Shown piece by piece: positions 1 through 64,000 of a stretch of DNA of 64,000 nucleotides. This DNA is from Lophium mytilinum (lineage: Eukaryota): contig MU004186.1 in assembly GCA_010093605.1 (NCBI GenBank), forward strand, positions 972,616-1,036,615. The letters run 5' to 3'. The position numbers were made by a program, and so were the translations under genes. How positions within the stretch are numbered: position 1 is the stretch's first letter; each line of letters begins with the position of its first letter. Below the pieces are notes generated by a model. The model saw only the letters and a program-made list of their open reading frames with translations, had not been told where the DNA came from and did not search any database.

Positions 1-1109
1 GCCCTGAGCTTCCTTACGGTCCGCTCTCAGTGTCTTAAGGTACAATTCCTCTTTCTTCATCCTTGCTTTTTCATCAGCGTCCGAATCAACATTCTGTTTC
101 TGAACCTTTAGCGACTCCACCAACTGCAGAGCAAGGAGGAACTTGTCCTCGTCCGTTAAGTTCAATCGATTGAGTTCCTCAAGTGCTGCCTTTGTCTTCT
201 GAGCAGCGGCAAGTACTGCTTTATTTTTAAGATCCTTCTTCTCGAGGTCTTTGTTGGCTAGCGCCGTTATGGTTTGGTTGGCAACTCGCGTTTCATATCG
301 AGACCTCGCGTCCTGAACACCTGCCGTATCCATGAACTCATGCAAGAAGTGGCCCATGACAGACTTGAGGGCATTGACCCCCAGCATAGCGAGCTTCCCG
401 CCAAGCTCTGCGCCCGTCTCATACTGGTCTCCGAAGTACCCAGCCCACTCCGGGAGATCCTCTGAAGCAGCCATAGCGAACTCGACGGTGGAAAGCCCAG
501 TGAATCTATGCTACCAAATATTAGTACAATACACTTTGCATAGTCATCCGCCGGACTCACCTGAAATATCTTTGGCGCTTTCAGCTTTGGTGATATCGGC
601 GGGTGATAGACGATCCATCTGCGAAGCAGTTTCCCAGAGCCATTTTGCCCATAGTGGAAGCACTCATTCAGCCTCAAAGTGATCCACCCCTCTTCCTTTC
701 CAGCAAGGTCCAGAATATGATAGTCTTGCATCGGACCGCCTTGGTAGCCCTTCTCTGCGAACTCGGCGGCAATGAAGATATTCGTTTCGCCTGTAATTTG
801 CCTGCCTCAGCTCCAAAACCCGCACAAATTGTACGAAAACATACCCAAAACCGTAAGCCTTTTGTCCTTTTTAGCGACCACTGGCTTACTCCCGTTCTCC
901 TTTCGGTTCTTGCTTGCCTCTTCCACATCTTTCTTGGTCATCAAGGCAGGAATTTCTATCCCTTTGTCTAAGTAGCCCCAATACGCTTTTGCAAGATAGT
1001 AAACCGCACTGCGGTTGGAGCGCTCTTCCTTCCAAGAAACAGTCGCTTTATCGTCAGGTTCGGTAGGGAATGTGATCCATTGACCCGTTGTCGGCACGTT
1101 CAATGCCAT
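1..1109 (-). CDS. Hypothetical protein with C-terminal coiled-coil; runs off the left edge of the window
   Basis: ATG 1109. Introns 791-844 (GTATGT..CTGAG..ACAG) and 511-560 (GTGAGT..CTAAT..TAG) join ORFs 807-1109 and 267-731 to an open frame through position 1 (...KDLEKKDLKNKAVLAAAQKTKAALEELNRL...). No family recognised. Confidence 0.7.
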
Positions 1110-1760
1110 TGCGATGTTTGCTCAGTCGACAATCTGCACGACCTTCGTGCCGGGCAGAGCTCACGGAAGAATGCTTCAAGCAGTGCTAAGAGCCGATTTT
1201 GGATAGAGACACACGTGATAAGAGACTACACTCCATACTCAGTTTGAACCCCCACATCTTATCTCTAATCGAGGCACAAATCTATCGCACAAGAGCTTTA
1301 GCGACCTGATGTGGCTCTGGTGTGAAGGCGCTAGGGGTTCAGCTGAAGGCGGGGTACGAAAGTAACTTCGTAGCTAGATTCTCATACCAGATTCTAGACC
1401 AGCAAACTATGAATCCCATGGTTCCCCAGACCGCAAAGAGTAAAGCACTAATGCAGAGTTTGACGGGAAGCATGGGCCACAGTAGAGCCACGCGCTGAGC
1501 CTACCGCTGGCCACCACCACTTACTGCTGAACGTTTCTGCTATGCTAAACGGTGCCCACACTTACTAAGGTATAACGCACCATACTAGCCGCATGGTAGG
1601 CATGCAGATCCAAGATGTCGCATGGCTGAATCTAGAGCCACCTATACCGATCACAGGGAGCTGGTCCTAGGGCAGACATTTTGGGTCTAATATAGCCTCT
1701 TCACTAACTGAATCGTGTCAAGATCTTCCGAATAGCGCACTCCATCTGCAGTTCATACCT

Positions 1761-2827
1761 CTAGTAAGACCGATTCGGCATAGACGCATACTCCACATAC
1801 TCAGGCAACCTCGCAAACGGACTCAGAATCAGCTGCGCCACCAATCCAGACTCGCATACCCCAGTGCCAGCTGAAAGCTGGATCTTCTGGCCGTCCTTCA
1901 GCTTTAGCTCCAGTAGCTTCTTCCTTACGTCCCTCTCAAGCGACCGGACCTTGTCAAAATAGGTATTGATAGCTTGCCTGAGTTGGGAATCCTGGCCTTC
2001 TCTAGACGTCTCGTATCTGCGGGATAAGCTCTTGTCTTCGAGCGTGGAATAGCCGCAGAAGTCTAGCTTCGCATGTACATCTGATGATGAACTGGACGAT
2101 GCCCAGGTCTTAGATGCTTCGAAAAATACGACTTTGACTTTGACCGTGATCTCGGTAGCCTCGGATTGCGTGTGCGATTTGGTGTCTGCTGCGAGGAGTG
2201 CACCAGCGTCTGCGCCGAGGACGTAGCCAGAGATGTAGAAGTCTCCGAATTCGTTGCGGAACTGCTGCACCCCGCTTGGACGTGGGCGGCCGGTTCTGGG
2301 ATCCTTGGGGCTGCCTGGGTCGGAGAGCATATCGATGGCGGTCTGGGAGAGGCTAGGAGCTCCCTCCAGTATGATTCGACCAGATCTGCAGGATGCATTC
2401 CTGGAAGCTAGAATGCCCTGCATAAGATTGTTCAGCTAGGCTTTGGGATGCTAGGAGGAATCAGAATCCTGACATTTTGCATGTCCATGACCGTTTTGGT
2501 GTACTTTCCTGATGCCTCCGCTTGCAGGAAGTCTGGACCAACGCTGAGCTGTCCCGCAACGCTCAGGTGATCTGTGCTCGTTTCGGCGTGAGTGCTGAAG
2601 GCGTCTTTGAAGGAGCAAGTGCCGCCGTTTAGTTCGTAGAGGAGTGCTCTCAGATGGATTTTGGTCATGTCGAAAGGGCTGTTGAGCACCCAGGGGCTTT
2701 CTTTGGATAGAATCCGGTTTGATTCGAACCCGGCTGTAACAGTCATGGCTTGGTGTGTCCATGGCATCAAAAAAGTGTGTCCTGCTTCTGCTATTGCAGT
2801 GAGTGACGGCTGGGTTGGGTCGCTCAT
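1761..2827 (-). CDS. Putative MACPF/CDC-like pore-forming-fold protein (~335 aa, no obvious signal peptide)
   Basis: Two exons joined in frame by probable intron 2418-2473. FRNEFGDFYISGYVLGADAG resembles the MACPF signature (Y/W)G(T/S)H(F/Y)x6GG. S/T-rich alternating strand-like segments are present (LSVAGQLSVG, TEITVKVKVVFFEAS). Confidence 0.55.
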
Positions 2828-3029
2828 CGTTGGGCAATCACCCCAGATCTTCTCGATTTGAGCGTACGGATGGTAAGTTGGGAACAAAGCATACTACAGG
2901 CTGCAACTGAGGCCATTTCATTATCAGGTGCTAAGGCGTATAGACATCCAGCTGCTGCATGCCGCCAAAGCTACCGAGACGTCGGTTTAGCGTGCCCAGC
3001 CGATCTTGCATTAGTCCTGCTTCCAGCTG

Positions 3030-3531
3030 CAGGGCTACCGTCCATTCAATTCAATCAACCGGGGGGGTCGCCGTTGATTGAATTGACGCCTTAGTCAGCA
3101 GAGCTCTATATTGATTGATTGATTGACGTCAACGGTTGAAGTGATTGATCGATTGACATGTCAAAAGTGGAGATTCTTGGCAAGGTGTATACGCTGTGTA
3201 AAGCTAATAGCCTACTCTTTTCTAAGTCTTTCTTATACCTCCTATCTAGAAAATACTCTTTAGTAGTATGCGGCGGCATAGTAGTAGTAGAATAGTAGTA
3301 GTAATAGAAAAGTTGCTAAAATCTGGCTAAAATATTGCAAATTACCAACATCCGACGGCTAAATTGTAACATTTTAGGACAGCTTCAACGGAACGTCAAC
3401 GAGTCAATCAATTGGCCTCCCGATATTGATTGATTGACCTTTCTCTGACTGGCCCGTTGAATTGAAATGATTGATGAAAACGTCAATCAACTCAATCAAC
3501 GGGGTGATTCGGTGATTGAACGGTAGCCCTG
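3030..3531. mobile_element. Non-autonomous hAT-superfamily DNA transposon (MITE), 502 bp
   Basis: TIR CAGGGCTACCGT at 3030-3041 and ACGGTAGCCCTG at 3520-3531. Identical 8-bp flanks TCCAGCTG at 3022-3029 and 3532-3539 (TSD). Many subterminal ATTGA/TCAAT repeats, TpA-rich interior, no transposase ORF. Confidence 0.9.
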
Positions 3532-4518
3532 TCCAGCTGGGGCCAGACTGGGTACTCCGCAATGTATGGCTTCTCGAATCAGGTATGCTACGTGTCTTCC
3601 TTTCTTCCAGAATCCTCCATCCGATACACATCCAGGTTTGCTGCATAGCTTCGTACCTCTGAACAGACATCTTTGGTGGATGTGTGAAGCTTTCGAGAGT
3701 CGGCACATTGCGTTAATCCCTGACGACTACGCTGGGACCATATAAAAGTATGTTTTCTGGTGACAAGATGCTCATGTCGATAATAGGGCCTAAAGGAGTA
3801 TAGCCCGGGCATTGGTCCTTGATTAAACATTAGAATGCAGGACGTAGGGTGCCTGCTGGTCGTGGTATTCCGGAAAAGGAAAAAAAAATAGGAAGAATGA
3901 GACGAACACGATCACCAAACGGTGACTCAAGTTCATCTACATTGAGATTGAAGGCCCAGGGGTGCCTCTCAAATCTTGTTGAGATGATGGTGGGAACTGA
4001 AAACGAAACGCACGTGTTAGATCTGGTGCGAAGAGCATTTCGCTCTAGTCAGCTGGCAATGTAGGAGTCGCTCAATGGACGCTTTCCCATACTCTCCCAC
4101 GTACCTCTTGTTCGTACTATAAAAGCTCTGTAGCTGGCCGAGTCTTGTCGTGAGCTCGAGCTCCTTGTCGCTCTTCGCTCTCAAATAAATATCTTTTGCC
4201 TACAGCTTGTCATCGAGCTTTGCTTTCACGTGCTTGGATAGGTCGCCTAGACTTAGTAACAACTAGGACTCCAAGAGGTTATAAAGCTAAAGCAGCTGAG
4301 CAAACTTGCATCCTTCGCTTACATCTAGACTCTACGCTTTATTACAGCTCTGCAGAACATCCACAGACTCAGGCAAGCTCTCATGTCATGACTGATTACA
4401 TTGATAGATACGGAAGGGCAGCGCTCCCGCCATCCCTCCCGCCCCCCCTTCCCCACGCTTGCTGGGCTGATAAAAGTACCAGGTGATGGACTCGGTAACG
4501 CTGGTAGCAACACCAGGG

Positions 4519-4868
4519 CGAGTACTTCGATAAGAACACCGAAGGGGCTGATCAGAATACCAGCCGAGGTCATAGGACTCCGATATGGACACCGAAGGAG
4601 AGCTGATGAATGTACCAGTTGATTGACTCGGCAAAGCTGATACGACACCAGCGCGTGGACTTCGGTATAGTCACCGAAGATGTAGATACAAATACTAGCT
4701 GGGGCCTTGACCTCGTGAGGACTTCGATAGGAACACCGAAAGCTGATAGCACATCAGGGCGAGGACTACAATATGGTCACCGGAGGCGCTAAAGTATAAG
4801 CTGAGGCCATGAGCCTGTGATGAATTCGATAGGAACACCGAATGGGCTGATCAGAATACCAGCTGATG
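4519..4868. repeat. Degenerate tandem repeat array, ~6 units with core GACTTCGATA(G/T)GRWCACCGAA
   Basis: Units begin near 4519, 4574, 4656, 4718, 4762 and 4821. Units 1 and 6 share TTCGATA(A/G)GAACACCGAA(G/T)GGGCTGATCAGAATACCAGC. Confidence 0.6.
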
Positions 4869-5078
4869 CGAGTCTGACTGAAGATTTCTATTTGTGAACT
4901 TGCAGCATTCGCAGTGCGCTAATGTTGGTTTTGTGACTGCAAGGATCTGAGGAGGAGGAGGCTGTTTTGTGGCTGCTGGGTGTCATAGCGAGGGTCACTC
5001 CTCCGACTTATTAGTATTCTCAGTCTGTACGAATGCGCCAGTGCCATCGCGGCCTACGGCAAAGCAGCAGTGCCTTAC

Positions 5079-5857
5079 CTAGCCCTCTGGCGGAATCGCG
5101 TCGATGTACAGCTTCTTCCTGTCTTCGTTGAGGTTCTGGATGGAAATCCGCTCTAGCTTCCCTATCTCGCCTGGAAATAACGCTTCGATGGCGTCAATGA
5201 GGCCTTCCGGTGGCGATAGGACGACTGTGTGCTGTAAAGATGTTCCTACGGTATATTTCATGTAGTCGTCGAATTCAGCGTTGAACAACCTAGCCTTGTA
5301 CGAATCTAAGGATGACCGGACAAAAGTCCGCCACTTCTCGTTCTCGGCGGCTTGATCTAATGTAAATCGTTAGTACAGTAGCTTCATTCCGGGCTATATC
5401 ACTTGCCTGACTGAGGCTGCTGCTGGGTGAGACCTGGATGAGACTGCTGCGGCATGACGCCTGGCTGGGACTGTTGCGGATTGAAACTGGGAGGCGGCTG
5501 CTGCGGAGTGAACGCCTGCGGAGGCACGAAGGCCTGTGGCATGTATGTTGCATTCTGAAGTGGTTGTGCACCAACCCATTGCCAATGGCCCTGCTGTTGC
5601 TGGGGAAAAGACTGCTGCTGAGGAGGCCCCTGGTAGGATGCTTGTTGCATTGGCTGAGGAGTGTACTGTAGGTAAACCATCATTGGTCCTGCTGTAAATA
5701 TGTTAGCACGTGTCGTTCTTTTATCGCGTTGGGAAGACCTGCCCATTGGCTGCTGCTGCTGCAGTTGGGAATACTGCTGGGGGTACTGCTGGGAGTGCTG
5801 TTGCTGTTGCGCGTACTGGGGCGGCCAAAAGCCTGGTGGCGTTCCGTTGGGATTCAT
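5079..5857 (-). CDS. Hypothetical protein with Q/P-rich low-complexity N-terminus and ~90-aa globular C-terminus
   Basis: ORF 5399-5857 (poly-Q, PQQ repeats) joins ORF 5079-5288 in frame through GC-AG intron 5357-5406 (AG|GCAAGT..CTAAC..TAG). A second in-frame GC-AG intron is possible at 5692-5742. Confidence 0.7.
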
Positions 5858-6281
5858 CTGAGACAGCAGTCAGTTACGGGATGTAGTCTGCATGCGTGTT
5901 GGATGGCAGCGTACCAGTACTCTGATGTATACGGATGAAGATCTGATAGTTGTGGTGTGGGTGGATGGTGAGAGGAAGAGGGACGGTGAGCTGGTCAGCG
6001 TTGACTGCTTCGAATTTTTTCGCTGCAACCCACGTGCTCTAGCCATGTCTACCAGCGCGATAGCCGTTCACCTCATTTCACTCACACTCACCTCACTCAC
6101 TGCCATGGACTCAGCTGCTGCTACGGAGCCACCTCCTCGTCGGGATCATGTCTTGGACCTGCTCCCCCTTTTTCGCCGCGCTCACCCTTTTCCCTCTCTC
6201 GCTCTGCCCGGGCAGTTGCATATGGGGACGACATTGAAGAAAGGAAGGCAAAAAAATTCTTCTCGTTATTCACCTACTCTA

Positions 6282-7970
6282 CTACTTCGCCCCATAAGCT
6301 TTGACCTCTCTAATCGGCGTCATCTTGCACTTCAAGGGATGCTTCTGCCAAAGCGTATACACCTCCTGATCCGTCCAATCCTCGCACTCCGGCAGCATCT
6401 CGAGATCAAAATTCCAAAGAACCTTCGACAGGATGATGCGCATTTCGTGATAAGCTAAGCTAGATCGCCCCACCGTTAGCGGAAGCTCAACGCGTACAGA
6501 ACGGTGCACTTACTTCTTGCCGAGACAATTCCTCGGCCCGTATGAGAATGGCTGCAAAGCGAACTTGTCATCGGTTTCGAAGCGCTGGTCTCCAAGCCAG
6601 CGCTCAGGGATGAACGAGTTCGCGTCACGGAAGACCTTCTCGCAAGAGTACATGGCGAATTGAGACACGGAGACGACAGTCTTCTATCAGTCAGTCGCGA
6701 GCGAGAACTGGGTAGGCATGAAGCTTACACCTCCGGGGATCCAATCTCCACATATTGCTGCGCCCTGCGGTGGAACGAGTTGAGGTAGACCGACCGGAAC
6801 AGGTGGATACATACGCAACCCTTCCTCCATACAAGCTTGCAAATATGGTAGACGTTGAAGCCCTTCGATTGTGATTTCGGCGTCTGTCTTGAACGCGCTT
6901 CGAATTTCTTCGTTCAGCTTCTTGAGCACAGAAGGATGCTTCAGCAAGTAGTAGGTCAGGCCGCTGAGCAACGACGCAGTAGTCTCGGTCCCCGCAATCA
7001 TGAACACAGTCGCGTTGGCATACATCTCCCCTCGGGAGAGTCCTCGCCCTTCTTTCGCATTCAGGACTAGATTCCATATGTCAGGCTCGTTGGAACCTCG
7101 GTCAAGACGACGATCGACGCGGCTGGCGGAGTACTCGAAGTGCTTGACGCGCTTTGATTGGAAGGTATTGCCAGTAAGCCACTTCGCAAAGGCGTAGAGC
7201 CTCGGCCAGTAGCGGATGATCCCTATCTTTGAGCCAGTTCGTATGGATTGGAAGATATTCTTAACCCAGGGGACGTAGTCCGAGTTCGTGAGCAAGGAGA
7301 GTGGCTCGCCAAACGCCAGCTCGCTCATGATATCAAAGGTAGTAAAGTTGTACATGCGTACGAGATCACTAACTTGGTCCGGCGCCTCTCCCAGCTTCGA
7401 CACGAGCAGATCAGTATATCTTGCGAAGAGTGACTCCTGCAGCTTCAGCGCGCGGTCAGAGAACGCGTTAGAAAAGATGCGACGGGTCCGGGCGTGGTCA
7501 ACGTCGTTCGCAGAGATGATGGAGTGCACGTTGTTGATTGCTGGCACGAACCAGTCGGGATGCTTGATGATGTTTGGCTTGCCAGGCTTTTGGTGACCGT
7601 GGACGTCTTTCCACGCCTGCGAGCTGTTGAAGCTGAGTTCGTGTGGGGAGACGCGGACAACGTGGCCGTATTTCTCGTGAAGCTCGCAGACCATGGCGAC
7701 TTGCCTACCACGGTATATGTTCACCACATTTGGGATCTGAGTGATAGCGTGTAGCTTGGGGCCGGGGAAGTCCTTGAGGGGATGGAAGTAGAGGCGGTAG
7801 ACGGCAACTCCAAAGAAGCGAATAAGGATCTAAACGTTTAAGTTAGAATGATCAATCGAGGTTGGAAGAGAGTGAATCACGAATACTACGATACCAAGAA
7901 CTGCCCTACCAACTGTTAGGTTTCGTAGAAGATGCGAGGGAACGAAGAGAAGAGCGGATACGGTAGACAT
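6282..7970 (-). CDS. Cytochrome P450 monooxygenase (CYP65/Tri11-like group)
   Basis: Multi-exon. PLKDFPGP proline hinge, I-helix AGTETT, EGLR (ExxR), PERW, and heme motif PFSYGPRNCLG at ~6520-6552. Confidence 0.95.
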
Positions 7971-8830
7971 TGCGGGACTGGATCTATGAATCGCGATTGA
8001 TTGAGAGAACTGACACGAACACGGGAGGATGCCTTATCAAATACAAACATTGCAACGAGGAAGATATCAAGCAAGGCTTGCTTCGGGACTCTGTAGTGGC
8101 TCAGCCCCAATTCTTCGCTTTTAGGTCTGGAGATCCTGATCGCTAGAGAAAGAGGCGGTGACCGTCGACGCATTTGATCCACTATGGTGTATCTTACTTT
8201 AGAAGTGCCATAATTAGTACCTGTTCCTCCTTTCATTGGGTGCAGTCACTTACCTCAAGAGCTTCCGACGCTGCACCGAGTGTTGAGCCTCCATCACTGT
8301 GCACACCCCTCATGCTAGTGCGCATAAGAGATATACTCTGACACAGGTGTACAACAACACTGCGCGCTAGCTGCGGCGAGGAGGGTCAGACATGTAACTC
8401 TACGTGAGGCTGGATCGAGTTGTCAGATGTTAGCGCTATGCGTTAGATCGGAGCGGGGATAGATTCGATGAGGAAAGCATATCGATGCGGCCCTCAGTCA
8501 CAAGAGTGAGACTTTAGTGATGTACAGCTCACAACTCTAGCCGAAACATGAAATAGATTAAGCATTTTCTGAGTGCTTGATTCGAAGCTAAGAAGATCGT
8601 CGTCTCGAAGTAGCAATCGCTCATAGCAAAGTACCGACCCTAGCACCACGACCGGCGCTTTCTACCTACCTAAGGCCACACGTTTTGAAAGTTCAGTAGA
8701 CTACTTCGTATTTTTAGATCTTGTACCCAGGAAAGGTGATGTTCTCTCTTTTTCAGTCGGTAAAGGTCGGTAAGGGTAGAGCTACGATTTCTTCCTCGGA
8801 TTCTTGCGAAATACCCTCTCAACTCCCAAG

Positions 8831-9672
8831 CTACTTGAACTCAACGTAACCTTTGCCGTCGATGAACGTGTAGTCCCATGGTCCTTGCTCCGGATTCTCT
8901 GCAAGTTCGACATACATCTTTCCAGCGGCCGGGCCATTCACTGGAATTGTAGGGCCCCCATCAGGTTGTCTCTCATCAGCATAGTAGAATCTGGCCAGCG
9001 TTAGCACGATACTAATCTCTAGTATCAACTTGGGTGGTATGCACTCACTTAAAGCCCTTCCGCTTGTACCCAACACTGGCGGAACGGATCATGTGAGCGG
9101 CCGCAGACTTGGTCATTCCAAAAGTCAAAACATTTGGCAAGACAATTACGTTCAAGGCGTTTCCTGTCTGAATGAAAGTCCGCGATGCCGAGCTAGGTAG
9201 TTGCTTGAAGCCTTTGACGGCTTCTTGTGCGGCAAACAAGGGGCTAATCGAGTTGACTGCAAACTCGCTCTTTATGTCTTCGAGGGAGATTGAGGCGAGG
9301 GGGTCTTGCAAATCTCGCGGATTTCGCAGCGCGGCTGTTGTAGATGTCAGGACATGTGCTCTTCAAAAAGACGCGTTGTAAGAGACAGAGTAGCCTGGAG
9401 AGACGCGATGGGGATGAGAACGCGAAAGACGCACCATTATACACGACGACGTGCGGTATGCCTAATGATTCCGTCACTTTCGCGAACACCTTTTCGATCT
9501 CGGTTGTTTGTTCTAGATCGACCTGTACACGAAGGAATCCGTCTTCATCCACGCCATCTTGCAGACTTCTTGCTGCAATGGCGACCTTATATCCTTTCGC
9601 GGCGAATGCTTTGGCGACGGAGAGTCCAATCTTGGGACCAGCGCCAAGAACGAGAAGTACAGGAGTAGACAT
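8831..9672 (-). CDS. Short-chain dehydrogenase/reductase
   Basis: N-terminal Rossmann LGAGPKIG and VVVYN; FGMTKSAA occupies the YxxxK position (F for Y). ORFs 9244-9672, 9045-9311 and 8831-9076 are joined by introns. Confidence 0.9.
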
Positions 9673-10659
9673 GGCGAGAACAGTTACTGATTTAGTTCGA
9701 AGCTAAGGCAAAAGTTAAGAAACCGATGGCGAGAATGGTGAAAATGAAATAGCCGTGCGCGTGGCTTGCCTTTCTATCTCGGCCACCTCCCCCGTTGGAG
9801 CTATTCGGGCGTTCGAAGAGTCCGACGAGCGAGCGTGATACTGGCTGCTTAGAAATGCAGGGTCGCGACATCGTCAGATCTGGGAAGGAAATGCAACTTT
9901 ATTGGTCGACGCTGGAGACAACGACTAAGCTTTCGATCCTTAACTGCGAATGCCAGAACACTCGCAACGATACCCAGTCAAGTGCCAAGATATACGGAAC
10001 TTCCAGCTAGGTATAAGCTATACCCCTGCTATGGCTGCTGCGTCTAAGTGGCGGATAGCCCATGGGACCTGCATCGTTCAGTAATCATTTCTCAAGCTAA
10101 CGCCCTTCTACACCTTATGCAGAAGTAGGTCTACTCACTCGGCATTAGACCTAGAAATCGTCGCTTTTTCTACCGGGTCTTTCGGCCACGGAGAAACTCA
10201 CATCTATGTCCAACCTCGAACAGATATTGCAACTCGATGCCTCCTACCATAATCATGGACAAGGCCATCGCCGCAGGACAGATTGACCTGTCCAGACTGT
10301 TTGCTGGATTGGTAGTCTACACGGTGCGTCTACAGCCAGTCTCAGGGGCCATGAAAGAAATTTGGTGCGCATCTAATTTAGGAGGGTCGCCGCCAAAGTA
10401 AAGCTGACGGCTGGGAGGAGGCATCGAACCAAGGGCGATAAGAGAGAATTTGACCCTAGGCGATGCTAGATTACCCAAATGGAGTCCAGTAGGAAGCGAG
10501 ATGTAAAAAGCGAAAGTGTGATGAGAGAGCTGTGGACGCGATTCTTGCGAGCGTAGTGGCATCCTAAAGCGTGGGGTATTCTAAATTGCAGGGCATCTCG
10601 AACCTGCCCCTCTCTCACTTGGCAGCCAGCTCTTTCGTCGCTCCCCTCAAAACACTTAC

Positions 10660-10963
10660 CTATTCACGCGCACTCGGCCCTTCAATTCTTCCGCCTGCTT
10701 GACACCTCGCAGAATTGACACGTCGCCGCATTCCGCGCCACACGTGACCTCCCCCTTTTCACTTCCCTCCTCACCAATTCCATCCATTCACGCACGTCCG
10801 GCCCTTCAATCATCCGGCTGCTCGACACCTCGCAGAATCTACATATCACCGGAATCTGCGCACCACGTGATTCCCCAATGTTCCTCTCCATTCACCATCC
10901 ACCTTCTTGGGACTCTCCTCAAGCCGTCCATTCACGCATCCTCGGCCTTTCAGTTCCCCCGCC
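10660..10963. repeat. Imperfect tandem repeat, ~2.3 copies of a ~125-145 bp unit
   Basis: (C/T)ATTCACGC..CGGCCCTTCAAT..GACACCTCGCAGAAT..CACGTGA recurs at ~10660 and ~10784, with a partial third copy at ~10928. Confidence 0.7.
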
Positions 10964-11871
10964 ATACCTCCCTCTCCATGTCCCTCCGACTCTCTCTTGC
11001 ACTTTGAGACGAGTGCCCCTCACGGTTCCAAAAAAGATAATGCCGAAGCTGCCTAACGACCCTCTAAGCTTTTAATCTCGTCCTAGGGATTCACTGCTGG
11101 CAAATTGCTGAAATGACTTGGTCCCCAAATCGACGATTCGCCTCTTGGACCTCGACATTTGTATAGTGAAAGGTTTTCTTCAGCATGATCATGAAAGCGG
11201 GGTGGTAGATGGAGGGAAATGGCAATCGCCTCGTTATTCCGCGGATGTAAAGGCAGGAATGCTCTCCCAGCCTCATACATCTTTCCTTCAGTTGAATGAA
11301 GGAATCCATTTGCGCGCCTTGTCCTGCGATCTTCACCACCTTTACTACCAAGGTCTCGGCTAACTCAAAGCCGCCTTGTTGTCAGCAAGATGCGCTAGTC
11401 CGGGGCGCTGGATATGTCCTCTTCCGGTTAGCGCTATTCGGTTCCTCGCGCAGCATGGTTCAAATTTGAGCGGCGATGCGCGGTGTATTGGTACCTGATT
11501 TCTATGCCAGCTTTCTAACCTTCTTGGAGCCTCTCAGCCCCATCGGACATGATGATCTTCACGTCAGACTTGCACCCGGGCGCCAGATGCCTCCCAATTT
11601 GTCCGTATTGCGCAGTTGTCTATACGCGTATAAGCCGCCAAGCCTCAAAGTCGTCCACCCCACTCAAATCTTGACGGAGACCGTACCTGTATTCAGATCG
11701 AGTAGGTTATTTCTGCGTGGCAGGGCTGCGGGCTGACATGACCTCCGACGTCATTGTAGTTTAGATAGTCAAGGTCTGAAGGCTTCATTTCCAAGCTGAG
11801 AGATATAAGTATGGCCTTAGCCCTCACATCCCGAGCATCATACCTCCTCACAGTTGAAACACACACTCAAA

Positions 11872-13632
11872 ATGCGTCTCTCATTGCAAAGTCTTAGCAT
11901 TGTCTCATTATGTACCACGCGGGCCTACTCCACCCTCCTAGGACCCAGATATCCAGTTCCAACCGACTTGACCAGCGATGACAGCGTGGTCACCGCTGGG
12001 TGGAAGAATGTCACGTCGCTCTTCGACACATACCTCCACGGCGACCGATCGTCAATTCCAAACCCTCCCACCGGATTGGAAAACCTCACTTTCTCTATTG
12101 GCATGTTCTCTATCCATGATCCTGCTGCCCAATCTTTACAATACCACTACACGTCCAAAGAAGTCGAAACCGGTCCCGGCGTCCACAAAGTAGACGGCGA
12201 CAGTATCTACAAGGTTGCGAGCATCTCCAAACTCATCACAGTCTTCACGGCCATGCTGTCCTTTGACGTTGATCAGTGGGCACGCCCAATCACTGATTTT
12301 GTCCCCAGTCTCTCCAAGTCGGCTCTGGACAAAGTTGGACATGACCGCATTAGCCATACGCAGTGGGAGGACGTCTCTCTGCGTGCGCTTGCGGCTCAAA
12401 TTGCAGGAGTATCTGCTGCAGACCTGCCAGCGGGCGAGGATGCTGCCTTGGTCGTCGATACGACGACAGGCGTACCGCCTCTTAACCTAAGCGACCTAGA
12501 AGCCCTGTACCCTTGCTCGAAATATGCGAATCCTCTCGCAGATTGCCCTCCAGAGTTATGGTTTGAGGGTGAACTGGAACGCGCTCCAGCATTCGAGGCC
12601 TGGACGACTCCCGCGTATGCCAACAATGGATTCATGCTCCTTGGTATCGCCCTCGCGAACATTACCGGAAAGCCTCTCACTCAGGTGTATCGCGATCTAG
12701 TGTTTGATCCACTTGGAATGGCCCATTCGAGTGCTACTCCCCCGCCTGTATCAGAATTCTCCCAGTATGTTTCTCCTGGAAACACGACCGATATGACCCA
12801 GGGGGGCGGCTTTACCGTCTCCAGCGGTGGTCTCTTCCTCTCTTTGAACGACCTCGCAACATTCGGCACCGCCCTGTTGAACTCTACCCTCCTCCCTGCG
12901 AACAAAACCCGGGAGTGGATGAAGCCTATCTCTCACACGGCCGACCTGTCTTTCTCCGTCGGCGCGCCCTGGGAGATATACCGCTACACACACGCAAACT
13001 CGGGCGCCGTCACTGACATGTACACAAAAGCTGGCGACTCAGGCAACTTCACCGGTTACGCTGTGATGCTACCAGACTACGACGCAGGCTTCAACGTCAT
13101 CAGTGCGGGGAATCAGCAAGTAACCTCACTTCAGAAGAGTGTCCTGGCGCGGAAGATCGCCGATTTCATCACGGCTACGATGGTGCCCGCGCTCGAAGCG
13201 CAAGCTATTGCGGAAGTGAAGCGTAACTTCGCCGGGACATACGCCTCGAAGAACCCAGCTCTGAACTCCTCTTTGACACTCACGTTCAACGAATCATCTG
13301 AGGACCCCGGTTTGTACATGTCGTCATGGATTAGCAACGGGACCGATATGATTCCGGAGAATTGGTTTGGGGCATGGCCCGCCGTGACGCTGCAGCCGTC
13401 GACGAGGCAGCCGGGCCAGCAGGCGTTCAGGGCGATTGGCGTGGAGCCGAAGTTACCTCCTGGAGCTGGACCGTTTGCGACCATGTTCAATACGAATAGC
13501 TGGATTTCTGTCTATGTTAATGTGTATGGAGGAGAGGACATGGGGCTGTTTGTGTTTGATGTGGGGGCAGATGGGAGAGCCACGTCCGTGGAGCTTAGGG
13601 CTATCAAGGTGAAGTTGGAGCGAATAAATTAG
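11872..13632 (+). CDS. Secreted beta-lactamase/transpeptidase-fold serine hydrolase
   Basis: Signal-peptide-like N-terminus; SxxK (ASISK), YxN (YANN) and KAG motifs; intronless ORF. Confidence 0.92.
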   Translation: MRLSLQSLSIVSLCTTRAYSTLLGPRYPVPTDLTSDDSVVTAGWKNVTSLFDTYLHGDRSSIPNPPTGLENLTFSIGMFSIHDPAAQSLQYHYTSKEVETGPGVHKVDGDSIYKVASISKLITVFTAMLSFDVDQWARPITDFVPSLSKSALDKVGHDRISHTQWEDVSLRALAAQIAGVSAADLPAGEDAALVVDTTTGVPPLNLSDLEALYPCSKYANPLADCPPELWFEGELERAPAFEAWTTPAYANNGFMLLGIALANITGKPLTQVYRDLVFDPLGMAHSSATPPPVSEFSQYVSPGNTTDMTQGGGFTVSSGGLFLSLNDLATFGTALLNSTLLPANKTREWMKPISHTADLSFSVGAPWEIYRYTHANSGAVTDMYTKAGDSGNFTGYAVMLPDYDAGFNVISAGNQQVTSLQKSVLARKIADFITATMVPALEAQAIAEVKRNFAGTYASKNPALNSSLTLTFNESSEDPGLYMSSWISNGTDMIPENWFGAWPAVTLQPSTRQPGQQAFRAIGVEPKLPPGAGPFATMFNTNSWISVYVNVYGGEDMGLFVFDVGADGRATSVELRAIKVKLERIN

Positions 13633-13951
13633 GAAGTGAAGGGGTTGCAATGGCCATGATGGATTGTTTTAATACTGCGCATTGTGGCTGTCCTTGTTGC
13701 TTCGTTCTGGTACCTAGTTGCATAGATAGTAATTCGATGGAAAGTTGAGCTTCAAGCTGTATCACCACGGCCGTTTTATGTGTCGAGTCTTGACTTTTTA
13801 GGCGCACTATCGTCACGCCTCCTCAGAATATTGGCGAATAATGATAATCGTGCCTTCGCATGACAGAGCTGTGATGTTCGCGAAGGAAACTTGATGTTCC
13901 GCAAGCAACGATTCCACCCGGGCAAACGTCACACTACCTAAGTCGTAAAGG

Positions 13952-14001
13952 TGAACGTCGGCTTACGTGCCAAGGGTTGGTGGCGGGTTCTTGCATATAC
14001 G
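13952..14001. repeat. 50-bp perfect direct repeat, copy 1
   Basis: TGAACGTCGGCTTACGTGCCAAGGGTTGGTGGCGGGTTCTTGCATATACG, identical to 19648-19697. Confidence 0.97.
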
Positions 14002-14406
14002 TATACTATCATCCACTATGCTACGTATGGGGGCTATACTGTAAAAGCCGGAGTAGAAGCTATTTCTGAGGGGCACACGGATTACCTGGATTACTGTTCC
14101 TGAAATCGAACAACACCCACCCCCTTCAACAATGCTGCTATGACCACGAATACCAATACGAGCCGCCCCATTTACAGCTTTGAAACTATCTCGAAAAACG
14201 CCCTCAAACCTCTTGGTTACACGCGCGTTGACTACCACCTTTAAAGATCTAGATAGCTCCTTCGCCCTGAAACCTTCTACTCTTCTCTACCCGAACTCCT
14301 TCGAACCACCGGGAGAAACTAAAGTATTTGCATAGAGCAAATTAAGCTCTTGAGCTTGCGAAAGAGAAATGAGGAGAGAAAATATATGGTGTAGAGTCCA
14401 ATGGCA

Positions 14407-16476
14407 TCACTGCCTACTTGTAGTCGACGGTTCGGCGGTTATGATATCGTGAATTTTTCCTACACATGACTCTTAATCCTGCGTCAATAAGACTATTAGA
14501 TCCTTGCTCACTATTCAAGTTCAGTGTGTATGTCGTGATCGCCGATCCATACCTCGCTTCGACGAAGCCTTGCACATCGTAGTACAAGCGCCCGTTTGCG
14601 TGGCGTTTGATTTCGCATTTAATGAGCTCCGAGTGTGGTAAATAATCCAGATCGAAACTTAGATTCACCAAAACCGTAGTGTTAGAATTTCGATGGATTG
14701 GCGCGGTACTGTCACCGTCGTTTGCGAAGATCGTGCACTTTTGGACTTTTACGCCCTCCTGGATATCGGCGTAGACATGAAAGTCAATCTTGCAAGTTTG
14801 ATTTTCTTGAATTGAGTTGCCCTGTGAAACGCGTTATTTCTGTCGATCAGTACGGCTACCAGGATAAATAGTCTTCCCACCTTGTTAATGAACCACGTCA
14901 TCGCGTTAACCACATAACGTTGCCAATCCTTCTCCCACCATCTTGCGACAATCAGTATTGCCCAGGAGTTTGAGATTTTGAGCAGAGTTGCTTACGCTAT
15001 CCTACTATCGTGTCTCGAGTGTTCGAAGAGGGTCATCAACTCTACGCCGTAATGCTTCCGCGCGATCCGGCTTACGACACCAACCGTTCCTAATCCCCCA
15101 CTCGCCCTGCTGATTCCCATCATCGCTGCTCCTCGCACGACTGCTGTCCAGCCATCGGCAGGCTGCAGCACATAAATGGAGGAGGACACTGCGGCTTGAA
15201 CCCGGTTCTTCAAATACTCGCTCTGGCCAAATCCGCCAACCATGAGGATCGCACTCACGCCAGTGGAAATACTAGAAAGTTGTTCTTTGACCAAGTTGAT
15301 TATATCTTGGATAATGGGTTCAAATATTCTCGACTGCATCTCCTCTTGGCTCATCGTGTACCTGTTTCTTCGAACGCCGAGCTCGACGTTCGTATCCATT
15401 TCGACGCGGAGGGTCAAGGGCTCGCCGCTTGGTTTGAATGTCTTCTTGAACTAAATCGTCATTATCAGGAAAATTTTTCAATTTAAATGTGGAGCACGTA
15501 CCAGTTCAAAGTCTTCGTTCGCTTCTGTGAGCCGCTCATCAGTCCAGTAGTCGTTGCCGAAATGGGACTTAAGATGGCTTTGGAAGTTTTTATTGAGCAT
15601 GGATGAGCCGCACATGGCACCTGTCCCTGCCGTAGCCTCCATACTGTCCAGTCGTGGGTGTACCTGGACTACAGTGTACGAAATCAAGTCCACTGTACCG
15701 CCACGAGCATCGCACACTGTGACGCTATTTCCGATTCCTAATTTGGAAAGCTGAGGTTATGAAGGGTATAGCGGGCGGCAGCTTCCTACAGCAAGGTCAG
15801 TACTGAATTTCTTCTTATTGAATAAGAAAGCTGGCCTACTGGTTCTGTGACTACATTCGTCGGGTTGATAGGCCTAAATCCAGCGTTTTCGGCAGCCGTA
15901 AGGGTCTTGTGCTTCGCGGCTTCAGACCATATTGCTGGCACTGTCAAGATGTAGTCAATCGGAGTACTCTTTACAACAGAAGAGGTGAGGCGGCTGTTCA
16001 GCATGTACATCAGGTGGGCATGCATGTGTTTCATGTAACGTTCCGTAAGGTTCTCCGTAGAAAAGCCGTCGGTGGTTACCCCAATCTCAAGGTTCCTAAA
16101 ATCCTGGTCAACTGCATCCATGTAGGGCAGCCTGACTGAGCGTACAGCTTGAAGTATTTGATCTTCTTCGCCGTGTTCGGAATCTGGAACCCCCACTGCC
16201 ATCTCGTATAAGTATCACGCAACTCTGTTGGTACCTTCGGGCTAGTCGTCCATTCCTGCAAGCTATTTGGCCAATGATGGATGACGTTTTGGTAGTCTGG
16301 CTACGATTTCTGTAAGCTTTTGCTCAGGTAGAGGTTGCTAGTATCCGTACGTGTGTTGTTTCAGCCCACGCAAGACCGGAATATGTGGTCCCGAAATCGA
16401 TGGCAACAATTAGCTTTCGCGGATGCGAATTTCCTCCGAGGCTTAGATTCTGGAAGGTATTCTCCATCCCCGCCAT
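14407..16476 (-). CDS. Atypical Hsp70/actin-like ATPase (HSPA12-like); one frameshift, so pseudogene or sequence error
   Basis: IVAIDFGTTYSG, LTVPAIWS, TEP|EAAA, CDARGGTVD (usually DAGGGTVD), LMVGGFGQSEYL, AVVRGA, ARKHYG. About 8 exons. A 1-nt deletion at ~15740 gives an in-frame TAG. Confidence 0.9.
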
Positions 16477-17515
16477 TATCTACAAATGGTTCCTAGGATA
16501 TGTAAAGCGAAGATTGGAGAGCTTGGTGTTCGTCCGAAGAGGATCTTCTGCCTATGCGAAGCATTCAACCCAGGCTTTAAGTCCACAACCGTGGCTCAGG
16601 GTTTCAGTCTACGGCCCCTTTGCGCATTCTGGGATTAGAGTGCGGGGAACTGAAGGGCAAGTGACGGTATTGGAAATGCTGAGAGATATTTCGTTGGCCG
16701 TAACAGCCTTTGCAGGGTTAAGAATCCTTTCTTATGCACTGTGGACGAGACACACTTCCACAAGAAGCGCAATGACGTTGTATGATGGATTTGTTAGCCC
16801 AAGGTATCAGTCTCTCGTGTACTCGTTCAAAATCGCTGCTGGTGTTCGGGCGGACTACACACGCATTGCGTCTCCACCCCTGCTCGTTCGTGGCTGTTTG
16901 CGATAGGTTCGTGATGCAGGATGTTAGCAGCACGTTGGGCCGTTTCTAGGCAGACATTCAGCGAATCAAAACGTTCTCTTGGTTGCAGGACGAGGCAGCA
17001 TCGCATATGCAGCTTCTGAATTAGGCCATTTCCGGAGACCAGCCGTGCGCCCTGCGAACGGTGAACTACCCCAGATTTGAAGCCAGGATGGAAATGGTGG
17101 CCTTGAAGCGGAAGAAGCCCTTTTCTGGACCATATCTTGACGAGGCTGAGACTATCGGCAAAGTCGGCTTCCGCTTCTAGTGCACATGCGCCTCCAAATC
17201 AGTCGTGAGCGTATGAAATATACATGGCACCCGCGACACCAGGACGTTCGGGCAACAAGATATACCGAAATCATTGCAAGGGGCGACGTAGCCCGGTAGA
17301 AGTGAGTCACGAGTCCATATTCTGCGTCCGACCTGGACGCAAAAGAGTCCGCGCAGCTAGTGCTTTTAGTCTCATCAATATTATCTGCCCATGGAGCCTT
17401 CCTCGATGTATTGCTTTTAAACTAGAATGTTCATAATCTACAAGTGACGCAGGTCTGGAGAGCCCTAGCTGATCTCCTTAGAATTCCTCTTACAACCTCG
17501 GCGAGAAAGCAAACA

Positions 17516-18777
17516 ATGGACGACAGAGCGGACACACTGGACGAAAAGCTGAACAAGCTGGAGCACACTTGCAAAGCTCTGCAAGATAGCCTCATGATTC
17601 GTGACAGGACGATCACTACACGCAACGCAGATATCAAGAAGCTCGAAGCAGAACTCCGCGCAGCGAACAGAAGAACTGCTGAATTACAGCGCCAATTGAA
17701 AGACCGGCAGGCTCACGAAAAGGAAACTGAACGAGACCTTAACGAGGCACGTGATCATATCTTCCGACTTCAACCACGACGTCGATCAATAACGGAGACC
17801 GAAGCGCAAGAAGCGTTTCAGAATCTTGTTTCCTCAGTCCAACGATGGGTTGAGAACCGTTTAAACACCATCCTAGATGACCTGGACAGTGACGTCTTGG
17901 ATGCGCGACGATGCGACCCTAAGCTAGCAGAGCGATTCTTGAGCCTGACCCGCCCGAGAGCAGAGAAGTACTTTACTTGCGCCGATGCGGACGAGTTCCA
18001 TGTTACTGCTGCTATCATGCAGTATCTTTGTCAGCATTTCTTCGACAAAGATTTCTATGCTCCGTTAGATGATGGACTAGTTGATGGCAAAGGTACTTTG
18101 AAGCTCATCGAAGAGATTGGAATAAGCATGCGCCAACTTCCCAGAGGTAAATGACCACCAAATTATGAGGGTATCCCAAGCTAACGTTCAGCCCAGAAAT
18201 CTCTCAATGCAGATCTTGGAGAAGCGAGACACTAGCAGCTCTCGTCCGTCAACCGGAGTTCGACAAACGGCGCTCAGCATATCTAGAAAACCACACCAAT
18301 ACCCTAACCCAGCTGCTGACTGTGGTGGTTACGGGCACAAGTGCAAGAGGGCTGCCTGAGTCCGTCTGGAACAGCATGATTAAGCCAGCCATGGAATTGG
18401 CACACGAGCTGCAGCTGTCAACCGATATGTTCTCCGTCAAATGGACACCGATTAATTCGGCCAATGGACAGACTGACTACGAGAAACAAGACGACCTTGG
18501 GAAGTACATATGTGTGAACGTGCTACAATTCGGTAAAGTCCTCAAGTTGCCGCGAGGCCAGTCCTCACCTGATGAGACGCGGATCATGTACTTATTCGAT
18601 ATTTGCCCGGGCCTGTTTTGTCAGAGCGTCAAGGATGATTCTCACCCCCCAGAGAGAATCCTTTGCAAGCCAAGGGTGCTGGTGGCTGCTTCGGAAGGTA
18701 AGCAGAAGCTTGCACCGAAAGGTCCTACGGTCATGGAGTGGATACTCGATGCAACCAAGGACGGCATGGCCGTGTAA
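17516..18777 (+). CDS. Coiled-coil protein divergently paired with the Hsp70-like gene; C-terminus GrpE-like by eye
   Basis: N-terminal heptad coiled coil; intron ~18147-18196; WRSETL motif; C-terminal ICPGLF..ERILCKPRVLV. Start codon uncertain. Confidence 0.8.
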
Positions 18778-19647
18778 CCTTATGATAGATTGTATGTCTT
18801 TTGAGAAGCTATATCAAAGGATGAAGTTTTATCGGAAGCGATATCACCCATGCTGCATGCAACTACAAGTCAAATCGGTTCATCATTCTGGCGAGTAAAG
18901 ATTGGTCCGACTAAACTTTAGGAAAGCGATGAAGGGTAGAAAGAGGAAACAAATCTCAGCCTTGTTGCCTACGAGGCTGAATGTTCACACCTTTGACTCG
19001 TCAGCCGCACCATCTCGCAGGGATCATGCAACCCGCGCATGACCCATCTGCCAAACTGTATCACAGCTCAAGTTATCACATCTATAGCTCGATTCATGGG
19101 CCAATGCGTCTTGTGAACGCTGCGAAACAAACAGCTTCATGGCCCTGCAAAAGCTACCATTGGAATATCGTCCGGAAGACCTTTCTCTCAACCGCCTTCT
19201 TTTGGCCGAAATGGTTCGCAGCGTCTGTAACCAGGCGCTTTAGGGATCGGACGGTACCCTCGGGCAGGCTGAATATATTCTCCCGCAGTTCATCGGTCTC
19301 CTTTTCGTTCCGCGTTTGACTGCCCTGTTCAGCCTTGTCTCTCCGAAAGCATCACCTTGCGCTTCTTTCTTCTTCCTCTCCATCATAGCACATGACTCGG
19401 CACAGTAGTTCCAACTTCGGCGTGGAATTCGAGTCTATCGTGAGACCAGATGCCAATCGCCAGTCCTGTACCGAGAGCGAGGGGTACAGAAATTGGTCGA
19501 CAAACTCACAAACCGGCACATACCCACTGTGGCCGACAACCTAACGTCTTCTTATCGTAAGCATCCAGAGTATCAAGGCAGGAGGTGGTTCATCGCCGGG
19601 GACGGCTCATAGTAGATCAAGCGCGAAGGTCTTCGTAAAGTGAAGGA

Positions 19648-19697
19648 TGAACGTCGGCTTACGTGCCAAGGGTTGGTGGCGGGTTCTTGCATATACG
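19648..19697. repeat. 50-bp perfect direct repeat, copy 2
   Basis: Identical to 13952-14001; both copies are also preceded by TCGTAAAG. Confidence 0.97.
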
Positions 19698-20052
19698 CGT
19701 ATTTACGGCGCGCAGCGTATAACCTCTTAGGGTTAGCGTCACCCCATTCTTTGTCTACTACGGTTTAGGGTACAAGGCTGAGCACTGCGCAAAGCTTAAA
19801 TCTTCGTGAAAGATCTATACGCGTAGAAAAGCTGTCCAATGATGGCTGCCGAGAGGAGCATAGCCTCGCAGATGTCCGATGACGCAGCTTTAGCCGCAAG
19901 GCCGTCTCCTCTCTTTTGAAGTTATATAACAGTCCCACATCGCCAGGCTTTCGAGCAATCGCAATCGGCGCAAGACCCTACACTCATACACTCATACAGC
20001 ACTCAAGCACACTTCAAGCTACCCTCAAAATACCCACAAGCTATCAATCAAC

Positions 20053-20784
20053 ATGTCCTCCGCAACCGCCGTCCCCCTCGCCCAATACCCAAAAACCATG
20101 GACCCTTTCTCAGATCCAACCACCGCACACACCCCAACCGACACCGACACCTCACCCTCCCAACAAATATACTCTCCGACATCTGGCGCCCACAGCACCT
20201 ACCTAATCGACTTCTCCTGGGGCAAGTTCAAATCCCTCATCACGGACAAAAACGACCCGGCCTCCACCCCCCTCTACATCGTGAACTACAAAGCCTTCTC
20301 CCCCAACCTCGTCTTCAAATCCGCCGCCACAGACACCGTCCTCGGCACCGGCACCATCCACGCCATCTCCATCAACGCCAAATGCACCGTGCACGACCGC
20401 CCCATCAAGCTCAAGGCCCTGAAACACTTCGAAACTTCCTACGAGCACCAATCCCTCGCGTTCTCGGACACGGATCAGCCGGTGCCGATGACGTGGACGG
20501 GTAGCCTGGGGCTGAGGACGTGGGACTTCGTGTGTCTGGATGAGGCGCAGATGCCGGTTGCGAAGTGTGTGATTAATAATTGGGGGATTACGCGGGTGGG
20601 GTGGATTGAGTTTCTGGGGGAGAGGGCGGCGGAGAGTGAGAAGGCGCGGGAGGAGATTATGGTGACGGGGATCACGTTGATGTATTGTATGGCGCTGCGG
20701 TTTAGTAACTTTTTTTCGTTGTTTGGGGCTGTGTTTGCAAGGCCAGGGAGGGAGAAGGATGCGACGAAGACGCATGCGGAGTGA
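20053..20784 (+). CDS. Conserved fungal hypothetical protein, probable LURP/tubby-like beta-barrel
   Basis: 243-aa intronless ORF with strong codon bias; beta-strand-rich with MTWTG..FVCLDE..PVA..G.IE and a terminal hydrophobic helix (EEIMVTG). Confidence 0.75.
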   Translation: MSSATAVPLAQYPKTMDPFSDPTTAHTPTDTDTSPSQQIYSPTSGAHSTYLIDFSWGKFKSLITDKNDPASTPLYIVNYKAFSPNLVFKSAATDTVLGTGTIHAISINAKCTVHDRPIKLKALKHFETSYEHQSLAFSDTDQPVPMTWTGSLGLRTWDFVCLDEAQMPVAKCVINNWGITRVGWIEFLGERAAESEKAREEIMVTGITLMYCMALRFSNFFSLFGAVFARPGREKDATKTHAE

Positions 20785-21921
20785 GGGTTTGGACGCGGAG
20801 GGTATCTGGCTTTTGGTACGAGGAGTCGTGGTGTTCTATGGCTTTTATAGGAGGTTCATGACAATTTCCAGGTTATATTTGCCGGTGTTTGAGGTAGGCT
20901 GCGAGGGTTACGCGGGCTTCAGATAGTTCAAGATCGTGATATTGCATCGCTCATGATTTGCGAAAGTGCATTGAAGCATTGCAAGAGTCTTGCACAAGCA
21001 CGTAGACTAGAAGAAAAGATACCCTCTCTTACAAGGCTCGAACTACGACTCTCTCCCAAGTCTCTTAGACTCCACAGTCTTTGACGTAGCCATCTATGAC
21101 TTCTAGCCTTACCCTCGAGGCATTAGATAGTGACGAGTTTGAGCGACATGAGGACGGCAAATATGTTGTGCTTGTGAAGGCCTTCTAAAACTGCTCTTCG
21201 GGAAGCGCAAGCTCACACGTCCAAGATCCAATCCGAAAGTGGAGAATCGACATTGAGGTCGGAGCTTTTCGTTTTTGGAGAGTTTGATTCAGATTCGCGA
21301 AGAGAAAAGGCCTATCTTCTCAGAGTTTGATATCGGATGTAAAGGGTGGTAATACTGACATTGAGATCCGGGCTCCCACAACCGTCTAGATTTCTCCTGA
21401 TATTTTTTGAAGGAGGAGCGATCCGTTCCACGGTGGACATAGCGGAGATGATTGGTTACGGTTCTACTCGGATGATACGTGACTTAATGCTATGAAGGAT
21501 ACCTAGTGATACATTATCGCTGAGTTCTTGCTCGACTTAGACTGCTCGGACTTGAAGATTTGCGTTGTTGATATGTCACGTCTTTGTGTCTCTGATCAAA
21601 GACCTTGGTTGAGAGTCCTGTTTCACGCTATCATGACACTACACCAGACTTCAAATTGGCGAAATGAAAATTTGAGAAAGACGGATTTGGTTGATTCAAA
21701 TAGGAAAGTCGAAGGCTTCTCTGCTCTCCGCGACTATGGCGATAAGAACTTCAACCCACGCCGATGATGTAGCCTCCATTCAAGTCCATGTGACCCAGCT
21801 GATTCTCATCGCAAGAACGCCCATGGGTATACTGATAGGCCTGACCCTCTAGCCTCTTCGATCCATCTTCAGAAACAGCCCCCTGGCTACAACACCGTCG
21901 AGCGAATGAGATAAGCCGGAT

Positions 21922-22392
21922 TCAACCAGCAAGCTTCTCGAGATCGTCATCGCCAACAAGAACGCGGCACTTGGGGCACTGAGGGTGACCGAACTTCTTC
22001 GTATCCTGGTAGAACTCGCTCAAGCAGAATTTGCCAAAGACATGGCCGCAGTTGAGCAGCATGAAGGGACGATGATTGACGCCTCGTTCCTGCGCAAGGC
22101 CCTTGGGATGGTCGTAATCCTTTCGGCAGATGTAGCATTTGCTCTGTGAATCTTCGGAGGATACGTCGACAGTGCTGGCTTCGCCCCCGAAGTAGTTGTC
22201 GTCAAAATCACCCTCATCGAAATCGAACATGTCGTCATCATCAGACTGCTCCATGTCCTCGTCAGAGTCGATGAGCACGGGCTGCGATCGGTTGCCGGAT
22301 GGTTCGCCGTTCTTGGAGTTGGTCGAGGCAGAGGTCTGGCCTTGGCGGGCGGCTCCGGCGGGGGTCTGAGCGCGACGGACGGGGTTCGACAT
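21922..22392 (-). CDS. Small RING-finger protein (putative E3 ligase, possible SUMO-interacting motifs)
   Basis: CYIC..CGHVFGKFC..CPKC RING pattern at the C-terminus; PVLIDSDED and TVDVSSED hydrophobic+acidic motifs. Confidence 0.85.
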   Translation of the reverse strand: MSNPVRRAQTPAGAARQGQTSASTNSKNGEPSGNRSQPVLIDSDEDMEQSDDDDMFDFDEGDFDDNYFGGEASTVDVSSEDSQSKCYICRKDYDHPKGLAQERGVNHRPFMLLNCGHVFGKFCLSEFYQDTKKFGHPQCPKCRVLVGDDDLEKLAG

Positions 22393-24142
22393 GGCGGTCA
22401 AGGCGGGGGCGCTGGTGTTTGTTGGTTGATGTGATTCTGGTAGTGGTTATGAAGGGTGTGGTTGGAATAGTTCCAGTGGTGTCGTGGGAAAGAAGCTAGA
22501 TTTCATGAGCCTGCGATTCTCGACCTGTGAATCTAGAGGAAGCTGGGCTTTCACGATTTCCCGCTCTGTTGCGACCGCAGCTCGGTGGTCCACTCAAATC
22601 CTCGGTGAAAGCTGGATCGTTTTGGAAGTTCATCCACAATCACGTGCCTCGATAGTGACTAGCACCCAACAGAAGACAAGTGGTCGATGTGCGTGCTGTA
22701 ATTGACGTGGATGGTGATGCAGAGAAGAGGGAGAAAGTGAGGAAGGTGAGGTTGTTAGGGCACGGCTGACGGTACGTAGCCTTCACCATTCCACTCAGGT
22801 GGCGCGTGAGTGAAAAGCAAAAGCGGTGGGAGCGGTCCGCATTGAAGATGAGCCTCTTCCCAAGATCTTTAGCCATCGCAGCCGTGAGATTTGGAGTGAA
22901 TGACACGACTGAGACTGTTCCAGTGAGCTTTGTTGAACTTCATGGGGTAGAAACAACGAAAAGGGTTGGGAGCTGGACAACGAAAAATAGTCATCGGCGC
23001 GATGCAAATATGGCATGTTGAACGTATCTTCAAGGAGTAACCCGCATGATGAAATGGATACTCAGCATCGGTTTTCATTGGCGAGCTGATGTGGGTTATC
23101 TATCATCACGTGATGGTCCAAGGGATCGCTGAGGAGCCGAGACGTCGCGGTAGGGTTAATAGACAAGCCGGGAACAATCGGCAAGCTGCAACAAATTGGT
23201 GGCGCTGACAATTCGCATCTGACAGCTGAAGCTAGGCATGGGCACAGCGGTGGCTAACAGGACCTTGCTATGAGGTGATCGTCCGGTGCTATTATGAGAG
23301 TTTGTGGTGTTGAGGGGTGCGTCTTCAGGTCCTTTCTCCTGATCCCACGCACTGGCACGCTGTAGGAACCCGCTGGTGCATTCATCGTACAAAAGGTTGT
23401 TTCTTCGGTTGATGCTGGATCGTTGGCCCCATTCGCGGTGTTTCTGTTGCTGCAGTGCACAGGGAGGTGTGAGGCATGGGAGGCTGGTGGTGGTGATGCC
23501 GATCCTCTTAGCCCCTGAGGAAATCGTTCCAAGCTTCGGCAACTCCCAACGCTGGGCTCCATCGAGTTAGACGACAGCAATCGTTATCAAGCGCCCGGGC
23601 CGTTGCGACGGCTCTCCGTGGTTCAGCGCTGGAGACAACTCCACCAACCCATACGGCCTTACGACGCTTCCTTGCAAAACAATATTCAACGCTTCTCGGC
23701 CAGCAAACAGCAGCACGCCGGCGACATGTCCGGACGCGGGGTCCCTTGCACGACCAGGAAACGGCCGCCCTGAAGTCCCACATACCCCTCGCGCGTTGGG
23801 ACCTGCTTGACGTCTTCTACCCACGGCACAGCACTCGACCCATGCCGATCACCTATGAGACGAGCCACTATCAGATGTAAATTCAGATCGGCCGCCAGAA
23901 GTGCCTCATCAGACCGCTGCCGGGGTGGTGGACTACTGCTCTGGGAGCTTGACGTCCCCATCCATCCATGCTGCCGTTTTCTGGGACGGCCCATGTCCAG
24001 AAGGCTCTCGAGCTGCGCGAGCTGCGTGTAAATAGATACCGGTCTTGTCTGTCGATTGTGGTTCTCCGCTTGTCCTGCGTTTTTCTTCTCTGTACCAGAT
24101 TTGCTGTCCGATTTGCCGTCTGATTTGCACTGTACCGCCGCC

Positions 24143-26386
24143 ATGCCTACCGAATCCACATATCCAACCATCGATATCCCCGGCCTCGATCTCTGGGACT
24201 TCCTTTTTAATCGCAAAGACAAGGCTTTCCCGGATGACAAGGGTAAACCATCCACTTTTCTGGCCTTCGTTGGTACGCCAGCTCACACGACCACCCAACA
24301 GTCATTTACCGCGATCCCGAAACCTCCCGCTTCTACACCTATGCCCAAACCCGCGATGCAGCCATCACTTTCGGCAGAGGCCTCAGAGCCCAGTGGCGCT
24401 GGAAGAAGGGTGACGTCCTCGCATTGTACACTCCCAATTGCATCGACACTCCTGCTGTGACATGGGGACTGCATTGGGCCGGTGGCATCCTGACGCCTGC
24501 GAATCCTGGCTATACTGTCGATGAATTGGCGTTCCAGCTGCACGACTCGAAAGCGAGTGCTATTGTCACTCAGAAACCTTTTCTCAAGCAGGCATGTGCA
24601 GCAGCGAGAAAGGCCGGCATATCGGAAACGCGGGTCATCTTGATGGGTGACGAGCGTGACGAGACCGGTCGCTTCAAGCACTTCACGGACATCAGGTGCA
24701 CCAGGGGCATGAGTCGGTATCGAAAGTGCAAGATCGATCCCAAGAAGGACTTGGCATTCTTGGTCTACAGCTCTGGTACCACAGGGTGAGTTGCTTTTTA
24801 GAACCTAATACGTCTATGCTTGAGCTTCTCGTGGTACTGTGCAGGCACCGCAATTGCGGATTGGCCTTCCGAAAGTTTTGACGAGCCTGCGCGGTTGCTG
24901 ATTTGATTTATTCCAACACAGACTCCCCAAAGGCGTCATGCTCTCGCACGAGAACATAGTCGCGAATACCATGATGAATCAAGTTGGCGAGGGAAAGAAC
25001 CTTAGCTGGACAGGTGGATTCAACAATGGCGGGGATAAAATCCTAGCGTTCATCCCGTTCTTTCATATATACGTAAGACTACTCCTACTTTTCCCTTTGC
25101 TCTTGCAAGTCTATGTACGGGTCATCTATAGTCCAATTGCTAACAAAGTACTAGGGCCTAACCTGCCTAATCCACCACAGCCTCTACTCCGGCCTCGAGC
25201 TTGTCGTCATGGCCAAATTTGACCTCGACCGCTTCTGCCTCCACGTTCAAACTCACAAAATCACCTACACCTACGCTGTACCCCCCGTGATCCTCATGCT
25301 CGGCAAGTCCCCTGTTGTCGACAAATACGACCTTTCTAGTCTACGTATGCTCAAATCGGGGGCTGCTCCGTTGACAAAAGACCTCACGGACGCCGTCTAT
25401 AGACGTCTCGGGATCCCCATCAAGCAGGGCTACGGCCTCAGCGAGACCAGTCCTACCACGCATACGCAACGGTGGGAGGACTGGCACGTGCACATTGGCT
25501 CGGTGGGGAGGCTGCTGCCCAACCAGACGGCGAAGTATATCGATGATTTTGAGATTGAAGTACCGTTTGGGGAGACTGGTGAACTCTGCATCAAAGGGCC
25601 GAACGTTTTCCAAGGGTATCTCAACAATCCAGGCAGCACAAAGAACGCTTTCACTCGCGATGGCTACTTCAAGACCGGGGATGTTGGACACCAGGACACA
25701 GAGGGGAACTTCTACATCACCGACCGTGTCAAGGAACTCATCAAATACAAAGGCTTTCAAGTCCCGCCCGCTGAACTGGAAGGCATCCTTCTTGGTAACG
25801 AGGACGTCGAGGACGTGGCTGTGATTGGTATCTACGAGGAAGAGCGCGCGACCGAGGTATGCTCCGTTCCCTCTTGACGCCCTTCATTCAACCTAACAAC
25901 AGCCAGGTCCCCCGCGCCTACATCGTCCCCAAAGCCTCCCTACCCCCTTCCCCAGAAAGCGCCACCCGCATTAGCGACTGGCTGACCGCGCGCGTCGCGA
26001 ATCACAAACGCCTGCGCGGCGGCGTACGCTTCGTCTCCGAAATCCCAAAATCCACCTCTGGTAAAATCCTCCGGCGCGTGCTGAAAGACAGCCACGCCAA
26101 GGAAATCGAATCCGCGTTGTCCCAAAACAAGAAAGTTAACATGAATTTGGAACGATACCTGGAGCCAGCAGATGGGACGAGGTTGCGCAGTAGCAGTGTA
26201 ACGGTGAGACCGACACCGAGGCCGGTGTACGGAAGGCTGAGGAGCAGTTCCTTGGTCGTGCGACGGACGACGCAGAGCGTGGCTGGCCCCACCCCGACTG
26301 GGAGGGTCCAGGGCGAGTTGGCCGCAATGAAGTTGGAAAGAAGTAGGAGTTTGGCTGCTAGAAGGCCGGCTTTGGTTGAGACTTGA
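24143..26386 (+). CDS. Acyl-CoA ligase, 4-coumarate/phenylacetyl-CoA ligase family
   Basis: YSSGTTG|LPKG AMP-binding motif, QGYGLSET, FKTGD, DRVKELIKYKG, IPKSTSGKILRR; several introns. Confidence 0.95.
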
Positions 26387-26981
26387 AGGGTCTAGTGAGT
26401 TCACGGGGAAGTGTTGAGCCGGTATATATAATTGGAAAGGGGTTGCGTTAAGACCTTTAATGTTCCATTCGTGTTTAATGTGTATTGTTTTATCGTTTTA
26501 TTAGGAGGAGAGCAGAGGGCTGCGAGGTATATTTCGGTTGCTTAATGGGCGACACCGAATGTGTCATGCACGGCTAGAATCCGAGTACTGTAACGGGTTG
26601 CACTTGGTAGCGTTGAGATGTACTAGATTGTAATGAGCGATTGAAAGAGAGTTGAAATTGAAATGATAGCGAATCTTCTTGCTCGGTATCTAACTTTTGA
26701 AGGTTGCTTCGTAAGGTGAGCGAAAGAGAGGGCACGTGACATCAGGAAAGCATCAAACGGGAGCTCATCGCACAGCTCAAATATTGTGACAGCACTTCCA
26801 CAGTGGTTTTTGCGATATCTTTCTTTTGAAGAAGAGAGGCGATTAAGTATGTAGCGGAGACTTTCAAATGAGATATCACGTGCGGTTCAGTTTCTGGACC
26901 GCGAGTTCGTTCAACCATGCCCATCCACTATCCAACATCCATCCAGCATCCGTCCAACATCCATCCATCGTGCATCAACCT

Positions 26982-27883
26982 TTACCGGATTCCAACCTCG
27001 GACTTGCTCTCATCCCCCACTGTCACATTTCCGATATGCTGCCTGCTCACAAGCTGCAGCTCCAGCACACTCTTCGGCATGCCCACATGCGAAACTGCGC
27101 CTTTCCCCACATTAACGTTACCAATCTGCTGGTCCAGTTTCACGGACTCCAGTGTCTCTGACGCTCGATCGGATGCAGCCACGAAGTCAGCGCAGATTTC
27201 GGCTTGCAAGCGAAGCTCTTTCGCGGTTGCGTCCGCAATATCGGGATCAAGATCCACGTTCTCATCCACCTCTTGAGCTTCTGCTAGAACGTTCTCTCGC
27301 TCCTTCTGCGCATTGTCTTTCCACGCAGATAGTGTGCTTTTGATCTGGGCCATTTCCGTGGCTTTATTGGACTCAGATTTTTGCGGGTCATGGCGCCATA
27401 GAGATTTCCTAGTCACCCCGTTAGCATTCTTCACTTATGAAAGTATGGCTAACAAGCGATTACTCACACCGTGAGAATACTAAGAGCAAACTCAAGTAGC
27501 TTTTGCGTTGTCCGTATCTGCGAGACGTGTCGTTCGATCTTTGCCTTGTTATGACGGACGGTCATCCTGCTTCGCCAACTCCCTATACCTCTCTTCATCT
27601 ACTGCTCAAAGTTTGATACAAGGCTCTTGCAAGCTGCGTCGCAATCGTTGAGGGCCTTCGCTAGGCCAATATCGTTGAGGTCTTTCTGGGTAGCCTCGTC
27701 TGCACTTTTCAAGACAGAGAGGCTTCTCAAGCACGGTTCCAATCTTTCCAGTTCGGTTCGAATATCTCCAACTTGCTGTGGCACATCTTGTAAATCCTTG
27801 ATGTACTGGTACAGCGCGTTGATGCCTTTTAGACCCACATCCGCAGTTCCGATAATCGCTAAAGCTTCTCCAATCCCCGCCAT
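26982..27883 (-). pseudogene. HeLo-like/SesA-type (fungal STAND N-terminal) effector with two C-terminal HET-s-like amyloid repeats; premature stop
   Basis: MAGIGEALAIIGTADVGLKGINALYQYIKDLQDVPQQV...ELERL helical N-terminus. In-frame TAG at 27599-27601 with the frame open on both sides. Intron 27409-27467. Repeats QQIGNVNVGKGAVSHVG and QHIGNVTVGDESKSEVG at 26985-27137. Confidence 0.85.
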
Positions 27884-28530
27884 TGAGAGTTTTGCGAGGA
27901 TTCTATACAGCACCGGGGTTAGACTCTTCATACTTTCTTTCCACCTCTACAGGTGGATGCTCTTGCGAGGTAGAGGTCAATGAACACCACCAACTTACGT
28001 CCTCTTCTCAGACCCGGGGTCACAGCAACGACTCTGCGTCGTTGGGAAGCGCCGGGACAAGAGTCTCTGTGATCCTGGACGCCAATGTTTGAGGTCCTTG
28101 TTGCGTCTTCAGGAATCCAGTCGAGGTGTAATAACCAAGACAACGCAAATAAGATCGGCCTCGAAGAAACTTGATCGACTTGCGTTTGGGTGCTCGTAAG
28201 GACAATACTATGATCAAGCGATCTTTCCCAGTAGAACTAAGCCGAGCTTTTTCCGGCACTTGAAGAAGCTGCTTCCGCCTGATGTGGCCGCTCCGCCTGT
28301 GGATTCAGCTCAGCCCCGAGTCGCGAAATGTGTAAAGTGGTTTCTGCTGATACGCTCGATGCCTGTTCTTCATGCCGATCCATGTGCTAGCGTCCTTTAT
28401 ATGAGCCACCTCACAACAGCTTTCCCGCCCTAGACGAACGACCCTACCTACAACCCCCTCGCTGTGGTGAAGCTCGACCATTATATCTCCGCCCGAGTGT
28501 TCCTATCCAGAAGCGGAGTTTTGGCAAACC

Positions 28531-31524
28531 ATGTCGGCAGATCAAAAGGGCACATGAGCCGATAAGTCAGACGGTAGGCAACGTGACAACTATTAGTGCA
28601 GGTGCACACACGGAGATTAAGTTAACACTGGGCGACCAGAGTAAGGCCATTCACTCGCCTCTGCTGCGAATCGCGCTGAAAATGGCTAATTCTCATAGCT
28701 GCGAAACGTCAGACTCTTCAGAAATGGTTTGCACCTTGGCTATTCGATGGTGATAGTACGAGTCGGACACAACCGGATATCCTGGAAGAGCGTCGAAGTC
28801 TATCCGCTTCAGGGTGCGGTACTTGGCTCACGGAAGGCGTTCTGCCTGAATGGCTAAGATCTAGCAATGATTCTCTCTGGCTACACGGGAGTGTGGGATG
28901 CGGCAAAAGCATACTATGCTCTCAAGTAATTGGATACTTTCAAGAACGTCTGGGATCTGATATCACACCTACGCACCATCTTGTGGTACCGGCCTTTTTT
29001 GCATTTGACTTGAAATACACGCATCTCTCGGGTTTTCTAGCCCGAACACTGCTCGCAAAGCTATGCGCACTTGAGCATGTCCCCCTCGAGATCGAAGAAG
29101 CGTACCAATCTACTACATCTGCCTCGAATCTTGTCAATATCGCCGCAATAGTCAGGAATATATTGGCTGAACTCAACGAGGACGCCGTACAGAAGACATC
29201 AAGCCTAAGCACTATCAAGAAGAAGCCTATCAATCTCGTTCTCATCCTCGATGCTATTAACGAGATACCGGAGGAGCGACAGCAAAGAAATCTTCACTTC
29301 ATAAACCAGCTTGTTCGTATGAACGGCGATGGCCAGCAGATTCGTTTACGCATGTTGCTATTGAGCCGTAAAAATCCCATCATACAGCATCATTGTGCGC
29401 CAGAGCAAGGATGGCAGCATACGTGCATTCCGAAAAGGGAAGTTCATGGTGATATACGGACAGCGGTGCAAAGTCGGCTTCGTCGTCACCGGAGCTTGCG
29501 CGAAGACAGCAGGGCAAAGGCAGGAGATGCCGTCAATTCTGAAATCTTGGAAAAGGCAGGCGGAATACAAGTAATACTCATCTTTTGGATGCTCATTGGC
29601 TAACGAATACAGATTTCGCCTTGCGGGCTTGTACTTGGACGAGATAGACCACAAAATACAACAGTAGAATGTAGTCATCGACGAGTTCCGTTCCTTGATT
29701 GAGAGCATGCCTACCGGTCTCGACCAGTTCTTGTTGGATGAAAAAGCACACCCCGCCTAAGATTAGGGGGACCGGAAAATAAGCGATATTATAACACTCC
29801 AACAGTTCTACCATAGTATCCTGAGCAAGATTGAAGACGAGACCTTGCGCCGACATATCGCCCATGCGCTTCGCTGGGTGCTGTGTGCAGCCAGACCTCT
29901 GCTGACGGAAGAATTGGTCGAGGCCTGTGCGATGCTTCATCAGCCTCACGAGCGTCTGGCGCTAAGGCTGAGTCACGACGATATCTTCGATCCTCTTAGT
30001 GGACTGCTCACAATTTAATCGTCATTGAAGGGCAAACGTGCTGTGCGCTTAGCACACGCTTCTGTTGGCGATTACCTGGGTAGGTTGTACCAGATGGAGC
30101 AAAACATCTTGAAAGACTGGAGCATGGAGGCTTCTTTCTTCTCGCGACACGAGGCGCACTTCCAGCTCACCAAATATTGCTTCGCCTATCTTGTATATGC
30201 CTTCGAGGCTCGAAATGAAGACATAGTAGTCGATGAAGGCGATGGGCGCGCCGCCGTAGATCTGGATGGTCACAGCGATCTGATATCTAGGTTTCCAATG
30301 CTGGAGTATGTGCTATCCTGTTGGTCCTACCATGCGGCATCTCATATTCAGGATTCTGCGCAAACCTGGCGGCAACGCCTCATCTCGTCCGACATTAAGG
30401 AATCGATCCAAAGTCGAAAGACGGTGCTCAGAAACGGGGGCTTCGATCTTTCGTTTCTTTGGAATTTTATCGTGCTCTTGATGCTATGGTCTTTTCGGCT
30501 CATAGCGGGTAAACTCTTGCAAAGCGCAATCTACACAGAGCTCGACTCAGTCTCCCTGCTCGCATTGGAGCGTAGGACATCAAACTCATCCAGGGCAGGC
30601 CTAACTTATCGCAAATGCCCTCAGCTTAATAGTTTCCTACTCTCACAAGTGAAACGTATCGCAGATTCTGCGTTGACTCGTGGGCAGCAAGATGCTCTCT
30701 TTGCAAAGGCATTACGCTCTCCGAATGCTGCCTTCGAGTCAGTCTTTGGCGATCAACTTCACTTTGGTATCGGATTTGACCAGTACCCCAGAGCTTCAAG
30801 ACTCCTCGCTATCCATCCCTCGCAAGACCCACGCTCACACGTTTCATGCAGCTTAGTCACCGACTCCCTAGAAAATTTGGCACAGTACGAGTTCGTTTCC
30901 TCCGAATAGGACAACCTGGATCAACACGAACTAAGTTACGTCAACGGTCGAGCTATAGAGATCAGGACGAAGACGCCTGCTAAAGCCTTGCGCCGCTTAC
31001 GTCGAGCCTCCGATACTCGCGTGGTCTGGTTCGGTCCAATCTGTAAGAGCGATGAAAAGACTTCGCTGCTCAATTCGATGGCGATCGTGAAGAGGCTTAA
31101 TGACGACCGATTAGCACTTGCAGAGGAGTTTGAGGACTACTTCGCAATCACAAGGAGGCTTTGGGACTACTTACCATTCGGTGAACTGACAGTGACAATG
31201 AGTGTCACTGAACCCATCAAGATGTCGGACGACTTGGAACTTTTCGAACTAATAAAGTATGCCACTAGAACCATCATGTGGAAGGATCAAGATCAAATGA
31301 TGCGCCTTGAAGATCACTCTGAGTCTACAGTCACGAAATCTATAGAGCCTAGGCAGTCATCCGCAATGGACTTTCCAGTGGGCTTTACAGACAGATCCCC
31401 GCCTGTCGAGAAACCTCGACCTAGCAGAAAGGCGCCGTACAGCTTACGCAACACACTCCTAAGCCTCCTCTTATATACCGCCTTTCTGACTATGGTCTAT
31501 GTATTCGTAAACGCACTCTCTTGA
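28531..31524 (+). pseudogene. NACHT NLR-like gene: N-terminal amyloid motif, NACHT, winged helix, degenerate HET domain, C-terminal hydrophobic tail
   Basis: Exon 1 ISQTVGNVTTISAGAHTEI; intron 28641-28698; Walker A LWLHGSVGCGKS; Walker B LILDAINE; ALRWVLCAARPL..EL and VRLAHASVGDYL. Frameshift at ~28544-28550; stops at 29665, 30016 and 30907. Confidence 0.88.
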
Positions 31525-31697
31525 TGACGGCGTAGAACCTGATTTTAGTGCTGGCCTTCTCCAGTCATTTTCTCATATAGCTACTCCAGAGATGTTGAAC
31601 TGATGCTTTAATGCTAGTTCTCGATACCAAATCACTATGGATACAGTACTCATCCTTATCCCTTCTCGCCCCTCAAACACCACCCCAGAACACGACC

Positions 31698-33673
31698 TCA
31701 CCTACCCTCTAAAATATCATCCGCAATCTTCTCCCCAAGCGCATAGCACGTGCTCTGGGGATGTCCTGGCGGCAGGAACGGGAAAATACTCGCATCCACC
31801 ACCCTCAAGCCCTTAACCCCAAAAACCTTCGCCGTCGAATCCACCACCGCCTTCGGATCCCCAGCCTTCCCCATCGCACACGTTGCAGACGCATGCCAGA
31901 CCTGGAGCGCGCTGTTGCGGATGAAATCGATAATATCGGCGTCGCTCGTCACGTTCGAGCCGGGAAGATACTCGGTGCCGCGAACCGCGATGTTATTCCA
32001 GACCTCACGCGTGCGCTTGAAAGCCGCAAGGGCCACTTCGACGTCTGCAGGGTGGGTCAGCCAATTGGGGTTGATGACAGGCGCGTCGTTTGTGTCTGCG
32101 CTGGTGATGGTGACGTTGCCGCGGGAAAGGGGCGCGACGAGAGCCGCGCCTACGGAACCGTACTGAGAACTGTCGACGAACTGGTCCAGTGCGTTGCGCC
32201 AGTATCCGAGGACGCCGTCTAAGCCCATGTATTCGATTTCGGGCCAATCGGAGGGGAAGCTGTTCAAAGCGGCAATCGTATCCTTGCTGAGACTGCGACG
32301 AACGTTGTCGGGGAGCTTCTCCCAGCCAATGACTCCGACACCGTTTGCAGTCAGCATGCCGGTGCCGGAGGCGTAGTCTACGACGGCCTCCGCGGCGAAA
32401 GCGACGTCGTTGGTGAGGCGAGAGGCCGTCGTGACGCCAATGCGACTGACGGTGCCGAAGAAGACGTGGTCCCACATGTTTTGGCCGACACCAGCAAGAT
32501 CTGAAATGAGTGGAATACTCAGTCCTTCGAGGGTTGCCCGCGGTCCAATTCCAGACACCATAAGAAGTTGGGGTGATTGGAAAGCGCCGGCAGAGATGAT
32601 GACCTCCTTGCGGGCAGTAAGTGTCCACTTGGCACCGGCTTGCTCGACCTGTACGCCACTAGCGACGGTGGTGTTCTTGAATAGAATTTTCTTGGCCATA
32701 GTCAGGGGGTAGACTGTGATTTTAGTGTTTGCCATCGCTTGTTTGAGGAAACTTGTTTCCGAAGAGTCGCGTGCTTCGCCATTAGGATTGATTGTGCTCG
32801 CGATCCATGACGATCCGGTCAAACTCCCGCTGTTATGGTCGTTGCCTGGTTTGACGCCGATTGCTATGAGACCAAGTTCAACCCATGATGATAACGGTGA
32901 TGCCCAGTTTGGCCAAGAAATCTGGAGTGGACCGCCTAAGGAGTTGTCGAATACGTTGGCATTGTACGTTACGGTGGCATTCGCGAATCGCTCGGTGGTG
33001 TTCGGAGGCGTGAGCGTGCAGCTCTTCTCAAAGTACGGCAGGAGGTTGTCCCAGGCGTAGCTGTCATCTCCAACTTGGTCCGCCCATTTCTGATACGAGC
33101 CTTTCGTGCCTCTGGATTCAATTAGCACGAATGAAAGACCAGTAAACGATCGAATTCGAAGAAAATAGCCTCAACAGTCGCCATCATACATAGGGTCGAG
33201 TTTGAAACCTTGCTTACCTATGATATACCAGGAAATGGCGTGCAGAGCTTCCACCCAGACACTTCCCTCGAGCATAATGCATCTTTCGATTCGCAGCGCC
33301 CTAATATGTTGTCAGTCAAAGCGAAAATGGCAAGCTCTCAGCATGTATCTCATACAGCTTGAGGTGTCGTCACAAACCCCCAGTCAATCAAATCAGTATC
33401 AGATGGATCCGTTCCAGTCGCTTGGATTGCAGCAAACCCTGGGATGATGCTGAGTGGGTTGAGCGTCTCGTAGGATCCACCAGCTTCCACGACTGCGACC
33501 GAAATGGAGGAATTAGCAGCTAGCCTCGCAGCTAGGGTAAGTCCTGACGTTCCACCACCAACGACGACATAATCGTATGTCGCAGACACAAAAGGAACTC
33601 CGTATGAGCCAGAGAGAACACCAGGAACGAGAATGAGCAACGCCAAAGCGAAGGAAAACACCAATGGAAACAT
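31698..33673 (-). CDS. Secreted GMC oxidoreductase (AA3)
   Basis: Signal peptide; YDYVVVGGGTSG FAD motif; SAGAFQSPQLLMVSGIG; WHASATCAMG; GLRVVDAS; GHP second catalytic His. Confidence 0.95.
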
Positions 33674-35290
33674 GGCGAGACACTAGAACTGATGGAAACG
33701 AGTGATGATTTCTGGGAGGTGATCTTGCAACGCTGCGCAATGATGATATACAGCTCTGATATGAAGTCTAGGAGGTGGGCGACCTCACATGCCTACCGCG
33801 GGTTTCCGCTTGAGATTGGACCGATGCCAGTCGAGTGTCAAGCCTGCACAAAAGCCATCTCCGCGTAGCCCTTGAGAGAACCATATTTGTTGGACTATAG
33901 CCTGCAATTCAACCACATTCATGGGCTCAGAACAGCTAATGCACTCTTCTGAAGATGTATAATTAGCATAAGAGGCTGGCGGAGCGGGACCCGATGCAGG
34001 GGCGCAACCGCTGGCCACTGGCTTGCTGAGCATGATCGGAAATTGCAAAGGTCGGCAGCTGGTTTAGAGACATATCCCCGGTTGAAGACTACCATGTCAG
34101 AAGCACGTGAATGCTGCAGGTACATTATGACTCGCGACCCGTGTGAATGATGGGCATCGCGGGGATGCACTCCAAATGCTCCACATACACACGGTCTAAT
34201 TCAACGTGCCCTCGGCAACTACTAGATCCCCACCTGGAGTTACCCGGGTGATTGCATGTATAGGGTGACCTGTGCTTCAGCGGTAGTGCTGTGCTTTCCA
34301 TGGCTACGGGGCCGAGTTGCTGGAAAAGGCCAACTTTTAGACGACATTTCTGGCCCCGGTGCGTCGGTTTGAACACGACCGAGCAGCATGTGAGAGAGGC
34401 AAGATTCCGATGAGAATATTATTTGAGTTTGCGCAATGCGTTTGGTGATGGATGGTAGTTGAAGATACTGTAGCTGTGTACATAGGTAGTGCTATTAGGG
34501 GCCCGGGCCGCTTCCGTCCCGTTCCGACCTCGGACGAGGAGACGCTTGGGGCATCATCCATTCCCTCCTTTCTTTCCATCCTCCTCATTGCCCTATCTTT
34601 CGGAGACTTCGAGGGGCATGGGCCTGACATCCTCGAGATGCCATACTTCGCCTTTCGTACGCGGAGATCATGGTGAGTAAAAGTAGACGGTATCTGTTAG
34701 AACATCAGCGTACGCACCTTTCATGAGCTCGCAGCGCTTCCGCCATGGGACTCCAATGTACGAAAACTTTTCGTGCTACAGAAAATTCCTTCACTGATTT
34801 TCACTTTGAACTTCAGAGGTTCGGGCGATAGAATCAGCGAATAGAGCTTCCAATTGCTGCCAGGCAACCAAGATGCTTCGTATGTACGACCCTCGCGCAC
34901 GAGTCCTTGAAAAGCAATATCTCTAGGTCTTTGGATAAGGCTTAGAATCTAGAGACTCATCATTCGAGGACCTCAAGCAGTGGTAGACGAGTATGCAAAT
35001 ATCTGTATCGCAGTCTTCTATCGTTCTTGCTCCCAAAAATACTCGCTCTCGAAGCGTACTGCCTTAATTTCGGTCTCCAGAAGGTTACTGCCCACTGAAC
35101 TCATGCCGCCGAGCCCGGACACTCAATCTACCTCTTCTGCCCTTCCTCGCCATTTTCAACCTCATCATCAATCGTCAGCAACCATCTTCCAATCGCTATA
35201 AAAACCTGCAATCGCTATCCAAGCTATCAGTTGCTATCCGAGCTATTAACTCGCATCCTGATCCATCATTTACTCATTAAACCACACATC

Positions 35291-36328
35291 ATGGTCACCA
35301 CACCGTCCATCACCACTATTCGTAGCCGAAGAGCGGTTTCTTTGCTTGTCGATGACCTCACCCATACGCGGAACAGGAAGCCAGAGCTCTTTCTCGACGT
35401 CCAAGGCACCGATTTCTGCATTTACGATGTCGGCGTCATAACTATCTTCTTGCCTGCGAGGGACCACGTATACACTATTTTTGTCGACGGCCCTGCGACT
35501 TTCTCATACCCCGGCAAAGACGGCACAACGATCAAAGGTCTTCTTGAAGATCCCACTCTCTGCAAAGGCTTCTTCGATGTTCGCAAAGCTGCCAACGCCC
35601 TCTATCGTCATTTCGGCATCACCCTCCAAGGCGTCATGGATATCCAACTAATGCAATGCTCGCTGCAAAAGTGGAAAAATAATTCGCTAAGAACCTTGCT
35701 CAGTCTAGGGGACTGTGTCGAACGACAACTCCCAATAGTGGGGCCCGACGTGAAGCAGATGTGGAGAGAGACAGCAATCAAGGCGAGCCATGAGCTGATT
35801 CGGGACAAAGGAGGCATGGAGATGGCGTGGTTCACTGCTCGCCCACTACCAGTTGAAATGCGGAAATACACGATGCAGCAGGTGCAGATCTTGGCGATGC
35901 TCTGCGAAGACTATTGGCAAAGAATGGACGACAAACAGAAGGATTTTGTGTTCGTCAGGTCTTCGGAGGTAGTGATGAAGAGCCTGAAAATAGAACGCAA
36001 TGTTGCCGAGGAGGTGGAAAGGTTGTTACCGTGGTGGGAGAGTGGGAAAGCCGAAAGTGACGTCGCCGAATTGCAGGCTAAACCTCCACGCACGATGAAC
36101 TGGACGGAGACCGAATACAAAACGGACCTGTTTACTAACAGGGCTACGGAGATTGAAGTGCCTGACTCAAAGCTGATTAAAAGATTCAAGAGTGGTGTAT
36201 TTCGACCAAATGAAATGGTCGATACTCCACAGAAGCCGATTCCACCCAGCGATCCAGGCTCAAGTGGTGGAAAGAGTGTTCAGTTCTCGACGCCTTCGTC
36301 ATCGACAGACATTCAGACTCCTTTGTAG
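35291..36328 (+). CDS. 3'-5' exonuclease (DEDDy) family protein with degenerate active site
   Basis: LFLDVQG, KGFFDVRKAANALY, GVMDIQLM and RPLP..YTMQQV follow the fungal DEDDy exonuclease layout. Confidence 0.8.
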   Translation: MVTTPSITTIRSRRAVSLLVDDLTHTRNRKPELFLDVQGTDFCIYDVGVITIFLPARDHVYTIFVDGPATFSYPGKDGTTIKGLLEDPTLCKGFFDVRKAANALYRHFGITLQGVMDIQLMQCSLQKWKNNSLRTLLSLGDCVERQLPIVGPDVKQMWRETAIKASHELIRDKGGMEMAWFTARPLPVEMRKYTMQQVQILAMLCEDYWQRMDDKQKDFVFVRSSEVVMKSLKIERNVAEEVERLLPWWESGKAESDVAELQAKPPRTMNWTETEYKTDLFTNRATEIEVPDSKLIKRFKSGVFRPNEMVDTPQKPIPPSDPGSSGGKSVQFSTPSSSTDIQTPL

Positions 36329-36938
36329 GCTCTAAGGTGCCAATTTGTGCTCACAGCATTCCATCATTGATCTTGAGTTTCCAACTGTGCACACCAATTT
36401 ACCACCGTATATGGCCTGGTAAGCTATTAGGCGTTCCAATTCATTCCATTCCCACACATCATCATAGACTTGTGCACATTGTTCTGCCACTGCTTGTAGT
36501 GCCTCATGATATGATGCGGTCCCTGGATCAGATCGAGTCCAAAGATTTTGGACAAAGGGTAAACTTGCGAGGCCACCCCGACAGTGGCAGAGTAACGTAC
36601 ACAACTGGGAGCTGTGATTTCCGTGCTATTCACTAAACCGAAGCGCTACATGCCCTGGCTGCAAAGCGAGCACGAATTCAAGACGAGGCATTCTACTATC
36701 TCTATCTCCCTACACTCACTACCATAGAAAACATTTCCCGTCCGTTGAACTACTCCGACCCGTGACCATTTTCGGCTAGGCGCGTCTGTTTGCGTATCCA
36801 CAGCGACGTGTCGACACGTCTTCTACTTTCCTCGTAACTTCACTCCTACCTTTATGGGTCCCGCTAGACTGTTCTACGCTTAGCTCTGACAATAAGAACT
36901 CCGCCACTACCTCACCACAAGCCTCAAAGCTCTGCAGC

Positions 36939-38453
36939 ATGTCCAACCGCTTTTCGCCTCCTGGTCGCGGTAGCAAACGCCTGCGCCACACCAACTCTAC
37001 GGCCGACATCGACGACAGAGATCTCGACTACGGCCGCCTGTCGCGCCCGTCTAGTGTCGACAGCTTCAAGCCGCGCTCCGAGCCGCTACTATCAAGGGAA
37101 TGGTCAGCGCCATCGGCGCTGGAGTCACTCGTCGAGCAGGAGGATTCGTACGAGATCGAGGACATGTCCTCTCAAGAGCTTCATGCGGCGCCAAGATCGC
37201 ATGGGCAGGCTGAATCCGGGACGATGCCGTATGACCATGACGAGCTTGCGTCGACTGGGCTGACGAACGAGGAATATCAGAACCCTTCCACTCCGACCGC
37301 GCTGAGCCCACAACACCAGAACACCTTCGCGCCAGCGACGGCGAGTCCAGGATATCCAATTGCCATGATGGGAATGTCACCAAACGTCAGCCATCGCCGG
37401 TACACTTCACAGGAAAAAGCCGCCACCCCTGTGATCCAACACCGTCAACCCGCGTACTGGTCCGGATACCGCCAGCCAACCCACCCCTATCCATCACAAC
37501 CACCACCCATAGCAGTCCAGCACGGCTTCCGCCTCCCCTTCCAAACCCCCCAACCAACCCACCCCGACGACCCTTCCCTCCCGAAGAACTTCAACTTCCA
37601 GCCCCTCACCTGCTTCTTCTGGAAGACGCGCGCCCACGGCTGCAAGTTCACCGCCGGGGAGTGCCAATTCGCGCACTGGGACACAGGCGCGCTTGCGCCC
37701 GCGCCCAAAGACTTCGATCTGGGGCTGTCCAAACGCGAGCTGAAGAAAGAGCGGCCGGCGATCGCGAACCGGAGGGGCGGCGACGAAGAGCAGCGTAAGA
37801 AGCGTCCCCCTTTTCGCGTTCCCAGCGGAAACAACCTACTCACAAAACCCGTACTCACAAAACCCGTACTCACAAAACCCGTACTCACAAAACCCGTACT
37901 CACAAAACCCGTACTCACAAAACCCGTACTCACAAAACCCTCTCTAGACGCCCCATCACCAAACTCTCCATACGCCCATTCCACCCAACAACCGCACCCA
38001 CACACCCCGAATCCGCACCACCCGCTCCAGCAACCCCAACCCTTCAGCGGCGGCCCGGGTGTGGGGGTGGGTGGGGGGGTGGCAGCGTACCAGCACGCCA
38101 GGGGCTACCAGGTCCCTTACCAGCAGCACCTCAACAGCCCGCCATATGGGTACGGGGGCGGACTGCAGAGCCCGTACCTCTCGCCGCGGCAGCAGGCGCA
38201 CCGCCGACCTCACCAACCGTCGCCGTTCAGCCCGTTCCATACCCCGTACTCCTCTCCGCCGCAGAATCCCCCACTGCCCCCCGGAGCCCCGCAAGGACCG
38301 CAGCAACAGCGCCGGCAGAAACTCCCTCCGGCGGAAGAAGCGCTGGCGGGGCGCGAGCGCGCGATTGAGGAGAAGGAGAGGCAGTTGCGGATGTGGGAGA
38401 CGCGGTTGAGGCAGTGGGAAGAGGGTTTGTGTGAGAGGGAGAGGAGGATGTAG
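36939..38453 (+). CDS. Low-complexity P/Q-rich protein with one CCCH zinc finger and C-terminal coiled coil
   Basis: CFFWKTRAHGCKFTAGECQFAHWDTG in a 504-aa ORF. Confidence 0.8.
   Translation: MSNRFSPPGRGSKRLRHTNSTADIDDRDLDYGRLSRPSSVDSFKPRSEPLLSREWSAPSALESLVEQEDSYEIEDMSSQELHAAPRSHGQAESGTMPYDHDELASTGLTNEEYQNPSTPTALSPQHQNTFAPATASPGYPIAMMGMSPNVSHRRYTSQEKAATPVIQHRQPAYWSGYRQPTHPYPSQPPPIAVQHGFRLPFQTPQPTHPDDPSLPKNFNFQPLTCFFWKTRAHGCKFTAGECQFAHWDTGALAPAPKDFDLGLSKRELKKERPAIANRRGGDEEQRKKRPPFRVPSGNNLLTKPVLTKPVLTKPVLTKPVLTKPVLTKPVLTKPSLDAPSPNSPYAHSTQQPHPHTPNPHHPLQQPQPFSGGPGVGVGGGVAAYQHARGYQVPYQQHLNSPPYGYGGGLQSPYLSPRQQAHRRPHQPSPFSPFHTPYSSPPQNPPLPPGAPQGPQQQRRQKLPPAEEALAGRERAIEEKERQLRMWETRLRQWEEGLCERERRM
37837..37940 (+). 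repeat. Coding minisatellite (TACTCACAAAACCCG) x ~7, encoding LTKPV repeats
   Basis: Six perfect 15-bp units plus 14 bp, in frame inside the CCCH gene. Confidence 0.97.
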
Positions 38454-38795
38454 GGGAGGGTGGTAGGGGATGTCTGTGGGGATTTGGGGAGGGAGGTAGG
38501 ATGGAGGCGGGAGATGGCAGCGGTCAGGAATCCGGTGGCTCGTGGACGTGTGACGGGGTTCGTGTTACAGGCTGTTGGATTCGAGAGGTGGTGTACGAGA
38601 ATGGGAAGGGTAATGGGAATCGGTAGTTAAACGGCACTGTCCGGCGTGCTGCAAAGGGTAATGGGTAATGGGACACTCGACTCGAATGAGATGTAGGATT
38701 ACGGGGCGTAGGTAATGAATTTCGTTTTCTCTTTTAACAAGATCGAGACGACCGTAATACGTAACGGACGTCGCCACCCGTAACCACAACCATCC

Positions 38796-40521
38796 TTACA
38801 ACTCCTCAATCCTCCCCAACACCCAGCTCAAATGCCGGTAGCTCGTCCGCGGCTGAAACTGCGGCTGCATATGCCCACTCTGATACGTCTCCGCCCACAT
38901 CAACCCGCGCTCATGATGCTGCACCCCCATAATCCCCTGCCCGGGCCCATCCCACCCCTCAAACCCGCTGTCCACATACACCTGCGCGTACTGTAGATCC
39001 GGCAGCTTGATGTTGATCGGTTTCGACGGCTGCGCCACGAACCCCAGCGCGCCGTTCCACGTCATGTTCTGGATACCGAGTAGGGTACCGACGACCGGCA
39101 GCTCCATGTCGTAGTCGCCGCCGGCAATGAGCACGCGGTTGGTGGTCTCGATGACGCGCGGGAGGACGTGCTGGATGGGGTCGGCCGAGAGGTCGCCGTA
39201 GCCGGCTGGGCCGGAGGAGCCGTTGAAAGCGAGGCCGTTGCATTCGCTCCAGGTGGTGTTCGGGGCGTGGATCGCGGCCTTGACGTCGGGGCGGTCGAAG
39301 TAGGCGTACTCGCCAAATGCAGGGTACAGGTACACGAGATCGGAGGGGAAGCCGAGGGGGTCGGAAGGGAGAGGGCACATCAGGCTGATTTCGTAGACGT
39401 TGAAGCAGGGGTTGATGCGGTACGCTTCCTTGTACACTTCGTTCCAGAGGTCGCAGCCGTCGGCGGTGGTGTTGGGCTCGAAGGCGGGCTGGACGCCCGA
39501 GGCGGGGTAGGTGAGGTAGGTGTCGGTGTAGTTGCGGTAGCCGCAGCTTTCGTAGGCGTAGGAGAGATGGTCCATGTAGGTTTTGTTGAAGTTGAAGAAC
39601 TTGGCGTGGTCTTCGACGAAGGGCACGATGGGGATGGCGGTCTCCTGGCGGTCGAGCTGGCCAATGACGGGGTCGTAGATGAGAATGCCCGAGAGGTTGT
39701 AGTAGCATGGGTCCGCAGCCTCGATCATGGCGTCGGCGATGTATGGCACATATCTGCCGGCGTAGGACTCGCCGGTGACGTAGATCTTGTAGTTCTTGAT
39801 GCCGAACTTGGTTTGGAAGTTCTTGAAGAACTTGAGGAAGTCGGCAGCGATTTCTTCCTCGGAGGTAGCTACGGGGGTGTAGTTGGCTGAAAATCCAACG
39901 CCGAGAGGGTATTCGACCCTAGACTCAGTCAGTTTGTGTTGAGTTGAGACTTCTTCCTCATGTCAAACTTACCATAGCATATTCGTCAGGTTGGCCCAGG
40001 CATACATGTTCTGCTGTGCATTCGCCATGCCCCACGACCAGATGAAGGTTCCCGTTTCTTGCAAGAAGCCCTCCAAGGACGAGCAGCCAGGTCCGCCATT
40101 CAACCAGATGGTGATTTCGTCTACAGGATCACCACCGATGCGCGGCTCGAAGAAGAAGAACATGGCACTATCAGGATCAGACTCATCCACGGGCATGAAG
40201 CCGCTGTACAGCTCGCCGACATCAATGTCGATGTCGGGGAGAGCATCGACGCGGTACTCTAGTATGCGTCAGAGCTTATTGAAGAGGAGGGAGCTATCAA
40301 TGCAATTGGAGATTCTCACCAGCAGTAGTATCCGTCAGATAACGGAAGCTGGACGTATTCGTAGTCCTCGACTCTATTCCACGCCGTGCAGGCTGCGCAT
40401 GCTTTTGAAATCGCTCCTTCTGGTCTGCTTGGGTATTGTAGAGTTTGGCTTCAACACCAGCATTATTTAGCAACAAGAAAAAGGCAGCAAGAAGCGCCGG
40501 AATCAACAATTGACGAGCCAT
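38796..40521 (-). CDS. Secreted serine carboxypeptidase (peptidase S10)
   Basis: Signal peptide; WLNGGPGCSS; GESYAG nucleophile; SGHM catalytic His; two introns near 40260-40318 and 39918-39972. Confidence 0.95.
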
Positions 40522-41171
40522 GGTCAGAGGATTGCGTTGCAGGCACGGAAGGAAACCCAGGTACGGGGAAGCAAGCATTTAAACAGAACGAGCAAGGGTA
40601 GCTCCGTCGAGCTTGCGAGCTCAAGGTGCGGGCATCGACCCATCGCAGGCCGTTATCCCGGAACCCGGGATGGCCGGCGTGGGTTTTCTCGTGTGGCAAG
40701 GCTTCCAGCACCACGTCGGAGGGTTAGTGTTGGTGGTCTTGGCTGGATGAGGAAGCTCGCATGTTCGCGGTCAGATCCGGTCGTCATACTGCAGGAGCTT
40801 GGGCCAGGGACGAGAGATAAGCTCCAGATAGCGAAGAGGAAGCTTTGCGGAGGATGGATAATGACGACCTTGATTCCAGGCGCGCCATTGAAAGCTTCTT
40901 ACAACAGCGACGCGCAATTGGGACGTGGAGAGGGTGATGCAAGGGAACTATGAGGGATGCTAGTGGGCTTGTCCCTGCGCAAGGGCAGGAACTCGCCTCC
41001 ACACGAGCCAGCAAGATAAGCACGCTAGGCAGGGTATATGCGGGGTAAAGAATCAAGCTTCGGATTCTCACTCACCTTTTTCGATATGTACAGTAGCGTC
41101 GAATGCATCGAATGATGCCTTCTGGTTTGGTTCAAGACTCTTGGTGATGCCCCGAGAATGATACACCACTT

Positions 41172-42696
41172 CTACAGCCCCTTCCCAAACTTAGCCGCAA
41201 TCTCCTCTTCGGAAAACTTCCTCGTCTTACGCCTTAGCATCTCTGCCCTCTCTTCCAAGCTCATAGTTCCCTGGTCCCCGATCGGCACCATACATTTCGC
41301 CAAATATGCATAATCTTTCTGCAAGATCTTGATCGTCATCATTACATAATCGATGTTCGTAAACACGAGAGCTTGCTCTTTTGCGTACGTTTCTTTCTGC
41401 TTGATGAAGGAGACAGGGTGCTCACGCCAGTGGCGCAGCGGGTTTAGGTGGTGCGACGTGTGGTAGCCGTCGTTGTAGCAGAACCGATTAGACTGGGGAA
41501 GAATGGTCAGACTGGCATCAACCAAATAGATGAGACTTCGCTTTCGAGGAGCGAAATAAACTTACCGCAACGTCGACGAGCGTAATGCTGGATCTGAAAT
41601 CAGAGTTTGGGTCCACGTCGTCCACCAGCGCATGCTGGCCCCAGTTCCCGACCATCAGCCCTATCCGGATCACCAACAACGGCAGCAAGAACACAAAGAC
41701 GGTGGCTCTGGTGTTGACGTAGCGAGCGAGAAAGAATAGCGTCGCATAGTTCCCAAGTTCAAAGAACAGAACTTTGCACGCCATGCTGTTCTTTCCTTTG
41801 CGGAAGAAATAGATCGGTAGGTCCAGCCACACGAAAAAGAAGAAGCGCCCGACGTAGTGCAAGAAGTCCGGAACGCTATCGCGCTGGTAGCGGAGCGTAG
41901 ATGAGAGATCATCGGGGCCGTTGCCTTCAACGTGGTGGTGCTTAACGTGGTGGAAGAAGTACGAGTTCCACGTGTGCCCCATCAGCGGGTCGGTGATGTA
42001 AGGAAAGACGTAGTCAATCCAAGAATACTTTTTCGCAAGAATTCCGCGCATATGGATGTGCTGATGCATCATAAGGGTGTACGTGCCGACATACCACGAC
42101 TGCATCAGCCAGTGGAGCACCCCATGGATCCACGTGAAGTGGTAGTAGAGCATGCAAGCGCTGGGAATCGACGTCGTGAGGTACAGCAGGAGGTGGGTCA
42201 GCATGACGACGTCGGTGTCTACCCGAACAACGCTACGGGCCCATTTGATGTACGGTTGGAGGAATCTCTGGTAGGAAATGGGATGCTGCGCTTTGATGTA
42301 TCGAACGTCCCACGTGACAGCCACCGTGGGCTCGAAGTTTTCGGAGGAAGGGTTGCTGAGGGATTGCAGCGTTTCAATCGTGAATTCATCGGAGTACTGC
42401 TCTGGTCTATTGTCTTTCTCGGCGCGGGCTCCATTCAGTTGCCCGTTTCCATTCGCGTGGCCGTTCATCTGACGTTGTATGGGCGCCTTCGCATGCCCAT
42501 TCGCGTCACCATTCGAGTATCCATTCGATTGAGATGTTGGACCTCCGTTCGCTGTCGGCTCCAGCCGCGTCAAATTCCGGAGAACTAGGTAGTCCTGGGG
42601 CGTGAGATTGGGATCAAGATGAAGTTCTGAGGCCATAGTCCTCGTGGATACGTCGGGCTCTCTGCAGACTTCATGCTCGACAGCGGTGGTAGACAT
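41172..42696 (-). CDS. Membrane fatty-acid desaturase-like protein
   Basis: His boxes HQHIH, HHVKHHH and YHTSHH; hydrophobic segments; one intron ~41493-41565. Confidence 0.85.
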
Positions 42697-43731
42697 CTCA
42701 ACTGGATGATTCTGCGGATGAAAGAGGTGCCTAAACAGCGTCGTTCTTATCAAGGTGGCAAGTCGAGTGGCGCAAAATCAGAACGTATGGTAGTCTGTTT
42801 GCAGCCGCGTCCGCAAAACCACAGAGCTCTTGCTGTCCAAATGAATGGCAGGTACTACGTTGTGGCTCCGAACCGACGAGGCTCTCCAACGCGCTCAAGA
42901 GAAGTCGTTAAATCGGGCAAGACGCGTGCAGGTACAAACAGTTTTTTTAATAATAATATTACTCCATGAATGGCGAAGAGGACGGGATTCACAGTCTGCT
43001 ACTCGATTTTGGAGAAGCACATTGAAAACTCACCGCAGGTTTCAAAGCTTGTATCGGCGGAATAAATTCCGGGTCTAGGCTACATTGCGAGTAGCTTGGC
43101 ACTTAAAAGCAGCTGGTCTTCTAGCGGCAGAATAATCGTCTGTGCATAAATATTCTATGGGTTTATCCATGTCTCACGCGTTGGACGCGTGTTCGTCACT
43201 TGTTCCCTTTCTTTCATCAAGCAATCCATCTTCTCAGATCCTGCAAAATTCACCTTCTCTCATCCGTCTCATTCTCTTTTCCATGAATCCACTCTTCACT
43301 TTCAGCGTACCATATATTCGGCAACTTGTTCGGTGTTTGTTTTGCTAAATGTCTCGTGCGGTCGTCGGTGCACCTGTCTGCCACTGCTTGAAGTGCTTCA
43401 ACAAATTTCTATAGCCCAAAGCTAAGAGGATCTAGCTCGTTCATACGGTTCAAAATGCATTAAAGCACTATAAGCACCGGCAGACGAGGCAGAATGCTTG
43501 CTGAGTGCGCCACCTTATTCATGACCATCATGCTAAGTCAATATAAAGACCCATGGACGCGCATTTACCACCAAGGCATCGCGGACCCCAAAGGAGTCGA
43601 AACCTTGTATCGGCCGAAGGCTATGTTGAGGAATAGTGTAAACCTGACTCTTGGGGATGTGATTGGTCCACTCGCTTATTCGTCAAACTGCTTTGAGTTC
43701 CACGACAGGTGGCATGGGAAGGGAGACTGCC

Positions 43732-43929
43732 ATGGCGGGTGGCTACTATGCGGAGATGGGAGAAGGTCTTCCGTATGGGGACGAGGGCTTACCGAGCCAC
43801 GAGGCGGGTGGTTCCGAGGAGGGGGAGTTGCGAGCTGCAGGGACTACTGAAGAGGAGAAAGAGCGGATGAAGTTGCGAGAGGCCGAAGATGCGCTAAACA
43901 AGATTGTTGGATTAGGACAATCACCATAG
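43732..43929 (+). pseudogene. Remnant paralogous to the 3' end of the gene at 44832-46084
   Basis: EMGEGLPYGDEG..EEGEL..GTTEEEKERMKLREAE versus EVGEGLPYGDEG..EEGEM..GTVEEEKERKKLRETE. Confidence 0.7.
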
Positions 43930-44831
43930 CAAGCGATCACGGTAGCAAACTTGGGTCCATTCCTGTATATTAACTAGCCTTCCACCTAATATCAGACGCT
44001 ACGGCCTGCAATCTACAAAGTTGAACCTGGGCTAGGTAGAGTGAGGGAGGCTGGGTGGCGTCGACGTCCGAAAGAAAAGCGGGAAGATGATGGAGAGAGC
44101 AGGATGAGTGCTTACTTTTGTTCTTTCAACACTACAGTCCGCTACTCCGGGACTTTTATGATAATTCTACCAAATCCAGCGGTTCCTGCACTGCAAGCTT
44201 TTACCCTTTGAGATTATTCTTCTATAATTTGACCTCTATCATACTACTACTTTATACCTCTTTATGCACTTCTACAATCGAAATTTCTATAGATCTAGCT
44301 GTAGACACGTGTTGCTTTTCTAACTTCCGCGCTTTCATACTGTTAAGGTGTCTTATTGAATTTCTATGCTATACATTACTGGGTCATAAATATACGCACG
44401 TGGATATATCATTTGTCCGGTCGCAGTCTTGTTTAATCGAAACCACTGTCAGGAGCGCCCCGGGTGGTAGATGATAGCTTTGTCAAAAGGTAGTCTAATT
44501 TCCGCGGCGTTGGCGTTTACATCCTCTTAAGATTTATAACAGCTTATCGGGGTGCCCCAAGCAGTGGCAAGGAGTGTCCAAACCTGTCTTTGGTACTGTA
44601 CTATCTCTCTATTCACTACAAATCGGCGCGAGTTTGCGGATACCTTCGGCACACACTCGGGCCCTGCATTATTGAGATATAATTTCGCCTTCCGCAGAGC
44701 TGATTTCCTCTTTTGAACACACACAGCCGTCAATCCAAGTCTTCTCTTTCTTGTGCTGCAACCACGACTTCTGATACTGCCACTCCTTTCTCTTTTTGCC
44801 TATTATCAAGACTACTAGCAGACTGTTAGAG

Positions 44832-46084
44832 ATGGCATCCTTTCTCGGTTCCACACAGGGGCCTGCTACGGCCTCGCACACCGTGCTGGGTGCACAGTCT
44901 CGCATCAACTACGATGCGATAAAGCAACTCCTGGTCACCAAGAAGGATAACGGAGAGTGGGAGACGATGGTTCTTCTTGACAGCACCGAGACGCAGTCTG
45001 ACGAGAATCGACTCTGCCACCAGCCGGCTACAAAGCTTCATAAGCTTGTATGCGGACACTGGGTCTTCACCAAGGAGCCCGAAAAATGCGCCCCAAATTG
45101 CCTGGTCGTCAATGTATGTATACAGTTCTACTATCATTGGGTTAATTTATCAAACACTCACATCATTAGACCGGCAAGGTTCCTACTACCGCCTCCCTGG
45201 CCCCTGATTTCGGCTGCCGTCTCTGCGAGCGTCGCAACAACACGAACGACCCCTCGATTCTACAAGATCCAACGAGCTGGCCTGAACTTCTGTTGGAGAA
45301 GTATCATCTCAACGTCTTTACCGAAGCCTCCAGTCTTGGTAGCCGCGCCTGCATGATCGTCTACCTCGCAGTGGACGGCACATTGATTCCATGCGTGGAC
45401 AATGTGGACGCAGCGGTGATACGCGTCCTGATGAGCAAGCATGATGACCGCGGCAACCTCGTCATGCTCCAAGCCCGGCCAGACGTCTTGTCTCTTTTGA
45501 ACAGCCAGCGTACTACCACTTCTTCTTCCACTACCAATCAGGCCCCTGGTATGGCCTCGGACGATCCACTCCTACGCAACGTCCCCACAGGTCCTAGGTC
45601 TCGCAGTGGAACCACAAGCTATACAGCAACTCGTCCGAGAGCGTCCACCGGCTCCAGCATGAAGGCCAGCTTCACCGGCTCCCAGACCACACCGACTAAA
45701 ACTAAGGCTATGAGGAGCCCACATACGTCCCCCACGACCGCCAAGAGAGGAAAAGATCTCACGGGTCCGAAGCGTGGACAAGGTGTCACGAAGTCACCAA
45801 CCAGCATGAAGACCCACAGGGGTAGCCAGAAGACACGTGGGCTCGAGAGAGGCTTGGGTGCCCGCGGAGAGGGGCAGTACAGCATGAAGGGCAGTCAGAG
45901 GCACAGCCGTGGTGGCGACGAAATGGAAGTTGGCGAGGGCTTGCCGTACGGAGACGAGGGTGTAAAGTATATCGAGGGCGAAGAGGAAGGGGAAATGATA
46001 CCCCAAGGAACGGTAGAGGAGGAAAAGGAGCGTAAGAAGCTCCGGGAGACTGAGAAGATCTTTGGCAATATGGCCTTGGATTAG
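44832..46084 (+). CDS. Hypothetical protein with Cys/His cluster (possible zinc-binding) and disordered C-terminus
   Basis: LCH..HKLVCGH..CAPNC, intron ~45114-45169, then FGCRLC, continuing into ORF 45293-46084. Confidence 0.7.
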
Positions 46085-46674
46085 TCTGGTAAAAGCTGGC
46101 GGGAAGGGCTGCTTGGTCTGCTGCAAGTGTGGTGGTTGCGTGGCTTTGGTATACAAAAGGGGAGATCAGGACAGTGGAGGGGGTAGACGGGTTGCGAAGA
46201 TTCAGAAGATAAACTATCAGAAATGCTAAATACAAAGAAGACACGGGACGTCTCAACCTGTGCCCCATCGCGTGAAGACATGATGAACAGTATTGAAATC
46301 GTATCGGTGGCGTATGAGTTTTGACTATCCTAGCGCGACTGTGGAGTCCCTCAGGACCATCTCCATCGGGCGAGCGTAGGATGTAAGTTATTTTCGGCGT
46401 GGAAGTAGCACGATTATACTGCCTCATTAGGGGACGATTAAAGGACCTAGCGCTGATGAGTCATTCCGCGTTGGCACAATTTAAACCTTTATATTGCCTT
46501 AGCAGGACCGACTAAAGTGCGTAGCGCTGATGAGTCATCGTTTCAGTAGCGACTCATAGTACGAATCACACAGTACGCTAGTAATCATCTTTCGCAGATT
46601 ATCTGGGAAGCATATGATAGCCGGCAGTCCGCGGAGTACATGAGTAGGAAATGACGGTAGGTTGCCTGCCAGCA

Positions 46675-47034
46675 TCAATTCCCCGGCAAGTCAACGACCC
46701 CACTCGTATACTCCATCTGGAGTGCTTTCCGCTTCCGGGGTGCGACAGTCGCAGCTTTTGCGCTGATAGCCCTTGAAATTTCCAACATAGACGGCCTGTT
46801 TATCCGCGCAGCTTCTTCCAATTTCCGCTGTTGCTGCACATGTTCTTGATACTGCTCCCATTCTTTCTGAGCCTGGCCCCGGCGGACTTCATCCTCCCTG
46901 TCTCTCTTCTCCCTCGCAGCACGAGCGACATTGTCTTTTCGCACTTGCTCCAGCCTCTCTTCTTCCGCTCTCCTTGACCTCTCCGCTCGCTCGTGCTCGG
47001 CTCTCGCCTTGTGCTCCTCATCCTGTCGTGTCAA
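46675..47034 (-). CDS. Possible charged single-alpha-helix/coiled-coil ORF or gene remnant
   Basis: 119-aa E/R/K-rich open frame; no clear ATG or upstream exon identified. Confidence 0.35.
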   Translation of the reverse strand: MTRQDEEHKARAEHERAERSRRAEEERLEQVRKDNVARAAREKRDREDEVRRGQAQKEWEQYQEHVQQQRKLEEAARINRPSMLEISRAISAKAATVAPRKRKALQMEYTSGVVDLPGN

Positions 47035-48609
47035 CTCTGCCCGCTGATCAGACGCGTCCTACTAGTTGGCCCAAGCTTACTCTTTCACGAGCAGGCTAGA
47101 GAACTAAAGAACACTAAGACGGAGTTAAGTTGAATGCTATGATGCCTTGGGCTTGCTCAGTGAAACATGGATGGATTTCGTAGGGATGACTTGTGACGTG
47201 AAGGTACCTAGGTATAATGGCACGTGATCGAAACCAGAATGAACTGGTCTTATGTCGATATAGTGATGGCCAAACCGATATATGTTCCTACAATCAGCAA
47301 TGTAAGTTCCTCTGCTTGTGTGCCTCTATGCTATCTTTAAGTTGGGGTGCGTGTACTACTACTACTATTTATATCTCGCACGTGACACCCCACTCTACTT
47401 CAACGACTCACGGCTTCACTCCGAACTCTTCCATCAACCACCCTCGAAAATTCTTCTGTTACTCTTCAATGATATATGGCTCTGCTAAGTTGGCTGCTGG
47501 GCACATTGATGCGCACTTTCTTCAAGCAATTTCTTTTTAAGTTACCTGTTCCTTTCTAGCTTGCAAGAACAGGATCACAGCCTTCCCCTGATACCAAAAG
47601 ATGGCATACCATCAATTGTTTCAATCCAGCATTTTCGTTATCACTCCGCATGACTTTGAGCCTAGACATTAGCAAGTACTTCAGCTAGTAAGCGGCTTGG
47701 GAGATATTCATCTAGCTCGGAGATGCCCGAACCTGTATTCTACTATCTATGCCCAGTCTCGGGAACCCCAGAGTCGAAAAGTCAGAAAGCGAATCACTAC
47801 ACTTGCGGCCGAATGCTCCGGTCCATACCTTTACGTCCATTTCGTGATCGGTTCTCGGCTTGATGATCCCAAAAACCGTCGGATGAAACCCTTGGCATCC
47901 CCGCGCCGCATCCTTGGAGTATTTGATAGAGGGCTTGGCAGCATACTCTTGCGGACAACTTCGCACGATAACGGCCTGGGAAGCCGACGACTTTCTCTAC
48001 TTTATCCCCTTTGATCGTCTTCATGCACCCCACTTCAGATCATGACTTGTCTCTTTGATAACGGCTTGTCACCTCGATGAGCAACCAGTTGACCTTCCTC
48101 TTACGTAGGGATGCCCAGCTCAAGCAAACCAAGCCTCTTCCGACTCCACGGTTGATGGGATGCCTTATAAGGGCATTTTCGCTTGCTAATAGTAGCAGAG
48201 AACAGGCACCTGGTTACGTCACATGCTTGCCAAACGAGCAAGACGAGGACCCCATGGCCTACGGCGAACTCCCACGTCCCTCCCACGTTTATAATGGGTC
48301 CAACAGCTCGATCGAAGTAACGAGGAATGTTCCAAGCGGCGTCGCGTCTTAGCATAGTAGAGTAGCGTAGCCAAAAGGCACGACAAACCGGCCTTTCCCC
48401 CGATTCCTATCTAACTTCCATTAGATTGCTTCCTATCCGCTTATCATGTCGGCCAAGTACAACCAGACGAGCTGGTTCACTAGGTGGAGTGTATTCCTCA
48501 AACCTAGGGAGGATCAATCAGCTGTGCACGACTACCGAGACTATAAAGCTGCCCCGGTCTGCTCCTATCATTTCTCCTCTCTCCAGGCACTTTGAACACA
48601 TCATCAATC

Positions 48610-51025
48610 ATGCTTCTCCAATGCCTTACGCTGGTCACTCTTGGACTTGGTCTTGTGGCCAGTTCTGCCCTTCCACCTCTGGGGTACGAACGGAGACTGC
48701 TACGTAGCGCGTTCGACAAGCGTACAAATGACTCCACCACGAAGGCATGTCCGTCCACTGAAGCGCCTGCCACCTTTGCACCTAAGGAGAACATATGGGC
48801 GCCAATTTCCGCCGACGACAATCTCGCTGTCTGGAACCTACTTCACGATTCTGCGTCTGGCTTGAACCTCACTTTGCCTGATGATGCCGTCCTGACTAAC
48901 AATTACGTTTCGTGGATCGATACCCTCCATACCAACAAGTCAGATGCAATCCCATACTTGGACGGCGATGGCCCCGCTCCTCCAAAGTACGCCCGAGCCA
49001 TCATCTTTGAGGGAGGCAAAGAGGTGCCAGTGTCGCAGGAGTACATGATAGGCCCCCTACCAGTTGGACCAGAGTCCACAATAGAGAAGCTTGATTACAT
49101 GTACAATGGAGGGATGGGAGGTGCCGTTCCATTCAACGGACGATACTTCGATTCCCAGCGCTCGGCTGCAACGGAGCCCCTCATCGTGTTGGTCATGACG
49201 GAGCTTGCAGACATCACCTCAGCACTATTTCAAGGCGCTGTGTACTACGGTTCTTCTGACGAGCGGACCAATCTTTCGTTAACATCGGGTACGCCAGCAT
49301 CCTACGATGGCACGCAGGCATTCCGCAATATCATGTTCCGCTTTCCTGGCCCGACTACGTACATGACCCCAATTGACTTCTTCTTGCTGATTGACTGTAC
49401 TGGGACGGACAGCTCGCTTTATTTTTTGAAGGGGATTGTCACGAACGAGCGCTTTTTCAAGACGACAGAAGAGCTCCGAGCAGCTTTTGAAGCAGGGGAG
49501 CTTGGGTATGACTACGACCAGACACTGGACGCCGACTGGGCTCTAGTGGATTACAAGCCCGAACTTGGTGTCCGAGCGCTTGAAGAACGCTTTGCTCCTA
49601 GCAGCTTGGAGCTTGGTGGGAAACGCTACAAGCTGGACAAAGAAAGAAAGTACATTGAGTACATGGGATGGAGTTTCTACCTTAGTTTCACGCGTACGCT
49701 TGGAATCATGTTCTACGACATCAAGTTCAAGGGCGAGCGTATTCTCTACGAGCTCTCACTCCAGGAAGCAACCGCTCAGTATGGTGGTTTTCAGCCAAAG
49801 GCCGCGGGTACAGTGTATCATGACACATACTACAGCCTTGGCACCGACATGGGCGTGCTCGTAGAAGGTTTTGACTGCCCTTTCGGTAGTACGCTCTGGA
49901 ACGTTACTTATCACGAGGCCAACACGACTGTCGTCAATCCTGAAGCCATCTGCATTTTTGAAGCTGACTCCGGATTTCCCCTCTCCCGCCATCGCACTGG
50001 GGGCGGTGATAGCGAATACGGCTTCCAGAACCTAGGTATGAACCATTTCGCTCATTCAAAATTATCGTATTTATGTAACTCAACTACCTAGGTACCGTCA
50101 AAGGCGCGCAGCTGACAGTTCGCGCCGTTGCAACTGTCGGTAATTACGACTACATGTTCGACTACAGCTTCCACGTTGACGGCTCACTCGAGACGATTGT
50201 CCGGGCAAGCGGATATCTCCAGTCCAGCTTCTACTTCGCCGACCAAGGCAAATGGGGCCCCCGCATCCAAGCCGGCACGCAAGGATCCCTGCATTCACAC
50301 ATCTTGACCTACAAGGCCGACTTCGACATCGTAAACTCTTCTAACAGCCTTGAAGTTTCCGACCTCGTAGTCGTCAATCAAACCCAACCATGGTTCCCTG
50401 AGCTCGGCTCCTTCGCCCAGATGGAGTTAAACATCAGCACGATGACTGAGGAGCAGCAATTCAACTGGACCCCAAACAACCAAGCCATGTACTGCGTGAT
50501 CAACAAAAACGAGACGAACAAGTGGGGTCAAGCCCGCGGCTACCGCATCGTCCCCGGCCGCTCAATATTCATCTCCCCATCCTCAACTCGCCCTTTAGCG
50601 CGCACCAGACACCGTTCTCGAAATCGCATCTTGCGGTCACTCGCCAGCATGATAACGAACCCTATGCCAACAGCGTCCAGAACATCAACATGCCATTCAA
50701 GCCACAGCAGGACTTTTTGAAGTTCTTTGACGGGGAGAGTATTGAGCAGGAGGATATCGTGGTGTGGTTTAATCTTGGAATGCATCATTTCACGCGTGCG
50801 GAGGACGTGCCTGTCACGCTGTATACGGAGGCGTTTTCAAGTATCACGTTCAGCCCGCAGAATTTCTTTGATCGGGCGCAGGATGGAGATTTGCGGAATC
50901 GGAGGTGGGTTGTGCCGAATGAGGAGGGAGAGTTAGAGTATGATGCGTATGGTGTTGAGCTCCCGACGTGTGAGGTCACTTTTGAGGAGCCCGTGGATGA
51001 GATCCTTACTGTGCAGGAGACCTAG
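48610..51025 (+). CDS. Secreted copper amine oxidase (one frameshift at ~50564)
   Basis: Signal peptide; TVGNYDY TPQ motif; HSH and MHHF Cu ligands; intron ~50035-50091. Confidence 0.93.
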
Positions 51026-51271
51026 AGGCCGTGAAGTGGACACCGCTCAGGAGGCTACAGCTGCGTCGTGGAGGTACGAAAGAAACGCTAGACTTCGTCG
51101 GTAAAGTCTTTCATTTCGTATTTAGGCAGGGTTGACGCAGTATACGAAAGATGATAACGACTAGCAATAACGATAAACATGATGGTTCGGTTAAGGAACT
51201 CGCTATTGAATTCTTATATGCATGTCAAAAAAATGTTGGCGACGTTCATTCCCTCGCCAGATCAGCTCCAC

Positions 51272-52138
51272 TCAGCAATACGGCAAATCCAGATTCAAAC
51301 AACTCCCTGCAATAAACTCCTGGCCTATTTGCGGCTGATCCAGCTCGTAGACTTGTGCGGAAGGGTCCAGGATTCGATCGATCACGTGAACGATACCCTG
51401 CTTTAGGTTAGCCGATCCTTCAAGTACCATCGATGTATAAACTTGCACTAGTCACTGGAATATTCCCTTCGACAACTTTGGCGATATTATTAAGCGTAAG
51501 CGTGCCAGAGACAGATTGCGTGGAGATGTAGAGGTAGCTGCCGGTCTGAATAATGATGAGTGGTCAGCTCGACGTTTCCCAAGGATGATGGGGGTACAGG
51601 GAAAACAAACCTGGATCCGAGTCAACGTGCTATTGAAGTTTGACGTAGTGAGAGCTGAATTGGGGATATAGTGATGGTTCAGCAGATTCCCGAGCCACAT
51701 TTTCCCTTTCCTGATCACGTGACTTGATTAGCTTATTTGATATCTAAAGATTCTACCCGGGATAGACATAGTGCTTACGGCGTAGAAGCGTAGGTCTCGT
51801 AGTACTGCCCTGTGTGGTTGAAGGCCTCATTGCTTGGAGCGAAATACGTAAAAGGCCATGTTGGAGCTGTGTCGAATGCTTTGTCGAAACCTGAGATCGT
51901 TAAGAAATGAGATAGGCTACGATTCAGCTTGACTGTTTCTACCGGCAGGTATCTGAATTGTGTCTGCTAGTTGGCTGAGCTCCGGTCGAGACTTGATCAG
52001 ATCTAGAAGTGTGGTCACTCCAGAAGGCTTAGCGGCCGTGTAGAGACCTGGAGGGTCTGGGACATAGCTTAATGGGTCTCTTGCGATGACAGCGGTGATA
52101 CAAACGGGTAGGAAAAGAAGGGCTGATATGAGCTTCAT
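51272..52138 (-). CDS. Secreted fasciclin (FAS1) domain protein
   Basis: Signal peptide; FTYFAPSNEAF (H1), HYIP and GIVHVIDRIL (H2); last intron 51398-51446 is GC-AG. Confidence 0.9.
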
Positions 52139-52527
52139 GGTGCTACTAATTTGAACGATGAATACGGACCAAATGGAGAGTAAAAAGAGACCGCAGAATT
52201 ATACCAGAAGTCACGGATCCACACTGACTCCTTCCATAAACAAGGAATCGATGTAACTCAAGCTTCCCCATATACTTAGCCTCCCGTCCCAGGGTTTATC
52301 TAATCTCCGTTGTGGAGCTACCCCGGACAGAGTCATGGGAAGCCCGAGGCTTCCTCCGCCTCCGGATACTCATCTCTCGTACTTTCAACCCCTGCAAAAA
52401 AGCGCGGGGTAATTCGAAGTGTACTGCAGGTACGCTTTCCAGCTGCGAATAAAGGTAAAGAGACCTGGAGCCGCAAAGACAACGAAACAGTGCCTGCCTC
52501 CCGCCATCACGTGACTAATCAGCAGTC

Positions 52528-54048
52528 ATGCGATCACTTGCACATACCGTTACTCTCGCCCTGCTACGGGTGGGGCTTGTACATAGCCTCTCTGCCCAGA
52601 CTCCACAAATGGGTTGGAACAGGTTCGTCGAGTTCCAGTATTTTTCATCTTCACCCTGCTGATAGCATATGCAATAGCTGGAACACCTTCAAGACGAACT
52701 TCGATCAATCGACTCTACAGACAACCGCAGACCTCCTCGCTTCAACCGGTCTGAAAGATGCCGGCTACACCTACCTCATTATGGACGAAGGCTGGCAAGA
52801 TCTTGAGCGAGACAGCAGCGGACGCCAGCAGCCAAACTTGACAAAGCTCCCTGACGGCGTTCCAGGAATTGCGAAATACGTCCATGGGAAGGGACTGAAG
52901 CTTGGGATATACAGTGACGCTGGGTAAGCTTATATCCTACCTTGTTAGCATCTTCTTCCTCTTCTTCCTCTTCTTCCTCTTCTTCCTCTTCTTCCTCTTC
53001 TTCCTCTTCTTCCTCTTCTTACTCTTCTTCCTCTTCTTCCTCTTCTTCCTCTTCTTCCTCTTCTTCCTCTTCTTCCTCTTCTTAACCACCATTCATACAC
53101 ATTTAGGATCTACGACTGCGGCTTCTACCCCGGCAGCTACGGCAACGAAGAACTCGACGCCGCCACCTACGCCTCCTGGGGCGTCGACTACCTCAAAGAC
53201 GACAACTGCGGCGGCTTCTACGCCAACACCGAGAGCCCCTACACCCGCTTCGCAGTCATGCGCGACGCCCTAAAGACAAGCGGCCGCGAAATTTTCTGCT
53301 CGCTGTGCCAATGGGGCCACCAGTTCCCGTGGTACTGGGCAGACCTTGTGGGGCAGTCGTACCGGATGAGCGGGGACATCACGAGTATTTACAGTGATAC
53401 GGGGAAAGATTGTCCGGTGAGTGGGTTGATAGGAGTGTCCTGTAAACAGGTGAAGCGGTCGTGGCTAATCACGAAGTGGCAGTGCAAAACAGCTTATTGT
53501 CTAGACATGGGCTAGCGGGCTGCAGCGTCCTCACGATCATCCGGAAGATGCGCGAGCTGTCGCGGTTTCAGAAGAAGGGTGCGTGGGCCGATATGGACAT
53601 GCTAGAGATTGGGAACGGGAACATGACGCTGCGGCAGCAGCAGACGCATTTTTCGTTCTGGGCGGCGTTGAAGTCGCCGCTTATTATCGGCGCGGATGTG
53701 AGTAAGTTGGCAGCGGATAGTTTGAGTGTTTTGAAGAATGAGGAGATGATTGCGGTTAATCAGGACAGTGAGGGGGAGGCGATGCATTATCTGCCGGAGC
53801 TGAGCGTGGAGAAGCAGAGCCAGGTTTGGGCGGGAGCTTTGAGTCGGGGAAGGACGGTCGTGTTGGTGCTGAACGAGGGTAATGTTACTAGTGCTATTGA
53901 AGTAGAGCTGGCTAAAATCCCTGGATTGAATGCTTGGAAGTTGTATCAAGTTAGAGACGTATGGGGTGTGAAGAGCGTAAGGAACATTAAAGGGGTTGTG
54001 AATGTAACCGTGGAAGTGGATGAGACGAAAGTGTTGGTTTTTAGTTGA
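52528..54048 (+). CDS. GH27 alpha-galactosidase (frameshift at ~53514)
   Basis: TPQMGWNSWN, IMDEGWQ, GLKLGIYSDAG, DYLKDDNC (usually YLKYDNC), YRMSGDI, ADMDMLEIG, SPLIIG. Confidence 0.93.
52951..53083. repeat. Intronic polypyrimidine microsatellite (TCTTCTTCC) x ~15
   Basis: Near-perfect 9-bp units with one C>A interruption at ~53021, inside the GH27 intron. Confidence 0.97.
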
Positions 54049-54204
54049 AGAAATAGATCAGATAAATAAGATATCGTTCACTTCAACCGTAGCCTGAGAA
54101 GACATTGACCCGTGTTATGTCTGCAAGGAGATCTGCGCAACGGATCCAGCTTGACACGGCATTTCGGAAGTCTGTGTCGAAGCTATTTGATGACCAGAGC
54201 ATCT

Positions 54205-54773
54205 TCAGATAATCAGGTTGCGGCCAACGCAATCCCTGGATTTCATGTGGCAGAGAAAAGGCCAATTCTCTGTGATCAGATTCGAGCGAGGTTCCGAGCC
54301 ACACATGAACAGTGTCGGCTCTCCGATATTCTGGATGGTTTGCATCCGTCTAACTTGCCGATTGCGCTCTTGAATATCCTGCTGATTGATAAATAGGGCG
54401 TCAATCCACCATAGATTCCTTGGGCCCTCATCGATCACATGCTGAAGGTGTCAAAGTGTCTAAGAGACGTTCTTTCTAATGTCTCCGCTCTATTCCGTTG
54501 ATCACAATATGCTCTGACTCGGCTTGATCTCCCCATGCCGTAAGACAGAGCATCTTACTTCAAACAGTTATCTAGTGACACCATGATGAGGTTGTCTGTC
54601 AATTTTGCGCAGTCCTCATCGGATTTAACGATCTCTACGACTCCGATCTCGTTCTTTTCGGGGTTCGATGACTGGTACGGCGAGCCTGGCCATATGTTGC
54701 GATCTTGACGGTCGGAGTGGACGGCATCCGGGCTGTGCTTAAAAGGCTTTAGGAATGGGAGCTCTGTTGGCAT
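54205..54773 (-). pseudogene. HET domain (heterokaryon incompatibility) pseudogene
   Basis: LK*DALSY(fs)AWG and WWIDALFINQQDIQERNRQVRRM match HET motifs YxALSYxWG and WIDAICINQxDxxERxxQV; stops and frameshifts present. Confidence 0.85.
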
Positions 54774-55209
54774 CGTATGATGACAATGGCACGCCCATGA
54801 CTTTTTTCGCGATTACTGATGATTGTCAGAAGTGGATGTCGGAGTCCTCCGGAGATGCGAATACGACGTTGGCCAGCGATCTAGCCTAATTGGGAAAATC
54901 ACATGACAAAAGAGAGAGATGGGCGTTGCTTTGCCTGGCTGGAGGAATTCGGTCATGTCTCTTGATAAACATAATATGTAGCTGCTGTCGCAAAACTGTG
55001 TTATTTTCATTCATTAATGTTCTGACACGGTGAATTTAAAAGCGGTTAGAAGATAAGTATGACCTCATACGAAACCTCGTCGGACCTAAGGCTTCCCCGC
55101 ACACCGCAATGGAAGCCAGCCTCCCTCCATCCTTTCCTCAATTAGAAGTTTACAAGTAGTAGAGAGCGTAGATTGGTAAAAAGTAACGTCAACCTCTGTT
55201 GCTCTACTT

Positions 55210-57137
55210 CTAAGCGTTCAGGTTAAGTGGTGACCGGCAGGAGAACGTATTCAACTGATGAACCTTGAATGCGTTGATCATTCCTATCGGAACATGTTAG
55301 CACGTTGTGAAAACTGCGAATACACAATACTCACCAACAATCGCGGCATACATTCCCAAGCCACACATAGACAAGGAGCACAAGAAGTAAAGCACATGCC
55401 AGACATTGATGGCAGTTTGGAACATACCACCGCCGGTGAAGCCGCGCATCAATCGCTTGACAGTACTCTCTTGCCTCAGCGTCTGCCCTGTCAAGGGATC
55501 AAAACCTTCGCCTGCAACGGCATGTCTCTGAATGTCGTATCCCAGAGCAAAGAACGGGGGCAGCGTGTAGGTCAGGTTCAGCAACATGGATGAGGAAATG
55601 ATGGCGACGAAACCGAAGTAGTCCGGTATGGCTCCTGCAATTATGAACGCAATAGCCCACCAAACCGGGACAATGGAAGCGTATAAGAATTTTCCACGCT
55701 TGGTAGTGAGGGGCGGCGTGTGAAAAATATCCATGAGGACATTGTTGTAAAGGACTTTGACGCCGATGTTGCCGTAAAGCCCAGCAGCGATGAGGGCAGC
55801 GACCAAGGAGATCATGTTACCAGCAGTCTGCCATCCGTAGGGACTAACACCTTGGTAGCTTGGCTGGAAGCTATACTGGCCTTGGTAGTGATACACGAAG
55901 CATCCGTACACGAGGTAGACAGTGTATATGAAGAGCTGCGCCCCCCACATCGCTTTGAGAAAGTCGCGAGGTCGTCTCATCTCAGCCAAAAACTCGACAA
56001 AAAGTTGGGCGCCAGAATAAGCCAATACACCAGACAACAAGCCATTGATTGACCCGACCAATGAGCTTGCAGGGAGACCAGCATAGTGGAAGATCGGAGG
56101 GTAGTTGCCTTGGTCGTCGGGTGTGATGCTGTCAGGGTCCACGGCGCTACCAGCTGAGCCCAACGTAGAGATGGCGAAATTTGGGGGCGAATTTGCGATT
56201 ACACCCATGGTGATGAAAATGACCAACATGTTCAGCCACACTGCGAAGTTTGCTATCAGTCCGTAGGCTTTGAGGGTCCGGATCTGTGACAACATAAAGC
56301 CGACGCAGATAAAGATGACTGGGCAAACAACGTAGCACAGCTTGAACTTGGACACTTGGGAAATGTTCTCGCCGAATTGAATGGTGACCTGACCGAGGAG
56401 CAAGAGTAAACCGATTGCCTGCATAACGTTGGTCACATGTCGAGCTGTTGTGCCCCAGGTTCTGAACCCGAGATCGCCGTAGTTTCTGGCCGGGAATTCG
56501 TAACTGTCAACGCCTAGGAAGACGCGCCAAATGAGATATCCAGAGTAGCCAGCCATGAAACCGAATACAGTGTACAACGCAATGCCTGTACACGATTAGC
56601 GACGCCAATTGCAAAAGTGCACGACTAAGAACATCTCGCCTACCTGGTCCCCAGCCCAAAGTTCCCATGGCAAACCCTACTCCATATGGCCCTAAGACAT
56701 CTGTGGTGATCAAGTAGAAACCTTTGCAAGGTTATTAGCTCTAAGTTGACTACTCTTCTATTGTGATATTTTCACTCACAAGCCCCGCCTGATGCCGTTC
56801 TGAATGCACGACTCGCATTTGTCCACTCCTCGTCTGATATCACAAGATGGTCTGAAGCTTGTTGGACCTCTGAAGCCCTTTCTGCAGAAGCCTGAAAATC
56901 AGCATGGGTTGCGGATTCATGCGCATTCTTCTTTCGGAGCACGATCTCCCTCCAAGTAGCTTTTGGAGCTGGGGCGGCGTCTTCCTCTTCTCTCGTTCTT
57001 ATCGCATAATAGTTGTACTCTTCAAAGGTGACCTGCGAATCATGCGGCTTGCGCTGCTGTGGTTTGATCAGGGTGCTCGATGCCGCCGGGTGTTGGGTGT
57101 AAGGCGGGGCGGCAATGGGTTCATCCTTTTCGGCCAT
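55210..57137 (-). CDS. Amino-acid transporter (AAAP/Aa_trans, Mtr-like)
   Basis: FYLITTDVLGP, YGDLG, EFLAEMRRPRDF; many TM segments; introns near 56723-56777, 56588-56643 and 55284-55334. Confidence 0.92.
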
Positions 57138-57970
57138 TGTGTCTTGTTGAACGCAGGATGATGGATGGAAGTCTTTTCGTGGGCGAGACGACCAGACGAT
57201 TAAATCATAGGCGTCCACTGGACCCTCATAAGCTTTGACTACTCGATAATGGCGGAAGCTTGGCTCCCTTGGTCCCTTGGAAAGGAAGCTTGTCTCCGGA
57301 AAGGAAGCTTGTTTTTCGGCATGGGCCTGGTCGGAGCTTTATTCCTGGGGTCTACCAATCTCGTGTCAGGCCACGTAATAGATAAGGCGTCCGAACTGAT
57401 CCGGCTTATTCGACCTTCCTTATCAAGAAGCAGCTCGCAGACGCCACATCGAAGTATCAACACGCGATAATGTGGGTAAGCACGGCGTTGACTGCAACTA
57501 GCAAGGCGGGAGAACGACATGGCAAAGCCGACGACAGGCGCCACAGTCTCTCCACACAAAAGATATGCCGGATACCACAGTAGCAGCGGTACGTTCCAGA
57601 GACCGAGATGGCGGGCACTGTAGCTCGCGAAGAGGACCAGAAAGACCAGCATCACGCTATGCCGCCCGTCTGCGCGGGATGGAAAAGCGACCAGGTAGGG
57701 AGGGTAGCCCACACTCTATATGCACCCTCCACTCCTCTCAATTGGCAAGAGGGTCGATAGAGTAGACAGCCGCAGTGGTAAAGTCAGCTCCGCGATCTCC
57801 TAATATCACTATTGAGGTTCAATACGAGAACGAACATTGGTGATGTCATTGTGGGGAAGTATGAAGATGAAGACTGCGACTTCTGAATAGCACCACGAAA
57901 CTACCATTACGACTGATGTTTATAAAAGATTTAACCTTTAGTCAAACCAGTACAACGCGTATCACTAGTC

Positions 57971-59769
57971 TCAAGACCTCAACTTGCTCCAGTGTGCATT
58001 CCACCAGCGCAGCTGCGGCTGCCGAAAGTCGTCGTCTTCGACATAACTACCTCCTTGGTTATCCTGAGCCCGAAAGACAACATTCTTAGCGCATTTGGTA
58101 TCATAAGCAGGCCAAATCGGCACCTTGGCTATCCCATGATGGTTGGGATCACGGTCATGGACGAAAGAGACCCATGAGCGCGACATATATTGCGATAGCT
58201 CGTGATAAGATGGGTAGGTCCGATGTAGTTTGAAAGCGTCGACGAAGGATTACTAAAGACGAAGATGAGCTCCGAGTAATGCGTGCTGAAGACCGGTGCC
58301 ACCGTCGCGATGACTTCCTCCGTTCCATTCCACGGCGGCTGATCGAACCGATAACTGTAGACAGGCAATGCCTTCTTCTTGGACGCGAAGTGCTTGGCCA
58401 CCCCTCTTCGGCCGGCATGGACGTTGATGTCTCCTGAAATCGCCGCACCACGCTTATACATCCATCCTTGGTCCGCAAATCGTTCGGATCCAGTGTTGTA
58501 CGGGCATCCTTGGGCAGGGTCATCGGGATAGAGCTGCAAAAGCTCTTCGACATCGCCTGCACTCAGACCACCCCCGTTTAGGCTTTGAACAAATTCGCGG
58601 ACATCTTCGGTGGTGTTTAAAGTTCCCCGTGGACCCCAGAAAGACGCAGTTCCTTCATCTGTATTTGCTCCCGCCATAATTGCGACATTTGAGGTCAATC
58701 CTTTTGCAACACTCTCATGCGGCGGACGAGAGATAATAGTGCCGTCCACAATAGGAGTGTAGACTTGGGGCTCGAATGCCTTAAAGAGCGTGGCGTATGG
58801 CACTTCACGAAGGCATTGAAGGCTATCCTTCGCAGTGTCACATCCGACTGTCTTGGTGACGTTATCGTATTGCTCCTGAAAACCACCTTTATCTTGTAGA
58901 GTGTTGGCGTCTTGGACGGGCTGTCCAAGCATGGTCCCACTGTCCATGATAGCTGCGCGGAAAAGCCTCTCTTTCCTAATAGTCTTTTTGCCACCCCGGG
59001 GATTGTGCGAGTTGTCACCGTTGAACGCGGTAAGGTGATATCCGATACTGAAGGCGCCAGCGGACTCACCCCAAATGGTAACCTTGGCCTTGTCACCCCC
59101 GAACCGATCGATGTTGTCTTGGATCCAGGCCATGGCCATTCTCTGATCGTAGAGTCCGATGTTTGCACTTCCGTCTTTCAGCACTTCTTTAGACGCTAGG
59201 AATCCCCAACCACCAACGCGATAATTTATAGCGACGGCGATGATAGACTTACCTATGGAAACCGAGTTCGAGACAATGTACGACATGTTGTATCTTGGAT
59301 CTGCAATACCGCCAGCATCGAAACCGCCCCCATAAATCCAAACCAGAACCGGGAGCTTCTGGTTTTTGGCTTCTGAAAACTTTCCGCCCTTGGCCACATC
59401 TGGGACGATTACATTGAGGCAAAGAGAGTCTTCGCTAAGTGGTCCAATGCCTACTTCGAACCCGGCATATCCTGGACAGTTTGGTGGCTGCTTGGTAGCA
59501 TCACGTGGTCCTCCATAGTTGCCGGTGAATGGTTCCGGATGGCGGAGCCTCAAGTTCCCAACTGGAGGCTGCGCGAAAGGAATGCCTAGGTATGCCGACT
59601 GGGAGAACTGTGGGAGTGCTTCTCCGCATAATGCTCCGTTCTGTAAAGTCACAGTAGGAGCATTCTTGGGACATTGATGTTTACTCCCGGCAGTTGCGAA
59701 ACCTGCCGTAAGTGCAGGAATAAACGAGACAACAATATAGAGCAGCCTGCGAGAGGCATAATTAAACAT
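57971..59769 (-). CDS. Secreted type-B carboxylesterase/lipase (frameshift at ~58217)
   Basis: YLGIPFAQPP, SEDSL, WIYGGGF oxyanion hole, GESAG, NTDEG, THYSEL. Confidence 0.94.
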
Positions 59770-60460
59770 GGTGTAGCTATGTCGTCGAAAAGGGAAGGAT
59801 TGGCGGAGCAATTGGATCTGCTGCTGTGAGGAGAATGGCTATTATGGGTGAGTGGATCTTTAAGCCAATCCTTGCGCGGAACAGTCCCCCACAATGTTCC
59901 GTCTGATGTTGAAACCACCGATCAACTGTTTCTCTATCCAAGTGACCGTAATTTCGCTAGCACTAGACCCGCGGAGGTTGCCCGGTACTTCTCCCGGAGC
60001 GTCGTCTCCACGTCCCAAAGACCCGTCACCAGGGCGCCATCTCACTAGGAATCCGGAGACCCTGGAAACATGTAGAGACTCCGGGGTAAATCTGGGGTAC
60101 GTAGCCGCAAGGAACCATGTGCAAAAGTAGGCAAGGGTTTCTCTGGGAGCCGGAACCTCAGCCGACCCCGGAAATCTACCAAACCCAACCCCTGCAAAAT
60201 TCCCACCAGTCACTTTCACCATGTCTCTTTTCAATCTCCGATACACCCATGCACTACACTGTTGTCAAATTTGAGGATTCTGTGAGGTGGAATTATGGCA
60301 AGCTTCACAGTCTTACCCAGGTGGAATTGAGAGACGGGGGCAGGATCGTCGTAAAGGAGACATGAGGGTTTAGAATGGTGATATAAAAGGACAGTGTTGT
60401 GTCGATATCATGTCTGTAGCGCAAACAAGCCTCGAGCGAGTCCTACTTCCTACCTACGCA

Positions 60461-61780
60461 ATGCAGTTTTCAATCATGAGCAAGCTGCCATTGAGCGGTA
60501 GAGTTTTCCATATCTTCCTGCTCCTCAACATCGCATTCTCCCAAGCTCGCTCTCATCAAGAAGCTCATGCACTCTCTGCTTCCCCAGAGAATGACTCCAG
60601 AGCCACCTTCGTGCACCCAGGCCTCCTCCACGCCGCCGCAGATTTCACCCGCATAACTTCCAAAGTCAACGCCGGAGCCGAACCATGGCTAACGGGCTGG
60701 AACAAACTCATCGCGCACGCCGACGCCTCCTACACCGCCGCCCCCGTCGCCACCGTCTTCCGCGGCGACGGCACATCCGAGAACTACCCAAACCTGTACC
60801 GCCACGCTGCGGCCGCCTACGCCCTCTCCATCCGCTGGAAAGTGACCGGCAACACCTCGTACGCGACCACCGCCGGCGCCATCCTCGACGGCTGGAGCAA
60901 CACGCTGAAAGAGATCAACGGCACATCTGACCGCTTCCTCGCGAGCGGCCTCTACGGGTACCAGCTCGCCAATGCGGCGGAAATCTTACGTGGGTACAAC
61001 GGCTGGACGGGCCTGTCCGCCACGGTCTCAATGCTCAACACCGTGTTTTACCCCATGAACCATGACTTCCACGTGAACCACAATGGCGCAAAGATAGACC
61101 ATTACTGGGCGAACTGGGACCTCTGTAACCTGATTACCATGCAAGCGATCGGCATTCTCTCAGACAACGCGACAATGTACAACGAGGCAGTCACGTACTT
61201 CAAGAGCGGCGCGGGCAACGGCGCGATCCACAAAGCTATCTGGAAACTGTACACGGAAACCGGATCTACCAAGCCGCTGGGCCAGAGCCAGGAGGCTGGG
61301 CGGGATCAGGGGCACACGACGCTGAATATCGCGATGTTGGGCGTTTTGGCGCAGCAGGCCTTGAATCAAGGAAACGACCTGTTCGAGTATTCCGACAACC
61401 TGATTTTAGCCGGGTAAGCTAGGCTCCTATATCCAATTGCGTGGTGGTGCTGTGGGGGTTGCTAATGTTCGCATAGATCTGAGTACGCTTTGAAGTATAA
61501 TCTTGGCTACGATGTGCCGTACACGACGTATACGAATAGCGATGTCACGCAGACAGTGATTAGTAACTCGTCGCGTGGGACTATTCGGCCGATGGGGGAG
61601 CTGCTGTATGCGCATTATGGGGTCTTGAAGGGACTGAATGCGTCTTGGACAGAGCGGTATCGTGATTTTGTCGTTAACAATGGGTCGGGTGCCGAGGGTG
61701 GTGGGGGGGATTATGGGCCGAATAGTGGGGGGTATGATCAGTTGGGTTTTGGGACGCTTTTGTATCGGCTTGATGCTTGA
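60461..61780 (+). CDS. Secreted alginate-lyase-like (chondroitin AC/alginate lyase fold) protein
   Basis: FVHPGLLH, ANWDLCN, QEAGRDQGH; intron ~61414-61477. Confidence 0.85.
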
Positions 61781-62436
61781 TAGGGTGGGAGGATTGATGA
61801 GGGCGGGAGGCTCTGACGTTTGTCGTTCTTTTTGGCAGATCGGGATGTTTAAAATGGTACTAAAGAAGTGGTTCAAGTAGCAGATGGTTGTTAGCTAGTA
61901 AAACCATATTAGGTGATATATCACAGATATAGTCTTTGGTAGCGTATATACCTCCCCATCTTACATCCACACCAAAAGATTCAATGGAACTTTGATACGT
62001 CTCTGTGTCTGATGAAGCTTTTGAAAAGTCACTCCCATGTCTAAGAAACCTCGATAAGGAAGTTGAGGGTCTGCAATTTTAGAGAAATGACTACGTAAAT
62101 AGTAATAGGATCAGCCCCACTATCAAGCACTCACTAGCATTCCGCTCTACGCTAGCTTTAGGAAATTCTGTAAAACGAGGACCTGCATTACTTCGAAAGA
62201 AGAGCGTGTTATACGACCTGGTGTTGTTAATGAGAATATACGCGTGATGACGGATCACGTCGACATTGTACATACAAGCCCCGAGGCCCCCCAATAAAAG
62301 TAGGAGTGAGGTTGGAGAATTACAATAGGTTCGCAGAGATTGGTTAAGCGATGTCGGTCCGAAGAGTTGCCGAGCAACCTTAAGAATTCAGAAGCTCGAT
62401 TTGAGTCACCTCGTCTTACTTCAACCGCAGAAAATC

Positions 62437-64000
62437 ATGTTGCTTCCACGATTTGGGGCCTCTTTGGCTCGTCCGGCACGCTGCCAGAGCCTCCAATGGC
62501 GGCAAATGTATGTCTATCGCTGCAATTGCCTCCAAATTCCCAGAGAAACTCATTAATGTGTTTGCAGGCGGACATTGTCGAGCTCATCACCCCTCCGAAA
62601 ACTATCCGACGATGAAATCAACAGCATCAGCAAGCACATTACCCAGCCAAAGTCCCAGGGAGCTTCGCAAGCCATGTTATACGCGACTGGAATGAATGAC
62701 GAGGACCTGAACAAGGCCCAAGTTGGGGTATCATCGGTGTGGTATTCAGGAAATCCCTGTAATATGCACTTGATGCAATTGAACAATAAAGTCACTGAGG
62801 GGGTGGAAAGGGCGGGGCTCAAGGGGATGCAATTCAACACCATTGGTGTGAGTGACGGCATCTCAATGGGAACCAAGGGAATGCGCTATTCCCTCCAGTC
62901 CCGAGATCTTATTGCAGACTCGATTGAGACTGTAATGGGTGGACAATGGTATGATGCGAATATCTCCATTCCTGGATGCGACAAGAACATGCCCGGAGTT
63001 ATAATGGCAATGGGTAGAGTGAATCGGCCATCCCTAATGGTGTATGGAGGTACCATCCAGCCTGGATGCGGAAAGGTCCAGGGCAATTCCTCGATCGACA
63101 TTGTGTCGGCTTTCCAGGCCTATGGTCAGTTCATTACCGGAGAAATAACCGAAGAAAAGAGGAACGATATCATCCACCATGCTTGCCCCGGGCAAGGTGC
63201 CTGCGGAGGCATGTACACCGCCAATACCATGGCCACGGCAATTGAAGTCCTGGGCATGTCTCTTCCGGGATCTTCGTCCAACCCCGCAGACTCAAAGGCT
63301 AAGCAACTAGAGTGCCTTGCTGCTGGTGGCGCAATCAAGAATCTCCTCCGAGAGGACATTCGGCCCAGCGATATTCTTACTCGCCAGGCATTCGAAGATG
63401 CCATGGTCCTTGTCAACATCACTGGAGGTTCAACAAATGCCGTCCTCCATCTGATAGCTATAGCGGATTCTGTTGGCGTCAAGCTCACAATTGACGACTT
63501 CCAAAGTGTTAGCGACAGAATTCCGCTACTCGCAGATCTTAAACCATCCGGGAAGTACGTCATGGCGGATATTTTCGACATTGGTGGAACGCCGGCGCTT
63601 CTGAAATTCCTCCTGAAAGAAGGCCTATTAGACGGAAGCCGTATCACCGTCACTGGAAAGACATTGAAAGAGAATTTGGAAAAGGCTCCAGAGTTCCCAG
63701 CCGACCAACAAATCATCCGACCCCTCAGCAACCCGCTCAAGGAGACTGGCCACATTCAGATTCTCCGCGGTAACCTCGCACCAGGCGGATGTGTTGGGAA
63801 GATCACCGGAAAGGAAGGCCTCCGCTTCGTCGGCAAAGCCAAGGTTTACGATGCCGAAGACGACTTCATCACCGCACTCGAACAGGGTGAGATCAAAAAG
63901 GGCGAGAAGACCGTCGTTGTCATCCGCTACGAGGGTCCAAAGGGCGGCCCGGGCATGCCCGAGATGCTGAAGCCCAGCTCCGCCATCATGGGAGCTGGTC
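62437..64000 (+). CDS. ILV3: Dihydroxy-acid dehydratase, mitochondrial; runs off the right edge
   Basis: Arg-rich presequence; intron ~62508-62567; [63 protein letters not shown]. Confidence 0.97.

Follow-up and report, generated by a model that had tools for sequence, protein, structure and literature searches.

A perfect 50-bp direct repeat around an Hsp70-like/coiled-coil gene pair in Lophium mytilinum: a candidate for recombinase-free relocation with long target duplication

Introduction

Insertion with long target duplication was reportedly described by Nobusato et al. in 2000. As set out by Furuta et al. in 2010 (PMC2853133), the insert is < 20 kb and the repeat > 30 bp. The locus studied here resembles the examples given there, which have repeats of 44 to 46 bp: an insert of 5,646 bp, holding no mobility gene, lies within a 50-bp repeat. 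Unlike ours, the cases in that report are bacterial, carry restriction-modification genes, and are defined by an empty-site allele. The Lophium cassette comes from a fungus and carries an Hsp70-like gene plus a coiled-coil gene, with no nuclease, and no empty allele was seen. It works like the long-target-duplication class, yet it is not a restriction-modification case.

A mechanism and a size range for duplicating the DNA between nicks come from mouse cells, in which 46-nt staggered breaks led to such duplications (Schimmel et al. 2017, PMC5730883). The breaks described there were engineered and the duplications mostly adjacent, whereas here a putatively captured 5.6-kb block separates the copies. 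In Arabidopsis, for 13 of 18 transposed genes with repeats > 30 bp, the orthologous target site also contained the repeat (Woodhouse et al. 2010, PMC2869330). Like the Lophium pair, these genes are non-syntenic, lie between direct repeats of at least 30 bp of non-transposon DNA, and often lack a donor. They differ in that A. lyrata served for a check of the target site, and in the explanation preferred by the authors, circle excision and homologous reinsertion; that the Lophium 50-mer is found nowhere else argues against such reinsertion here. In Starships, too, direct repeats enclose a cargo of fungal genes (Urquhart et al. 2023, PMC10104507), but, as described there, these elements have a captain tyrosine recombinase along with short repeats and terminal inverted repeats; we found none of these in Lophium.

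Insertions with long target duplications are described for bacteria and plants. A literature search for fungal examples matched only a Helicobacter paper, and a broader one listed nothing on the subject by title or start of abstract, so the literature searched may lack a proven case from fungi. Lophium mytilinum is a conifer-bark fungus, and its locus is a clean single-locus candidate for ordinary fungal genes changing address without a transposon.

Results

The window analyzed is a stretch of 64,000 nucleotides of the L. mytilinum genome, an assignment borne out by a named protein matching at 100%; the features of interest are listed in Table 1. Direct comparison of the two 50-mers, which had been predicted to be identical, gave 50/50 identity, and the bracketed block, put at about 5.65 kb, measures 5,646 bp between the copies. 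The left copy starts 319 bp past the stop codon of the left flanking gene, and the right copy ends 355 bp ahead of the ATG of the right flanking gene. In the 43-Mb genome (G000), only these two copies exist with up to 3 mismatches allowed, and no third match was found at E values up to 10. About 1e-15 pairs of identical 50-mers would be expected by chance. A common dispersed repeat, as considered in the original prediction, was rejected on these searches. We also surveyed 662 kb of the genome for exact repeats of at least 30 nt spaced 0.5 to 30 kb apart. The 50-mer was the sole short isolated perfect pair in this sample; the remaining exact repeats were all parts of longer AT-rich, LTR-like repeat pairs or of microsatellites. 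No tRNA and no Rfam match at E up to 1 was found in the repeat, and the fold z (0.49 and 0.70) gave no sign of a tRNA/5S or other RNA-gene integration site. The repeat is most likely a scar of DNA repair without function.

Table 1. Features of the cassette and its surroundings (window coordinates)
Feature	Position	Strand	Remarks
Left flanking gene, beta-lactamase/transpeptidase-like, outside cassette	11872..13632	+	PF00144 E 2.2e-23; homologue span
TCGTAAAG left of copy 1	13943..13950	+	1-nt gap; imperfect repeat extension or microhomology
50-bp direct repeat, left copy	13952..14001	+	Identical to right copy; 2 copies in genome
Hsp70-like actin-fold ATPase gene, probably pseudogene (NCBI BU16DRAFT_606211)	14414..16467	-	PF00012 E 1.6e-7
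Old MITE-like relic, family A, ~170 bp, terminal inverted repeats, TA flanks	16610..16787	+	nhmmer E 1.8e-24
Old MITE-like relic, family B (partial)	17053..17162	+	70-83% local matches
Coiled-coil partner gene, 403 aa, one intron, open frame (BU16DRAFT_606214)	17516..18777	+	100% match to P0001
Unspliced RNA contig, no recognizable ORF	19003..19631	.	Run X3, depth 6.2, no gaps
Second MITE family A relic, partial	19099..19169	-	nhmmer E 2.1e-8
TCGTAAAG left of copy 2	19633..19640	+	7-nt gap
50-bp direct repeat, right copy	19648..19697	+	Identical to left copy
Right flanking gene, 243 aa, no Pfam family, outside cassette	20053..20784	+	M. resinicola homologue

Read-derived contigs were obtained from two runs of one sample, possibly the source of the assembly itself. 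In these contigs the 50-mer forms a separate node with depths of 258 and 381, and its neighbors have depths of 128 to 144 and 164 to 176, respectively. At twice the depth of its flanks, the repeat is therefore not an assembly duplication, which counts against the misassembly considered in the original prediction; contigs of 31 letters cannot prove the linear order of cassette and flanks. Excision through the repeats had also been proposed. It is possible in principle, but the cassette has the same depth as the flanks, with no sign of an excised or amplified fraction. The same sequence was carried by all three runs listed, in which no empty allele was seen. An apparent empty site in run X3 (43% of words) was rejected, as this is an RNA-like run with the same sequence and spliced joints. 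No RNA data set was listed as holding the sequence, and run X3 has no contig over 13806-16475; we drew no conclusion on expression from either. Scans of metagenomes were blank for both the repeat and the partner family, and no look-alike turned up among the scanned genomes.

The two genes of the cassette are arranged head-to-head. The match of the Hsp70-like gene to PF00012 lies above the cut-off, and the gene has 157 homologues. Comparison with five homologues revealed a frame switch caused by a 1-nt frameshift near 15750. In the DAGGGT phosphate loop, R replaces G; of the 103 motifs found among 119 homologues, none has this R. A probable 8-nt tandem duplication lies at 14424-14439. With neither the frame nor the loop intact, the gene is probably a decayed pseudogene, judging from its sequence. 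A supposed broken intron of 14 nt was rejected; the intron is a normal one of 50 nt. No Pfam family was found for the partner protein. Its structure model (pLDDT 66.8, with the C-terminal part below 50) predicts an N-terminal coiled coil, and fold searches returned coiled coils only, over residues 1-90; GrpE was not listed, and the C-terminal model is poor. No second copy of the partner or of the cassette ends was found in the genome, and a search of the incompatibility literature yielded nothing specific on the Hsp70-like/partner pair.

We examined the age and origin of the enclosed DNA. Of the degenerate relics noted in the original prediction, those that could be verified are MITE remnants and not protein genes. 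Family A has 19 matches in the genome, and the relic at 16610..16787 is 70% identical to the column majority; family B has 40 match rows at 31 candidate places. The copies in the cassette are as diverged as the remainder of their genome-wide families, so the enclosed DNA is old in the lineage and not a fresh foreign arrival. In a tree of 27 selected Hsp70 rows with a midpoint root, the Lophium gene forms a long basal branch within a mixed-class clade, which is spread patchily across fungal classes. Recent horizontal transfer was rejected, since the closest Hsp70 homologues reach 53-61% only, the branch is long and basal, and there is no donor. By its old, genome-native MITE relics, the block is a long-time resident and thus probably relocated inside the lineage rather than a recent horizontal gain. 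A locus with both MITE families side by side (C19) was rejected as a donor site, as it had no further similarity. RIP indices in the cassette are near background, with one borderline window (0.93/0.98 at 14001-15000), and speak against duplication and subsequent loss of kilobase segments. The GC content is 49% in the cassette and 52-53% in the flanks.

The absence of mobility functions held up on closer inspection. Neither the two genes nor 12 stop-free fragments gave a Pfam match to a transposase or recombinase, including the Starship captain tyrosine recombinase (DUF3435), for which no suitably sized ORF exists in the cassette either. The best inverted match inside the repeats was equalled by 311 of 1,000 random pairs, so no terminal inverted repeat is indicated. 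LTR retrotransposons and TRIMs have an outer target duplication of 4-6 bp and gag/pol or a primer-binding site. A 44-nt part of the repeat reads TG..CA, yet we found no short outer target duplication at the cassette (2-10 bp, either choice of ends), no gag/pol, and, by eye, no tRNA-type primer site. Most likely, the repeats do not delimit an active mobile element. If the cassette were non-autonomous and mobilized in trans, with the 50-mer as the site of a recombinase, the perfect identity of the repeats and the patchy spread of the Hsp70 clade would be explained, and a Starship recombinase is described as able to act in trans (PMC10104507). Given that there is no third copy, no terminal inverted repeat, no short outer duplication, and no excised or amplified fraction in read depth, we regard this as barely credible. 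Moreover, 0 of 4 paralogous Hsp70-like loci, at 20 kb each, had bracketing repeats, and none had the partner gene.

Gene order in relatives, for which matches to the window genes were checked, indicated that two separately conserved neighborhoods are interleaved at this locus. The flank homologues carry consecutive locus tags, on one contig in Rusavskia elegans (Q9199_004801/2), and likewise in Xanthoria sp. 1 (L6R42_005241/2) and Xanthoria sp. 2 (L6R38_001394/5); the inner pair is missing between them in all three lichen fungi. In Cadophora malorum, one gene separates the flank homologues (IFR04_001468/1466). Adjacency is inferred here from locus tags only, and the three lichen fungi belong to one family, which makes two lineages. 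Conversely, the Hsp70-like/partner pair is linked without the Lophium flanks in Delitschia (KAF2199489/KAF2199491, same 50,526-bp contig). The right flanking gene is 76% identical to Mytilinidion resinicola BDZ99DRAFT_467653. This species was missing from the 10 partner matches and from the 120 of 157 Hsp70 matches listed, in word-seeded protein searches with many unnamed rows; a check of 15 of 150 representatives identified no orthologue of the left flanking gene for it. The repeats lie in the spacers on either side of the inner conserved neighborhood, which supports insertion. The original prediction of a recent insertion is therefore supported as to the insertion, and as to recency for the repeat alone (at most about 6% divergence), but not for the DNA that it encloses.

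These results led us to favor, with a probability of about 0.42, a one-off, recombinase-free relocation of the gene pair with long target duplication. A staggered break with two nicks about 50-60 bp apart would have formed in the spacer between the beta-lactamase-like and 243-aa genes. The break would have captured a 5.65-kb piece with the Hsp70-like/partner pair, from elsewhere in the genome of the lineage, and its overhangs, once filled in, would have left the 50 bp separating the nicks in two copies. Later the donor copy would have been lost, and the Hsp70-like gene would have decayed. Long target duplication, one of two routes proposed originally, thus becomes the leading candidate mechanism; as the 50-mer is not a dispersed repeat, the other, homology-based circle integration, is unlikely.

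The flanks also bear on whether the repeat belongs to the arrival of the pair at all. In Xanthoria sp. 1, the one relative whose orientation was checked, the beta-lactamase-like model keeps its N terminus and is cut at its C terminus on a 6.8-kb contig, so its neighbor lies on the 5' side, versus the 3' side in Lophium. Given this mismatch in orientation, the exact junction need not be ancestral, and the Lophium order could also stem from a single old inversion. An older inversion or rearrangement could accordingly have set the gene order, with a later repair event copying 50 bp across 5.7 kb. The MITE relics, which point to old residence, and the time that the Hsp70-like gene had for its lesions agree with this account. 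We nevertheless consider it quite unlikely: the copies fall in exactly the two spacers bounding the pair, isolated perfect repeats are rare (1 in 662 kb), and no inverted duplication marks an inversion breakpoint.

We compared the DNA beside the two copies. Each had been said to be preceded by the same sequence; this is true of TCGTAAAG itself, but its offset is 1 nt in one case and 7 nt in the other. Leftward similarity modestly exceeds chance, with 30/1500 and 13/1500 control stretches scoring equally under two gap settings, and there is no rightward similarity (327/1500 and 1500/1500, same settings). Plain target duplication leaves unexplained why the right end of the cassette is similar to the DNA on the left of copy 1 (p about 0.01-0.02). 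Nor does it explain the exon-like content of the repeat beside a transcript. The minus-strand reading ATG-QEPATNPWH-GTAAGC is correct, as predicted; 21 of 1,279 50-mers of the window are equally exon-like. No coding signal or family match lies behind either copy, and the RNA contig beside copy 2 is unspliced where a first exon would require an intron. A duplicated first exon is thus one possible reading of the repeat.

Both anomalies, together with the adjacent RNA contig, are accounted for if the pair was inserted about 0.7-0.9 kb to the left of copy 2 and copy 1 is templated filler. Copy 2 would be native along with 19003-19647; they may represent the first exon and the remnants of a small minus-strand gene with a promoter in common with the 243-aa gene. 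The broken left end would have primed on the imperfect TCGTAAAG match, copied 50 nt, and switched to the incoming DNA, placing the true right junction near 18.8-19.0 kb. The single gene between the flank homologues in Cadophora fits this scheme, and alternative end joining in mammals and plants is described as giving rise to templated insertions (PMC9684475). In 19003-19647, however, we found no coding signal or family match, the RNA contig gave no Pfam match above noise, and it runs unspliced across the expected intron. Templates of such insertions usually lie much nearer to the break. We hold the filler account to be rather unlikely.

The one-sided extension would also follow if the block was released from its donor site in circular form and a little over one turn of it was copied into the break, with the 50-mer belonging to the incoming DNA and TCGTAAAG serving as invasion microhomology. 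Circle-mediated gene movement has been proposed for Arabidopsis (PMC2869330), and both genes are whole in extent with non-coding DNA on either side. No internal circle junction, permuted order, or donor scar could be shown, and we judge this course improbable. An apparent truncated gene at 14132-14335, resembling a mitochondrial presequence, failed as support: 35 of 2,165 ATGs pass the same filter, and no genome, Atlas, or Pfam support was found. A 107-aa minus-strand ORF at 13963-14286 was likewise rejected, with no support found, Pfam included.

Discussion

Relocation with long target duplication, as favored here, is a single event with half-dead cargo and teaches little on the role of the gene pair. 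A bolder proposal, which we consider very improbable, takes the Hsp70-like/partner pair for a fungal module that moves time and again, makes long, variable target duplications on insertion, can pop out cleanly by way of these, and lacks a recombinase of its own. If true, this would be a fungal counterpart of the bacterial restriction-modification insertions and would lead to presence/absence alleles like those of allorecognition or defense loci. The four models predict four different empty alleles; removal in silico of the cassette plus one repeat gives a spacer of 724 bp.

A perfect repeat encloses the Hsp70-like gene and its partner

We compared the two 50-mers and found them identical at 50 of 50 positions, which bounds their pairwise divergence at about 5.8%; as originally predicted, they enclose the gene pair, with 5,646 bp between them. 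The suggestion that the 50-mer is a dispersed repeat failed, as the whole 43.4-Mb, 49-contig Lophium genome contains these two copies only. No tRNA or Rfam match and no stable fold were found for the repeat. Other exact repeats of at least 30 nt at 0.5- to 30-kb spacing, in a 662-kb genome sample, all belonged to microsatellites or to longer AT-rich pairs (260 bp at 96% and 202 bp at 93%). The locus is real and unusual within the Lophium genome. Separately, AT-rich nested LTR-like pairs, 93 to 96% identical, occur on contigs C6 (about 828-852 kb; L072-L074) and C4 (about 782-790 kb), with spacings of 5.3 and 7.7 kb.

Features of the locus and paralogous loci in the Lophium genome
Feature	Position	Strand	Description
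Beta-lactamase-like (left flanking) gene	11872..13632	+	319 bp from repeat
Repeat copy 1	13952-14001		50 bp
Hsp70-like gene	14414..16467	-	PF00012; BU16DRAFT_606211
Family A relic, full copy	16610-16787		about 170 bp, terminal inverted repeats, TA flanks; 19 genome matches
Family B relic	17053-17162		partial; family of about 220 bp, 40 match rows, about 31 places in genome
Partner gene	17516..18777	+	403 aa
RNA contig	19003-19631		unspliced; depth 6.2
Family A relic	19099-19169
Repeat copy 2	19648-19697		50 bp
Right flanking gene	20053..20784	+	243 aa; 355 bp from repeat
Paralogous Hsp70-like genes	C6:1114 kb, C12:293 kb, C12:1260 kb, C14:974 kb		33-37% over piece searched, more distant

In read-derived contigs, the 50-mer formed a separate node with depths of 258 and 381 in two runs from one sample, which may be the source of the assembly itself. 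The left flank, cassette and right flank had depths of 128, 136 and 144 in one run and 164, 167 and 169 in the other. Therefore, the reads contain two copies of the 50-mer and one of the cassette, contrary to a misassembly. The equal depth of cassette and flanks argues against a sizeable excised fraction, although a linear order and a circle plus an empty site look alike in short-word contigs. An over-copied circle is a quite improbable source of the repeat.

The sequence TCGTAAAG was confirmed ahead of both copies, but its offset differs (1 nt for copy 1, 7 nt for copy 2). Leftward similarity beyond the repeat was equalled by 30/1500 and 13/1500 controls, and rightward similarity by 327/1500 and 1500/1500.

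The Hsp70-like gene, head-to-head with the partner gene, switches frame near 15750 when aligned to five homologues; a splice in the public model sidesteps this frameshift and loses the EAAA motif. In its DAGGGT loop, R replaces G, a change seen in 0 of 103 motifs from 119 homologues. An 8-nt imperfect tandem duplication (14424-14439) has probably shifted the last codons. The gene deviates at 18 of 107 otherwise invariant columns, 7 of them in the mis-spliced part; eight of ten homologues showed 0 to 3 deviations in the same test, and the other two 11 and 13. Read contigs showed no differences at the lesion sites, and therefore the lesions are not consensus errors. The partner protein, identical to BU16DRAFT_606214 of Lophium mytilinum, deviates at 6 of 71 such columns (range of nine homologues, 0 to 13). 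It matched no Pfam family and starts with a long coiled coil; a low-confidence model gave no confirmation of a GrpE-like tail. Elsewhere in the window, an NACHT/NPHP3_N-domain (NLR-like) gene occupies several frames (28680-31524).

Two conserved neighbourhoods are interleaved

In three lichens of one family, Rusavskia elegans, Xanthoria sp. 1 and Xanthoria sp. 2, homologues of the flanking genes share a contig and have locus tags that directly follow each other. They lie one gene apart in Cadophora malorum, and in one further record both match contigs of 28,150 bp. The matches were verified; the adjacencies in the named species were read from locus tags, not DNA. In Delitschia, the Hsp70-like/partner pair is linked, with one gene model in between. 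In Lophium, therefore, one conserved neighbourhood sits within another that is conserved independently of it, and the repeats lie in the two spacers at their boundary. Among the matches listed, the nearest homologues of the cassette genes were 44 to 61% identical and dispersed across classes. Mytilinidion resinicola has the right flanking gene at 76% and is absent from the 10 partner matches and from the 120 of 157 Hsp70 matches listed.

The cut beta-lactamase-like model of Xanthoria sp. 1 still has its N-terminus, so that the neighbour falls on the 5′ side of this gene, unlike in Lophium. An old inversion could account for the present gene order; however, it leaves the direct repeat at 13952 unexplained.

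The interleaving favours the predicted insertion; its recency applies to the repeat alone, not to the inserted DNA. Within the cassette lie three relics from two families of dispersed palindromic elements (170 to 220 bp, TA flanks), both of which we take to be MITE-like. The full family A copy in the cassette is 70% identical to the column majority, and the 18 other copies are 68 to 82%. These old, putatively native elements indicate that the DNA was in the lineage long before the perfect 50-bp duplication. Searches of the Lophium genome for the partner and for the cassette ends found each of them once, and at the four paralogous Hsp70-like loci neither a partner nor bracketing repeats were found. 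Relocation followed by loss of the donor copy fits a single-copy cassette with old relics; such loss is expected for half or more of gene moves, according to an excerpt of Woodhouse et al. (PMC2869330).

Family A (L028-L045) is old throughout (68 to 86% alike), with two copies facing each other 420 bp apart at C3:2.676 Mb. Family B (L047-L061) adjoins a family A copy in the cassette and at C19:894 kb.

Possible origin of the repeat

In agreement with the original prediction, domain scans detected no recombinase or transposase domain in the cassette, and its ends showed no terminal inverted repeat. They also lacked a short outer duplication; an element mobilised in trans is very unlikely. The most economical account, to which we assign a probability of roughly 0.4, is capture of the cassette in a staggered chromosome break. 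Fill-in of about 50-nt overhangs would have left the repeat on both sides, the predicted empty allele would have a 724-bp spacer, and the leftward similarity would be junction error or chance. Sections of PMC5730883 and PMC2853133 describe, respectively, such fill-in and a matching insertion pattern. The repeat likely arose when the gene pair arrived, while later copying of 50 bp, unrelated to that arrival, is improbable. Very likely, the repeat is a passive scar, probably left by one act of DNA repair around the gene pair, which is decaying.

Alternatively, copy 2 and 19003-19647 would be native and copy 1 templated filler, with the leftward similarity as priming microhomology. This rather doubtful explanation accounts for that similarity and agrees with the exon-like content of the 50-mer (equalled by 21 of 1279 window 50-mers) and with the RNA contig, which ends 16 bases before copy 2. 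However, the contig is unspliced, and its region holds no recognisable ORF or coding signal. The same observations divide over the proposed duplicated first exon: the exon-like content agrees with it; the adjoining transcript, unspliced where the intron is expected, does not.

Staggered-break capture can be set beside known systems. The Lophium cassette works like an insertion with long target duplication and resembles this class in size and in lacking a mobility gene. The class is defined by an empty allele, here only predicted, and carries restriction-modification cargo, which the cassette lacks. A literature search for "long target duplication" and "fungi" matched Helicobacter work and no fungal case. 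Excerpts of PMC9684475 and PMC11628664 describe fungal breaks that acquired large insertions and genes that moved in Neurospora; the Lophium-type repeat pattern is absent from the cases in those excerpts. A Starship, judged by the features in part of PMC10104507, and an LTR element were both rejected.

The cassette is surrounded by P450, short-chain dehydrogenase, beta-lactamase-like, 243-aa unknown, RING and AMP-binding genes (6687-13632 and 20053-26386), possibly a metabolic cluster that it interrupts. Two clusters of degenerate 30- to 87-bp direct repeats, spaced 100 to 165 bp, lie at 4526-4866 and, upstream of the beta-lactamase-like gene, at 10656-10952. A perfect 15-bp tandem array lies within a long ORF (37822-37956). 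Two matched proteins (P0149 and P0165; CL912_29055 and CL912_29080) assigned to a "Deltaproteobacteria bacterium" MAG match Cadophora malorum proteins exactly or almost exactly, which makes fungal contamination of that MAG probable.

Follow-up and report, generated by a model that had tools for sequence, protein, structure and literature searches.

Organization of the locus

The window, a 64,000-nucleotide stretch of Lophium mytilinum contig MU004186.1, contains two divergently transcribed genes, one for an Hsp70-like ATPase and one for a coiled-coil protein referred to here as the partner. Their features, in window positions, are as follows.

16476..14414, minus strand: HSPA12-type Hsp70-like ATPase gene, seven exons (P0002, KAF2497640.1, 578 aa)
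16467-16351, 16300-16146, 16095-15804, 15750-15502, 15450-14996, 14941-14881 and 14821-14414, minus strand: ATPase gene exons in the deposited model
16477..17515: divergent spacer and presumed shared promoter region, 1,039 bp between start codons
16694-16738 and 17109-17150: two short dispersed repeats in the spacer
17516..18146, plus strand: partner exon 1 (residues 1-210 and the first base of codon 211)
17519-17767, plus strand: coiled coil of the partner (residues 2-84, exon 1)
17765-17851, plus strand: most conserved motif of the partner family, RLQPRRxxITETEAQ...VQRWV (residues 84-112, exon 1)
18147..18196, plus strand: partner intron (50 nt, phase 1, GTAAAT...CAG, CTAAC branch site), spliced product P0001
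18197..18777, plus strand: partner exon 2 (residues 211-403; three helices, then a beta-rich domain)
18427-18696, plus strand: beta-rich domain of the partner (residues 288-377, exon 2)
18589-18618, plus strand: YLFDICPGLF, with KPRVLV near 18670-18690 (both partner exon 2)
18775-18777, plus strand: partner stop codon

Translation of the listed ATPase exons reproduces P0002 exactly over its 578 aa, and an in-frame ATG at 16476 lies upstream of the start used in the deposited model. The Pfam HSP70 profile (PF00012) aligns with residues 113-382 of this protein over profile positions 111-371 of 599 (30.4 bits, cut-off 20.6), a match that is restricted to the nucleotide-binding part, while a profile of the ATPase family matches the nucleotide-binding domains (NBDs) of DnaK and Hsc70 (best E 7e-16; 118 PDB sequences at E<=0.001). 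At E<=1, Pfam gave no significant match to the C-terminal exon. Because the Pfam match stops at the NBD and the protein terminates in ...RRTVDYK, it is considered to be without a canonical substrate-binding or lid match and without an EEVD tail, which upholds the preliminary description of an HSPA12-like Hsp70 of this kind. The label ‘HSPA12-type’ is a putative one that follows database usage.

The spliced partner translation is identical to P0001, a 403-aa protein annotated as ‘hypothetical protein BU16DRAFT_606214 [Lophium mytilinum]’ that carries ...YLFDICPGLFCQSVKDDSHPPERILCKPRVLVAA... in its C-terminal part. In an AF2 model of this protein, residues 2-84 form one long helix at the N-terminus, the middle is helical and the C-terminus is rich in beta structure, with six strands, the helical domain comprising residues 94-283 (~190 residues), so sequence and model agree with the earlier account of an N-terminal coiled coil, a helical middle and a C-terminus with ICPGLF and KPRVLV. 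A total of 137 partner relatives were found at E<=0.001, the query P0001 counted in, and the N-terminal extensions of the coiled coil vary among them. The partner family is an uncharacterized one, whose members of ~400 aa combine a coiled coil, a helical domain and a small beta domain; the coiled coil probably dimerizes the partner.

An apparently damaged ATPase copy in Lophium

Three positions in the ATPase gene bear on the integrity of its product.

15786..15839, minus strand: 54-nt GT..AG intron (GTAGGC...TAG) that would preserve the family EPEAAA helix, read from the sequence and an alignment with 7 relatives
15745..15749, minus strand: inferred 1-nt deletion in a TTTCC run; with family-type splicing it gives a frameshift and TAG at 15740-15738 (codon 192)
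15703..15705, minus strand: CGT, which encodes Arg where the invariant DAGGGT phosphate-2 loop has its first Gly (Gly in 36 of 36 relatives)

The deposited model uses a 53-nt intron (15803-15751) instead of 15786..15839 and thereby removes the EPEAAA helix. Splicing that keeps this invariant helix leaves the coding sequence 1 nt short, with a stop at codon 192, and restoring one base at the TTTCC run would yield ...HNLSFxKLGIGNS..., which has the same length as the ...HNLGAPTLSVGKT... of the relatives. Over positions 14300-18900, the window is matched with 0 differences by two contig assemblies made independently from DNA runs of a single sample, which is probably where this DNA came from, so the 1-nt deletion is no artefact of the present assembly. 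The phosphate loop reads DARGGT in Lophium versus DAGGGT in the family, and of the 54 columns in which 36 relatives show no variation, P0002 violates 5, versus 0-3 for each of these relatives in a leave-one-out count. Intact ATP-binding motifs (the EPEAAA helix and the DxGGGT loop) are absent from the Lophium copy, in which EAAA is lost by the frameshift or by the alternative splice, and are retained in Delitschia, Aaosphaeria and other copies. On this reading of the sequence, the Lophium ATPase looks to be decaying or ATPase-dead, with an apparently intact partner, and the two-gene module probably persists here as a copy in decay. Since its ATPase is damaged, the module may be dispensable.

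Conservation of the head-to-head linkage

The 1,039-bp spacer matches the divergent arrangement across ~1 kb that had been described. An equivalent arrangement is found on a metagenome contig (L001), where a partner relative (6442-7687, plus strand) and an Hsp70-like relative (5495-3559, minus strand) lie head-to-head, 946 bp apart. When this contig was compared with the window by tblastx, the two were collinear over the pair only (L001 3930-7687, window 14878-18759), matches elsewhere did not exceed 29 bits, and the flanks of the L001 pair are unrelated to those of the window. The spacer at 16477..17515 contains no heat-shock element and has no block in common with the L001 spacer.

The survey of linkage across ascomycetes that the preliminary description had proposed shows that the pair recurs beyond Lophium, in species of two classes, the Dothideomycetes and the Leotiomycetes. 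The genes have neighboring locus tags in Plenodomus lindquistii (NX059_009643 and NX059_009644) and Cudoniella acicularis (G7Y89_g1184 and g1185), and they have near-adjacent accessions on one 50,526-bp contig in Delitschia (KAF2199489 and KAF2199491). For Aaosphaeria (a 1,689,044-bp scaffold) and Xylogone (a 5,548,043-bp scaffold), what is established is the presence of both genes on the same scaffold, not their adjacency. This survey drew its Hsp70-side relatives from 120 of 157 matches, and its linkage results cover the species named above; further partner relatives occur in Amylocarpus and in the Sordariomycetes (Fusarium, Ophiocordyceps, Hirsutella, Cordyceps, Drechmeria, Gaeumannomyces, Cladobotryum and Conoideocrella). 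Since the pair is kept on L001 despite unrelated flanks and is linked in distant fungi, its arrangement does not reflect a chance neighborhood. The identity matrices of ATPase and partner are correlated across 6 species (r=0.71, a value reached by 5 of 720 permutations), a result that is also expected from shared species history alone. The literature search returned no paper on an HSPA12-type/GrpE-like pair in fungi.

A predicted complex at the exchange-factor site

Modeling of the pair as a complex, another step suggested earlier, produced a predicted interface: the Delitschia proteins scored 0.74 (runs of 0.72, 0.74 and 0.75), versus 0.00 for the best of 3 controls, with a partner pLDDT of at least 79 and at least 70% of contacts common to the runs. 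In the benchmark, this mark is reached by 51 of the 78 solved complexes and by 2 of the 108 pairs that were mismatched; among eukaryotes it is reached by 39 of the 65 novel solved pairs and by 2 of the 126 unrelated ones, and in a blind test by 7 of 44 neighboring pairs. The prediction ran without supplied alignments and may lean on learned geometry of Hsp70s with their nucleotide exchange factors (NEFs).

The ATPase residues in contact (33, 45-48, 254-265 and 270-291) correspond to about 28-35, 257-270 and 274-295 of DnaK in a profile alignment to 1dkg_D. For comparison, GrpE is reported to contact DnaK at 28-33, 51-61, the helix 255-272 and the hairpin 276-302 (PMC10825016), and subdomain IIB is described as the target of all NEFs (PMC4753570). 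On the partner side, three elements are predicted to make contact: the helix that comes first behind the coiled coil (ITETEAQ..VQRWV), another helix near the invariant Ser266, and a loop of the beta domain with the invariant Gly323. The most conserved partner motif therefore falls on the contact with the stretches aligned to the GrpE footprint (loop 28-33, IIB helix and hairpin), and it is the helices, not the beta domain, that supply most of the predicted contacts. The partner interface, which includes the invariant E72, W87, S244 and G302 (Delitschia numbering), is more conserved than the remainder of the protein (0.655 versus 0.51; 60 of 10,000 random sets reach this value). The ATPase interface is no more conserved than the rest (0.556 versus 0.585; 6,950 of 10,000 random sets reach it). 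In the model, the partner is thus predicted to grip the NBD of the ATPase at lobe IIB and at the loop aligned with 28-33, the site used by Hsp70 exchange factors. Together with linkage that is kept in two fungal classes while flanks change, a predicted interface that beats its controls bears out the original proposal of a dedicated Hsp70/partner pair.

Relationship of the partner to GrpE

It had been proposed that the partner C-terminus is GrpE-like, and comparisons of profile and fold with GrpE do not support this. The GrpE profile PF01025 is absent from the 19 Pfam matches listed for P0001 at E<=10 and from the 25 families commonest among 22 members, and it was found in none of 50 partner relatives at E<=0.001 and none of 87 at E<=0.0001. 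When aligned by hhalign with a profile of 10 GrpEs, the fungal partner reached 10% for the coiled coil, 0.4% for the C-terminus and 0.1% for the globular part, versus 78.6-87.7% for bacterial partners as a positive control. Fungal and bacterial partners aligned with each other at 0.5-35% for the coiled coil only and at 0.5-1.2% outside it. The best local path of the fungal C-terminus on GrpE places PGLF...KPRVLVAA on GY..RVLRxAxVxVA (E 0.16), which is the path drawn in the preliminary description.

Two Foldseek and two VIA searches of the partner model gave no clear match: the sole GrpE row for the whole model in Foldseek ranked 10 (E 0.13, TMq 0.14), and with the C-terminal model neither the VIA-wide list nor that of Foldseek had a GrpE row. 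Among the 30 nearest models in the ESM Atlas is a bacterial ‘GrpE domain-containing’ cluster (TM 0.25/0.31 over 112 residues). The nearest named Atlas look-alikes of the globular part are the coiled-coil proteins MIEAP (PF16026) and the plant GIL1/IRKI C-terminal domain (PF24994, with DUF641), which are leads only (features 0.77-0.81 against a bar of 0.9; TM by query 0.46 for MIEAP and 0.50 for DUF641/GIL1_IRKI_C, over ~200 residues). Neither family is among the Pfam matches of P0001 at E<=10 or has a significant match in the 137 relatives, and no link of either to Hsp70s was found in the papers searched. In sum, Pfam, hhalign (control 79-88%) and four fold searches give no support for GrpE family membership. 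Of the NEF-like pair first envisaged, binding at the GrpE-aligned NBD stretches is predicted, whereas membership of the GrpE family is not sustained (hhalign at most 10%, no PF01025).

Comparison with known Hsp70 partners

The fungal pair resembles DnaK-GrpE (PDB 1DKG) in that an Hsp70-fold ATPase is accompanied by a protein in which a long helix is followed by a helical part and then a small beta domain, and in predicted contacts on NBD stretches aligned with loop 28-33, the IIB helix 255-272 and the hairpin 276-302. It differs in that the partner has no detectable sequence or fold relationship to GrpE, has a helical domain of ~190 residues and is predicted to make contact mostly through helices instead of the beta domain; in addition, the ATPase is without the canonical substrate-binding domain or lid of DnaK, and the genes are divergent and eukaryotic and do not form an operon. 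The nearest prokaryotic ATPase relatives found (21-34% identity) also have a coiled-coil partner next door. At their loci (L003-L027, which include Nocardia, Streptomyces, Longispora, Catenulispora and Planctomycetota), a coiled-coil protein with a GrpE-like C-terminus is encoded directly downstream in 17 of 25 cases, 15 of these 17 proteins having been in the training alignment. These bacterial partners have 230-330 aa and a recognizably GrpE-like C-terminus, whereas the fungal partner has ~400 aa and no significant profile match. No paper on this bacterial arrangement was found in the literature.

BAG domains, HspBP1/Sil1 and Hsp110 are mutually unrelated folds that all act on lobe IIB (PMC4753570). 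The fungal partner would add one more, but none of the fold searches linked it to three-helix BAG bundles, to armadillo repeats or to Hsp110. Another atypical Hsp70, Ssz1, forms a stable pair with the largely helical Zuo1 in the ribosome-associated complex, as stated in a review (PMC13580251). The fungal pair is similar in this respect but differs in that its partner has no J domain (no Pfam match) and nothing ties it to ribosomes. The same 2026 review describes the animal HSPA12A and HSPA12B as Hsp70-superfamily ATPases without a helical lid and states that their function is unknown (PMC13580251). The fungal ATPase is likewise a lid-less superfamily member. The papers searched named no co-factor for HSPA12A/HSPA12B or HSPA12-type Hsp70s and contained no partner of the fungal kind.

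Proposed function and alternative explanations

The best explanation, which we regard as somewhat probable, is that the pair is an old, conserved two-gene module, present in filamentous ascomycetes, of a lid-less ATPase and a dedicated partner that acts as an exchange-factor-like co-factor. One gene would encode the HSPA12-type Hsp70-superfamily ATPase and the other, diverging from the ~1-kb spacer, a partner predicted to bind the top of the nucleotide cleft, where it would cover the helix and hairpin of lobe IIB as well as the NBD loop aligned with DnaK 28-34. The partner would then regulate the nucleotide state of the ATPase, so it would be a functional analog of GrpE, and it may be either a GrpE descendant that diverged beyond detection or an independent invention. 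As the bacterial ATPases are the nearest prokaryotic relatives, the GrpE-like neighbor at 17 of 25 loci is counted by analogy as support for this exchange-factor reading. A true but extremely diverged GrpE, derived from the GrpE-like partners of bacterial HSPA12-type Hsp70s and acting as a dimer, would account for the way the partner is built (a long helix, then helices, then a small beta domain in which six strands are predicted), the agreement of the predicted footprint with that of GrpE, the company kept by the bacterial ATPases, the C-terminal path (at E 0.16) and the ‘GrpE domain-containing’ Atlas cluster; this is nonetheless unlikely, given hhalign values of 0.1-10% against GrpE and 0.5-35% against a bacterial partner that are best on the coiled coil, the failure of P0001 and the 137 relatives to match PF01025, the VIA and Foldseek results for the C-terminal model, and a helical domain much larger than the GrpE bundle. 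A stable structural subunit, adaptor or inhibitor that locks the cleft or uses its coiled coil to tether the ATPase, in the manner of zuotin and Ssz1, is possible if on balance doubtful. Linkage and the predicted complex fit it equally, the long coiled coil with its variable N-terminal extensions suits a tether, the Atlas look-alikes are not chaperone co-factors (as leads only), and the partner is intact in Lophium despite a damaged ATPase; set against this are the coincidence of the predicted footprint with the site of known exchange factors and the outcome of Pfam searches of P0001 and its relatives, which found no targeting domain.

It is improbable that the genes are simply co-regulated neighbors on a bidirectional promoter whose products make no contact. 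Divergent pairs can persist for regulatory reasons, and the passing of 7 of 44 neighbors means that a pass in the complex test is not rare among neighbors; however, the score of 0.74 versus 0.00, the conserved partner residues in the interface, the lack of a common conserved block in the window and L001 spacers, and a linkage that outlasts replacement of the flanks all speak against this reading. The preliminary description also placed the pair in accessory DNA arranged like allorecognition or immune gene pairs, a reading that, extended to toxin-antidote pairs, now appears very improbable. It draws on the patchy distribution of the family among named genomes, the decay of the Lophium ATPase, an NLR-type (NPHP3_N) open frame 10 kb away and a weak EAD9 match in 2 of 22 partner relatives (best E 0.0085), yet in the identity matrix of each protein the six species cluster according to their taxonomy, GC is uniform, the neighbors are ordinary enzyme genes, and P0001, P0132 and P0014 have no PADLOC match. 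Searches of the two proteins for a HET, NACHT, TIR, pore-forming or nuclease domain were negative, and Pfam searches of P0001, P0002 and their relatives gave no HET, NACHT/NB-ARC, HeLo, gasdermin or similar domain.

Implications for HSPA12-type Hsp70s

HSPA12-type Hsp70s are widespread, and the 2026 review describes them as being of unknown function (PMC13580251). A fungal neighbor gene whose product has its predicted binding position at the exchange-factor site offers a concrete, testable handle on an orphan chaperone family. It is conceivable, though we think it unlikely, that the partner family is the first of an additional structural class of NEF, or represents GrpE beyond recognition, that is dedicated to HSPA12-type ATPases. 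If this is true, HSPA12-type Hsp70s from bacteria to fungi would always work with a private coiled-coil exchange factor and never alone. If the faint likeness to MIEAP and GIL1/IRKI is real, those animal and plant proteins could also be co-factors of the Hsp70 superfamily. Taken together, the fungal partner and the bacterial GrpE-like genes suggest a general rule by which each orphan Hsp70 has its private exchange factor, a rule that could inform studies of the animal HSPA12 proteins.

Organization of the gene pair

Both genes come from Lophium mytilinum (Dothideomycetes, Mytilinidiales), where they are deposited as hypothetical proteins.

Gene models of the pair (positions in the window)
17516-18146 and 18197-18777, plus strand: exons of the partner gene, with one 50-nt intron; the splice product is exactly P0001, the 403-aa coiled-coil partner
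16476 to 14414, minus strand: ATPase gene, with six introns of 50-59 nt; the exon list translates to P0002, the 578-aa HSPA12-type Hsp70-like ATPase

The match of P0002 to the Pfam HSP70 profile is confined to the nucleotide-binding domain (residues 113-382, profile positions 111-371 of 599) and its C-terminus reads ...VDYK, so the protein is a lid-less ATPase of the Hsp70 superfamily that lacks EEVD. The exact exon translations, these profile limits and a distance of 1,039 bp between the two start codons bear out the preliminary description of a lid-less Hsp70-like gene placed head-to-head with a coiled-coil gene. Sequencing run X3, which carries a different organism label and is RNA only by guess, holds just two pieces that match the partner gene identically (17800-17955 and 18194-18426, depth 2-3); the second begins 3 nt within the intron, and the pieces indicate neither transcription nor silence.

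The pair is conserved across two fungal classes

A metagenome scan reduced 107 pattern matches to two loci, one of which (L002, 2,064 bp) is not long enough to display a neighbor. In the other, metagenome contig L001, a partner relative (6442-7687, plus strand) and an Hsp70-like relative (5495-3559, minus strand) stand head-to-head with 946 bp between them, and a tblastx comparison with the window finds the two-gene unit alone in common, collinear and with unmatched flanks. Among named fungi, the two families are joined by adjacent locus tags in Plenodomus lindquistii (NX059_009643/_009644) and Cudoniella acicularis (G7Y89_g1184/g1185), and Delitschia confertaspora has the pair on a single 50.5-kb contig, with accessions that differ by two. 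For Aaosphaeria arxii and Xylogone sp. the evidence is a shared scaffold only. Separately, one partner relative and one Hsp70-like relative lie on contigs of identical size (18,905 bp). The linked cases cover two classes, and the neighborhood is conserved wherever neighbors are visible, a comparison that leaves the Sordariomycete and Amylocarpus partner relatives outside. Recurrence of the linkage over two classes, together with a metagenome locus that shares the pair and not its flanks, upholds the earlier proposal of a dedicated gene pair.

Across six species, pairwise identities of partner and ATPase are correlated (r 0.71, a value reached by 5 of 720 permutations), and both identity matrices cluster the species by taxonomy. 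The correlation would fit joint vertical descent of the two genes, and species history alone would give an equal result.

The partner belongs to a fungal protein family

A word-indexed search with exon 2 of the partner returned P0001 itself as the sole match. With exon 1 as the query, a full HMMER scan detected 137 cluster representatives at E<=0.001 (P0001 counted), 76 of them at <=1e-10; the matches extend well past the coiled coil. Weak exon 1 matches to a repeat protein (P0208) and a methyltransferase with TIR_2 (P0253) appear to be chance coiled-coil or repeat similarity. Full-length relatives can be aligned to the C-terminal end and have six signatures in common: DHIFRLQPRRxxITETEAQ..F..L...VQRWV, DE.HV.A.IM.YL...F...FYCPL, LPRD...CR.WR.E.L.AL, YLFD..PGL, KP.VLV and GPT...WL. 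The named relatives are Dothideomycetes, Leotiomycetes and Sordariomycetes. Judged by its sequence, the Lophium partner is therefore a family member and not an orphan.

No family in the Pfam copy used covers the partner family, and searches with 50 relatives (E<=0.001) and with 87 (E<=0.0001) gave coiled-coil noise only. PADLOC and NCBIfam likewise yielded nothing above such noise for the partners (one bacterial partner matched ZorA at E 0.00024) and only weak DnaK/HscA matches for the ATPases. Precomputed annotation places newer Pfam entries, all outside the copy used, on P0278 (PF27695.1) and P0286 (PF27954.1) and on the Hsp70-like proteins P0004, P0017, P0037 and P0058 (PF27033.1). These three are possibly new families covering the partner and the ATPase C-terminal domain, and a domain-of-unknown-function entry for the partner family may already exist.

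Bacterial relatives and the relationship to GrpE

The fungal ATPase family, used as the query against prokaryotic genomes, identified 25 loci at 21-34% identity. In 17 of them a same-strand open frame directly downstream bears a common C-terminal domain; 15 of these frames had been used to build the model, and two are additional. When compared by hhalign, this bacterial partner family matches GrpE, the dimeric nucleotide-exchange factor of DnaK, with a probability of 78.6% (E 1.7e-5) when the full alignment is used and 87.7% (E 3.4e-6) with the C-terminus alone. Given the frequency of the downstream frame and its GrpE match, the principle that an HSPA12-type ATPase has a GrpE-type partner of its own applies to bacteria.

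Two cyanobacterial loci (L019:6747-9339 and L021:6747-9306) have another arrangement of the module, with three genes: after the HSPA12-type gene come a coiled-coil protein of ~650 aa (in L019 with a weak GrpE match, E 0.0045) and then a radical-SAM/4Fe-4S protein. In addition, the bacterial genomes G001, G003, G009 and G006 contain, beside the canonical grpE, second and weaker matches to the GrpE family PF01025 (L034, L035, L042 and L043; 26-35 bits). These matches are limited to the C-terminal part, lie in open frames of 192-234 aa and could represent additional private GrpE-like genes.

The preliminary description had also read the fungal partner as GrpE-like. The AF2 model of P0001 (pLDDT 84, pTM 0.76) contains a helix (2-84), a helical domain (94-283), six strands (288-377) and a last helix. 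Pfam profiles and a PDB sequence profile search (best E 0.0049) gave only coiled-coil noise with the partner, and Foldseek and VIA searches with the whole model and with a separate C-terminal model (pLDDT 78.5) found no clear match, the sole GrpE entry being Foldseek rank 10 at E 0.13. Against a profile of ten GrpEs from bacterial genomes, hhalign gives the fungal family 10%, in the coiled coil, and its C-terminus 0.4%; detection of the bacterial GrpE-like partners indicates that this method is able to see distant GrpEs. Membership of the fungal partner in GrpE is thus not supported by sequence or modeled structure. An hhalign comparison of fungal with bacterial partners matched the coiled coil and nothing outside it, and the fungal protein is either an unrecognizable descendant of a bacterial GrpE-type partner or a replacement for it.

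In the ESM Atlas, the named clusters nearest to the globular part of the partner are plant GIL1/IRKI C-terminal domains and animal MIEAP (features 0.77-0.81, TM by query 0.46-0.50 over ~200 residues), followed by a bacterial GrpE-like cluster (TM 0.25/0.31); all are below the tool's bar and serve as leads only. The same limit applies to a basidiomycete cluster of 100 members (628 aa), which ranks fourth by structure against P0001 residues 88-383 (TM 0.63 by query). In 57% of its members the similar domain lies beside an MMR_HSR1 GTPase domain, so this could be a partner-type domain fused to a different NTPase.

A predicted complex at the exchange-factor site

Complex prediction for the intact Delitschia pair (ATPase P0014, partner P0132) scored 0.74 (runs 0.72, 0.74 and 0.75) versus 0.00 in all three controls, which favors the proposed partner-ATPase interface; the partner had a pLDDT of 79 or more, and the runs agreed in at least 70% of their contacts. 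In calibration, the mark for this score was reached by 51 of 78 solved complexes versus 2 of 108 mismatched pairs (for eukaryotes, 39 of 65 versus 2 of 126). The predicted ATPase contacts, when profile-aligned to the DnaK nucleotide-binding domain, fall at about DnaK 28-35, 257-270 and 274-295. GrpE contacts on DnaK are published as 28-33, 51-61, helix 255-272 and hairpin 276-302 (PMC10825016), and a review describes lobe IIB as the target of all exchange factors whatever their fold (PMC4753570).

On the partner side, the interface would consist of the first helix after the coiled coil (ITETEAQ..VQRWV), a helix with an invariant Ser and a beta-domain loop with an invariant Gly. Conservation at these positions exceeds that of the remainder (0.655 versus 0.51, a value reached by 60 of 10,000 random sets). 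The ATPase-side positions are no more conserved than the remainder (0.556 versus 0.585), which either speaks against the predicted complex or reflects a mixed alignment.

Damage in the Lophium ATPase gene

The stretch SEPEAAA-IYTLH..L.vG..fvvCDAGGGTVDL is uninterrupted in an alignment of seven ATPase relatives. In the Lophium gene, a 54-nt GT..AG intron separates TEP from EAAARYTLHNLSF, and the frame is 1 base short between EAAARYTLHNLSF and KLGIGNSVTVCDARGGTVDL, so that family-type splicing produces a CDS of 1,736 nt with a stop at codon 192. The deposited model uses a different intron (15803-15751), which exchanges the EAAA helix for VGQLSYSIRRNS and thereby keeps the frame open; in the window (15751-15839, minus strand) this intron is ~35 nt away from the site that preserves the family EPEAAA helix. 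Since the deposited model is open only through the shifted intron, the annotation pipeline may have masked a frameshift.

The first Gly of DAGGGT is replaced by Arg, and P0002 departs at 5 of 54 columns that 36 relatives keep invariant, against 0-3 departures for each of the relatives. The remainder of the protein is well preserved and has no further stop, and positions 14300-18900 show zero differences from the separate assemblies of two DNA runs, both made from one sample that this DNA probably came from. Together, the missing base, the Gly-to-Arg change, the otherwise preserved protein and the agreeing assemblies suggest that the gene is recently damaged or, at best, encodes an ATPase-dead protein. 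The partner P0001 departs at none of the 20 columns that its 21 aligned relatives keep invariant.

Spacer and surroundings

No heat-shock elements were found in the window or L001 spacers, which have no block in common. Two spacer stretches, 16694-16738 (45 nt) and 17109-17150 (42 nt), are small dispersed repeats, each found again, with 6 differences, on other long contigs of the DNA runs compared above; the second is present in run X3 as well. The window contains ordinary enzyme and transporter genes, one NLR-type open frame and even GC, and neither gene content nor GC marks it as accessory DNA; the suggestion that the pair lies in accessory DNA and resembles allorecognition genes is not supported. 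The NLR-type frame, ~10 kb from the pair, is an NPHP3_N (NACHT-type NTPase N-terminal) match at 28680-29600 on the plus strand (E 9.4e-18), perhaps continuing to 30019-30906, and is probably a fungal NLR-like gene.

Concluding remarks

The function of HSPA12 is described as unknown in a 2026 review (PMC13580251), and the papers searched yielded no description of the fungal pair or of partner-family locus tags. No link of HSPA12 to GrpE or MIEAP was found there either; Data S1 of the same article covers Hsp70-like and GrpE genes of 130 prokaryotes and may bear on the bacterial pairing. The fungal pair is real and conserved, modeling predicts that its products bind each other at the exchange-factor site, and a GrpE-like function can reasonably be inferred for the partner.

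Follow-up and report, generated by a model that had tools for sequence, protein, structure and literature searches.

Fungal NLRs are described as consisting of an N-terminal effector, a NOD and C-terminal repeats, and reviews and surveys, in the portions available to us, place the HET domain, a cell-death-inducing and TIR-related domain (PMC4986451, PMC9815663, PMC10197012), among the N-terminal effectors. According to the same portions, the incompatibility NLRs HET-E, HET-D as well as HET-R (HNWD) of Podospora anserina have an N-terminal HET domain, a T-NACHT-type NOD and a C-terminal WD40 sensor (PMC4986451, PMC9815663, PMC10197012). The locus described here shares the HET and NOD blocks with these proteins, whereas its HET domain is located after the NOD and repeats are absent. 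The N-terminal 100 residues of stand-alone HET proteins (TOL, PIN-C and HET-6 type; PMC10197012, in part) match the leader and the N-terminal half of HET at the locus, with 37% identity to the profile, but these proteins do not have the NOD module which precedes HET at the locus. The locus also resembles Sordariales NLRs with non-canonical C-terminal domains, in which a non-repeat domain is located C-terminal to the NOD (PMC12258605). In the available parts of that survey, HET is treated as a canonical N-terminal domain, and the C-terminal additions discussed are zinc-finger, SPRY and kinase domains. In its table S3, HET is found only downstream of the NB domain in 6 of the 199 HET-bearing rows (four of the six are merged gene models with WD40 in between), and the order NACHT then HET without repeats in one of the 199. 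The best-ranked matching literature contained no mention of NACHT-HET or of a C-terminal HET domain.

The window, by which we mean the whole stretch of 64,000 nucleotides analysed here, very probably contains at 28.4-31.5 kb on the forward strand a pseudogene, namely a decayed copy of a rare fungal NLR-type gene with a C-terminal HET domain (Table 1). The ancestral protein would have consisted of a short N-terminus, NACHT (NPHP3_N type), a winged helix, a helical domain, a linker and a complete HET-type module, comprising the HET domain and a long C-terminal region of the kind that stand-alone HET proteins usually have, and would have had no ankyrin, WD40 or TPR repeats. Presumably it was a working NLR in which NACHT oligomerisation controlled cell death.

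Table 1 Coordinates of the features of the NLR-type locus and the neighbouring HeLo-like gene
Feature	Position	Strand	Remarks
Divergent HeLo-like (PF17111) gene	26982..27883	-	ATG 27883-27881, stop 26984-26982
Two C-terminal repeats of the HeLo-like gene, candidate amyloid r1 and r2	27131-27084 and 27041-26994	-	core Q-x-I-G-N-V opens both
Intron of the HeLo-like gene	27467-27409	-	59 nt, GTGAGT..TAG
In-frame TAG of the HeLo-like gene	27601-27599	-	inside the PF17111 domain
NLR first exon	28391..28640	+	frame 2; in-frame TAG upstream at 28388-28390; from translation
Candidate r0 motif Q-x-V-G-N-V	28568-28585	+	in NLR exon 1; pattern match
First intron, GT..AG	28641..28698	+	58 nt; links exon 1 (frame 2) in frame with exon 2 (frame 0); junction translation checked
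NACHT / NPHP3_N nucleotide-binding exon	28699..29570	+	open frame
Intron-like stretch and surplus base	29571..29613	+	42 nt (GTAATA..CTAAC..CAG), surplus base at 29613; splice inferred
Frame-1 stretch collinear with the NACHT-HET family	29614..31083	+	post-NACHT helix, winged helix, helical domain, linker, first half of HET
In-frame TAG, point nonsense codon	29665..29667	+	within the aligned region
MITE-like insertion	29732..29804	+	73 bp; 7-nt perfect TIRs TGTTGGA / TCCAACA; flanked by the direct repeat GTTCT
In-frame TAA	30016..30018	+	within the aligned winged-helix/helical region
Internal hydrophobic stretch FLWNFIVLLMLWSF	30448..30522	+	linker between helical domain and HET; KD19 up to 1.84
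Degenerate HET remnant	30793..31092	+	leader (R-L-L-x-x-H-P-S ...) and about the N-terminal half of HET
In-frame TAG at the invariant Trp of HET motif S-Y-x-W	30907..30909	+	BLASTP and hhalign; column W699>X
Orphan tail to the TGA at 31522	31093..31524	+	no detectable relative
Terminal hydrophobic stretch	31450-31521	+	in the orphan tail; KD19 up to 2.06

The first exon contains no ATG. The intron which follows is precisely skipped in one contig of run X3 (GT..AG joint 28640|28699) and retained in another X3 piece (28629-29000). X3, the record of which does not state RNA, is treated as RNA on the strength of this single joint, and its pieces cover the locus in part (uncovered are, for example, 29504-29670, 30339-30505 and 31007-31507); with X3 presumed to be RNA, the locus is still transcribed at least in part and its first intron is spliced. 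The second exon is an open frame in which Pfam detected NPHP3_N (PF24883; E = 9.4e-18, with 65.4 bits where the cut-off is 24.8), and NACHT (PF05729) was below its cut-off (19.7 against 26.7 bits). The Walker A motif G-S-V-G-C-G-K-S (28887-28910) and a Walker B-like L-I-L-D-A-I-N-E are present in this frame. The best tblastn match of the exon was the NACHT-HET protein P0007 (E = 1.9e-28), and NACHT-ankyrin proteins followed at 1e-11.

We compared 30700-31521 with 1,835,955,588 proteins by using phmmer, which yielded 35 matches at E<=1e-3 (best 1.5e-7), all 35 with a Pfam HET domain. In three of them, P0007, P0018 and P0026, NPHP3_N is N-terminal and HET lies near residues 630-830, and the same domain order was found in P0039, P0041 and P0049. 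These six proteins from five named species, Teratosphaeriaceae sp. (P0007 and P0039), Elasticomyces elasticus (P0026), Lophiostoma macrostomum (P0018), Xylographa pallens (P0041) and Stipitochalara longipes (P0049), have the two parts on a single chain, joined by a linker that is conserved. The initial annotation proposed looking for intact orthologues of this order; intact proteins with it were found in these five named ascomycetes. They are gene models, none of which has been studied experimentally. They are open frames of 1171-1443 amino acids with a full HET domain (68-99 bits in Pfam) followed by about 400 residues, and the HET protein is present in them over its full length, C-terminal motif included; some carry a short N-terminus ahead of NACHT, and Pfam found no ANK, WD40 or TPR repeats in them. 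The window copy has the same order of NPHP3_N/NACHT, winged helix, helical domain, linker and HET; whereas the relatives are intact, it keeps positions 15-584 of the 1057 in the family profile, with interruptions. The identity of 24-43% in the aligned parts indicates that it is a distant member of the family and not an orthologue. Note that the relatives surfaced only through the full HMMER scan: a word-indexed search with the read-through translation of 29614-31521 gave no match at E<=1e-3 among proteins of 349-1113 amino acids, and when longer proteins were searched in this way with the NACHT exon, just two NACHT-ankyrin matches with 27% identity were returned. A search of the ESM Atlas with P0018 returned clusters with NPHP3_N, NACHT and HET (218, 106, 63 and 128 members); as these clusters give no domain order, they do not measure how frequent the reversed order is.

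The family homology shifts from frame 0 to frame 1 between 29537 and 29605 (family profile), across the intron-like stretch and the surplus base, indicating a 1-nt frame break unless the splicing is non-canonical. In addition to this break, frame 1 from 29614 contains five stops (29665, 29758, 29764, 30016 and 30907), of which the initial annotation had reported one. The stops at 29665, 30016 and 30907 sit in coding columns that align well and are not flanked by GT..AG, and the one at 30016 is spanned by an unspliced X3 piece (29916-30255; one differing letter, position not placed). RIP was rejected as the origin of the point stops because dinucleotide indices across 28-32 kb are unremarkable and show no RIP signature.

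The remaining two stops (TAA at 29758 and TAG at 29764) lie in the inserted element, which adds 78 nt (26 codons), equal to the spacing of the direct repeats, and hhalign against the family placed a 26-residue insertion exactly there. Although the element is a single copy within the 64-kb window, the summed contig depth of the DNA run X1 was 5099 at the element compared with about 160 alongside (about 30-fold), and many other X1 contigs matched 29731-29806 with 4-6 differences; the X1 assembly breaks at this place. It is a multi-copy, MITE-like short inverted-repeat element, and it is included in one X3 contig. On the splice-site pairs available, we rejected it as an intron or introner that could be spliced out: none of the GT..AG pairs would remove exactly 78 bases, the pairs from GT 29727 or 29733 to AG 29805 (79 or 73 nt) are out of frame, and those to AG 29783 (57 or 51 nt) have poor sites and leave seven surplus codons. 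Run X1 agrees with the window sequence, but sequence errors are not independently excluded by it, as it is possibly the window's own source.

The decay comprises an exon 1 without a start codon, a probable 1-base frame break at the junction of NACHT and helix, three point nonsense codons, one of them at the invariant Trp of the HET motif, and the entry of the 73-bp multi-copy inverted-repeat element into the coding sequence, which has added two stops. The sequence past the first half of HET has also been lost, with about 145 codons of unrelated sequence in its place; a six-frame search of 27000-34000 with the filters switched off detected nothing at E<=10 for family profile positions 585-1057, the last 45% of the profile. 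Decay by point stops, by a small inverted-repeat element and by truncation is seen together in this one gene, and the copy, which is without function, is another case of the birth-and-death turnover of NLR and HET genes.

How old this decay is bears on a first alternative, in which the inactivation is recent or strain-polymorphic and other isolates of the species carry the locus in intact, working form, as reported for some Podospora NLRs. In the available parts of PMC13449251, Podospora NLR genes are reported to be frequently broken by stops, frameshifts and TE insertions, and their pseudogenisation to be strain-dependent. Our locus retains 33 of the 46 columns that are invariant in the family, 22 of 29 outside HET but only 11 of 17 within it, and has an open NACHT exon with intact Walker motifs, which suggests that the decay is young. 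However, the loss of the C-terminal 45%, the orphan tail and several independent lesions point to more than one recent event, the X3 pieces are identical to the window save for the one unplaced letter, and no close homologue appeared in the word-indexed search at 349-1113 amino acids. Other strains may carry an intact allele, but we consider this alternative improbable.

A second alternative is that the locus consists of two genes, a repeat-less NLR ending at about 30.5 kb and, downstream of it, a separate HET gene, also degenerate, at 30.78-31.52 kb. Fungi have many stand-alone HET genes according to the consulted part of PMC10197012, 32 of the 35 phmmer matches do not show NPHP3_N, and another decayed HET fragment is located elsewhere in the window. 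On the other hand, one open frame, 30019-30909, bridges the helical domain, the linker and the HET motif, P0009, P0008 and P0022 each gave one tblastn HSP across the NLR and HET parts (29794-31182 with E = 8e-23 for P0009), and the six proteins mentioned above combine both parts with the linker conserved. When the read-through translation from 29614 was aligned by hhalign with the family alignment A1 (eight members), query residues 1-490 corresponded to P0007 residues 290-760 (probability 99.92%, E = 1.1e-34, 387 columns). The matched positions of the family profile were 15-178 in the NACHT exon and 185-224 and 220-584 in the frame-1 stretch. The single frame and this collinearity refute the two-gene structure for this locus, leaving it a very slight probability, and agree with the earlier proposal that HET is C-terminal to NACHT in one gene, as in the relatives. 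GPIID_WHD was under its Pfam cut-off (18.7 against 27), and the winged-helix stretch aligned to the family motifs W-x-L-x-A-A-R-P and A-H-x-S-V. The absence of repeats after NACHT and the winged helix, also proposed from the sequence initially, was borne out by Pfam, which gave no ANK, WD40 or TPR family in 29767-31521 at E<=1.

The HET-like strings quoted in the initial annotation are encoded in frame 1 at 30793-31060. The block is indeed a degenerate HET, of which about the N-terminal half is present: in addition to the 35 HET-bearing phmmer matches, hhalign with 10 stand-alone HET proteins gave 98.93% probability (E = 1.3e-17, 103 columns, 30781-31092). The check with Pfam PF06985 proposed in the initial annotation, in contrast, gave no match even at E<=10 on three crops, whereas 32.7 bits were obtained for the other decayed HET fragment and 68-145 bits for intact relatives; for HET membership we therefore rely on searches of the pairwise and profile-profile types, and only over the first half of the domain. 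The conserved blocks of HET are S-Y-x-W-G, W-x-D-x-x-C and a third, W..W..Q-E. In the first block, Tyr is replaced by Ser and Trp by the stop; in the second, W and C are kept, Asp is replaced by Gly and the next Glu is kept; the third was not detected by hhalign or in the comparison of family columns. The columns lost, in P0007 numbering, are L695V, Y697S, W699 to stop, L737V, D740G and Q755L. The other decayed HET fragment in the window is located at 54050-54600.

The initial annotation further described two hydrophobic stretches and proposed a membrane-anchored NLR. Both stretches exist when hydrophobicity is defined as a Kyte-Doolittle 19-residue mean (KD19) of at least 1.6, but the anchor did not find support among the relatives. 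The internal stretch was present in the linker of one of nine relatives and absent from the other eight; in P0009, the closest relative, the segment aligned with it is hydrophobic, and it is a lineage-specific part of the linker. The terminal stretch sits in a tail of unrelated sequence and was not inherited as an anchor: no phmmer match extended past query residue 159 (about nt 31176), and none of the nine relatives has a C-terminal hydrophobic anchor, not counting the conserved HET C-terminal motif. Hydrophobic stretches of this kind are frequent by chance: 29 of the 161 stop-free stretches of at least 100 amino acids in the six frames of the window hold one. The idea of a working, membrane-anchored NLR with the degenerate HET as an integrated decoy or sensor, its stops being spliced, read through or assembly errors, has in its favour the HET module in the sensor position, the two hydrophobic windows, the partial transcription and splicing in X3 and the conservation of the invariant columns outside HET, but it is largely refuted by the lesions and extremely improbable, as it is contradicted by no fewer than five in-frame stops (of which three lie in well-aligned columns without GT..AG around), the unspliced X3 piece, the frame break, a repeat insertion with no candidate intron for the exact removal of its 78 bases, the missing ATG, the absent 45% of the family profile and a terminal stretch of a kind common in open frames and located in sequence without relatives.

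If, as we consider most probable, the locus is a decayed NACHT-HET gene, its output may have involved the HeLo-like gene encoded upstream on the reverse strand. PF17111 was detected on the ORF of this gene alone (E = 6.5e-7) and, when the in-frame stop was read through, with E = 2.5e-8 (34 bits against a cut-off of 27.2); the match, residues 4 to 110, runs across the stop at residue 95. The two C-terminal repeats of the gene are similar to each other (10 of 16 residues identical; Smith-Waterman score 39, reached by 3 of 2000 shuffles). When the 64-kb window was translated in six frames, the pattern Q.[IV]GNV, which we defined after inspecting the sequences, was present at three places, NLR exon 1 and the two repeats, compared with a mean of 0.1 in 50 shuffles. 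The similarity between exon 1 and the HeLo-like C-terminus as a whole is weak (Smith-Waterman 27, reached by 144 of 2000 shuffles), with no BLASTP alignment at E<=100, and no Pfam family matched exon 1 or the repeats at E<=1.

The arrangement is like that of HET-S / NWD2 (PMC4518210, PMC9815663, as far as these were available), in that a HeLo-type gene with a double C-terminal repeat adjoins an NLR whose short N-terminus holds a single similar core. It differs in that no described amyloid motif is supported by Pfam or BLASTP at our locus, the HRAM position rules agree only in part with its motifs as judged by eye, its NLR ends in the HET module where that of HET-S / NWD2 ends in WD40, and both of its genes, unlike that pair, carry stops. 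We tentatively suggest, with about equal chances for and against, that the NLR relayed its signal to the HeLo-like neighbour by way of an N-terminal amyloid motif, as in HET-S / NWD2. If this pairing is true, the HET module is left in the sensor position. The position of HET and the possible motif in exon 1 are compatible with a decoy or sensor role of HET in the intact relatives, although neither of them tests it.

The intact proteins form a small set, found in Dothideomycetes, Lecanoromycetes and Leotiomycetes, with the usual order reversed and without repeats, raising the question of what controls the NOD when a death domain occupies the sensor position. A further reading, which we regard as possible but rather doubtful, is that they represent an undescribed NLR class with a complete HET-type protein in place of the repeat sensor. 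The output of such proteins would go through the N-terminal amyloid motif to a HeLo-like neighbour, and HET would be either a sensing or bait module (an integrated decoy for some factor whose targets are HET/TIR-like proteins) or a second, auto-inhibited effector. In that case, the window would hold a fossil two-gene system, both partners of which decayed together.

The initial annotation had described a degenerate HET domain in the C-terminal part of an NLR-type gene, and every sequence string that it quoted was found in frame 1. We scanned 1,835,955,588 representative proteins with HMMER (E<=1e-3), using the translation of 30700-31521 with the stop read as X. The scan matched 35 proteins (best E 1.5e-7, none as low as 1e-10), each over about residues 4-159 of the query, and Pfam HET is present in all 35. 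The test with the Pfam profile PF06985 that the initial annotation had proposed, however, failed, with no match at E<=1 in the read-through and none at E<=10 in three crops of 30700-31521. When nt 30781-31092 were compared with a profile of 10 NOD-less HET matches, the probability was 98.93% (E 1.3e-17, 103 columns, 37% identity), and the match covers the pre-HET leader typical of NOD-less HET proteins and about the first half of the domain. The S-Y-x-W motif, with which the Pfam HET model starts, is the most damaged spot of the window copy. Among the invariant columns of the relatives, 11 of 17 are retained in the HET part; those lost, in the numbering of the relative P0007 from Teratosphaeriaceae sp., are L695V, Y697S, W699 (changed to the TAG at 30907), L737V, D740G and Q755L. 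The resemblance to HET is genuine despite the silence of Pfam. As a control, the Pfam HET model does find a decayed HET fragment at 54050-54600 (-) (E 1.1e-7, 32.7 bits on the read-through). This fragment, flanked by genes for an alpha-galactosidase (52.3-54.0 kb) and an amino-acid transporter (55.3-56.6 kb), has several stops and gives tblastn pieces in two frames.

The NACHT part and the HET block belong to one gene. The window DNA is ascomycete-like, with a GC content of about 51% and short introns, and an AMP-binding gene at 25-26 kb and a GMC oxidoreductase gene at 31.7-33.7 kb offer synteny anchors for the locus. Frame 1 takes over the homology from 29614 and continues through the winged helix (a Pfam GPIID_WHD match below the cut-off), and its read-through reaches 31524; the uninterrupted open frame 30019-30909 connects the helical domain of the NLR, by way of the linker, with the HET motif. 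The alternative that the HET block is a separate gene fails because of this shared open frame and because collinear relatives carry both domains. An N-terminal NPHP3_N and a HET at about residues 630-830 were found in three of the 35 matches, namely P0007 (1219 aa), P0018 from Lophiostoma macrostomum (1171 aa) and P0026 from Elasticomyces elasticus (1188 aa). The identical order was found in P0039 (Teratosphaeriaceae sp.), P0041 (Xylographa pallens) and P0049 (Stipitochalara longipes), the last with an extra NACHT_N ahead; in the databases, the relatives are named hypothetical or HET-domain proteins. In hhalign, the read-through was collinear with an alignment of eight family members (99.92%, E 1.1e-34, 387 columns), with query residues 1-490 (nt 29614-31083) corresponding to P0007 residues 290-760. 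The closest relative, P0009, and two further relatives, P0008 and P0022, each gave a single tblastn segment from 29794 to 31044-31182. The best tblastn match of the NACHT exon was again P0007 (E 1.9e-28), compared with about 1e-11 for NACHT-ankyrin proteins. The claimed lack of repeats after NACHT and the winged helix was upheld, as Pfam found no ankyrin, WD40 or TPR repeats within the read-through of 29767-31521. These comparisons show that NACHT, winged helix, helical region and HET, without repeats, constitute an inherited architecture. The N-termini of the intact relatives P0039, P0041 and P0018 have about 40-100 residues ahead of NACHT with short Gly/Asn/Ser-rich stretches, and those of P0039 and P0041 share N-T-A-S-D-G-S-x-Q-I-I (both by eye); they could be N-terminal signalling motifs.

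The window copy is a pseudogene, broken many times over (see table). Exon 1 contains no ATG. Across the intron-like segment and the surplus base the family homology switches from frame 0 to frame 1, and unless splicing there is atypical, this junction of the NACHT exon with the next stretch breaks the frame by 1 nt. The 73-bp element, which carries stops at 29758 and 29764, lies at the site of a 26-residue insertion relative to the family alignment, and after removal of 78 bases the codons on either side match the family consensus L-D-x-Y-Y-x-x-I-L. In the DNA sequencing run X1, the summed contig depth is 5099 in the element bin and about 160 beside it, the assembly breaks at the element, and about 30 further contigs align to 29731-29806, differing at 4-6 places. 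No second copy was found inside the window; the element represents a small MITE-like family of the L. mytilinum genome. It was also found within contigs of X3, a run presumed to be RNA-like. The family profile (1057 positions) matches the window at positions 15-178, 185-224 and 220-584. For positions 585-1057, a six-frame search of 27000-34000 run without filters at E<=10 gave no match, and we conclude from this that the window copy has lost the second half of HET and a region of roughly 400 residues after it, which is present in all relatives. No RIP signature was found at the locus. Outside HET, 22 of 29 invariant columns are retained, suggesting that the decay is probably not ancient. Such decay is ordinary, since stops, frameshifts and TE insertions are described as commonly breaking NLR genes in Podospora (PMC13449251).

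Features of the NLR-type locus and its neighbours (window coordinates)
Feature	Position	Strand	Basis or remark
HeLo-like gene (PF17111), small, divergent from NLR	26982-27883	-	Pfam; 59-nt intron
In-frame TAG of HeLo-like gene	27601-27599	-	inside PF17111 domain
NLR-type gene, single	28.4-31.5 kb	+	open frames and Pfam
Exon 1	28391-28640, frame 2	+	in-frame TAG upstream at 28388
Intron 1, GT..AG, 58 nt	28641-28698	+	skipped exactly in one X3 contig; joins exon 1 and NACHT exon in frame
Nucleotide-binding domain	open frame 28680-29603	+	Pfam NPHP3_N, E 9.4e-18, 65.4 bits (cut-off 24.8)
Walker A	28887-28910	+	motif; Walker B-like motif also in NACHT open frame
Intron-like segment, 42 nt, GTAATA..CTAAC..CAG	29571-29612	+	followed by one surplus base
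Nonsense TAG (point)	29665	+	inside aligned coding columns
73-bp element, MITE-like	29732-29804	+	perfect 7-nt terminal inverted repeats; flanking direct repeat, spacing 78
Nonsense TAA (point)	30016	+	inside aligned coding columns
Nonsense TAG (point)	30907	+	aligned coding column; replaces invariant Trp
GMC oxidoreductase, next gene	end at 31698	-	beyond truncated copy

Contig pieces of X3 cover 28629-29000 (intron 1 retained), 29162-29410, 29916-30255 and 30661-30881, and therefore at least parts of the locus are represented in this run. The piece across the TAA at 30016 is without a joint and has one differing letter (place not given). X1 is not independent of the window sequence and may be its source. 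One X3 contig is unbroken over 27500-28640, from the interior of the HeLo-like gene through the divergent intergenic region to the first splice donor of the NLR, and reflects either overlapping transcripts of both genes or an NLR transcript start far upstream.

The hydrophobic stretches noted initially, internal (30448-30522) and terminal (31450-31521), do exist by the classical Kyte-Doolittle threshold in a 19-residue window, but their reading as a membrane anchor was not supported. Counted over the six frames of the whole window, 29 of 161 stretches that are free of stops and reach >=100 aa contain such a passing segment. The terminal stretch lies within a 145-codon tail beyond the end of all homology, where no phmmer match reached it and no family profile position matched it; the C-termini of the relatives have a motif usual for HET proteins and no hydrophobic tail. 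The internal stretch aligns to a hydrophobic stretch of P0009, and the other eight of nine relatives lack one in the linker. From these results, we conclude that an inherited membrane anchor is apparently absent.

With its TAG read as X, the HeLo-like neighbour gave a better PF17111 match, which spans the stop (E 2.5e-8, 34 bits). Its C-terminus has two 16-residue repeats (10/16 identical, SW 39, equalled in 3 of 2000 shuffles), both opened by Q-x-I-G-N-V, and Q-x-V-G-N-V is found in NLR exon 1. The pattern Q.[IV]GNV, picked post hoc with the sequences already in view, occurs three times in six frames of the whole window, in exon 1 and the two repeats (50 shuffles: mean 0.1, maximum 2). The similarity of exon 1 to the neighbour's C-terminus was equalled in 144 of 2000 shuffles, neither gave a match by BLASTP or Pfam, and the HRAM position rules fit partially, by eye. 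The layout is like that of the HET-S/NWD2 amyloid-signalling pairs, in which a HeLo-type executioner with two repeats lies beside an NLR whose N-terminus carries a single matching motif, as outlined in parts of PMC4518210 and PMC9815663. The support is weak, and we give about an even chance that the NLR and its neighbour represent such a pair; NLR output would then be in trans, and the HET module would be in the sensor position.

Relevant sections of PMC4986451, PMC9815663, PMC10197012 and PMC12258605 place HET at the N-terminus of fungal NLRs, as an effector, and give ANK, WD40 and TPR (HEAT too) as their C-terminal sensors. The reversed order is already in published tables: the 206 'HET' occurrences of table S3 of PMC12258605 come from 199 HET-bearing rows, and HET is solely downstream of the NB domain in six, comprising four two-gene merged models of sesB-NACHT-WD40, one NACHT-Ank-HET and one without repeats (neupan-1_g6723, NACHT then HET). 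Phrases naming a C-terminal HET domain or NACHT-HET are absent from the 15 best-ranked of 138 papers, and we found no description treating the NACHT-then-HET order as a class. As for the initial annotation, its observation is confirmed in part: HET is genuine, repeats are absent and the gene is one. Its interpretation is supported in part, the architecture being real and conserved; the window copy is a pseudogene with multiple breaks, and the membrane anchor lacks support. The functional interest of the window copy is low, and the related NACHT-HET family is a new variation on the fungal NLR theme. Elsewhere in the window, 36780-40000 has a G+C content of 0.55-0.61 (about 0.51 in the remainder), and a 557-codon open frame without a Pfam family at 36780-38453 (+) lies beside a serine carboxypeptidase S10 gene at 38796-39962 (-).
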